A DNA stretch of 64,000 nt from Nannocystis sp. (GTDB taxonomy: Bacteria > Myxococcota_A > Polyangia > Nannocystales > Nannocystaceae). Both the position numbers and the translations under genes were made by a program. The notes under the pieces are model-generated. The model ran no database searches. It was not told the DNA's origin and saw only the letters and a program-made list of their open reading frames with translations. Positions 1 through 64,000 of the stretch are shown piece by piece (positions within the stretch are counted from its first letter, which is position 1; each line of letters begins with the position of its first letter). The DNA lies in NCBI GenBank assembly GCA_016712315.1, contig JADJRG010000022.1, positions 994,522-1,058,521 on the forward strand, given 5' to 3'.

Positions 1-227
1 TCGACCCCGTCGCTCGTGCTCGAGTCTGGCGCCTCGCTGGTCGCCTCGCCGCTGCCCCCGCTGGTCGTCGCGCCGCTGGTGCTCGTGCTCGTGCTCGTGC
101 TGCCGTCGCTGGTGCCGCCGTCGTCCGCGCAGCCGCCGAAGATCAAGGCGCCCGTGAGACAGAGCGCCCACGCCCGGCCGAGGCCGCGAGTGGTTGTCAG
201 TAGAGATAGCCGGTTCAGTTCAGTCAT
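1..227 (-). CDS. 5' end of a putative lipoprotein gene (partial; continues past the window start)
   Basis: Reverse complement of 1-227 reads MTELNRLSLLTTTRGLGRAWALCLTGALIFGGCADDGGTSDGSTSTSTS... = signal peptide + lipobox (LIFGGC) + Ser/Thr/Gly linker; GAGGAGAGG 5 nt upstream of the ATG (complement of 225-227); no stop in window so absent from the ORF track. Confidence 0.5.
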   Translation of the reverse strand, partial: MTELNRLSLLTTTRGLGRAWALCLTGALIFGGCADDGGTSDGSTSTSTSTSGATTSGGSGEATSEAPDSSTSDGV

Positions 228-447
228 CGCCTCTCCTCGGCCCGCGCACCGCAGGGATGCGCGCATATGAGCACCATGGCCGGGCATCGACGCCCGCGTC
301 AAGGCCCTTCTTCGTGCAAGTACACGCAGGCCGTCACGCCACCGCGATCACGTGACGCGAAATACACAACCATCGCCGCACGAATCGCAAATCTTGCGGA
401 GGTCCACCAACGAGCCCGCCAAAGGCGCCGTGATAACGTCGAGGGCG

Positions 448-2846
<2,399 letters not shown>

Positions 2847-2850
<4 letters not shown>

Positions 2851-3878
2851 TCGCCCCGTCGATCTCTCCCGCGCCGGCTGCTATACGTCGACCTGTGTCG
2901 CCGGGCGAAGTTCGCGCGCCAGATCCCGCCGCCCTGCGTGAGGCCGCCGCCCTGCTCCGCGCGCGTCAACTCGTCGCCTTCCCCACCGAGACCGTCTACG
3001 GCCTCGGCGCCGACGGCCTCGATCCTGCCGCCCTCGCCGCGATCTTCGCCGCCAAAGAGCGCCCCGCCGACAACCCCCTCATCCTCCACATCGCCAGCGC
3101 CGACCAGCTCGACGCGATCGCTCAGACGATCCCGCCCGCCGCTCTCCGCCTCGCCGCCGCCTTCTGGCCCGGCCCGCTCACCCTCGTGCTCCCGCGCCGC
3201 CCCGTCGTCCCCCCGATCGCCTGCGGCGGCCTCGACACCGTCGCCGTCCGCGTACCTGCCCACCCGGTCGCCCTCGCCCTCCTGCGCGAATTCGGCGGCC
3301 CCCTCGCCGCCCCCTCCGCCAACCGCTCAGGCCGCCCCAGCCCCACCCTCGCTGCCCACGTCGCCGCAGACCTCGGTGATCGCGTCGCGATGATCCTCGA
3401 CGGCGGCCCCGCGATCCACGGCCTCGAGTCCACCGTCGTCGACTGCACCGGCGCGCCGCGCCTGCTCCGCCTCGGCGCCCTCACCCGCGAGGCCATCGAA
3501 GCCGTGCTCGGCCCCCTCGCCGCCGACGATCCTGGCAGCGCCGCCTTGCGCTCCCCTGGCCTCCGCTATCGCCACTACGCCCCCCGCGCCCGCGTCGTCA
3601 TCGCCTCCACCTGGGAGCTCCCACGGATCGTCACGCAGCTCCGCGCCGCTGGCGAGCGCGTCGCCGTGATCGTGCGCGAAGCCGAGCCAGGACCCGGCGC
3701 TGCGACGGTCTGGCGCGTCCCTGATGACCCCGAATTCGTCGGGTACGCCCGCGAGCTCTACGCCGCCCTGCGCGGCCTCGACGCGGGCGGGGTCGGCGTC
3801 ATCATCGCCGAGTCGGTCCCCGAGCGCGGCCTCGGCCGCGTCATCATGGATCGCCTGCGCCGCGCCGCCGCCCGCTAG
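2847..3878 (+). CDS. tsaC: L-threonylcarbamoyladenylate synthase (Sua5/YrdC/TsaC family, long form with Sua5 C-terminal domain)
   Basis: VAFPTETVYGLGAD YrdC signature and ~330 aa length; start uncertain (GTG 2895 plausible); overlaps ppsA stop. Confidence 0.8.
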
Positions 3879-3910
3879 CGCCGCTGCCAGGGACATGTTG
3901 CACCACAAAC

Positions 3911-5338
3911 TTAATCCCCGCAGTGCGGCGCGAGCCGCAGCGCCTCCTCCGGCCTGATCAAGTTCGCCTCGCCGAAGATCCCCGTCGTGTGCGCGCGGCT
4001 CTCCGCGGGCCCCCCGACCCGGTCCACCGCCTCCACAAAGAAGCGATCCCCCTCCTGGCGCACGTGCAGCGGCACATAGCGGGCCCCGAACACCCGCGTC
4101 TGCCCGTCCGCGCCGCGACGCAGCCCCACATAGAACAGCGCGCTCGAGCGCCGCGGCAGCTCCGGCTGATGGCTCGCAAAATTCCCCAGCGAATAGATCA
4201 CCAGCGCCTCCCGCCCCCCGCTGGTCACCAGCCTCTCCCAGCGCTGATTCACGTGCGGGTGGCTGCCGAAGATCGCCGTCGCCCCCGCCTCCGCCCAGCG
4301 CCGCGCCAGCGTCACCTGCGAGGCCCGCGGCTCGGGCGCGTACTCCTTCCCCCAGTGCGGCGTCACGATCACCGCGTCCACCGAGCGATCTTCCTTCAAC
4401 GCCCGGATCGTCGCCTCCACCGCCTCGTCACCGCAGCGCAGCACCTGCCCCTCCGCGTCGGGCCGCACGTTCATCAGCTCGGTGCACGCCAGCCACGCCA
4501 CCCCGATCCCCTTGGATCGCGTGATCGTGTACCACCGCGCCGCCGCGTCCCCGCGCGCCCGCGTCCCCGTGTACGCCAGCTTGGCCGCCCGCAGCGCCGC
4601 GATCGTCCGGTCCACCCCCAGCGCCCCGCGATCGAGCGCGTGGTTGTTCGCCGTCGACACCACATCGAAGCCGGAGCGGACCAGATCCTCCGCCAAGCTC
4701 GCGTGGAAGTTAAAGCGCGGGTAGGCCGTATACACCACCCGATCAAACACCAGCCCCGGATCGTCCACCTCACGCCCCTCACGATCCAACCCCGCCGCCA
4801 TCGGCCCCTCGAGGTTGCCGTACGTCAGATCCGCGCGCATCAACAGATCCTCCACCCCCGCCCACAGCGCCCGATGGCGCTCCGGCGCCGCGAACGCCTG
4901 GATCTGCAGCTCGTGGTGCAGCAGCAGGTCGCCCACCGCCGCCACTACGATCGACGCCCCTTCGCCCTCACAAGCGCCTTCAAACGCCACATACGCGGGA
5001 TCACGCGCCCGCCAGCGCTCGTCCGCCCGCGGCGCCGCGTCGAGGTTCACCATGTCCCCAGAGACATCTGATACCGCCACCTCGCCCTCGCCCGCCTCCG
5101 CCGCCGGGGCGCGCTCGACCGCGCCGGCCCCCTCGCCGGCCGCCACCAAGGACATGTCTTTTGGGGCATCTACGGGCGCGCTCGCCGGCGGGTGGCAACC
5201 GACCACCCCCACCATCAGGCCCGCCACGAGGGCCCCGCGCGGCGCACAGACAAGCACGAGCGCCCTGCATAACACGGCCGGATCGGCCCCGCGCGGCGCG
5301 CGAAGCGGCGCCTCCGCGCTCGCGATCGACCCCCTCAT
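3911..5338 (-). CDS. CapA-family (poly-gamma-glutamate synthesis / PGA_cap metallophosphatase) lipoprotein
   Basis: N-terminal signal + lipobox (VGVVGC), CapA motifs (VAAVGDLLLH, STANNHALD, WGKEY, GSHPHV). Confidence 0.8.
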   Translation of the reverse strand: MRGSIASAEAPLRAPRGADPAVLCRALVLVCAPRGALVAGLMVGVVGCHPPASAPVDAPKDMSLVAAGEGAGAVERAPAAEAGEGEVAVSDVSGDMVNLDAAPRADERWRARDPAYVAFEGACEGEGASIVVAAVGDLLLHHELQIQAFAAPERHRALWAGVEDLLMRADLTYGNLEGPMAAGLDREGREVDDPGLVFDRVVYTAYPRFNFHASLAEDLVRSGFDVVSTANNHALDRGALGVDRTIAALRAAKLAYTGTRARGDAAARWYTITRSKGIGVAWLACTELMNVRPDAEGQVLRCGDEAVEATIRALKEDRSVDAVIVTPHWGKEYAPEPRASQVTLARRWAEAGATAIFGSHPHVNQRWERLVTSGGREALVIYSLGNFASHQPELPRRSSALFYVGLRRGADGQTRVFGARYVPLHVRQEGDRFFVEAVDRVGGPAESRAHTTGIFGEANLIRPEEALRLAPHCGD

Positions 5339-6833
5339 GATGGACGATCGTCACGCAGGCCGTACACTCGTCGAACCCGTGCCTCTGCGCCGCCCAGCCC
5401 GCTCCGTCGCCGCGCGCCTCGGCGCCCTCGCGCTCGCGCAGCTCCTCGCCTGCGGCGCCCCGCCGTCGCCTCCGATCGCCGCCGCCCCGTCCGCCGAGCC
5501 CGCGCCTCAGCCTTCGCCTCAGCCCGCGCTCGACACCTGCCCGACCAAGGCCCCCGCGCCCGCGCGCATGCCCCGGATCCGCCCCGAGCACGAGCAGCTC
5601 GACACCTGGCTGCGCCTCGGCGCCAGCGACCCGCGCTTCAGCGCCCCCGCGATCAGCCGCGCCGCGATCGACCGCCACAACGCGGAGATGCTCCGACCTG
5701 GCCTCGGAGCCAGGTACGATCTGCTCGCGCCGGTCGATCCGGCCGCGATCCACGATCAGATCGACACCCGCCTCTCCTTCCTCCGCGCCAAGGTCGACGA
5801 CGGCCGCTACCTGACCGCCGAAGGCGCCTCACTCGCCGGCGATCTCGCCGCTCGCCTCGGCCCCATCGGCCCCTTGCCCGCGCTCACCCCCGAGCTCCGC
5901 GTCGCCCTCGACCTCATCCCCGTGCGCTGCGGCCCCCTCGATCTCGGCCTCTACACCCCCAGCCTCGAGCGCGCCTTCGATCGCAACCTCTGCTCCATGA
6001 TCCGCCCCCAAGAGCCCGTCCAAGTGCTGATGCGCTGGTCCGACGAGCTCCTGCTCGCGCGCACCGCCTACGTGCTCGGCTGGATCCCCAGCCGCGCGGC
6101 CCTCTCGCCGCGGATCCCCGACGATCTCCAGCGCCCTTACCTGCGCGGCCCCTATCAGCGCGCCCCGCGTGATCTCACCCTGCGCAGCGACGACGGCGAG
6201 TCGATCGCCGTCCCCTTCGCCGCGCGGCTGCCGAGCGTCGGAGGCGCGCGGGGCCGCGTCCACCTCGCGACCGCCGGCCGCTTCGTCACCGGCGCCCCCG
6301 CCGATGGCGCCCAGCTCGACAGCAGCGAGCGCCCCCTCAGCCGCCGAGCCCTGCTCACCGACGCCTTCCAGTACCTCGGCCTTCCTTACGGGTGGGGCGG
6401 CTACCAAGGCGGCCGCGACTGCTCGCGCTTCCTCATGGATCTCTTCGCCGGCTTCGGCCTCGACCTCCCCCGTCACAGCGGCGATCAAGCGATCGCCGGC
6501 GAGGTCATCGAGCTCCCCCCGGATCTGCCTGAGCCCGCCCGCGCCCGCCTGATCGACGAGGCCCACCGCCGCGGACTCGTCCTCCTCCACTTCCCCAACC
6601 ACATCATGCTCTACCTCGGCCGCGACGACGACGGCGTCGCCCTCGCCCTCCACTCCTTCGCCGAGTACCTGGTCCCTTGTACAGGTCGCAGCGACGGCGC
6701 CCCCGAGGGCGAGCGAGAGACCCTCTACACGGTCGAGCGCGTCCAGGTCAGCGATCTAGAGCTCGGGCGCGGCACCTCGCGCGGCGCCTTTATCGAGCGC
6801 CTCACCAAAATCACCATCATCGCCGGTGTTTAG
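5337..6833 (+). CDS. NlpC/P60 (C40) family peptidase lipoprotein
   Basis: C-terminal NlpC/P60 catalytic motifs (YGWGGYQGGRDCSRFLMDLF...H...); signal/lipobox LLACG; upstream part of ORF 4815-6833 is read-through antisense of capA. Confidence 0.75.
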   Translation: MMDDRHAGRTLVEPVPLRRPARSVAARLGALALAQLLACGAPPSPPIAAAPSAEPAPQPSPQPALDTCPTKAPAPARMPRIRPEHEQLDTWLRLGASDPRFSAPAISRAAIDRHNAEMLRPGLGARYDLLAPVDPAAIHDQIDTRLSFLRAKVDDGRYLTAEGASLAGDLAARLGPIGPLPALTPELRVALDLIPVRCGPLDLGLYTPSLERAFDRNLCSMIRPQEPVQVLMRWSDELLLARTAYVLGWIPSRAALSPRIPDDLQRPYLRGPYQRAPRDLTLRSDDGESIAVPFAARLPSVGGARGRVHLATAGRFVTGAPADGAQLDSSERPLSRRALLTDAFQYLGLPYGWGGYQGGRDCSRFLMDLFAGFGLDLPRHSGDQAIAGEVIELPPDLPEPARARLIDEAHRRGLVLLHFPNHIMLYLGRDDDGVALALHSFAEYLVPCTGRSDGAPEGERETLYTVERVQVSDLELGRGTSRGAFIERLTKITIIAGV

Positions 6834-6889
6834 TCCGCCCGTCGCGCGGCCCGCAGCGGCCCCGTCGCGCCCCGTGATACCCTCGCCGC

Positions 6890-7594
6890 ATGGCCGATCT
6901 TGACCAACGTCTCGCCGAGATCGACGCCCTCATCGCTGACGATCCCCGGGCCGCCCTCGCCGCCCTCGACGCCCTCGACGGCCACCAAGACGACCCCGAA
7001 GTGCTGCTCCTGCGCGCTCACGCGCAGTGGTCCATCGGCGCGACGAGCGACGCCGAGGAGCTGCTCGACGCCCTCATCGCCGACGATCCCGGCTTCGCCG
7101 ACGCCCACTACGCGCTCGCCCGCCTCGCCGAGGAGCTCGGCGACGAGGAGGCTATGCGCCGCCACTTCCTCACCGTGCTCGCGCTCGACGCCGCCGAGGA
7201 GCGCGCCAGCGCCCCGCCGCCCGAGCAACGGGCGCGGCAGCACCAGCAGATCGCCGAGGTCGCCGAGGAGGCGCTCGCCCGCCTGCCCGCGCCGCTGCGC
7301 GACCGCCTCGGCAACGTCGCCATCGTCCTCGAGGATCTACCCGCCTGGGAGGTCGTCGCCACCGGCTTTGATCCGCGCGCCCTCGGCATGTTCGAAGGGC
7401 CAGACGAGCACGGACAACGAAGCGGCGAGATCGCGGTCATGGCCTCGCGGATCGTCCTCTTCTGCGCCAACCTCCTCGCCACCTTCCCCGACCCCGACGA
7501 GCTCGCGGAGGAGGTCGAGGTCACCGTCTTGCACGAGATCGGCCACTACTTCGGCCTCGACGAGGACGAGGTGAGCAGCCTCGGCCTCGAGTGA
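6890..7594 (+). CDS. Zincin-like metallopeptidase-domain protein (PF06262-like) with N-terminal TPR-like helices
   Basis: HEIGHYFGL zinc-binding motif near C-terminus; acidic helical N-terminus. Confidence 0.7.
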   Translation: MADLDQRLAEIDALIADDPRAALAALDALDGHQDDPEVLLLRAHAQWSIGATSDAEELLDALIADDPGFADAHYALARLAEELGDEEAMRRHFLTVLALDAAEERASAPPPEQRARQHQQIAEVAEEALARLPAPLRDRLGNVAIVLEDLPAWEVVATGFDPRALGMFEGPDEHGQRSGEIAVMASRIVLFCANLLATFPDPDELAEEVEVTVLHEIGHYFGLDEDEVSSLGLE

Positions 7595-7601
7595 GCGCCA
7601 G

Positions 7602-8573
7602 CTACAGCGACCCGGCCAGCTTCGCCAGATCGTTCATCGCGTCCTTCATCGACGCCGCGTCGGCGAAGCGCTGGTTCACCTGCTTCGCGCACGCCTTGAA
7701 GAAGAAGTCGTCGATCGCCGCCCCGAGGCCGCTCGGCGTGCCGGGCGGCATAAAGCGGCTCACCGGCAGAGGATCTCGCTCGCGGTGCGCCTGCAGCAGC
7801 GTGCGCGGGTGCTTATCAAAGAGATCCTCGAACGGGTGGCGACCGCCCGTCACCAGCTCGAAGAAGGTCATGCCCAGCGCGTACAGATCCGCGCGGTGGT
7901 CGATATACCCGCCCGGGATCGTCTGCTCCGGCGCGATGTAGCGGGGATCGCCCATCACGTGCGCCTTGCTCTGCGGCGACAGATCGCTGAGGTCACGCGC
8001 CACCCCGAAGTCCAGCAGCTTCACCACCCGCAGCAGCGGATCGTGCGAGTCACGCGTCACGAACACGTTCGACGGCTTGATGTCGCAGTGGACGATCCGG
8101 CGGAGGTGCACGTAGCGCAGCGCCTCGCAGACCTGCCCGAAGATCTCGCAGATCACCGACACCGGCACCGGCGTGCCGTTGTCGATGAACCACCCGACGT
8201 CCTTGCCGCGCAGGTACTCCATCGCGAACCACAGCAGCCCCAGCTCCTCCGTGGTCCCCACCTGCATCACCCGCACGAGGTTGTTGTGCATGAAGCTCGC
8301 GCACATCCTCGCCTCGCGGCGGAAGTGGCGGTGCGCCCACTCCGGCACGTCGTTCTTCATCACCTTCAGCGCGACGTAGCGGTTCATCAGCCGGTCGAAG
8401 GCCTTATAGACCTTCGCCATGCCGCCCTCGCCGAGGCGCTGCACGATCTCAAACTGGCTCACGCACTTGACGACCATACCGGTCGGCAGGTCGGTGCCTT
8501 GGTACCCGTAGTACCCGGTCGAGCTCATCGGCGTCCCGCCGACCTCGCCGGAGTTGCTCTTCTCGTCGCTCAT
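7602..8573 (-). CDS. Serine/threonine protein kinase (Hanks-type)
   Basis: GEGGMAKVY...VALKVM...HCDIKPSNVF...DFG...APE motifs; start taken at ATG complement of 8571-8573 (MSDEKS...); upstream part of ORF 7602-9002 lacks kinase homology. Confidence 0.85.
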   Translation of the reverse strand: MSDEKSNSGEVGGTPMSSTGYYGYQGTDLPTGMVVKCVSQFEIVQRLGEGGMAKVYKAFDRLMNRYVALKVMKNDVPEWAHRHFRREARMCASFMHNNLVRVMQVGTTEELGLLWFAMEYLRGKDVGWFIDNGTPVPVSVICEIFGQVCEALRYVHLRRIVHCDIKPSNVFVTRDSHDPLLRVVKLLDFGVARDLSDLSPQSKAHVMGDPRYIAPEQTIPGGYIDHRADLYALGMTFFELVTGGRHPFEDLFDKHPRTLLQAHRERDPLPVSRFMPPGTPSGLGAAIDDFFFKACAKQVNQRFADAASMKDAMNDLAKLAGSL

Positions 8574-8767
8574 GGGGCCTGGGGATCCTGCTTCATCGGG
8601 GCGGCGAGTGGTTGACCGCGAGGTGTGCCCACATACGCAAGGTACACCACGTGTTACCCTAGTTCGACGCCTCGAGGGAACCCATCTCGCCCCCCAAACA
8701 GGCGCGGATCCGAGCAGCCCAAGCGCCCGAGCGCGACCTGTCGCCTCGCCCCCCCAGCCCGCGGCGC

Positions 8768-9203
8768 TCACAGGTACGGGGTCACAACCGCGTCGAGCTG
8801 CGGCCCCATCACCGCGCCGACCTGCCGGTTGGCGATCTCCCCCCCCTTCCACACGATCATCGTCGGGATCGACCGGATCTGCAGCTTCGACGCGACCCGC
8901 TGGTGCTCCTCGGTGTTCAGCTTCACGACGATCAGCCGCCCCGCGAAGCGCTGCGCCAGCGCCGTCACGTGCGGCGCCAACATCAGGCACGGGCCGCACC
9001 ACGGCGCCCAGAAGTCCACCAGCACGGGCACCGGCGACGCCTTGATCAGCCGCTCCAGCGCGTCATCGTCGACCTCCGCCGGCGCCGCCGAGCGATCCAG
9101 CGGCTTGTGGCAGCGCCCGCACACCGGCCCCTCGGCGAGCCGCTGCGCGTCGATCCGATTGATCCCCCCACAACTCGAGCAACGAAAAAAAGCCTGCGAC
9201 ACG
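8768..9203 (-). CDS. trxC: Thioredoxin with N-terminal CxxC...CxxC zinc-finger (TrxC/thioredoxin-2 type)
   Basis: FRCSSCGGINR...CGRCHKPL zinc ribbon followed by WAPWCGPC active site; GTG start at complement of 9201-9203. Confidence 0.8.
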
Positions 9204-9251
9204 GCCGATCTTCTACGCACTGGCCGCCGCGACACAACCCCCCGCGCCGCT

Positions 9252-9980
9252 ATGCTCGCGCACATGCGGATCGCCGCCCTCTCCGACCTCCACATCGGCG
9301 CCCGCGCCTGGATGGACGAGTTCCGCCACCCCGAACCGAGCTTCCTCGCCTTCCTCGATCGCCTCGAAGCGGAGCACGACGCGATCGTGCTCGTCGGCGA
9401 CATCTTCCAGACCGACCACGACCTGCTCCTCGGTCCTCGCGCCGCCGTGCGCCAGCTCATCAAGGCCAGGCGTCGCCTACCGCAGCTCGCGGAGCGCTTC
9501 GCTCGCGCGCCCTACCACTACGTGCACGGCAACCACGACCTCATCGCCGGGGCGCACCTCGGCGCCGCGGAGCGGCTCTGCCTCGGCGACGACGACTTCC
9601 GCGTCCTCTTCATCCACGGCCACCAGTTTGATCCGATCTTCTGCCGCGCCCAGGCGCTGGCCCGCGGCGCCACCTGGTTCACGGGTCGCCTGCGGGCCGC
9701 CGGTCTGCGCCCCGTCGCCCAATGGTTCGAGGGCAACGACATCCGGATCAAGCACCAGCGCTTCCATCACCCTGAGGGTCCGTACCTCCGCGCCGCCCGC
9801 CGCCTCCTCCACGAGCACGCCGCCCACGCCGTCGTCATGGGCCACACCCACGTGCCCGTCCACGTCGAGCTCCCCGAGGGGATCTTCATCAACACTGGCA
9901 CCTGCTCGATCGGCCAGCAGATGTACACCTCCATCGACACCCGCGCCCGCACCGCCCATCTCCACGCCCCACGGGTGTGA
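9252..9980 (+). CDS. Metallophosphoesterase (calcineurin-like; LpxH-like)
   Basis: SDLHIG...GDIFQ...GNHD...GH.H motifs; alternative start ATG 9264. Confidence 0.75.
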   Translation: MLAHMRIAALSDLHIGARAWMDEFRHPEPSFLAFLDRLEAEHDAIVLVGDIFQTDHDLLLGPRAAVRQLIKARRRLPQLAERFARAPYHYVHGNHDLIAGAHLGAAERLCLGDDDFRVLFIHGHQFDPIFCRAQALARGATWFTGRLRAAGLRPVAQWFEGNDIRIKHQRFHHPEGPYLRAARRLLHEHAAHAVVMGHTHVPVHVELPEGIFINTGTCSIGQQMYTSIDTRARTAHLHAPRV

Positions 9981-10038
9981 GCCGCCGCGCAAAAATTCTC
10001 CGCTCGCCCGCGCCGCTTCGCGCGCTATAACGACCCTC

Positions 10039-11412
10039 ATGGCCACCATCGCGCGCCCGCACCTCCCTGGCCTCGCCCTCGCCCTCGCCCTCGCCCCCCA
10101 GCTCGCGTGCAGCGGCGACGACACGGGCGCGAGCGGCACCGCCACTGCCAGCGCTAGCGGCATCACCGGGATCACCTCGATCTCCGGCGCCAGCGAGAGC
10201 GACAGCGACAGCGACAGCGTCGGCGGCGGCAGCAGCGGCGGCATGAAGCTCGACCTCCCCGACGACGACACCGACGGCCTGCCCGGCGGCGCCGACTGCG
10301 GCAGCAAGCTGCCCAAGCCCGGAGATCCCGACTTCAGCATCATCTGGATCGCCAACACCGGCCAAGGCACCGTCTCCAAGATCGACACGGTCAACGCCAA
10401 CGAGCTCGCCCGATACCGCACCGGCCCTGGCAACCCCGATCCCTCGCGCACCTCCGTCAACCTCCGCGGCGACGTCGCCGTCGCCAACCGAGCCGGCGGC
10501 GTCACCAAGATCGCCGCGCGCCTCGACAGCTGCGTCGACTCCAACCAAAACGGCATCATCGACACCTCCCTCGGCCCCAATGACATCCGCCCCTGGGGAG
10601 AAGACGAGTGCGTGCTCTGGTACCACCCCATGAGCTTCCCCCAGGGCCTCGACTCCAACCAAGGCGGCCCGCGCGGGATCGCCTGGGACGGCGGCCAGAC
10701 CAGCGACTGCTTCGCCACCGCCAAGGTGTGGGTCGGCTGGCGCGATCAGCCCAGCAACAACGTCAAGATCCGCCGGATCGACGGCATCACCGGCCAGACC
10801 GACGACGAGGTCACCGCCCCGGACTGGCAGTGCAACTGGGGTCATGGCACCTACGGCGCCGCCGCCGATCAGAGCGGCGCCTTCTGGGGCCTCGGCACCC
10901 GCGCCAACCTCGTCTACGTCCACCCTCAGACCTTACAAGTCGAGCGTTACCAGGGCCCCGACGTCGTCCTCTACGGCATCGCCCTCGACGCCGACGGGGT
11001 CCCCTGGCTCGGCGGCTGGGACGGTCACCTCTGGCGCTTCGACCTCGGCGCCAAGACCTTTCAAGACATGGGCGGAGGCTTCACCTCCTCGCGCCTGCGC
11101 GGCCTCGCCATCGACAAAGAGGGCCACGCCTGGATCGCCGGTAACAGCCCCTGCGCCCTCATCCAATACGACACCAAGGCCAACACCCTCATCAACGGCG
11201 GCATCGCCTTGCCTGGCTGCGGCGAGCCTGTCGGCGTCAGCATCGATCGCTACGAGCAGGTCTGGGTGGTCGATCGCGAGGCCGACCGCGCCTACCGCGT
11301 CGATCCCGACACCTATCAGACCGTCACCGTCGACGGCCTCGTCGATCCCTACACCTACTCCGACATGACAGGTCAAGGCCTCAGCCTCGTCGTCAACCCC
11401 CCCGTCGGCTGA
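10039..11412 (+). CDS. Secreted lipoprotein of unknown function
   Basis: MATIARPHLPGLALALALAPQLACSG lipoprotein signal, Ser/Asp-rich linker, Trp/Gly-rich repetitive body (possible beta-propeller); upstream part of ORF 9628-11412 not protein-like. Confidence 0.6.
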   Translation: MATIARPHLPGLALALALAPQLACSGDDTGASGTATASASGITGITSISGASESDSDSDSVGGGSSGGMKLDLPDDDTDGLPGGADCGSKLPKPGDPDFSIIWIANTGQGTVSKIDTVNANELARYRTGPGNPDPSRTSVNLRGDVAVANRAGGVTKIAARLDSCVDSNQNGIIDTSLGPNDIRPWGEDECVLWYHPMSFPQGLDSNQGGPRGIAWDGGQTSDCFATAKVWVGWRDQPSNNVKIRRIDGITGQTDDEVTAPDWQCNWGHGTYGAAADQSGAFWGLGTRANLVYVHPQTLQVERYQGPDVVLYGIALDADGVPWLGGWDGHLWRFDLGAKTFQDMGGGFTSSRLRGLAIDKEGHAWIAGNSPCALIQYDTKANTLINGGIALPGCGEPVGVSIDRYEQVWVVDREADRAYRVDPDTYQTVTVDGLVDPYTYSDMTGQGLSLVVNPPVG

Positions 11413-11451
11413 TTCTCCGCCGACTGCGCCCCTAGGGCCCCTCCCCGGCCT

Positions 11452-13740
11452 GTGATATTCACGGACCCGATGGTCCAGCCACCCCCGAGCACGATCCCTC
11501 GCTGGTCCCTCGCCGGCCTCGCCCTCCTCCACGCGGCTGTCTTCGCCGCCGCGGCCAGCGTGCTCCCCTGGGGCGCCCCCACCCCGTTCGCCGCCCTCGC
11601 CACCCTGCTCGCGCTCTTTTTCGCGCTCACCGCCGCCCTCGCCCTCGTCGGCTCGCCGCGCCGCGCCGTCGCCTGGCGCGCCACTGCCTTCGCCAGCCTG
11701 CTCTTCCTCGGCTACCACACCTGGCTGCTGCTCGACAGCGCCACCTACATCGCCGTGCTCTACGGCAGCCTCGGCGAAGGTGTCGCCGCCGGTCTCGCCG
11801 CCGTCTGGGCCAACCTCGTCCTCTTCACCGTGCCGTTTGCGGCATGGGGCATCGCCGTCACCGGCAAGCTCACCAACCCCCGGATCGTCGGCGGCACCAG
11901 CGCAGGAATCGCCCTGCTCGTCGGCGCCGGGCTCTGGCGCACCGCCGCCGCCGCCACCCCCGAGCCGCACCCGTCACCGCTGAGCGACCCCAACCAGCTC
12001 CCTGCCGCCCTCGCCGAGATCGTCGCCGACCTGCCGCCCCCGTTGCCGGACTCGGCAACCGCCTCGCTGATGACCCGCGACCCCGCCCACTGCGACGCCC
12101 CACCGTCACCCGAGCTCGCCACCCTCGTCGTCACCTACCTCCGCCGCTCGGCCCCTCCAGATCCCCAGCCGCACCGCGTCGCCACCCGCTGCGTCCAGGC
12201 CACGCCCGCCGAGCTCCTCCCCGCCCTACGCGCCGCCCTCCACGACGCGGCCACCCGCGCCCCGCTCAAGCTCGACCTCATCACCGCGACCGCCCCCCTC
12301 AGCTCCGCCCACAGCGCCCCCGACGCCTTCGCCGTCCGCCCAGCCCTCGACGGGATCTGCCACCGAGGCCGCTGCTTCATGCCCTGGCAGCTGGTCGCCC
12401 TCGACCACTTCAGCGCCAACGCCCCGCTCGCCTTCATCGACGACTTCCGCTTCGGCGTCGACACCCACCGCCTCGCCCGCGCCTTCGGCCGCCAGCCCGA
12501 CCCAGAGGAGCGGATCCCCCTCGACGGCCTCACCCGCGTCACCACCCGCCCGTTCATGGTCGACCAAGACGGCCACCTCCGCGAGATCCCGCGCATGCGC
12601 GATCCCGAGCGCCCCTTCAACCAGCGCACCGTGCAAGAGGCCATCGATCTCGCCGAGCGCTACATCGTCGCCGCCCAGGCCCCGGACGGCCGCTTCCGCT
12701 ACCTGCAAAACCCCTTCACCGGCCGCGTCTCCTGGCAAGGCTTCGCCGTGCCGCGGCAAGCCGGCACCACCCTCGCCCTCTGCGAAGTCGCCAGCGACAC
12801 CCCGCCGGTCCGCAAGGCCGTCGCCCGCTCCCTCAAGATGCTCGCCAGCCTCGAGCGCCGCGCCCAAGACTTCTCCGCCCTCGCCCAACAGTTCGGCGAC
12901 ACCCCGCCCCGCTTCGCCCCGCTCGGCAACACCGCCCTCTCGCTCATCGCCTTCCTGAGCTGCCGAGACGCCGTCGATCGCCAACACGACCAGCTCATCG
13001 CCCGGCTCGGCCGCTTCCTGCTCGCCCTCCAGCGCCCGGACGGCGGCTTCCACCCCGGCTACAGCCTCCAGAAGGACGAGATCGTGCTCGGCCCCGATCC
13101 TCTGTATGCAGGCGGTCAAGCCGTCTTCGCCCTCACCCTCTTGGAAAAACTCGCCGCCGCCGAGCCAGACGGCCCCTTCCCGCCCCCGGACCAGCTCCGC
13201 GCCGCCGTCGACAAGGCCATGACCTACACCGCCACCCGCTACTGGGCGCACGGCCTCTACGACTTCTTCTTCCTCGAGGAGAACTGGCACTGCCTGGCCG
13301 CTCGCGCCTCCTTGGAGCACCACCCCCACCCCGGCTACGAGCGCTTCTGCCTCGACTACGTCGCCTTCAAGAGCCGCGTCGTCTACGACCAGGACAGCCG
13401 CGTCGATCCCGCCTATCTCGGCGCCTACGGGCTCGGCAACGTCATCCCGCCGCCCAACACCCCCGCCGCCGGCTTCGGCGAGGCCCTCGCCGCCGCCATG
13501 GCGATCCGCGAGGCCCGCGGCCTCCCCCAAGGCGACGATCCAGCGCGAATGGCCAGCGTGCTCGCCTTCCTCGTCCGCCAGCAGTGGCGGCGCGAAGACT
13601 GCTTCGCCTGCGCCCCCGGCGTCGAGGTCGCCGGCGCCTTCTCCGAGTCCGTCTCTGCCCCTGAGATCCGCATCGACTTCGTCCAGCACTCCATGGCCGC
13701 CCTCGGCCACGGCCGCCGCTTCGTCGAGCTCCAGCCCTGA
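11452..13740 (+). CDS. Membrane protein with C-terminal alpha/alpha-toroid (prenyltransferase/squalene-cyclase-like) repeats
   Basis: Four or more N-terminal TM helices; QxxDGGF-type repeats (LQRPDGGFHPGY, QQWRREDCF); domain assignment tentative. Confidence 0.5.
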   Translation: MIFTDPMVQPPPSTIPRWSLAGLALLHAAVFAAAASVLPWGAPTPFAALATLLALFFALTAALALVGSPRRAVAWRATAFASLLFLGYHTWLLLDSATYIAVLYGSLGEGVAAGLAAVWANLVLFTVPFAAWGIAVTGKLTNPRIVGGTSAGIALLVGAGLWRTAAAATPEPHPSPLSDPNQLPAALAEIVADLPPPLPDSATASLMTRDPAHCDAPPSPELATLVVTYLRRSAPPDPQPHRVATRCVQATPAELLPALRAALHDAATRAPLKLDLITATAPLSSAHSAPDAFAVRPALDGICHRGRCFMPWQLVALDHFSANAPLAFIDDFRFGVDTHRLARAFGRQPDPEERIPLDGLTRVTTRPFMVDQDGHLREIPRMRDPERPFNQRTVQEAIDLAERYIVAAQAPDGRFRYLQNPFTGRVSWQGFAVPRQAGTTLALCEVASDTPPVRKAVARSLKMLASLERRAQDFSALAQQFGDTPPRFAPLGNTALSLIAFLSCRDAVDRQHDQLIARLGRFLLALQRPDGGFHPGYSLQKDEIVLGPDPLYAGGQAVFALTLLEKLAAAEPDGPFPPPDQLRAAVDKAMTYTATRYWAHGLYDFFFLEENWHCLAARASLEHHPHPGYERFCLDYVAFKSRVVYDQDSRVDPAYLGAYGLGNVIPPPNTPAAGFGEALAAAMAIREARGLPQGDDPARMASVLAFLVRQQWRREDCFACAPGVEVAGAFSESVSAPEIRIDFVQHSMAALGHGRRFVELQP

Positions 13741-13762
13741 TCCTCCGCCCACCGACCGCGCC

Positions 13763-14239
13763 ATGCAACCCGCGCAGCCCCTCGATCCACGCACCCGCGC
13801 CCACGCCTGGCTGCTCGGCCTCCTTATCCTCGGCGCCGTCGCCATGCCCCTCGCCCGCGGCGTCGACTACGACTCCTTCCCTTGGTCGAGCTACCCGATG
13901 TTCGCCCGCGGCCGGGCCGATGCGACAGGAACCCTCGGACATGTCGTCGCAGCCAGCCCCGACGGTCGCCGCTTCCGCCCGGTCCCGCCCCCGCTGATCG
14001 GCAGCGACGAGGTGCTCCAGGCGCAGGCGACCGTCAGCGCCGCGATCCGCCAGGGGCGCGCCCCCGAGCTCTGCCGCCGCGTCGCCGCTCGCCTCGCGCC
14101 GCTCCCGGCCTGGTCCGACTTCGCCTGGATCGAGGTCAGCAGCGATCGCTACGACGCCCTCCGTTACTTCACCGAGCCGCGAGACACCCGCCCCCTCAGC
14201 CGGGATCACCACGCCCGCTGCCGGATCCATCGGTCCTGA
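13763..14239 (+). CDS. Hypothetical secreted protein
   Basis: N-terminal hydrophobic signal-like segment; no recognisable domain. Confidence 0.4.
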   Translation: MQPAQPLDPRTRAHAWLLGLLILGAVAMPLARGVDYDSFPWSSYPMFARGRADATGTLGHVVAASPDGRRFRPVPPPLIGSDEVLQAQATVSAAIRQGRAPELCRRVAARLAPLPAWSDFAWIEVSSDRYDALRYFTEPRDTRPLSRDHHARCRIHRS

Positions 14240-14253
14240 CGAGAGCGCCCCGT

Positions 14254-15159
14254 ATGCCCCTGCTCCGCCGTCTAGAGCGCGCCTACCTCGCCCCCGCCCC
14301 CGCCGAGCGCCTCGCCGCCCTGCGCCTGCTCGTCGGCGCCTTCGCCCTGATCTTCCTCCTCATCCGCCTCCCACACCTCGCGAGCTTCGGCCACCTCGAC
14401 CCCGCCGGCTTTCGCCCGATCGGCGTCGTCGACCTGCTCACCGGCGCCCCTCCCCCTGATCCGCTCGTGCTCACCCTCGTCGTCGCCGCCGCCCTCAGCG
14501 GCGCCGCCTTCGCCCTGGGCTGGCGCTTCGCCCTCAGCGGCCCCCTCTTCGCCCTCCTCCTCCTCTGGGTGACCACCTACCGCAACTCGTGGGGCATGGT
14601 CTTTCACACGGAGAACCTCATGGTCGTGCACGTGCTCGTGCTCGGCTTCACCCGCAGCGCCGACGCCTGGTCGCTCGACGCGCGCCGCCGCCCGCCACCC
14701 GAACAACAACACCCCCGCTACGGCTGGCCCCTACGCCTCGCCGCCGCGATCACCGCCCTCGCCTACCTACTCGCCGGGATCGCCAAGCTGCGCCACAGCG
14801 GCCTCGACTGGATCACCAGCGACATCCTCCGTAACTACGTCGCCTGGGACAACCTGCGCAAGGCCGAGCTCGGCGACACCTACTCGCGCTTCGGCGCCGC
14901 CCTCTGCCGCCACCCCGCCCTCTTTAAACCGCTCGCCGCCGTCAGCATCGCCTTCGAGCTCTTCGCCCCCCTCGCCCTCTTGAGCCGCCGCCTCGCCGCG
15001 CTCTGGGCCATCGTCGCCTGGAGCTTCCACGTCGGCGTGCTCGCCATCATGTGGATCTTCTTCCCCTACCCCCTGCTCGGCGTCGCCTACGCCCCCTTCT
15101 TCGAGATCGAGCGCCTGCCGTTCTTCCGCCGCCTGCGCCGCCCTCACGGGTCCGCGTAG
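14254..15159 (+). CDS. Integral membrane protein (possibly HTTM-like)
   Basis: ATG 14254 (MPLLRRLERAY...), 6-8 predicted TM helices; earlier part of ORF 13882-15159 is Arg/Pro-rich junk. Confidence 0.5.
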   Translation: MPLLRRLERAYLAPAPAERLAALRLLVGAFALIFLLIRLPHLASFGHLDPAGFRPIGVVDLLTGAPPPDPLVLTLVVAAALSGAAFALGWRFALSGPLFALLLLWVTTYRNSWGMVFHTENLMVVHVLVLGFTRSADAWSLDARRRPPPEQQHPRYGWPLRLAAAITALAYLLAGIAKLRHSGLDWITSDILRNYVAWDNLRKAELGDTYSRFGAALCRHPALFKPLAAVSIAFELFAPLALLSRRLAALWAIVAWSFHVGVLAIMWIFFPYPLLGVAYAPFFEIERLPFFRRLRRPHGSA

Positions 15160-16445
15160 ATCAAGTGCACCCCGCCGGCCAGCGAGTCCGCGACCGCCAG
15201 ATCCAGCGCACCATCCCCGCTCAGATCCGCGATCACCACGTCGACGACCCCCAACCCGAGCCCGATCTCGAGCGTGCGCGGCACCACCTGATCCAGCTCC
15301 GCCACCACGATCGCCGACGCCCGCTCGCGGCTGATCACCACCAGATCGACCCACCCCTGCGCGTCGAGCTGCGCCGCCGCCACCCCGTACAGGCCCCGCC
15401 CCAGCGGCAGCGCCGAGAACGGCTCGAACGTCCCAGAACCTGTCCCTTGGGCCAGCACCAAATAGTCGTCCTCAAAGCTCACCACCGCCACGTCCAGATC
15501 GCCGTCGCCGTCCAGATCTGTCAGCGCCAGCGCCCGCGGATCAGGCCGCAGCGGCATCAGCTCCGCCACCGCGAAGCCGCCCACCCCGTCGCCGATCACC
15601 ACCGCCAGCGCCCCCATCTCCCGCAGCGGCGCCACCACGTCCAGATCCCCGTCGCCGTCCAGATCGCCCAGCGCCACGTCATAGGGCTCGCCCTCGATCG
15701 CGAGCTCGCTCACCGAAGCGATCCCACCCGCCCCGTCGCCGAACGCGAAGAAGATCCCGCCCTCCTCGTCCGCGATCGCCAGATCCTGATCGCCATCACC
15801 GTCCAGATCTCCGCTCGCGATCGCCCGCGGCCGCGCCCCGCCGGCGCCCTGAGCCCCGCCCTCGAAGCTCCGCGGCGCCGCCCCGCTCAGATACCGCACC
15901 AAGTACCCGAACCCTAGCTCCACCATCACGACGTCCAGCCCGCTCAGCCCGTCGAGATCGACGATCGCCAGATCACGCGGTTGCGACACCGCCTCGAGGA
16001 TCGTCGGCCCAGAGAACCCGCCCACCCCGTCGCCGAAGCGCAGAACGATCTGCCGCGGCGAGAAGAGGGCGAACGCCAGATCGTTCGCCCCGTCGTGATC
16101 GAGGTCGCCCACCGCCATCGCCAGCGGATCCGGCCCGATCGGCAACAAGCTCGGGCGTAAGAAGCACAGCTCCCCCGGCGAGTGCACCCCGTCGCCGCAG
16201 AGCTCGACCCCGCCGCTCGACTCGCCCGTGCTCCCGCTCGACTCCCCCGCGCTCCCGCTCGACCCGCTGCTCGTGCCCGACGTCGATCCCCCGCTCGTCC
16301 CCCCGCTCGTACCCGCGCTCGTGCCTGAGCTCGTCGCGCTCGTCGCGTCACCGGCGGAGGAGTCACCCGAACAAGCCAGCGAACCCGCCAACCACAGCCC
16401 GAAGATCGCAGGACACCGGCCCATCCGCAGCAGCATACCCGACAT
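15144..16445 (-). CDS. FG-GAP/VCBS-repeat lipoprotein
   Basis: Lipobox LAGSLACSG, Ser/Gly/Thr linker, repeated DLDGDGDLD / FGDG motifs. Confidence 0.75.
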   Translation of the reverse strand: MSGMLLRMGRCPAIFGLWLAGSLACSGDSSAGDATSATSSGTSAGTSGGTSGGSTSGTSSGSSGSAGESSGSTGESSGGVELCGDGVHSPGELCFLRPSLLPIGPDPLAMAVGDLDHDGANDLAFALFSPRQIVLRFGDGVGGFSGPTILEAVSQPRDLAIVDLDGLSGLDVVMVELGFGYLVRYLSGAAPRSFEGGAQGAGGARPRAIASGDLDGDGDQDLAIADEEGGIFFAFGDGAGGIASVSELAIEGEPYDVALGDLDGDGDLDVVAPLREMGALAVVIGDGVGGFAVAELMPLRPDPRALALTDLDGDGDLDVAVVSFEDDYLVLAQGTGSGTFEPFSALPLGRGLYGVAAAQLDAQGWVDLVVISRERASAIVVAELDQVVPRTLEIGLGLGVVDVVIADLSGDGALDLAVADSLAGGVHLIYADP

Positions 16446-16516
16446 TCGACGACGCTCCGCGACCTTGGCTCACGCCGCTGACCCGCGCAGCCGCCGCTCC
16501 GTTATCCTCTCCCGCC

Positions 16517-17842
16517 TTGCCGCCCCCCCCTGCTCCGCCGAGCCCCGCCCCTGCGATCGGGCTACGCGAGGTCATCCGTGCCTGGTGGCCGCTCGCCGCG
16601 AGCTGGCTCTTGATGGGCAGCGAGCTGCCGATGCTCAGCGCCGTCGTCGCGCGGCTGGACGCCCCCGAGATCCACCTCGCCGCCTACGGAGGCGTCGTCT
16701 TCCCGATCGCGCTGCTCATCGAGGCCCCGATCATCATGATGCTCGCCGCCTCCACCGCCCTCGCCAAGGACCTCGCGGCCTACCGCTCGCTCCGCCGATT
16801 TATGCATCGGATCGCCGCCGGCCTCACCGTCTGCCACGTCCTACTCGCCTTCACCCCCTTGTTTGATCTGTGGATCGTCCGCGCCCTCGACGTCCCCGCC
16901 CCTGTCATTGAGCCGGCCCGCCTCGGCCTCCAGATCATGCTCCCCTGGACCTGGTCGATCGCGATCCGCCGCTTCAACGAAGGCCTCTTGATCCGCGGCG
17001 GCCGCTCTCGCCTCGTCAGCCACGGCGCCGCCCTCCGGATCCTCGCTGGCGCCGCCACCGTGACGATCGGCTACCTGCTCGGCGCCCCGGGCATCGTCGT
17101 CGCCACAGCCACGGTGATCGTTGGAGTTACGACGGGTTGGCTCTTCGCCGCCCTCAAGGTCCGCCCCCTCGTCGCCGCCTTGGACCCTGGAGATCCAGCC
17201 GGCGTCGTCCGCGGCCGCGCCTTCCTCCGCTTCTACCTCCCGCTCGCGCTCGCGCCGCTGGTCACCCTCGTCGTCCAGCCGATCGGCTCCGCTGCGATCA
17301 GCCGGATGCCGCAGCCGCTCGAGTCGCTCGCCACCTGGCCGGTGGTCAGCGGCCTCTTCTTCCTCCTGCAGGGCGCCGGCCTCGCCTACAGCGAGGTCGT
17401 CGTCGCCCTCCTCGAGCGCCCTGGCGCGCCGCCGACCCTCCGCCGCTTCGCCTGGATCCTCTGTGGCGCGCTCATCGCGGTCGTGCTGCTGCTCGCCGCC
17501 ACCCCGCTCGCCGGCTGGTGGTTCGGCGGCCTCATGGGTCTCAGGCCGGAGCTCACCCACCTCGCCCACCTCGCCCTCTGGCTCGGCCTCCCGCTCGCCG
17601 GCGCGCGCGCGCTCCAGAGCTGGTATCAGGGCGTCGTCGTCCACGCCCGCGACACGCGAGCGATCACCGAGTCTGTCCTCATCTTCCTCCTCGTCTGCGC
17701 CAGCGTGCTCCTCCTCGGGGTCCACGACGGCCGCACCCCCGGCCTGCTCGTCGCCTTGCTCGGCTTCTCGGCTGGCCGGCTCGCTGAGACCGCCTGGATG
17801 TGGTGGCGTTCTCGCCCGACTCGCCGCGCCCTAGGCCTCTGA
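16517..17842 (+). CDS. Polytopic membrane protein, possibly MOP-superfamily (MATE/Wzx/MurJ-like) transporter
   Basis: ~12-14 hydrophobic helices over 441 aa; family assignment tentative. Confidence 0.5.
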   Translation: MPPPPAPPSPAPAIGLREVIRAWWPLAASWLLMGSELPMLSAVVARLDAPEIHLAAYGGVVFPIALLIEAPIIMMLAASTALAKDLAAYRSLRRFMHRIAAGLTVCHVLLAFTPLFDLWIVRALDVPAPVIEPARLGLQIMLPWTWSIAIRRFNEGLLIRGGRSRLVSHGAALRILAGAATVTIGYLLGAPGIVVATATVIVGVTTGWLFAALKVRPLVAALDPGDPAGVVRGRAFLRFYLPLALAPLVTLVVQPIGSAAISRMPQPLESLATWPVVSGLFFLLQGAGLAYSEVVVALLERPGAPPTLRRFAWILCGALIAVVLLLAATPLAGWWFGGLMGLRPELTHLAHLALWLGLPLAGARALQSWYQGVVVHARDTRAITESVLIFLLVCASVLLLGVHDGRTPGLLVALLGFSAGRLAETAWMWWRSRPTRRALGL

Positions 17843-17888
17843 ATCGAGCCCCTATCGCGGCCCACGGGCCAACCTTACAACGGGACTC

Positions 17889-18150
17889 ATGCAGATCCGG
17901 CGCGTCCATAACTCACGGCGATCATTCCTAAAAAAAGACGCCATCGCCCTCCTCACCCTGCTCACGGCAGCCAGCGCGTGCGGAGACTCGGGGGCAGGGA
18001 GCGACACCGCGACGACCGCCGCGACCGCAACCACAGCCGATACAACAACCACAACAACCACCGACTCGACCACCACCGAAGGCAGCGGAACCGCCGGCGA
18101 GAGCGAGTCAAGCGCCGTCACCCTCGACATGACCGACCGACCCCCTAAAC
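17889..18150 (+). pseudogene. 3'-truncated lipoprotein gene at the left boundary of the integrase module
   Basis: Signal peptide + lipobox (LLTAASACG) + Thr-rich linker; protein-like sequence stops at ~18150 where the integrase-module end sequence begins. Confidence 0.5.
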
Positions 18151-18206
18151 CATTGATTTTATTAGGTTCTATGCGGCGCGCCCGTGCTCGTGACGCGCCC
18201 GTGCCA

Positions 18207-19307
18207 CTACCCCTCGATGAGGGCGATCGCGGTCCGCAGCGCGCCGGGGGCGAGGTGCATGTAGCGATCGGTCGTGCTCGAGCTCGCGTGCCCCGCGAGC
18301 TCCTGGATCGCCTTCGGTGTCGCTCCGCGCGCGGCGAGCCGCGAGCAGAACGTGTGCCGGAGGATGTGCGTGCCCGTCAGCGGCAGCCCGGCCGCCTTCT
18401 GGGCCTTTGTGACCAGGCCGACGATGACGCGCGACGTCGGCGTGCCCTCGCCCCTGGAGCGCGCGAGCACGCGCGCCTCCACGTCGTCGCTCCGCCGCTT
18501 CAGCTCGCGGAGGAGCTCGCGCAGCCGCGAGGTCATCACCACCTGCCGCGGGCGGTTGCCCTTCGGCAGCCCGACGTGTCCGCACCAGTCGTTCTCCACG
18601 ATGTGCAGAACGCCGCGCTCGACGTCGCAGTGGACGAGGCGCAGTCCCGCGATCTCGCCGCCGCGTAGCCCCGCGTCGCCGCCGAGGAGCACCGCCAGGA
18701 GGCAGCGCTCGTCGACCTCGCCGGCGGCCTTGACGAGGCGCTGGTACGTCACCTCGTCGTAGAAGGCGAAGCGCTGGTCCTGCCGCTTCAGCTTGCGGAT
18801 CTTCGGCATCGCGGGGAGCACCCCCCACTCGACCGCCATCCGCAGCATCGCGCCGAGGACCTCGAGGATCGCGTTGACGCTCGAGATCTTCAGGTGGGCG
18901 TACTTGGCCTTCAGCCGCTGCACGTCGACCTCGTCGATCTGGTCGAGCAGCCGGTCGCCGAGGTTCGGGATCAGGTAGATTCGGATGTACTTCTTGCGGT
19001 TGTGGATCGTGCTCGGCTTCAGCCGGTTGGCGAGGAGATACTCGACGACGAAGCGCTCGCTGAACTCCGCCAGCGTCGGCATCTTCGGCGCCGCCTCGAC
19101 CTCTTCTTCCTCCTTCTCGTGCCCGTGCAGGATCAGCCACCGCTCGCGCTCGCGCGCCCACTTGAGCGCGGCCGCGCGGCTCGTCGCGCCGGGGATCTTC
19201 GATCGCTCGCGGATCTTCCGGCCGTCGATGAGCTTGACGTGGATGTCAGCTTGCCAGGTCACGGTGTTGGTCTCGGGGTAAACCCGCTCTCGGATCTTGA
19301 CGCTCAT
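18207..19307 (-). CDS. int: Tyrosine recombinase / phage-type integrase (copy 1)
   Basis: C-terminal catalytic region HxLRHTF...DRYMHL (R..HxxR..Y); start ATG complement of 19305-19307 (MSVKIRERVY...); 80-90% identical to copy at 48792-49895. Confidence 0.9.
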   Translation of the reverse strand: MSVKIRERVYPETNTVTWQADIHVKLIDGRKIRERSKIPGATSRAAALKWARERERWLILHGHEKEEEEVEAAPKMPTLAEFSERFVVEYLLANRLKPSTIHNRKKYIRIYLIPNLGDRLLDQIDEVDVQRLKAKYAHLKISSVNAILEVLGAMLRMAVEWGVLPAMPKIRKLKRQDQRFAFYDEVTYQRLVKAAGEVDERCLLAVLLGGDAGLRGGEIAGLRLVHCDVERGVLHIVENDWCGHVGLPKGNRPRQVVMTSRLRELLRELKRRSDDVEARVLARSRGEGTPTSRVIVGLVTKAQKAAGLPLTGTHILRHTFCSRLAARGATPKAIQELAGHASSSTTDRYMHLAPGALRTAIALIEG

Positions 19308-19582
19308 TGACTCCTCCTTGAGCGCCCCTCTGTGCCTTCCCGCAGGAACGCTATCACGATCTCGCGCATGAAGTAGAGCCGCCGGCCGACCCGGAGCGAG
19401 CCCGGGAGTTGGCCCCGGTAGACGCGATCGTAGACGGCGCGGCGGGAGCAGTGGAGCCAACCGGCGAGCTCGTCTGGGGTCATCAATGGTGACTCGCGAC
19501 GAGGTTCCGCCGCGGCTTGTCTTCCTCCAACCTGTCCCACCGTCCCCCTCCTCGAGCCGGGGCGAGGCCCGGCATGATCCAA
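19304..19582 (-). CDS. xis: Excisionase/AlpA-family HTH DNA-binding protein (copy 1)
   Basis: LMTPDELAGWLHCSRRAVYDRVYRGQLPGSLRVGRRLYF = Xis/AlpA/MerR-like wHTH; ATGA overlap with int; true start may be ATG at 19483. Confidence 0.7.
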   Translation of the reverse strand: MDHAGPRPGSRRGTVGQVGGRQAAAEPRRESPLMTPDELAGWLHCSRRAVYDRVYRGQLPGSLRVGRRLYFMREIVIAFLREGTEGRSRRSQ

Positions 19583-19738
19583 GGGTACGGAGCGGCCCCC
19601 GGGCCGTCAGCGGGAGAGATCGCTCCGCGAGAGGTGGTGTCCAAAGCGCGACGGCCTCCGGGGCTGGGAACACGCAGGGCGCGCCTTCGTTATTTTTCAT
19701 AACTTGACAATGCCGGCTGGAAAGTATTTCATAACTAT
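19583..19738. promoter_or_regulatory. AT-rich divergent control region of the int/xis module (copy 1)
   Basis: Only AT-rich stretch in the neighbourhood; contains TTTTCATAACT just upstream of the small ORF start, also present upstream of the homologous small ORF in copy 2 (reverse-complement AGTTATGAAAA). Confidence 0.45.
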
Positions 19739-19990
19739 GTGAGCGACCCCACCCCACCTACCGTCACCATCGTCGTCAGCGCCGGCGGCGCCCAGCTCCG
19801 CCTGCGCCTGCCGGCCGCCAACGTCGCCGTCGAGCACCCTGGAAGAGCCTCGGAGGTCGTCCGGGCCGAAACGCGCCGCCAAGCGCCCGATGGACGCTCC
19901 ATCGAGGTCGCCTTTTTGCCCACCGTCGATGTCTTCTTGGGCCAGCTCATCCACTGGCTCCGTGGCCAGGCCACGCGGGGGATCGCATGA
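19739..19990 (+). CDS. Small conserved module protein (copy 1), function unknown
   Basis: GTG start; homologous to the 101-aa ORF at 47929-48231 (LPAANVAVEH~MPALAVNVEP; SIEVAFLPTVDVFLGQLIHWLR~PIEIAVFPSPESFLEQFSDWIR). Confidence 0.55.
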   Translation: MSDPTPPTVTIVVSAGGAQLRLRLPAANVAVEHPGRASEVVRAETRRQAPDGRSIEVAFLPTVDVFLGQLIHWLRGQATRGIA

Positions 19991-20202
19991 CCTCGCTCTC
20001 TCCGCCGCGGCCCCCGGGATCGGCTTCTTCCACGCCCAAGGAGCTCCTGCGTCCGCGCGGCCCCGACCTGCGCGGCCGCACGCTGCTCGATCGCTTCCGC
20101 CTCGACGCTCTGACCGCCTTCGGCGGCATGGCAGATAAGCTTCTGCCACCCGATCCCACAACCCCAACAGACAACCAAAACCGCCGCTCTGAGCCCTTCC
20201 AG

Positions 20203-20228
20203 CCCCCTCTCGGGGGCTTTTTTATTAT
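20203..20228 (+). terminator. Rho-independent terminator-like hairpin
   Basis: AGCCCCCTCTCGGGGGCT followed by TTTTTTATT. Confidence 0.5.
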
Positions 20229-20340
20229 CGCGCACTGTGCGCATGATGCCGCCCGAGTACGCGGGATTTAGCACGGGCGTGGCACCGATACGTCACGGCC
20301 GTCGGCGCGGGTCAGCTCGTCCTGCGCCGGGCTGTGGCAG

Positions 20341-20700
20341 GTGGCCCTCTTCTCGCCGGAGTTCGAGCAGCGCCTCGAGGCCAGCAAGTCGGCCGAGGCC
20401 CGCGCGAGCGAGATGGAGCACGCGATCCGCGACGAGATCCACGTCCACCTCGAGGAGGACCCGGCGTTCTACCGCTCGCTGCGGGAGCGCCTCGAGCAGA
20501 TCGTCGCCGACTACAAGGCCCGCCGGATCGACGCCGCGAAGCAGCGCTCATCGGCATCCTGCGCAACGAGATCCGCGACCGCCGCGTGGTCGCCGAGGAC
20601 TTCGGCCTCACCGACACCGGCCTCGCCATCTACGGCCTGCTCACCACCGAGGCCGTCAAGGACGGCGCCGGCGGTCACCTCGCCCACGTCGCCGCGGGCG
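20341..20700 (+). pseudogene. hsdR: Remnant of a type I restriction enzyme R subunit (HsdR C-terminal domain), frameshifted
   Basis: FSPEFEQRL...EMEHAIRDEI...EDPAFYRSLRERLEQIVADYKARRIDAAKQ then, after a frame change near 20545, EAALIGILRNEIRDRRVVAEDFGLTDTGLAIYGLL; matches the conserved HsdR C-terminus; no helicase/nuclease body present. Confidence 0.55.
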
Positions 20701-21379
20701 AGGCCGGCGAACATCGAACATCGTCACCCCCACCTCAACGCCCACAGCCCGCTGATCGGCTGAAATCCCACGAGTTCGGGCGTCTTGGCGGGGGTGGAGT
20801 TTTCTAAAAAAATGCTGTCGTTCGTTGTCGGTGCTCCGGCCAGGCAACGACCAGGCAAAATCGAGCGGGGCGATCATGGGCCAGGGCGGGCTGCGGCGAA
20901 AGCGAGGCCGCCGTCGACACGCCGACTTTAACGCGCACGCCCGAGCCCTCGGCGGCGAGTCGCTGGTGCGCGCGCTCAGCGCCTCGATGGTAGCGCTCGC
21001 GAGCTCCCGTGTCTTCAAGGTCCCCGCAGACGCAGCGCGAGGCGTGCCGCTGCTGGGCTATGCACTCCTGGCCGCCGCACGTTCTTCTCTTGCCCACGCT
21101 CGCGTTCCTTCTTATCCCCGCCGCGGCCGGGCTCGTGGCATGAGCGCGAGCGGGCACGTCCACATCGGCGCTGCCGAGCGCGAATCGAGGACCCGCGGTC
21201 ATCTCGCCCGCCATGTGGCGCTGGAGGAAGTGCGGGCCGACCGGGTCGTTCTCCACCTTGTCACGGTCCAGGATCGACGTTCCCAACACGATGAGGAGGA
21301 GATCTCCCTCAGTCAAATGTGTGTACGCGCGGGGTTCGTGGGCCCCAAAGGGCATTTTCAACAGCATACTACCGGCCGG

Positions 21380-21709
21380 CCGAAATACCAGACTAGTCGC
21401 GCATATTCACTCATGGGAAAACGTCAATAATCTCAGTAGCTTCATTGAAATTCGCAAATGCCCATGGCGATTACGCGACCGTGACGCAGAGACTCGTGCT
21501 GTGCCTGGTGCAGACAGACCCCCATATGCGCGATAACGGAGGACTTCCTCGCTCTGGCGATGCTCAATCTCCTCTGGTAGCTTGCCGAGACACCGTCACC
21601 TAGCGACACCCAGATAGCTACCGCAGGTAGATGGACTTCGTGCGCGTCTAGTACGACAAGGCCCGGCGTGTGGGCCCGTCGGGGCTTCTTGAGGGTATGG
21701 AGAACGAGC
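21380..21709 (+). promoter_or_regulatory. Lower-G+C upstream region and RBS of tcA
   Basis: Visibly AT-richer 330 bp with no convincing ORF; GGAGAA 3 nt upstream of ATG 21710 (spacing counted from the numbered sequence). Confidence 0.4.
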
Positions 21710-24700
21710 ATGTCACTTTCGCTCTACGGTCAAGTCACCGACATTCAAACCAGCGACGCCGTCGAGAATGCAACGGTCACGCTGGTGGATCCCATCACCG
21801 ACACGATCCTCCATATAACCACTACGTCGGTCGGTGCGGCCGTCCCCGGGGGCTATTTCACCTTTGAGGTGACCTTCCAGCAGATGCTCGAGATCATGGG
21901 GGGTAATCACCACCGAACAGTGACGTTTAAGGTGTATGATGGTGTCGTATTCCTGGGGTGCCAAGATAAACTCATCAGCGCCTTGACCTTCCGCGGGACG
22001 GAGACCATCGAGGTAGAAGTAGACTCCTCGTACACCCCACCCGAGGGCAACTTCCTCTACAATGTCGCCGGCAAGGTCGTAGAGGTCGACGGAACACCGA
22101 TCGCGGGTGTTGACGTCAAGGTCTACCACAAGAAGATGGCGACGGAGACGCTCCTCGAGACCGAACAGACCGCATCTGACGGCCGTTTCCTAGTGCGTTA
22201 TGAAGGACCGCCCGGAGCGCACCCAGATCAGGCTTCCATTGACATTATTGTCCGGTGCTATGATGACGAGGAGCTCGTTGCGAGCTCAGAGAAGATCACC
22301 AATCCTCGCTGGGATCTAAGTCTCATCCTGGTGAGGGATAATGAGACTTTGCGAGGAAAACCCTCGATTGTCTCCTATATGGACGCCTTGGATCCACTCC
22401 TCGATGGCGTTGCGTATCATGAACTCGACGCGGACCAGGTCGGCTACCTCTCGGCGAAGACCGGCTTTGACGCGGGTTTGATCGCGACGATCGCTCGCGC
22501 GCACCGACTGTCAGAAGCGCTCGCCATCGACGCCGAGGCGTTCTATGGGATCGCTCATGCTGGTTTTCCCCTCTCGACAAACGCTGTCGTGAGCCTGGAC
22601 GCCGAGACGGTCACATCCGCCCTCATGAGAGCAATCGCTGATAACGCGATCTCCTCGTCGGTGGAGGCTGATATTACCAGCATTACGAGCGCCTTAGCAG
22701 CGGCTCGCCTCGATCACGCGGTTCCGGCGTCGGATCCACAGACGACCACGCTTGGATCGGTCCTGACGGCCGCTTCCTTGACGAGCGGCCTGCCTCGCTC
22801 CTTCGCCGAGGCTTATTTGTCCCACATAGGCACGATTGAGGAGTTTTGGGAGGACCTGCGCGCCGACACTGAGAACTTCGGCGACGCCGTCGTCGACACG
22901 ATTCAGTTCACATTGCAGGTCGGCACCCTCACGGCCTCGCATGCGCCCCTCGTCAAGCTCCTAAGCCAGATGCGCGTGAGCGACGACTTCAGTGTTGCGG
23001 CGGAGCTCGCCCAGTACGACGACCAGGACTGGATCGACCTCCTCGATGAGGAGGTGGACAGTAGCCCGGTGAGCACGCCGGCAGGCATCCCCGGCGCCGA
23101 CGAGACGGAGCGGCGCGCCAATTATGGCCGCGCCATCTCCCGCATGGTCGAAGACCTGTACCCGTCGGCACACGTCGCCTACCACCTTCCAGGGGGTGCC
23201 GCCACCTCGGACGTCGCGGGCTTCGTGATCCAAAACCCGGGCTTCAGCTTCGCGCGCACTTCCATCGATGACTTCCTCGAGACCGCCGAGGGTCTCCCGC
23301 CCGAGCCCGAGGACCTGGACGCGCTCCGGCAGGATCTTCTGAAGATCCAGCGCGTCTTTAACATCGCGCCCCGCTTCGGACGAACGTCGGCCGTCGGCGC
23401 CCTCCTGGAGGGCGGCATCGTCTCGGCCCGACAGATCCGGATGATGGGGCTCGCGTCGTTCAAGGCGATCTATGCGTCCGCGCTCGGCGGCGAAGATGTC
23501 GCCGCGAGCATCTACGACAAGGCGGACAAGGTGGCGTCGACCACTCTGGCCGCCTTCACACAGATGCGGAAGGAGTTCGTCTTTCCGTCGACCAACGTGA
23601 TCACCACGCCCGGTTGCGGCGATCCCGACCTTGCGGCGATCTTCGGCAGCCTCGACTACTGCGCGTGCCGCCACTGCGACTCCGTTCATGGCGCAGCCGC
23701 CTACTTCGTCGAGATCATGAATTTCCTACGGCCGGGAGGGGACGAGACGGTCCTCAACAAGCTGATTGCTAGGCGCCCAGAGCTGATGCACGTCAAGCTT
23801 AACTGCGAGAACGCCGACACCCCGCTACCGGCGATTGACCTGGTGAACGAGGTCCTCGAGCGCGCCGTCCTCCAGCACCACTCGGAAGATCCGCACACGA
23901 ACCCGGCGACCTGGCCGCAGACGACTTGGAGCGGACCGGACCTCCTCGCGCACCCGGAGAAGATCTACACCGACGTCTACGACACCTTCCTGAGCGATGA
24001 CGAGGGGGCCTGCTTCCCGTGGATCCTTCCCTTTGATCTGGGGCTCTCAGAGGCGAGGATCTACCTGACGCACCTCGGCGTCAGCCGTATCGCTCTCCAG
24101 GACGCGTTCGAGTGGTTCGACGGCCTCGGCGAGGACGAGATCTACCGGATCGACGAGCGCCTCGGCCTCTCGCCGTCGCAGGGGTCGATCGTCCGGCGCA
24201 CCAACGAGGCGATCGATCTCTGGCACCTCTGGGGCTTCGCGTCGGCGGGCACGTGGATCGACCAGATCAACCGCGTTGAGACCTTCCTCGAGCGGAGTGA
24301 ACTCAGCTTTGAGGGGCTTCAGGCGCTCCTCCGGACCGATCTACTGAGCGACGTCAAGATCGTATATGACGAGCCCTGCACGCTCAAGGACGCGGAGCTT
24401 CGGCTCATCGCCGATCCCGAGGAGCCGGGCCTGGACACGACCAAGCTCGAGAAATTGGTCACCGTCTTCCGGGTCGGTCGCGCCCTCGGCTGGTCGAACT
24501 TCGAGGTCGACATGGTGATGCGGGGGCTCGGCCTAACCTTCGCCCAGCCGGTCGACGAGGAGCTCGAGGTCCTGGCGCACTTCGTCCGCGTCCGTCGTCA
24601 GTACCCCCGTCTACCGCTCGCCGAAGTCCTCTCGTGGTGGGCACCCCTCGACACGCGTGCGCCAGCGGAGGGGGTATTCTCGTTCTACGAGGAGGTCGTC

Positions 24701-27700
24701 CGCCCAAACACGCGCGAGCCGGAGTTCCGCGTCGGTCAGATCGACGCGAACGAGCTCAAGCTCGTCGACGTCAAGGGCTCGCTGCTCGGCATCCTCCAGG
24801 TCGACGAAGCGAGCCTCGGCGCAGCGATGGCCGCCACCGGCCTCACCGACGGGTCGTCGCTCAACCGGGCGAACCTCTCCAAGCTCTACCGCGTGGCCTC
24901 GCTCGCCCGTGCGACCTCGCTACGGGTCCCCGACCTCGTGACGCTGGTGAACTACCGTGAGGCCCTCAAGGAGGGGAGCCCGGGGCCGTTCGACGGGGCT
25001 CCTGATGCCCCCGTGCGGGATCTCCTCGCGGTCGCAGCGGATGTCAGAACCTCGGGTCTCACCGCCGCCGCCCTCGATTTCGTTCTCCGCGACCAGGCTT
25101 CCGAACGCTTCGGCGCGAGCGCGGCGGACGTCACCCGGGCGCTCCTCGACGTGATCACGGCGCAGCAGGCCTCGGACGCCGACCACGAGGCCCACCTGCC
25201 GCCCGCAGACCTACCGGCACGTGAGCGCCTGGCCGAGCTCCTCGCCCGTCTCTACGCGGACGAGGAGCTCGAGAGCGCGCTCGGCCTCATCGACACGAAG
25301 ATCCCCCTGGACGCGACGGGGCCGCAGGCCGTGGCCGCGAGGGACGCTCTCTTCGGCTTCCTGACGATCGATGGCGCGGCTTACGTCGAGCTTGGGAAGG
25401 CCTTCGATGAGGCCGCAGCCCCCGACGCCCGCGCGGTGCTCGCCGTCCCTGAGCTCTCCGAGCACCTCCGACGTCTAGCTCGGGATCGCGCAGCCGTCCG
25501 CACAATCTCGACCTCGCTCGATCTCGAACCGGCGGACGCGAGCGCGCTGCTCGAGAGCTACGTCCATGACCCGCTCGAGGAGCTCGATCCGTCGCGGCCG
25601 GCGCTCGACGTGCTCACCGATGATGGGCTTGTCGCCGCGTTTAACCCGATCGACGACGCAGAGCTCTTAAAGAGCGAGTCCTTCCCCAAGGTCTTCCTCG
25701 AGCGCGAAGGGCTCCCGGAGCCGGCGCGGCTCTACCGGGCGCTGACGAAGGTCGCGCTCGTGATCCGCACCCTCCGCTTCTCGCCCGGTCTCCTTCGCTG
25801 GCTCCTCGCGGTCGCTCCTGAGGCGTCCGTGGAGATTCTTGACCTCACTCAGCTCCCGGCCGCGGGCGCCGCTGACAGCCTCGTCTATGCGGCCTACACG
25901 GGCTGGGGCTGGTTGCGGCGCGCCATCGATCTCCGCGATCGGGTGCTCGGCGCGCCCGAGGACCTCGTAGACCTCCTGGGGCTCATCTTCGCCGAGACCT
26001 TCGTCAAGGCTACGACGCTCTCGTCACTCGCGAATTCGGCCGGCTGGGACATCACAATGCTCTCGACCTTCGAGACGCACCTGGATCTCTCCCAGGAGGA
26101 CTTTCAAACGCTGGAAGGCCCTCTGGCGCTCGCGGACGCACTCGCGGTGTCGAAACGCGTCGGCGTGGATCCGGCGACGCTCCACACGTGGGCGACGACG
26201 GTGGCGACGACGGCGCAGGCCGCCGAGATCAAGGGGGCAGCGCAGGCCAAGTACAGTCCAGCGGCGTGGCCGAGCGTGGCCGAGCCCCTCCGCGATCGTC
26301 TGCGCGAGCAACAGCGCGACGCCCTGGCCCAGTACCTCGTCCCTCGCCTCTCGGGCGTGGGCGACCGCGACGATCTCCTGGCCCACTTCCTGATGGACCC
26401 GGAGGTCAGCGCCTGCGGCAAAACCTCGCGGCTGCTCTTCGCCACCTCGGCGGTGCAACTCTTTATCCAGCGCGCCCTCATGGGCCACGAAGATGACGTC
26501 GTTTTGAGCGACGAGCACTCCGAGGAGTGGGTCTGGATGAAGCGCTACCGGGTGTGGGAGGCCAACCGTAAGATCTTCCTTTACCCCGAAAACTGGGTAC
26601 TGCCGGAGCTCCGCGACGATAAGTCCCCGTTATTCCGCAAGCTCGAGGAAGAGATATCCCAGGCCGACGCCACTGAGGAGAGCGTCGAGAACGCCTACAT
26701 CCGCTATCTCGAGGGCCTCCATGAGATCGCGCGTCTTGAGATCTGCGGCACGTATCACGAGGTCGAGCGCACGAGCAAGGGCGAGGTCGTCGTGGATCGC
26801 CTCCACGTCTTCGGGCGGACGCACGACGATCCGTCCAAAGTTTTCTATCGTCAGCGTATCGACGACGCTTACTGGACCCCGTGGGAGGAGGTCCCCTTCC
26901 AGATCGAGGCGCGCGGGGTCCTCCCCATCATGGTCAACCGGCGCCTGATGCTGATCTGGCCGAAGTTCGGCATGCGGCCAACGGATACCAAGAAACAGCC
27001 CAATACGGGCACATCAGAGCGTTTCGTCGAGATCAGCCTGATGTGGAGTGAGCGTCAAAAGGATGGATGGAGTGGCGTCAAGACGTCGCGTGACGTGACG
27101 CTCGATTGGTCCGATGTGATCTCAGGCCTGGGCGAGGCGAACAGTCGTAACATCTTCTCCAAGTACTACTTGGCCAGCGAGATCGGGAGTGGCGGCGAGA
27201 TCGTCGTGAGGACGGCCCGTCTCGTTCATGAGACCAATCCACCCACCTTCTATTACCCTCGTCCATTTATCTACGACTCTCTGCACGATACATTCATTCT
27301 GATCAATGAGTCAATTATGGATCAACCAGCGCTCAACGAGGACGGGCTTACGGGCGATGCGCCGACCCCGTACGACTTGACCATCCGCCACCAAGCGTTC
27401 ACAGCAAAATCAGTCCCTGGAGGGCTCAAACTCCCGATCCGTAACTCTGTCGACTGGCAGCTCGACTGGTCACCGAAGATCATCAACACGCCCTCGCGAG
27501 TGGCGGTGACCTTTCCGCGGCAGACTCGTGGTATGGATAGCCACCAGCCCTTCACCTACGAGGATGACTCGGTGGGCCTCTACCTGAGGCGCGTTGATCC
27601 ACCGACGGCGATGCCGACCCCCGATATCCCGCGAAACGGAGTCGATCCTACGACAGCGGGTGACACCTCATTCGTCCCCTACGTCGGGCTCGTCGTCGGC

Positions 27701-30700
27701 GCAGCGGAGAGCCAGGCTCTGACGCCGATACCCGTCAACCAGATCCTCGCTGGCGGCGCGGCCGCGGCGAACGCCCACTCCTGGGTGAAGGGCTTCAAGG
27801 CCAACGTGGGCCCCAAATTCAGGGTCTCGGCGCTCTACCACCCGCATGCAGCCTTCTTCATCGAGCAGGTCCGCAAGTACGGCGTCGACGGTCTCCTGGC
27901 GCCCGTAGGGAATGATCTGGTCTTCCAAGACCTCAACGACCACATCGATCAAGTATACGTACCGACGCCGAACGAGTGCGTTGTAAAACCCTACCCGACG
28001 GGCGACATCGACTTTCTCTTCGGGGGTTCGTATAGCGTCTACAACTGGGAGCTTTTCTTCCACGCCCCGATGTATATCGCCGACCGGTTGATGGCCGAGC
28101 GGCGCTTCGCCGAGGCCCAGCGGTGGCTCCACTACATCTTCAACCCCACGAGGACACCGTCGCTCGTCGCCGAGAGCGACTGCAAATATTACTGGAGGAT
28201 TAAGCCCTTCCGTGTGGCGGCAGCGCACATGTCGATCGACGAACTCTTGGAGCTCCTCCACTATGAGGGCGACGACGCGTTCAAAATCGCACGACGCGAG
28301 GACCTCGAGGCCCAGATCGACGCGTCCCGCACCGATCCCTTCCGCCCGCACTTGATCGCGCGGATGCGGCCCACCGCGTATATGCGCGCGGTCGTGATGA
28401 AATACCTCGACAACCTTATCGCCTGGGGCGATGATCTATTTCGCCAGGACACCCTCGAGAGTAACAACGAGGCGCTCCTGTACTACGACCTCGCCTTACA
28501 GATCCTCGGGAAGCGCCCCCGCAAGCTCGACGCCCGCGAGCGCCCTGACCGCACCTTCTTCGAGGCTTGCGCGGAGAACGACGGCTTCATCGACGACTTC
28601 TCGAACTTCATGGTGCAGCTCGAGAACAAGGTCCTCGGCGTTAAGGGCGGGGTGGTGAAGCAAGCGCTCGTTCTCGACTTCAAGGCTCAAGACAATCAAC
28701 AGAAGGTGACGCCTGGTGTGTACCAGTTCGCCTACATCGCTCCAGAGAAGAGTCAGACTCTCAACGAGCAAGCCAAAAAAGATCCGCCGAAGCCCCCTTT
28801 CATGAGCGTGTATCCGTTTACGGCCGGGGCGCCTGACGCCGATCCGGTCAGATCGGAGCTTTACTTCTGCGTCCCCCCGAACGGGAAGCTCCTCGGGTAC
28901 TGGGACATCGTCGCCGACCGCTTCTTCAAGCTGCGCCACTGCCTCAACCTCGATGGCGTCCGCCGCGAGCTCCCGCTCTACCAGCCGCCGATCGACCCCG
29001 CTCTGCTGGCGAAGGCCGCCGCTCAGGGGATCGACATCGGTACGGCGATCAGCAACCTGGGAGCTCCACTCCCACACTACCGCTTCTCGATCCACCTCGG
29101 GATCGCCAAGGAGTTCGGGAGCCAGGTGAGCGCGCTCGGAGGAGCGCTGCTCCAAGCGCTAGAGAAGCGTGACGCCGAAGCGCTGGCGCTCCTGCGCGCT
29201 GGCCAAGAGCTGAAGATGATGAGCTCGGTGCGCAAGATCCGGGAGACCGCCCTCGACGAGTCGACGGAGAACATCGCCGCCCTGCGCGCCGGTCGGCACA
29301 TCGCGGAGGAGCGGCTGAAATACTACCAGAGCCGCGAGCGGATGAACGCGCTCGAGGAGGCCGAAGTCAAGCTGCAGAGGAACTCGCTCATCTTAGATGC
29401 GGTCAGCCTCGGTTGCACCGCGCTCGCCAGCATCTTGGCGTTCCTACCTCAGATCAAAGTCGGCGTCCGCGGTTTTGTCCCGAGCTTCGACGCGGAGATC
29501 GGCGGTCAGCAGCTATCGACGGCTCTTCACATGATTGGGCAGTCGACCAGCGGCGGTGCGTCGATCAATCGGGCCAGGGCCGGTATGACGCTCACACAGG
29601 CGTCGTACGACCGGCGAAAGGAGGACTGGGATTTTCAGGCCCGACTCGCGCAGAAGGATATCGCCCAGATCGACCGTCAGATCACTGCCGCCGAGATCCG
29701 CAAGGCGATCAGCGAGATCGAGCTGAAGAACCACGACCAGCAGGCGGCTGACGCCGCAGAGGTGCTGGAGACCATGCAGAGCAAGTTCACGAACACCGAG
29801 CTCTACGCGTGGATGTCCGGCGAGCTGAGCACGCTCTACTTCCAGGTGTACCAGCTCGCCGTTGATCTCGCTCGCCGGGCGGAGCGCTGCTACCGCTACG
29901 AGCTAGCGATCGACGACGGCGACGTCAGCGACTTCATCTCGTACGGCCACTGGGATAACCGCCGCAAGGGTCTCCTCGCCGGTGAGCGCCTGGCGCAGGA
30001 TCTCCGGCGCATGGAGGCGGCCTACTACGAGAAGAACCGCCGCGAGTACGAGCTCACCAAGCGCGTCTCGCTCGCGTCGCTCGATCCGGTCGCGCTCGTC
30101 GCCCTCCGCAAGACCGGCGCCTGCCACTTCTTCCTGCCCGAGGCGATCTTCGACCTCGATCACCCGAGCCACTACCTGCGCCGGATCAAGATGGTCGGGG
30201 TCTCGGTGCCAGCAGTCACCGGATCGTTCGGGAGCGTCGGTGCGACGCTGACCTACGAGTCGGGAGCGATCCGTCGCGAGCCCGACATCGAGCTAGAGCT
30301 GGCGATGATCCCTTCCGTCCAGTCGATCGCGGTGAGCACGGGTCAGGACGACGCGGGCCTCTTCGAGCCGAACCTACGCGATGAGCGCTACCTTCCCTTT
30401 GAGGGCAAAGGCCTCGTCCAGAGCTCCTGGCGCCTCTCGCTCCCGTCCAAGGTCCGCAGCTTCGACTACGAGACGATCGCCGATGTCATCTTGACGATCC
30501 GGTACACCGCTCGCGAGGGCGGTGATGCCTTCGGTAGCCTGGTCCAAGATGGCCTCCCGGCCGCGCTCGCGGGGATGGAGCGCGCCGACGGCGAGGCGGT
30601 TAAGGGCACCGGGCAGGTCCGCATCTTCTCCGCCCGCGCCGAGTTCCCGGAGGCGTGGCGGACCTTCGTCACCGCCGGGGCCGATGAAGGGGCGGCCGAG

Positions 30701-31063
30701 TTGGAGCTCGATCTGTCGGAGGAGCGCTTCCCGCACCCGCAGGAGCCCGTTGCGCGCACGATCGAGTTTGCGGCGTTCTTCGTCCGCTGGCGGCCGGGCG
30801 ACGACACGATCCCGACGCTCGAGGCCCACCTCGTCGGGGCGGAGCTGAATGGCCCCGGCGTCACCGAGGAGGGGCTCACCTTCGCCGCGTACAAGGCTGG
30901 CCAGCCAGCGTCGTACCCCGAGTACCTGTGGTTCGCTGCGACGACGCCGCTGACCAGCGAGCCAGGGACCTTCACCCTCTCGGTGACGACAGGCTGGCCA
31001 GTAGGCAAGGATCCCGACGACATCCTCGTCCTGATTCAGTACCGCGTCGGCGCGGAGCCGTGA
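21710..31063 (+). CDS. tcA: Tc toxin complex subunit A (TcA/TcdA-like), 3117 aa
   Basis: Hallmark TcA linker/pore-domain segment WEANRKIFLYPENWVLPELRDDKSP...SQADATEESVENAYIRYLEGLHEIARLEICGTYHE (cf. Photorhabdus TcdA1 LANRQVLFYPENYIDPTLR...SQSQLNADTVEDAFKTYL...YHD); size and position immediately upstream of tcB/tcC. Confidence 0.9.
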   Translation: MSLSLYGQVTDIQTSDAVENATVTLVDPITDTILHITTTSVGAAVPGGYFTFEVTFQQMLEIMGGNHHRTVTFKVYDGVVFLGCQDKLISALTFRGTETIEVEVDSSYTPPEGNFLYNVAGKVVEVDGTPIAGVDVKVYHKKMATETLLETEQTASDGRFLVRYEGPPGAHPDQASIDIIVRCYDDEELVASSEKITNPRWDLSLILVRDNETLRGKPSIVSYMDALDPLLDGVAYHELDADQVGYLSAKTGFDAGLIATIARAHRLSEALAIDAEAFYGIAHAGFPLSTNAVVSLDAETVTSALMRAIADNAISSSVEADITSITSALAAARLDHAVPASDPQTTTLGSVLTAASLTSGLPRSFAEAYLSHIGTIEEFWEDLRADTENFGDAVVDTIQFTLQVGTLTASHAPLVKLLSQMRVSDDFSVAAELAQYDDQDWIDLLDEEVDSSPVSTPAGIPGADETERRANYGRAISRMVEDLYPSAHVAYHLPGGAATSDVAGFVIQNPGFSFARTSIDDFLETAEGLPPEPEDLDALRQDLLKIQRVFNIAPRFGRTSAVGALLEGGIVSARQIRMMGLASFKAIYASALGGEDVAASIYDKADKVASTTLAAFTQMRKEFVFPSTNVITTPGCGDPDLAAIFGSLDYCACRHCDSVHGAAAYFVEIMNFLRPGGDETVLNKLIARRPELMHVKLNCENADTPLPAIDLVNEVLERAVLQHHSEDPHTNPATWPQTTWSGPDLLAHPEKIYTDVYDTFLSDDEGACFPWILPFDLGLSEARIYLTHLGVSRIALQDAFEWFDGLGEDEIYRIDERLGLSPSQGSIVRRTNEAIDLWHLWGFASAGTWIDQINRVETFLERSELSFEGLQALLRTDLLSDVKIVYDEPCTLKDAELRLIADPEEPGLDTTKLEKLVTVFRVGRALGWSNFEVDMVMRGLGLTFAQPVDEELEVLAHFVRVRRQYPRLPLAEVLSWWAPLDTRAPAEGVFSFYEEVVRPNTREPEFRVGQIDANELKLVDVKGSLLGILQVDEASLGAAMAATGLTDGSSLNRANLSKLYRVASLARATSLRVPDLVTLVNYREALKEGSPGPFDGAPDAPVRDLLAVAADVRTSGLTAAALDFVLRDQASERFGASAADVTRALLDVITAQQASDADHEAHLPPADLPARERLAELLARLYADEELESALGLIDTKIPLDATGPQAVAARDALFGFLTIDGAAYVELGKAFDEAAAPDARAVLAVPELSEHLRRLARDRAAVRTISTSLDLEPADASALLESYVHDPLEELDPSRPALDVLTDDGLVAAFNPIDDAELLKSESFPKVFLEREGLPEPARLYRALTKVALVIRTLRFSPGLLRWLLAVAPEASVEILDLTQLPAAGAADSLVYAAYTGWGWLRRAIDLRDRVLGAPEDLVDLLGLIFAETFVKATTLSSLANSAGWDITMLSTFETHLDLSQEDFQTLEGPLALADALAVSKRVGVDPATLHTWATTVATTAQAAEIKGAAQAKYSPAAWPSVAEPLRDRLREQQRDALAQYLVPRLSGVGDRDDLLAHFLMDPEVSACGKTSRLLFATSAVQLFIQRALMGHEDDVVLSDEHSEEWVWMKRYRVWEANRKIFLYPENWVLPELRDDKSPLFRKLEEEISQADATEESVENAYIRYLEGLHEIARLEICGTYHEVERTSKGEVVVDRLHVFGRTHDDPSKVFYRQRIDDAYWTPWEEVPFQIEARGVLPIMVNRRLMLIWPKFGMRPTDTKKQPNTGTSERFVEISLMWSERQKDGWSGVKTSRDVTLDWSDVISGLGEANSRNIFSKYYLASEIGSGGEIVVRTARLVHETNPPTFYYPRPFIYDSLHDTFILINESIMDQPALNEDGLTGDAPTPYDLTIRHQAFTAKSVPGGLKLPIRNSVDWQLDWSPKIINTPSRVAVTFPRQTRGMDSHQPFTYEDDSVGLYLRRVDPPTAMPTPDIPRNGVDPTTAGDTSFVPYVGLVVGAAESQALTPIPVNQILAGGAAAANAHSWVKGFKANVGPKFRVSALYHPHAAFFIEQVRKYGVDGLLAPVGNDLVFQDLNDHIDQVYVPTPNECVVKPYPTGDIDFLFGGSYSVYNWELFFHAPMYIADRLMAERRFAEAQRWLHYIFNPTRTPSLVAESDCKYYWRIKPFRVAAAHMSIDELLELLHYEGDDAFKIARREDLEAQIDASRTDPFRPHLIARMRPTAYMRAVVMKYLDNLIAWGDDLFRQDTLESNNEALLYYDLALQILGKRPRKLDARERPDRTFFEACAENDGFIDDFSNFMVQLENKVLGVKGGVVKQALVLDFKAQDNQQKVTPGVYQFAYIAPEKSQTLNEQAKKDPPKPPFMSVYPFTAGAPDADPVRSELYFCVPPNGKLLGYWDIVADRFFKLRHCLNLDGVRRELPLYQPPIDPALLAKAAAQGIDIGTAISNLGAPLPHYRFSIHLGIAKEFGSQVSALGGALLQALEKRDAEALALLRAGQELKMMSSVRKIRETALDESTENIAALRAGRHIAEERLKYYQSRERMNALEEAEVKLQRNSLILDAVSLGCTALASILAFLPQIKVGVRGFVPSFDAEIGGQQLSTALHMIGQSTSGGASINRARAGMTLTQASYDRRKEDWDFQARLAQKDIAQIDRQITAAEIRKAISEIELKNHDQQAADAAEVLETMQSKFTNTELYAWMSGELSTLYFQVYQLAVDLARRAERCYRYELAIDDGDVSDFISYGHWDNRRKGLLAGERLAQDLRRMEAAYYEKNRREYELTKRVSLASLDPVALVALRKTGACHFFLPEAIFDLDHPSHYLRRIKMVGVSVPAVTGSFGSVGATLTYESGAIRREPDIELELAMIPSVQSIAVSTGQDDAGLFEPNLRDERYLPFEGKGLVQSSWRLSLPSKVRSFDYETIADVILTIRYTAREGGDAFGSLVQDGLPAALAGMERADGEAVKGTGQVRIFSARAEFPEAWRTFVTAGADEGAAELELDLSEERFPHPQEPVARTIEFAAFFVRWRPGDDTIPTLEAHLVGAELNGPGVTEEGLTFAAYKAGQPASYPEYLWFAATTPLTSEPGTFTLSVTTGWPVGKDPDDILVLIQYRVGAEP

Positions 31064-31081
31064 GCGAAGGAGACGAAGGCG

Positions 31082-51403: not shown

Positions 51404-51736
51404 CTAGGTCGCCATCGAGGTCCGCTCGGCGTTGCCGTACTCCTCGGTCCCGGTGACCTCGCTCGGACACTCCCAGGTCGACGGCCCGCCAGCGCACGGC
51501 CCCTCGAGGAGCTTGACGAGGCGAGCGAGCCGATCAGGGTCGGCCCGCCAGTGCTTGAGCGCGGCCGCGCGGGTCGTCGATTGATCACCCATCGGGCCCT
51601 CGAAGTAGAACTCAGCCTCCATGAGCTTGCCGAGCGCTGTGAAGTCCTTCGCCTTGGCCGCGGCGAGGATGTCTTTGACCAGGCGCGCGCGCCACGGCCT
51701 CGCATCGGTGCAGCCGCTGCACGCTGGGGTGTTCAC
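51404..51736 (-). CDS. Hypothetical protein
   Basis: 110-aa ORF; N-terminus may be chimeric at the IS91-fragment junction. Confidence 0.3.
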   Translation of the reverse strand: MNTPACSGCTDARPWRARLVKDILAAAKAKDFTALGKLMEAEFYFEGPMGDQSTTRAAALKHWRADPDRLARLVKLLEGPCAGGPSTWECPSEVTGTEEYGNAERTSMAT

Positions 51737-52643
51737 GGCGGTGCAGCGCTTCCGCAGCGACCTCGGCCTCTACGTGCATCTGCACTGTCTCGTCACGGAT
51801 GGCGCCTTCGAGCAGGCCGGCGAAGGCCTGCGCTTCCTGCCCGCGCGGGCGCCGACACCGCAGCGCATGACGGCCGCGCTCGCGCAGGTCCACAAGGCCG
51901 TCGCCGCCGCCGCCGACGCCGAGGACGACGACGACGCCCTGGACCTGGACCCCGCCCTCGCCGCGTGCGTGCAGCTCGCGCTTGTCGGCCCGCACGCGCT
52001 CCCACCGCAGGAGCCCGCGGCGCGGCCGTCGCTGACGCTCTCCGCGTTCGGCATGCACCTGCACGCCGCGACCACCGTCGACGGCCGCGACCGCAAGCAG
52101 CTCGAGAGGCTCTGCCGCTACATGTTGCGGCCGCCCTTCGCCCATGACGCCGTCAAGGTGCTGCCCGACGGCCGGGTCCGCGTCCTCTTCAAGGCTCCTT
52201 GGCGCAGCGGCGTCGCCCACGCCGACATGGCCCCGGACAAGTTCCTCGCCCGCCTCTGCGCGCTCGTGCCTCCTCCGGGCTTTCACATGCTCCGCTACTT
52301 CGGGGTGTTCGCGAGCCATCATCACCTCCGCGCCCGCGTCATCCCACCCGCCGCCGCGATGCCCGAGCTCCAGCTCGCGCTCGACCTCACCGCCGCCGCG
52401 AACGACACCTCCAGCTCGCTGACCGACGCCTCGCCTCGGCCACGTCGGCTCGGCTGGGCGAAGCTCCTGGCCCGGGTCTTCGCCGTCGACGTCACGGTCT
52501 GCCGCAAGTGCGGCGGCCGCATGCGCGTCCTCGAAGTCGTCTCCGACCCCGACGACATCGCCCGCGTGCTCCACGGCGCCCGCGCTCCACCGCCGCCACC
52601 GCGGCCCCATCCACCGGGCCAAGTCTTGTTGTTCACCGGCTGA
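51720..52643 (+). pseudogene. N-terminally truncated IS91/ISCR-family (HUH, rolling-circle) transposase
   Basis: LGLYVHLHCLVTDGAF...HMLRYFGVFASHHHLRARV...LLARVFAVDVTVCRKCGGRMRVLEVVSDPDDIARVL resembles the Y2/C-terminal part of IS91-family TnpA; no N-terminal Zn-binding domain. Confidence 0.5.
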
Positions 52644-52965
52644 CCGCGCGCTCCTCGCGTCGCGCCCGGCGGCTCCTTGCCGTTCCCCGGACGGAGAGAG
52701 TTCTAGCTGGGAAACGACGTGTGTTGTCACACGAGAATCCTGCGAGGCGGCCTGCGGACCGCCCGAAAGGCGGAGAAATCAGCCTTCCAGGCCCCTCCTG
52801 CGCGGATGCCGCGAGAGCCCAGTACCCGGCCGCCGGACCAAAATCTGGCTTTGAACCTCTTAGGCGCCCAGGACCTCGCCAAAGTCTCCCGGCCGCGGGC
52901 TCCCCGCTGCTTACCTGCGCGCTCCGTACTCACCCGCGCGCTCAAATTCCCACTTCAAAACGCTT
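52620..52965. repeat. Putative IS91-like 3'-terminal segment (copy 1)
   Basis: Begins at tnp stop with GTCTTGTTGTTCACCGGCTGACCGCGCG and ends with a 110-bp block identical to 54128-54238. Confidence 0.6.
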
Positions 52966-53361
52966 AAGCGCGGCCAGGGAAGCCGAGCTCGCCGAGCAGC
53001 AGCAGGCTGACGGCGGGCGCGGCCGGAGCGGGGGCCCGGGTGTCCCAGCCTCTGCCGCGCTCGGTGGCGCAGGCGAGCATGAACATGGCCGAAAAGACAG
53101 ATGCCAGCGAGGGCCAGGCCGCGCGCCGGGAGCGGACAGACGGAGCATGCTGCGGTGCGAGGGCCACGTCGGGCGCCGAGCGTATCATGGCCGGCCGGCG
53201 CGCCGCGGCCGGGTGCGGCGGGTGAGGTCGCCGAGGCCGCGAGGCGAAGGTAAATGGCGGCGAACGGCGAGCTTTCGCACGGGATCGCGGGACGGGGGCG
53301 CTTGCACCCGTGGAGGCGCTCGGGCAATGCTTGCCGTGACATGTCCCATCTGCTCCTGTCG

Positions 53362-53950
53362 ATGAGGGTCAACGGCGAGCCGGTGCAGGTCGCCGCGCCG
53401 GCGCACCACACCCTGCTGGAGGTGCTGCGCTACAAGCTCGACCTCATCGGCGGGACGATCGGGGCGTCGCCGGCCTACAGCTTCACGGCCCACCTGGCCG
53501 AGGTCCTGGTCGACGCGGAGACCGGCATCGTCGAGGTGAAGACGATCTGGGTCGCGCACGACTGCGGCAAGGCGCTGAGCCGCAGGATCGTCGAGGGCCA
53601 GATCGAGGGCTCGACGTACATGGGCTTCGGCGAGGCGCTGATGGAGGAGCACAAGGTCGACGCCGGGCACCGCGGCGCGCACGCGGGCCCGAGCCTGCTC
53701 GACTACCGGATCCCGACCTTCCTCGACACGCCGGAGATCGCGGCGATGATCGTCGAGGCGCCGGACGCCAATGGGCCCTACGGGGCCAAGGAGTCCGGCG
53801 AGGGGCCGCTTCACTCGAGCATCCCGGCGATCGCCAACGCGATCCACGACGCGGTCGGCATCCGCCTCGACCGCCTTCCCTTCACGCCCCAGCGGGTCCT
53901 GGCCGCGATCCGCGAGCGTGCGCGCCGCGAGGCCGCCGGCGAGCTCTCCA
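53362..53950 (+). pseudogene. Deletion remnant of a xanthine dehydrogenase/CO dehydrogenase-family operon (2Fe-2S subunit N-terminus fused to molybdopterin-subunit C-terminus)
   Basis: MRVNGEPVQVAAPAHHTLLEVLRYKLDL (CoxS/XdhC-like start) joined in frame to ...GIVEVKTIWVAHDCGKALSRRIVEGQIEGS...GPYGAKESGEGPL...AIANAIHDAVGIRLDRLPFTPQRVL (large-subunit C-terminus). Confidence 0.55.
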
Positions 53951-53984
53951 CGGCGCCCGGGCTCCCCCTGCGCCTCCTCCTCTT

Positions 53985-54238
53985 GGACAGGTCCTGTTGT
54001 TCCCCTGACCACGCGCCCCACCGGCGACGTGTTCACCCGCCCGCGCCCCGCTGCCGCCGTCGCTGCCCTTCTCGGGCTCATGGCCGTGCGCTTCCTCATG
54101 CCTCGCCTCACCCCCGGCTTCCCTCGCGCCCAGGACCTCGCCAAAGTCTCCCGGCCGCGGGCTCCCCGCTGCTTACCTGCGCGCTCCGTACTCACCCGCG
54201 CGCTCAAATTCCCACTTCAAAACGCTTAAGCGCGCTGC
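53985..54238. repeat. Putative IS91-like 3'-terminal segment (copy 2)
   Basis: Starts GTCCTGTTGTTCCCCTGACCACGCG; last 110 bp identical to 52855-52965. Confidence 0.6.
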
Positions 54239-54522
54239 CGCGCTCGCTGCCCCTCTCGCTGCCCCTCTCGGGCCCTGGCGGCACATGTCGTCACACGCGC
54301 GCTTGCCCTCCCGCCGTGGACCGTGCAAAAATCCCCCGGCCGCGGACTCCGCCGCAGCTCACTGGGCCGCTCTGTACTCACCCTCGCCCCATCGCCGGCC
54401 GCATCCGGAGCTTATTGTGTGCAAGGGGGAAGCCAGCCTTCCGTCGCCGGCACGTCCGCCGAGGCGCAAGCCTGACCGTGACCCGGCTGCCCTTGCCACG
54501 CTCTAAGAAGAGAGATTTCAGA

Positions 54523-55752
54523 ATGCCTTTCCAGGTAGCATGTCGCCCCGGTGCGGGCCGCGTGATCGCGGATCCGGCGAGTCCTGGTGCAGTGTTGGAG
54601 ATATTCAGCGAGAGCGCGGAGGGCGCTCCGTCTGTCGTGCTGGTGACCGATCCGCCGTACCACCACCGTCCGGCGCAGCGCTTTTCCCAGGATGTCGTGT
54701 TCTGCTATGTCGCGGGCGAGCAGACCGTCGCCGGGGTGGGCCGTTTCGTTGCCGGAGAGCTGCGCTGGGTTCGAGCGGGCGCTGACAGCGGCGCGGCGAC
54801 GGCTGGGCCGCAGGGGGTATCGTGGTGGGTGATCTCGGCCGCCACAGCGCTACGGCCCCGGGCCGAGTCGTCGGTTGAGGTCGCGCCGAGCCGCTGCCTG
54901 CCTGCGTTCACGGCGCCCATTGACTGGCCGGCGATCGACGACGCGATCTCGCGCTGCGGCGCGGCCGTTGTCCGCGGCCTGATCTCAGCGGATCTCGTTA
55001 AGCGAATCAACGGGGAGGCCGACGCGTGGCTCGGCAGGCACTCCAGCACCGGGCTCCCGTCTGCGAGCTCTGAGGAGCATAACGACTTCCTGGGTCGTCG
55101 GACCCGGCGGATCCACGGTCTGTGCAGCAAGCTTCCGTCCGCACCCCAGCTGATCGGGCACCCTGAGGTCGTCGCGTGGGCCGAGCGCATGCTGCTCCCC
55201 AGAGCTGCGAGCGTGCTGCTCAACTCCGGGGAGCTCATCGAGCTTGGACCGGGTGAGAAGGCCCAACCGCCGCACCGCGACACCGAGGCGTGGCATCGGA
55301 TTGAGCGGGGGTTGCACCCGGTGATGGTGAACACCATCATTGCGCTCAGCCGATTCACCCGCGACAACGGCGCGACCTATGTGGCTCCCGGATCGCACAC
55401 CTGGCGTGAGGACCGCGAGCCCGCGGCGGGCGAGTTGCTGCAGGCTGAGATGGAGCCGGGCGATGCGCTGCTGTTCCGCGGTGACGCGATCCACTGCGGC
55501 GGCGAAAACCGCACCGCGGAGGCGCGCCGCGGGCTGTCGCTGAGCTACTGCGCAGGCTGGCTCCGTCCCTATGAGAACAGCCATCTGAACGTCCCCCTCG
55601 CGGTCGCGCGGACGCTGCCGGCCAAGGTTCAGGACCTGCTTGGCTATGCATTGGAAGACGCGCTCGCGGTGGGGGGACGCAGGCTCGGGCTGTACGAAAA
55701 CGGGGACCCTCATGCGGCGCTGGAGCACACAGACCCCGACATGGAGTCGTGA
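54523..55752 (+). CDS. PhyH-family Fe(II)/2-oxoglutarate-dependent oxygenase
   Basis: HRD...H facial triad (PPHRDTEAWH ... GDAIHCGG) in a PhyH-like arrangement; HxD, not HxA/G, so hydroxylase-type; ATG 54523 after a short AT-rich leader. Confidence 0.65.
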   Translation: MPFQVACRPGAGRVIADPASPGAVLEIFSESAEGAPSVVLVTDPPYHHRPAQRFSQDVVFCYVAGEQTVAGVGRFVAGELRWVRAGADSGAATAGPQGVSWWVISAATALRPRAESSVEVAPSRCLPAFTAPIDWPAIDDAISRCGAAVVRGLISADLVKRINGEADAWLGRHSSTGLPSASSEEHNDFLGRRTRRIHGLCSKLPSAPQLIGHPEVVAWAERMLLPRAASVLLNSGELIELGPGEKAQPPHRDTEAWHRIERGLHPVMVNTIIALSRFTRDNGATYVAPGSHTWREDREPAAGELLQAEMEPGDALLFRGDAIHCGGENRTAEARRGLSLSYCAGWLRPYENSHLNVPLAVARTLPAKVQDLLGYALEDALAVGGRRLGLYENGDPHAALEHTDPDMES

Positions 55753-55790
55753 GCCACCGAGCTTGACCACCGCATAGCACTGCCCTTACC

Positions 55791-58349
55791 TTGACTACGT
55801 TCAGTTTTCCAGCCTCACAACGAGCGGTCCTTATCTTCGGCACAACCATATCCCCACTCGGCGGGCCGTCCGTGGCTCTTGGCGCGCCCGGGCCGCGCTG
55901 CGATCGGTCGACGGAGGAGCCGTCCCTCTCGGACTGCTTTCTGAACGTGGCGACCCGGACCTCCCATGCGCTGGCCGTGATGTCCGCACGGGGCAACCTC
56001 GACTACGGCGAACTGCTGCGGCGGGCCACGACGGTGGCACAGGCCCTGCAGCGGCAGGGCGTGGGCCGCGGTACCCTGGTCGGTCTGTTCCTGCCGCGCT
56101 CGCTCGAAGCCGTGGTCGCGATCCTGGGGACGCTGCTGGCGGGCGGGGCCTACCTTCCGATCGATCCGGACTACCCGCGGGCGCGCCAGCGCTTCCTGAT
56201 CGAGGACTCGCAGGTCAAGGTGATCGTGACGGCGCCGAGCCTGGCGATCCCGCCGCCGGAGCTTGCCGACCACCCGATCGTCGATCTGGATGCGCTGGCC
56301 GGGGAGCTGCCGTCCCCTGGGTTTCAGCCCGTCGAGCTATCCCCGGACGACCTGCTGTATGTCCTGTACTCATCCGGAAGCACCGGGCGACCCAAGGGCA
56401 TCTGCGGGACCCACGGTGCCACCCTGAACCGGCTGCGCTGGGGATATCAGGCCTTCCCGTTCGCGCCGGAGCGTCCGGAAGTGGTCGCCCATCGCTCTTC
56501 GCTGAACTTCGTGGACTCGGTGGTCGAGCTCTTCTCCGGGTTGCTCTGCGGGGTCCCGACCGCACTGCTTTCCTACGACGAGACCAGGTCGCCCAGCCGG
56601 ATGCTTTCGGCGCTGCATCAGGCGCAGGTGACCCGGCTGACCGTGGTTCCCTCGGTCCTCGATGCGCTGCTGCGGACCGCTCCTGAGCTGGGCGCGGCGC
56701 TGCCGCGGCTTACCCTGTGGGCTTGCAGCGGCGAAGAGCTGACGCTGCCCCTGCTGCGCCAGTTCCGCCTTGCCCACAAGCTCGCGACCCTGGTCAACAT
56801 CTACGGCAGCACCGAGGTCACCGCCGACGTGACCTACGCGGTCTTTACACCGGATACGGAGCTTCCGAGCGAGCGGGTCCCCATCGGAATCGCGATGGCC
56901 GGCGCCGAGCTGTCCGTGCTCGATGATCAGCTGCAACCGGTGGCTGACGGGGAAAGCGGGGAGCTGTTCGTCGGCGGGCCGGTGCTGTCGCGCGGCTACC
57001 TGCGGCGCCCGGAGGAGCAGGCCCTGCGCTTCCTTGCGCATCCGCGGCGACCCGGCGAGCAGATCTTCCGCACCGGGGACCGCGTGCGCCGTGGCGAGGA
57101 TGGTCAGCTCTACTTTCTTGGCCGGACTGACAACCAGATCAAGATCCTCGGGATCCGCATCGAGCCCGAAGAGATCGAGCGGACGTTGCTCGCGGCCTGC
57201 CCGGGGCTGAGCCAGCTCGCGGTGGTGGTCAGGGAGACGCCTGGACAGCCGCAGTCACGCCGGCTCTGCGCGTTCTTTGCGCCCGCCCAGTACGATCCGG
57301 AGCTGCTGCAGACCGCGGCCCGGCAGCGGCTGCCGTCCGCGACAATACCCAAGGAGTTCCTGCCGACGAGCGGCCTGCCGCTATTGCCCGGCGGTAAGCT
57401 CGATCGGCGCACCCTGGCCACCTGGGCCAACCATTCCCCCCGCAATGTACAGCCTGCGCAGGAGCCGCGCTCGGACACCGAACGGCGGCTGGCCGCGCTG
57501 TTTGCGACCCTGCTCGGTCAGGCTCCTATCTCTCGGCAAGACTCCTTTATGGCGCTCGGCGGCGGCTCGCTGGCGCTTGCCGAGCTGCTTGACGCGCTGG
57601 ACCGGTGCTTTCGTGCCACGTTCCTGGACAGCGTGCTGGTGTATCGGCAGCCGCTATTCCAGCTGGCTCGCTGGATTGACGAGGGGACCGCCCCCGCGCC
57701 CGAGTCCGAGCCACCGGCGGAGCAGATCCTGTCGCTGTCCACCGTCGATTCAGCGGCTGCGATCCGCTTTGCCGCCGAGGTCGACGCCCAGCGGGAGCCG
57801 CTGACCTTGGTGACGGACTTGAGCCTGGAGGATCAGATCCCCTACGTGTCGCCGATTGTGGCCTGCAGCCTGGCTGATGGCGTGTCGTTTGTGGCCAGGG
57901 ACTGCGGCAGCGGGAAGCTGGTCGGCTTCTGCCTGGCTCATGACTTCTGCAGCCCGGCCGGGGTCGCGTTGGCAGAGATCTCGTCGCGGCTGCGGCCGAT
58001 AGTTCAGATCCTGACCGAGATCGAATCCGAGTATGTGACGCTGTGTGGCCAGCCTGCTCTCGGAGAGGTCGTGCAGCTGTCGCTGACCGGAGTCTCCCCC
58101 GAGATCGATGGCTACGAGCTGGCGCGCCGTCTGGAGCAGCGGACCCTGGACGCGGCGCGGCTGCGCGGCTACCGTCGTGCGCTCACCATCTGCACCAGTC
58201 GCATCACCTCGGTGCTGGCCGAGCGCACCGGCTTTCAACGGCTCTCTGCATTCGACTATGCCACCTACGAAATCGATGGGCAGCGGGTCTTTCAACCGCT
58301 AGCGGCGCGGCATCGCGAGATCGTTCTTTACGTCAAGGATCTATCATGA
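55791..58349 (+). CDS. Stand-alone adenylation-PCP protein with C-terminal GNAT-like domain (NRPS-like)
   Basis: A-domain core motifs (LYSSGSTGRPKG, NIYGSTE, GELFVGGP, PGGKLDRR), PCP motif LGGGSLALAE, C-terminal ~230 aa with GNAT-like GYRRALTICTS...LAERTGF; start uncertain. Confidence 0.7.
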   Translation: MTTFSFPASQRAVLIFGTTISPLGGPSVALGAPGPRCDRSTEEPSLSDCFLNVATRTSHALAVMSARGNLDYGELLRRATTVAQALQRQGVGRGTLVGLFLPRSLEAVVAILGTLLAGGAYLPIDPDYPRARQRFLIEDSQVKVIVTAPSLAIPPPELADHPIVDLDALAGELPSPGFQPVELSPDDLLYVLYSSGSTGRPKGICGTHGATLNRLRWGYQAFPFAPERPEVVAHRSSLNFVDSVVELFSGLLCGVPTALLSYDETRSPSRMLSALHQAQVTRLTVVPSVLDALLRTAPELGAALPRLTLWACSGEELTLPLLRQFRLAHKLATLVNIYGSTEVTADVTYAVFTPDTELPSERVPIGIAMAGAELSVLDDQLQPVADGESGELFVGGPVLSRGYLRRPEEQALRFLAHPRRPGEQIFRTGDRVRRGEDGQLYFLGRTDNQIKILGIRIEPEEIERTLLAACPGLSQLAVVVRETPGQPQSRRLCAFFAPAQYDPELLQTAARQRLPSATIPKEFLPTSGLPLLPGGKLDRRTLATWANHSPRNVQPAQEPRSDTERRLAALFATLLGQAPISRQDSFMALGGGSLALAELLDALDRCFRATFLDSVLVYRQPLFQLARWIDEGTAPAPESEPPAEQILSLSTVDSAAAIRFAAEVDAQREPLTLVTDLSLEDQIPYVSPIVACSLADGVSFVARDCGSGKLVGFCLAHDFCSPAGVALAEISSRLRPIVQILTEIESEYVTLCGQPALGEVVQLSLTGVSPEIDGYELARRLEQRTLDAARLRGYRRALTICTSRITSVLAERTGFQRLSAFDYATYEIDGQRVFQPLAARHREIVLYVKDLS

Positions 58350-58738
58350 GCTCCCTCCCGCACCACAAGGTCTGCACCCGACTGAGAGCCTCCAAGATTC
58401 ACGGCATCGGCGTGTTCGCGATCTGTCCCATCAAAGCGGGGACGATGATCTTCCCGGGGGATCAGACGGATATGATCTGGGTCGACAAGAGCGCGCTTCC
58501 GAATCTGAGCCCGGCCGAGAAGCAGATGTACGCAGACTTCTGCCTGCACCGCGGCGATCGCCTTGGCTGCCCGTCGAGCTTCGACTCCCTGACACCCGGT
58601 TGGTATGTGAACCACAACCCCACCGACCCCAACCTGACGTACTCCCTGCAGGACTACTCGTTCTATGCCGCCCGCGACATCGCCGAAGGGGAAGAGCTGA
58701 CCGCCAACTACCACCTGTACTCGGACAACGTCGTCTAG
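58346..58738 (+). CDS. Small SET-domain protein (putative methyltransferase)
   Basis: GIGVFA...IKAGTMIF, YVNHNPTDPN (NHSCxPN-like), ELTANY (ELxxxY); ATGA overlap with upstream gene. Confidence 0.65.
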   Translation: MSSLPHHKVCTRLRASKIHGIGVFAICPIKAGTMIFPGDQTDMIWVDKSALPNLSPAEKQMYADFCLHRGDRLGCPSSFDSLTPGWYVNHNPTDPNLTYSLQDYSFYAARDIAEGEELTANYHLYSDNVV

Positions 58739-58744
58739 GTACAT

Positions 58745-61195
58745 ATGATCGCCAGCCCAGCCAGTGTGGCGGCCGCCTTCGTCGAGGTCGCGCAGCGCAC
58801 ACCCGCGATGCGCGCCGTTTTCTGTAGCGCGCAATCTCTATCCTTCGGCCAGCTGCAGGCGCGCGCGCTGCGGGTGGCGCAGGGCCTACGTGGCTACGGT
58901 GTGGCACCGGGGACTGGCGTCGTCCTGGCCATTCCGCGCTCGGTCGAGTCCGTGGTCGCAGTCCTCGGGATCCTCTTGGCCGGGGGCTTCTACGTCCCCA
59001 TCGACCCGACCTATCCCGCCGAGCGGCAGCGCTTCATCGCCGCCGACTGCGGGGCCGCGCTGGTCCTGACGGGCGGCGCCCAAGCGGACAGCAGCCCGCT
59101 GTCGGCGGCGCTGCCCCACATCGACATCGGGTCGCTGGAAGCGGCGAACGCCGGGACCGAAGCGCTGGTGCTGCCGCCAGGGGATCCGACGCAGGCCCTG
59201 CTCTGCATCATCTACACATCGGGGAGCACGGGTCGCCCCAAGGGGGTCTGCGTGCGGCAGGCAGGAATGCTGCATCGCTGGCGCTGGGGCTGGCAGCGTT
59301 ATCCCTTTAGCGCGGATGACGTGGTCGCGCACCGCTCCTCCCTCAACTTCCTCGACTCGGCCACGGAGCTGCTCGGGAGTCTGCTGCAGGGGGTGCCGGT
59401 CGCGATCATCCGGCCTGAAGAAGTGGCGGATCTTTCCCGCATGGTGCAGGTCCTCGCCGCGCATCGTGTTACGCGCCTGACCCTGGTCCCCTCCCTGCTT
59501 TCGGCGTTCTTGGGGGTCTATCCCGAGCTCGGTCGGGAATTGCCGAGGATCTCGCTGTGGATCAGCAGCGGGGAGGTGCTGAGCGCAGCGCTGCTTCGCC
59601 GGTTCCGCGCCGCCTGCCCGCATGCGACGCTGCTAAACCTGTACGGCAGCACCGAGATCTCGGCCGATGTGACTTGCGCCGAGTTCACCCCGCAGACGGC
59701 GCTGCCCGAGCGCCGCGTACCCATCGGATCCGCGGTCGCAGGGGCCGAGCTGTGGGTTTTGGGTGAGGATGGCAGCCCCGTGGAGGCCGGTGCTACCGGC
59801 GAGCTGTTCGTCGGCGGGCCGATCCTGTGCCGCAGTTACTGGCAACGTCCGGAGGAAGATCAGGTCCGCTTCGTGTACCCCGGGGTTGCCGGCGGCTCCC
59901 GGCTGTTTCGCACCGGCGACCGCGTCCGCGCGCTGGCCGACGGCCAGCTGGAGTACCTGGGGCGGGTCGACAACCAGGTCAAGGTCAATGGCGTCCGGAT
60001 CGAGCTGGAGGAGATCGAGCTGGTGGTGGCCGCGCTGCTGCCGACGGGAGGACACGCCGCCGCGGTCGCCGTGCCCAGCCCCGCTGATCCAGAGACCCGC
60101 CGACTCTGGCTGTTCGTTGCCCCCGCAGACATCGCGGTCGAGCCCCTGCGAGAGCGCATGAGGGCGCAGCTGCCACCGCCGCTTGTTCCATCGCGCATCA
60201 TGGCCCTGGCAGCGCTACCGCTGGTTCCCAGCGGCAAGTTCGACCGGCAGGCGCTCATCCGCCAGGCGATGGGTATTGAGCAGAGCCCGCGCGCTCAGCC
60301 GGTCGTCCTGCTGCCCGATGAGCAGGAGCTGGCGGCGCTGTACTCGACCCTGCTCGGCATCGCGCCGGTGTCCCGCGAGGACTGCTTTGGCGCGCTCGGT
60401 GGTGACTCGCTGGCGCTGGCCCAGCTGCTGGCCCGGCTGGCGGCCCGCGGCGTCCCGGCCCCGGCGCTGCCGCCGGCGCAGGTGCGGCAGGCGCCCCTGT
60501 GGCAGGTCGCCCGCTGGCTCGATGGCAGGGACCCGGTTCCGGCCGACGTACCCTCCATGTACGAGGTCGTGGCAGCCGAGCAGGTGCCGGAAGCGGCGCT
60601 TGCTCGCTTCGCCGCCGATCTGTTCGTCGCCCGGGAGCCCGTGTGTGTGGCGCTTGGGCTGACGCGGGACGATGTGCTTGCGGCGTTTACCCGGACGGTC
60701 CGTGGTGCGCAGCGCTTGGGCCTGTCGCTGGTTGCTCGCGATCCACATACGGGCGAGCTGTTCGGCCTCAGCCTGGTCCTGGACTGGGCCGACCAGCCGC
60801 CACCGGATCTTGCCGCCGAGTCGCTGCGGGCGCGGCCCTACTGGGCGCTGGTGTACGAGCTCTGCGACGAGTACGAGCGGCAGCTTGCATCTCGGCCGGC
60901 AGTCGGAGAGCTCCTGGACATGGCCCTGGGCGGTGCCGTGCCGACGGTGGACGGGCTCGCGCTCCTGTACGATCTGGACCGCCGCGTCCTGACGGCGGCG
61001 CGCGCCCGCGGCTACCGCGGGGCGGCGACGCTCTGCTTCCACGAGGTGACGCGACACCTGGCCGAGAGGCTCGGGTTCGTCCGGCACACGGCGCGCTCGC
61101 TGACCACCTACGAGTATGAGGGGCGGCGCCTGCTGGAGTCCGCGGCTCCGGTTCACAAGGAGGCGGTCCTTATGGCGAAGGACCTGCGCGATTGA
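58745..61195 (+). CDS. Second adenylation-PCP-GNAT-like protein (paralogue of 55791-58349)
   Basis: IYTSGSTGRPKG, LYGSTE, GELFVGGP, PSGKFDRQ, LGGDSLALAQ, C-terminal GYRGAATLCFHEVTRHLAERLGF. Confidence 0.7.
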   Translation: MIASPASVAAAFVEVAQRTPAMRAVFCSAQSLSFGQLQARALRVAQGLRGYGVAPGTGVVLAIPRSVESVVAVLGILLAGGFYVPIDPTYPAERQRFIAADCGAALVLTGGAQADSSPLSAALPHIDIGSLEAANAGTEALVLPPGDPTQALLCIIYTSGSTGRPKGVCVRQAGMLHRWRWGWQRYPFSADDVVAHRSSLNFLDSATELLGSLLQGVPVAIIRPEEVADLSRMVQVLAAHRVTRLTLVPSLLSAFLGVYPELGRELPRISLWISSGEVLSAALLRRFRAACPHATLLNLYGSTEISADVTCAEFTPQTALPERRVPIGSAVAGAELWVLGEDGSPVEAGATGELFVGGPILCRSYWQRPEEDQVRFVYPGVAGGSRLFRTGDRVRALADGQLEYLGRVDNQVKVNGVRIELEEIELVVAALLPTGGHAAAVAVPSPADPETRRLWLFVAPADIAVEPLRERMRAQLPPPLVPSRIMALAALPLVPSGKFDRQALIRQAMGIEQSPRAQPVVLLPDEQELAALYSTLLGIAPVSREDCFGALGGDSLALAQLLARLAARGVPAPALPPAQVRQAPLWQVARWLDGRDPVPADVPSMYEVVAAEQVPEAALARFAADLFVAREPVCVALGLTRDDVLAAFTRTVRGAQRLGLSLVARDPHTGELFGLSLVLDWADQPPPDLAAESLRARPYWALVYELCDEYERQLASRPAVGELLDMALGGAVPTVDGLALLYDLDRRVLTAARARGYRGAATLCFHEVTRHLAERLGFVRHTARSLTTYEYEGRRLLESAAPVHKEAVLMAKDLRD

Positions 61196-61259
61196 CTTCT
61201 GCCGGCCGCTCCAGACGGGCCTGTTCGAGCCCGGTCCGGGCGCTAGCATCAGAGCGACC

Positions 61260-61705
61260 ATGAGCTTCCGCTACCTGACTCCAAAGGCCGTCATCCGTAG
61301 CAGCCCGCTGGGTGGGCGCGGCGCCTTTGCCACCCAGCCGATCGCCGATGGCGAGCTGGTCGCGGTGTTCGGCGGCCGCGTGAGAGCGAGATCGACTCCG
61401 CCGACTTCATCAACCACTCGTGCGATCCCAACTGCGGCATCCGAGGTCACCTGTTGCTATTTGCCCGGTCCGCGATTGCGATGGAGAATGAGCTGACCTT
61501 TGATTATGGCACGGTCTTTGTCGACCATGGCCGGGGGCGCGTCGAGATGTCCTGCAGCTGCCGGGCTGCCGCCTGCCGCGGCCTCATCACCTCGGAGGAT
61601 TGGCAGGAGCCGGCGTTCCGGCGTCGCCACCGCGGCGACCTGTCCTTTGCCGTGCAGGAGCGGATCGCAGCGGCGTTCCCCGATGGGGAGCACGACCCCG
61701 TCTAA
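61260..61705 (+). pseudogene. Second SET-domain gene, carrying a frameshift near 61380
   Basis: MSFRYL...GGRGAFATQPIADGELVAVFGG (frame 0) then ESEIDSADFINHSCDPNCGIRGHLLLFARSAIAMENELTFDYG (frame 2). Confidence 0.6.
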
Positions 61706-61859
61706 GTCGCGTGCGGCGTCACCTGGGAGGCGGGCGAGGGACTGGTGGGCGTCCATGTCAGCGTGGGCGGGGCTCAGTCGCGGGGCCCGCACGGAACCGG
61801 CTGTAGCTCCCTCCAGGAGGCCTGTGTAGGCGAGGAAGACGCCCGCGATGGCTCTGAGG

Positions 61860-64000: not shown

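Follow-up and report, generated by a model that had tools for sequence, protein, structure and literature searches.

Introduction

Insect Ebony joins β-alanine to an amine, and both Ebony and the arylalkylamine N-acyltransferases (AANATs) accept free amines. The Drosophila enzyme consists of an adenylation (A) domain, a T domain and a condensation domain of AANAT fold. Carrier-protein-dependent GNATs are already known from bacteria (SbzI, GdvG/AprG and FeeM; PMC11685415). Characterised SET enzymes are mostly protein lysine methyltransferases, and BurB, a SET-domain enzyme, S-methylates methionine for a thiotemplate pathway (PMC12542666); there is thus a precedent for methylation of a small molecule by a SET enzyme in such a pathway.

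The window (the whole 64 kb stretch of a Nannocystis MAG contig that was analysed) carries a five-gene cassette at 54523–61705 in the order PhyH, A1, SETa, A2 and a SETb pseudogene. By profile and by fold, the synthetases A1 and A2 appear to have the same layout as Drosophila Ebony. Since Ebony-like enzymes are paired here with small SET methyltransferases and an iron oxygenase, the cassette product is probably a methylated small amide. The cassette and the main observation of a preliminary description of the present DNA are confirmed and several of its details are corrected; its interpretation as a whole is partly supported. Its statement that the locus matches no known NRPS-independent pathway overlooked Ebony as regards the A-PCP-GNAT architecture, but the pairing of an Ebony-type synthetase with a SET methyltransferase does look undescribed, and a literature search for this pairing returned no description. 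The bacterial family of A-PCP-AANAT-fold synthetases has no characterised member, and no product of any member is known.

Composition and conservation of the cassette

Four of the genes, PhyH, A1, SETa and A2, have intact reading frames in which the motifs are conserved and GC3 is of coding type. At least four further arrangement types of the cassette's gene set were found in Polyangia/Myxococcales MAGs and metagenomes, so the cassette is more than a chance association. The unit of a synthetase with a SET protein, noticed earlier as a tandem, is conserved among the Polyangia loci: all loci of this clade that reach past the synthetase contain one or two SET genes. An MFS transporter gene lies beside A1 in every Polyangia-clade locus except the window, in which no MFS gene was found along the 64 kb; a more distant locus (L023) has a single synthetase with an MFS transporter. 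Ser/Thr kinase genes are located near the cassette in several loci, and myxobacterial genomes carry many kinases.

Our best reading, which we consider reasonably probable, is a bacterial Ebony-type reaction with tailoring enzymes that would yield an N-methylated, sometimes hydroxylated, exported amide. We infer this chemistry from Ebony and from the gene context of the relatives; what the sequences and models themselves show is the domain architecture, the homology of fold and the conservation of catalytic-type residues.

IS91-derived sequence had been noted beside the cassette and was found to flank it on both sides. Upstream, a truncated IS91-family (Y2) transposase gene outside the pathway (51621–52643, plus strand; Pfam Y2_Tnp 2.1e-26 at aa 36–233, N-terminal zinc domain not detected) is followed by an IS91-associated repeat block (52864–54387) identified by repeat search and blastn self-comparison. 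The block contains a perfect 109 nt direct repeat (52864–52972 and 54126–54234) and a degenerate third copy (54312–54387), and the repeats bracket the relic of a MoCo-binding/2Fe–2S gene (53254 to ~53800; MoCoBD_2 2.1e-25 on 53254–54300). Directly downstream of the cassette, a 43 nt inverted relic of an IS91-type transposase gene (61727–61769, minus strand) is 84% complementary to 52214–52256 and translates on that strand to AHADM..LARL, which corresponds to the transposase motif AHADMAPDKFLARL. In this genome the cassette has been rearranged by IS91 activity.

The SETb pseudogene, of the canonical SET plus post-SET type (61260–61705, plus strand), was delimited by tblastn with the intact SETb of locus L001. 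Residues 1–46 of the latter match 61260–61397 and residues 72–168 match 61382–61672, in two frames that extend from 61260 to ~61397 and from ~61382 to 61705. The second SET gene is therefore disrupted, as reported before, but not by a simple frameshift near 61380: about 25 codons (aa 47–71 of the L001 orthologue) have been lost together with the frame change at ~61382–61397. The second frame encodes NHSCDPN, ELTFDY and CSCRAAAC; L001, L004, L007, L012, L026, L030 and L034 have intact orthologues (~169 aa), in which NHSCxPN and ELTFDY are accompanied by a cluster of post-SET Cys residues. Judged by these motifs, SETb belongs to a SET subtype other than that of SETa. Two arrangement types have SETb absent or broken.

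The upstream Fe/2OG oxygenase with an HxD motif proved to be a PhyH-family Fe(II)/2-oxoglutarate dioxygenase (54523–55752, plus strand; Pfam PhyH 4.7e-26 at aa 144–337), with an H-R-D motif at aa 251–253 and the distal His at aa 324. Only aa 126–401 have orthologues (73% identity to L008 and L011), this conserved core beginning at ~54898, and the 125 aa N-terminal extension gave no family match; the start codon at 54523 is consequently plausible but uncertain. GC3 is coding-like from ~54613. Among solved structures, the closest relatives of the oxygenase are free-substrate dioxygenases, with SptF and AsqJ (~1e-30) ahead of AndA, SwnH and FtmOx1, and no carrier-dependent halogenase or hydroxylase appeared among the solved relatives at E < 0.01. 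The enzyme thus resembles AsqJ and SptF, unlike SyrB2, whose action on a PCP-tethered substrate had been suggested as a model. The gene occurs at differing positions in two of the five arrangement types and is absent from three, which also speaks against that model; it is an optional part of the cassette.

The cassette could be a decaying, IS91-rearranged remnant that makes no finished product, and we regard this as unlikely but worth serious weight. The internal deletion and frame change of SETb are in favour of decay, as are the lack of an MFS gene in the window, the truncated transposase, repeated IS ends and inverted transposase relic around the cassette, and a PhyH gene placed differently from that of L008-type loci and bearing an unmatched extension. 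Against it, the other four genes have kept their reading frames, motifs and GC3, other lineages can do without SETb and PhyH, and misassembly of the MAG could account for the SETb lesion. With the MFS gene missing and IS91 sequence on both flanks, function in this genome is uncertain; given the missing transporter and the inactivated SETb, the Ebony-type pathway may have kept only part of its function.

Synthetases A1 and A2

A1 (55791–58349, plus strand) matches AMP-binding (2.4e-70), PP-binding (3.8e-5) and, weakly, Acetyltransf_CG. Its start is TTG 55791 or, alternatively, GTG 55872; alignments with its orthologues (57–60% identical) begin at aa 32–45 depending on the locus. The A domain spans ~aa 45–545, the PCP serine is Ser593 in LGGGS (nt 57567) and the AANAT-fold transferase occupies ~aa 640–852 (nt ~57708–58346). 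The second Ebony-type synthetase, A2 (58745–61195, plus strand; AMP-binding 1.1e-70 and PP-binding), has Ser555 in LGGDS (nt 60407) and an AANAT-fold domain at ~aa 600–816 (nt ~60542–61192); a protein from a Nannocystis sp. MAG matches it with 100% identity. Both proteins match TIGR01733 (amino-acid adenylation; A1 with 345 bits, above the cutoff). Their identity of 45% over 816 aa, end to end, and their Pfam/NCBIfam A and PCP assignments agree with the description of two paralogues carrying a C-terminal GNAT-superfamily domain. This domain stands at the position of a condensation or release domain: C, TE and R domains were searched for with Pfam and NCBIfam and none was detected, the C-terminus giving only a sub-threshold GNAT match.

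All α-amino-acid A domains retain Asp235 (PMC12283262, PMC11355689). The specificity codes of the window enzymes were read from a HMMER alignment to LgrA (L at 235, D at 236) and a MAFFT alignment to GrsA. They are V235 D236 V239 T278 A299 S301 I322 ... K517 for A1 and L235 D236 T239 T278 I299 S301 L322 ... K517 for A2, neither with Asp235. In the GrsA alignment A1 has VDVTASI..K, A2 LDTTISL..K and the wider family VDW(T/V)xSL..K; positions 330/331 are ambiguous (AD or VT) owing to a two-residue gap that MAFFT places in the β13–β14 loop. These codes appear to match VDWVISLADK, which we take to be the β-alanine code. Position 239 is V (A1) or T (A2) in place of W, so the acid may be other than β-alanine itself.

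By sequence, A2 represents an orthologue lineage distinct from A1, and the codes differ consistently between the two: VD(A/V)T(T/A)SI for A1 and (L/V)DTT(I/V)SL for A2. The lineages are separate and conserved and their pocket residues differ; most likely the products of A1 and A2 are two different amides, or both enzymes acylate the same molecule. The same pocket differences, together with the adjacency of A1 and A2 in constant order in four of the five arrangement types, would suit a sequential two-module line with GNAT-type condensation domains, as opposed to parallel action of the two enzymes: the A1 transferase domain would pass its acyl group to the β-alanyl-type unit on the A2 PCP, at the free amino group of that unit, and the A2 domain would off-load the diacyl product to a free amine. 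We consider such a line improbable: L013 and L027 contain MFS-A1-SETa only and L023 has its one synthetase, so that one synthetase suffices for a product, and Ebony and the AANATs use free amines.

C-terminal AANAT-fold domain

The C-terminal domain is predicted to adopt the insect-type AANAT fold. A profile of 22 C-terminal sequences matched insect Dat/AANAT (3.7e-11 to 6e-10), the condensation domain of Ebony (PDB entry 6dym; 1.5e-9) and, over two shorter stretches, the PBCV-1 polyamine acetyltransferase A654L (3.9e-11), the Dat and Ebony matches spanning nearly the whole domain. In the AlphaFold (AF2) model of A2 this domain has a pLDDT of 94.3, and with Foldseek its top PDB match was Ebony 6dym (E 4.3e-13, TM 0.77/0.80, rmsd 2.9), at a low identity of 18%. 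The A-PCP-GNAT architecture, earlier thought to lack precedent, therefore has one in Ebony by both profile and fold. In the REP(L/V/M) motif, the Glu falls opposite that of Dat FFKDEPL, presumably the catalytic base E47, and TICTHRVT aligns with Dat VLCSSHYS. The second Gly of Dat RGLGIAG, a segment which we take to align with the GNAT CoA-pyrophosphate motif, is replaced in the window domains (DGYELAR and DGLALLY).

The closest relatives by sequence are acetyl-CoA-dependent enzymes, and use of a tethered acyl group is what the domain architecture suggests. An ordinary acetyl-CoA-dependent N-acetyltransferase that acetylates either the PCP-bound amino acid or some unrelated amine, with release from the PCP by another route, is very unlikely: it would account for the AANAT and polyamine acetyltransferase matches and for the conserved Dat Glu counterpart and Ser/Thr-rich motif, but no locus has a conserved release domain or separate thioesterase, the best match by structure, the Ebony domain, depends on a carrier protein, the fused A-PCP would be purposeless in minimal loci, and the second Gly of the presumed CoA motif is not kept.

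SET-domain proteins

Both small ORFs taken for SET proteins are genuine, SETb by its SET/post-SET motifs and SETa by profile and fold. SETa (58346–58738, plus strand) is a minimal SET-domain methyltransferase of 130 aa (Pfam SET 2.9e-10, positions 1–104 of the 105-position model). The A1 stop and the SETa start codon share an ATGA overlap, indicating translational coupling. The coupling described for both SET genes holds for this pair but not for SETb, whose start by homology (ATG 61260) is 64 nt past the A2 stop. The motifs HGIGVFA, VNHNP and EELTANY preserve GxG, NH and ELxxxY, and R12, G20, G22, N89, E116, E117, L118 and Y122 are invariant in 23 homologues. The AF2 model (pLDDT 90) matches the folds of S. 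pombe Set7, MLL and vSET. The A1–SETa pair is also found in L008–L013, L026 and L027; homologues of SETa that are more distant (≤54% identity) have unrelated gene neighbourhoods, in part phage-like. As BurB illustrates, a free amino acid can be the substrate of a bacterial SET enzyme.

Also very unlikely is protein modification, with lysine methylation by the SET proteins and aminoacylation of a target lysine or N-terminus by the synthetases: most characterised SET enzymes, including the PDB matches, act on protein lysines and kinase genes lie nearby, but kinase adjacency is weak evidence as myxobacterial kinases are numerous, the most constant neighbour is an MFS transporter, the genes associated with relatives include those for amino-acid decarboxylases and PanD, suppliers of small amines and β-alanine, and no candidate target gene is conserved among the loci. 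Of the two products envisaged earlier, a hydroxylated, methylated aminoacyl conjugate or a modified protein, the protein is less likely than the small molecule, since the MFS gene is beside the synthetase in all other loci of the clade and in L023.

Proposed pathway and context of relatives

In the Ebony-type pathway that we favour, the A domain of each protein of ~820 aa would adenylate a β-alanine-like amino acid without an α-amino group, as Asp235 is absent and Asp is at 236. The acid would then be held in thioester linkage by the phosphopantetheine of the enzyme's own PCP, and a free amine would take up the acyl group directly, with the AANAT-fold domain as catalyst; because this transfer itself releases the amide, a C, TE or R domain would not be needed. 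The SET proteins may be SAM-dependent N-methyltransferases acting on a primary amine, which resembles a lysine side chain and could belong to the building block, to the acyl group while tethered or to the amide after release. In some lineages the AsqJ/SptF-like dioxygenase would hydroxylate or otherwise oxidise the free product, and the MFS transporter would export it.

No decarboxylase was found in the window or its Polyangia relatives. Locus L020 encodes P0139, of the cluster of Scytonema hofmannii WP_017747295.1 (cyanobacterial; 38% identical to A1 over 819 aa), in the gene order Orn/DAP/Arg-type (basic-amino-acid-type) decarboxylase, synthetase, PanD, the last with 153.6 bits on TIGR00223 (cutoff 106). 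In L022 a PF00282 decarboxylase and an SfmD-like peroxidase adjoin the synthetase, and P0017, P0062, P0071, P0076 and P0085 have an N-terminal PF00282 decarboxylase fused to them. This context mirrors the logic of the Drosophila black/Ddc/ebony pathway and, with the absence of Asp235 and the presence of Asp236, supports the chemistry of a β-alanine-type acyl group and a free amine.

Organization of the cassette

Five genes, all on the forward strand, lie within 54523–61705 of the window. The first, an ORF of 409 aa (54523–55752; Pfam PhyH 4.7e-26), encodes a dioxygenase of the PhyH family and is followed by the synthetase A1, an 852-aa ORF (55791–58349), a SET-domain gene of 130 aa designated SETa (58346–58738; Pfam SET 2.9e-10), a second synthetase, A2, of 816 aa (58745–61195) and a disrupted SET gene, SETb (61260–61705). 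The start of A1 may be TTG 55791 or GTG 55872; it is ambiguous because the orthologues align only from aa 32–45, depending on the locus. The ATG of SETa overlaps the stop codon of A1 as ATGA and A2 starts 6 nt past the SETa stop. The preliminary description had a SET gene coupled by ATGA to each synthetase; this applies to A1/SETa but not to SETb, which begins 64 nt past the A2 stop. The G+C content of the window is about 70% and a Nannocystis sp. MAG encodes a protein with 100% identity to A2, which identifies the source as a myxobacterium.

A1 and A2 are 45% identical from end to end. Both pass the amino-acid adenylation model TIGR01733, and in both the phosphopantetheine attachment serine is located inside the PP-binding match (LGGGS, Ser593 in A1; LGGDS, Ser555 in A2). 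As had been claimed from the sequence, no standard condensation (PF00668), thioesterase or reductase domain was detected in either protein using Pfam (E < 0.1); PF00668 or PF00975 is present in more distant homologues of the adenylation domains. Pfam, NCBIfam, profile and fold searches place an adenylation domain, a PCP and a C-terminal domain with the fold of arylalkylamine N-acyltransferases (AANATs) on a single polypeptide, which is the architecture of Ebony. Database annotation gives the synthetase genes no more than the name 'amino acid adenylation domain-containing protein'.

The C-terminal domain

When the PDB was searched with a single sequence, dopamine N-acetyltransferase and the C-terminal domain of Drosophila Ebony were matched only weakly, and the isolated domain retrieved nothing in a word-indexed search. 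The full-length query returned about 30 proteins of roughly 800 aa sharing the same C-terminus, and the family surfaced only through this query and an exhaustive profile search. A profile was constructed from an alignment of 22 C-terminal domains of the recovered proteins of ~800 aa. Against the PDB it matched insect-type arylalkylamine N-acetyltransferases (3.7e-11 to 6e-10), the chlorovirus (PBCV-1) polyamine acetyltransferase A654L (3.9e-11, in two shorter stretches) and the condensation domain of Ebony (PDB entry 6dym; 1.5e-9). The matches to Drosophila AANAT1 (Dat) and Ebony span nearly the entire domain.

An AlphaFold2 model of the domain was calculated from the 22-sequence alignment (pLDDT 94.3, pTM 0.89). 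The top match of the model in the PDB, as found using Foldseek, was 6dym (E 4.3e-13, TM 0.77/0.80, rmsd 2.9 Å); insect AANATs and A654L ranked next and generic GNATs and SbzI far lower. The GNAT-like fold that had been proposed in place of a condensation domain was therefore correctly recognized, the profile, the model and the Foldseek search all placing an AANAT fold there. The preliminary description named no precedent for the architecture, but Ebony provides one: it is an A-T enzyme in which a C-terminal AANAT-fold domain makes an amide bond to a free amine (PMC10510592, PMC10531068). The window synthetases are Ebony-like in both architecture and structure and resemble Ebony in size (about 820–880 aa). 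They differ from insect Ebony in being bacterial (Myxococcota, with relatives in Cyanobacteria), in sharing only ~18% identity with 6dym over the transferase domain, in being present as two paralogous enzymes in tandem and in having SET methyltransferases, a PhyH dioxygenase and an MFS exporter as partners.

By profile (~1e-10 to 1e-11) and fold the domain belongs to the same GNAT subfamily as the insect-type AANATs (Dat/AANAT1, the Aedes aaNATs and the agmatine/polyamine N-acetyltransferases) and A654L. Features in common with these enzymes are the Glu within (D/R)EPL and a conserved C-(S/T)-x-H-x-(S/T) sequence. The Glu of the family motif REP(L/V/M) is nearly invariant and its Pro invariant; this Glu aligns with that of Dat DEPL, which we take to be the catalytic base E47. 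A conserved TICT(H/N/S)R(V/A)T motif aligns with Dat VLCSSHYS, and the position of the second Gly in the Dat RGLGIAG segment is occupied by a residue other than Gly in the window proteins. The insect-type AANATs and A654L are stand-alone enzymes that use acyl-CoA, whereas in the window proteins the domain is preceded by A-PCP, and phosphopantetheine is presumably its acyl donor. Transfer of a carrier-protein-tethered acyl group to an amine by a bacterial GNAT fold has been described for SbzI, GdvG/AprG and FeeM (PMC11685415), and the same principle is proposed for the window domain. Those three systems differ from it in being stand-alone, in belonging to other GNAT subfamilies and in lacking fusion to A-PCP; the TM score between SbzI and the model was about 0.5.

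In the exhaustive profile search, 677 proteins among 1.84 billion cluster representatives carried the C-terminal domain (E ≤ 1e-3). Most are stand-alone proteins of ~215 aa, and about 18 of the best 150 have the domain fused behind A-PCP. An 870-aa protein (P0206) was considered as an animal Ebony reference and discarded, as no 6dym chain was present among the 60 best matches listed. Another protein from this search (P0164, 763 aa) has an AANAT-like domain at its C-terminus (aa 580–751) but lacks an adenylation domain; judged by eye, the preceding part resembles a ketoreductase of the PKS type and an acyl carrier protein. If this reading by eye holds, the AANAT-like domain may also act in off-loading on polyketide assembly lines.

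Adenylation domains

Specificity-code positions are given in GrsA numbering. A1 and A2 have no Asp at position 235 and have an Asp at position 236, as found by alignment to LgrA with HMMER, by alignment to GrsA with MAFFT and from the motifs themselves. The GrsA reference sequence used with MAFFT reproduces the canonical code DAWTIAAICK. The codes are V-D-V-T-A-S-I-..-K for A1 and L-D-T-T-I-S-L-..-K for A2, with VD(A/V)T(T/A)SI among the orthologues of A1, (L/V)DTT(I/V)SL among those of A2 and VDW(T/V)xSL in more distant members. Positions 330/331 read AD if ungapped, or VT with the two-residue gap introduced by MAFFT. The family consensus VDW(T/V)xSL..K nearly reproduces VDWVISLADK, which we take to be the published code for beta-alanine; no usable source for that string was found in the literature searched. 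At position 239 the window enzymes have V (A1) or T (A2), not the W of Ebony and of the family consensus. An alpha-amino acid is an unlikely substrate, because Asp235, absent from A1 and A2, is kept in all domains that activate alpha-amino acids (PMC12283262, PMC11355689).

Two further explanations of the code were discarded. A one-position shift of the Asp as in VinN-type beta-amino-acid adenylation domains was wrong, since according to the literature VinN keeps the equivalent of Asp235. The loss of W239 was also considered as an enlargement of the pocket for an N-methylated acid, with the SET enzyme acting before loading; this is unsupported, as some lineages that lack SET genes have V239 as well (the proteins P0017 at locus L003 and P0027 at locus L023).

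Relatives and gene neighbourhoods

Genomes and metagenomes were scanned with a five-sequence alignment of A1-type proteins as the query, the 22-sequence alignment being too diverse for scanning. Close relatives were confined to Polyangia/Myxococcales MAGs, many of them redundant, and their loci, the window included, fall into five arrangements. Type I is the window itself (PhyH, A1, SETa, A2, SETb pseudogene). Type II (L008–L011) has the order MFS, A1, SETa, A2, repeats, PhyH; type III (L012/L026) MFS, A1, SETa, A2, SETb; type IV (L013/L027) MFS, A1, SETa; and type V (L001-type) MFS, A1, short ORF, A2, SETa2, SETb, integrase. Every locus of the five types that reaches beyond the synthetase contains at least one SET gene, and type IV shows that MFS, A1 and SETa form a sufficient unit. 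A1 and A2 are separate orthologue lineages, with identities of 57–60% within A1, 49–57% within A2 and 42–45% between the two.

In the type II locus L008 the repeats are short and REP-like and occupy ~440 nt (12457–12900) between A2 and PhyH, the place of SETb in other loci. The short ORF of type V is a conserved reading frame of 52–55 aa (L001 12466–12624; also in L002 and L004–L007) that overlaps the A1 stop and abuts the A2 start; it gave no family match and is not MbtH-like. Ser/Thr kinase genes near the cassette were considered as part of the system. They are non-orthologous between loci and were therefore treated as a probable coincidence.

More distant relatives have neighbours of other kinds. 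The synthetase P0139, which clusters with Scytonema hofmannii PCC 7110 WP_017747295.1, aligns to A1 over 819 aa with 38% identity. At its locus, L020, it starts 4 nt after a decarboxylase of the Orn/DAP/Arg type and is followed by the aspartate 1-decarboxylase PanD (TIGR00223, 153.6 bits; cutoff 106), which makes beta-alanine; this cyanobacterial operon is a candidate for a self-contained pathway to a beta-alanyl-amine. The full gene order at L020 5397–11874 is Orn/DAP/Arg-type decarboxylase, synthetase, PanD, fatty-acid desaturase and EamA transporter. At L022 the synthetase is adjoined by a PF00282 decarboxylase and an SfmD-like peroxidase, in five proteins a PF00282 decarboxylase is fused to the N-terminus of the A-PCP-AANAT unit, and at L023 the synthetase is accompanied by an MFS transporter and nothing else. 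No amine-supplying enzyme was found among the scanned neighbours of the one-synthetase locus L013.

In Drosophila the black decarboxylase yields beta-alanine, the Ddc decarboxylase yields the amine and Ebony joins both. The links of the bacterial relatives to decarboxylases and PanD mirror this supply of beta-alanine and amine to Ebony and, by analogy, the decarboxylase/PanD/MFS context favours a product that is a small exported amide.

SET-domain proteins

Both small ORFs proved to be SET domains, as first described. SETa (Pfam 2.9e-10) retains the GxG, NH and ELxxxY motifs, with G20, G22, N89, E116–L118 and Y122 invariant; its model has a minimal SET fold (pLDDT 90) with Schizosaccharomyces pombe Set7, the SET domains of MLL and the viral vSET as the best fold matches. 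SETb was assessed through its orthologue (Pfam SET 2.5e-13), which matches the MLL SET and post-SET region over its full length. It is of a different subtype from SETa: it is canonical, with NHSCxPN, ELTFDY and an MLL-like post-SET cysteine cluster.

Comparison with the intact 169-aa orthologue of L001 showed that aa 1–46 correspond to 61260–61397 of the window and aa 72–168 to 61382–61672 in another frame, so that about 25 codons are missing from the window gene. The disruption noted earlier at ~61380 is present, but it is not a simple frameshift. As the sequence is that of a MAG, the lesion could be an assembly error.

Homologues of SETa with 54% identity or less are found in unrelated contexts, which indicates that the SET genes were recruited to the cassette within Polyangia. 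An ORF coupled to such distant homologues (L016 3273–3845) was considered as a stand-alone AANAT-like protein and rejected (hhalign probability 0.1, no Pfam match).

Modification of a protein lysine is the alternative to a small-molecule substrate for these enzymes; the presence of the MFS transporter and the lack of a conserved target gene argue for the small molecule. The bur (malleicyprol) thiotemplate pathway includes the small SET-domain enzyme BurB. BurB of Burkholderia thailandensis (PDB entry 9l4t) converts methionine to S-methylmethionine, the first step of DMSP synthesis (PMC12542666), and is thus a precedent for a bacterial SET enzyme that acts on a small molecule. Its similarity to the window proteins is only weak (E 0.005, 2e-4). 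It methylates sulfur and has no Ebony-type partner, whereas the target of the window SET enzymes is presumed to be nitrogen.

PhyH-family dioxygenase

The oxygenase scores 92.8 bits against Pfam PhyH (cutoff 22) and has an HxD...H facial triad (H251, D253, H324). Its closest solved relatives are SptF and AsqJ (~1e-30), followed by DhiD, TlxJ, AndA, SwnH, EasH and FtmOx1; SptF, AsqJ and the other nearest relatives are dioxygenases of free substrates. The iron ligands are shared with AsqJ, SptF and AndA (E about 1e-30 to 1e-24), which act on fungal alkaloid and terpenoid substrates. The motif reads HRD and not the HxA/G of halogenases, and no carrier-dependent enzyme of the SyrB2, CytC3 or CurA-Hal type was present among the PDB matches with E < 0.01. 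The gene is confined to types I and II, at different positions. SyrB2-like action on a PCP-bound amino acid, suggested in the preliminary description, is accordingly favoured neither by similarity (SptF and AsqJ being the best matches) nor by conservation.

The window ORF differs from AsqJ, SptF and AndA in having an extra N-terminus of 125 aa (54523–54897), in which codon usage is coding-like from ~54613. This extension matches no Pfam family and is absent from the L008 and L011 orthologues.

Proposed pathway

Each synthetase would activate a beta-alanine-like acid and tether it on its PCP; its AANAT-fold domain would then release the acyl group as an amide by passing it to a free amine. N-methylation by the SET enzymes would fall on a primary amine, whether of the building block, of the tethered intermediate or of the product. 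The PhyH enzyme would oxidize the free product in some lineages and the MFS protein would export the product. In outline the enzymology is predictable; direct tests are possible for the product class, for the role of SET domains acting on a small molecule and for the relation to animal Ebony.

We rate the synthetases of the cassette as a bacterial, so far uncharacterized branch of Ebony-type enzymes with new tailoring partners. No description of a bacterial A-T-AANAT enzyme, or of its pairing with SET methyltransferases, was found in the literature searched, the coverage of which was incomplete, so that this is absence of evidence only. A wider reading combines several proposals and, taken jointly, is tentative and rather doubtful. 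The AANAT-fold domain, as the amide-forming and releasing part of A-T enzymes, may define a sizeable unrecognized bacterial family, with members that may extend through Myxococcota and Cyanobacteria to the PKS-linked form seen by eye in P0164. The Polyangia branch may have recruited SET enzymes to N-methylate small molecules, which would yield a new class of exported amides of the beta-alanyl type, N-methylated and possibly quaternary (betaine-like); and the bacterial family could be the evolutionary source of animal Ebony.

To our knowledge, Ebony is the sole characterized example of this one-enzyme amide-forming logic, which, if the reading is correct, reaches from insects to bacteria. Mining tools would gain a new release/condensation domain to recognize, SET-domain methyltransferases would have a second and different case in small-molecule metabolism after BurB, and the origin of animal Ebony would become phylogenetically testable. 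The cassette also points to small amides, exported by predatory myxobacteria, that form an uncharacterized family and for which the intact loci L012/L026, L001/L014 and L008 are ready for heterologous expression.

State of the cassette and remainder of the window

Upstream of the cassette there is a truncated IS91-family transposase gene (51621–52643; Y2_Tnp 2.1e-26) in which no N-terminal zinc domain was detected. Downstream of it, a 109-nt sequence present as a perfect direct repeat (52864–52972 and 54126–54234) and once more in degenerate form may represent the end of an IS. Directly downstream of SETb there is an inverted 43-nt relic of a transposase gene. No MFS gene is present anywhere in the 64 kb window, and PhyH is on the opposite side of the cassette relative to the type II loci. 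The IS91 flanks, the missing MFS gene, the broken SETb and the displaced PhyH indicate that the cassette has been rearranged, plausibly by IS91 activity, and it may be only partly functional in this genome.

Between the copies of the 109-nt repeat there is a fused relic of a gene for a 2Fe-2S/molybdopterin-binding protein of the xanthine dehydrogenase family (53254–53800; MoCoBD_2 2.1e-25). A tandem array with a period of 16 nt (51071–51142, 31-nt copies of CCCGACACGCCCGACA...) is located between a Ser/Thr kinase gene (49972–50946) and the IS91 transposase gene. Two tyrosine integrases (48672–49895, forward strand; 18210–19415, reverse strand) are paralogous, with 73% protein identity; the integrase that follows the cassette in L001-type loci is distantly related to them (27–29% identity). 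Beyond the cassette, highly repetitive acidic ORFs without a Pfam match occupy 62026–63994 and include a 93-nt unit present three times at 63488–63771 (99–100% identity) and 18-nt repeats at 62317–62449.

A complete Tc (ABC) toxin complex locus is present at 21581–38462. It consists of a 3160-aa TcA (TcA_TcB_BD 1e-102, ABC_toxin_N and a neuraminidase-like domain), a TcB with TcdB middle domains (31372–35037) and a TcC-like RHS-repeat protein (35034–38462). The G+C content falls to 0.55–0.60 at 21–23, 27–29 and 38–39 kb of the window.
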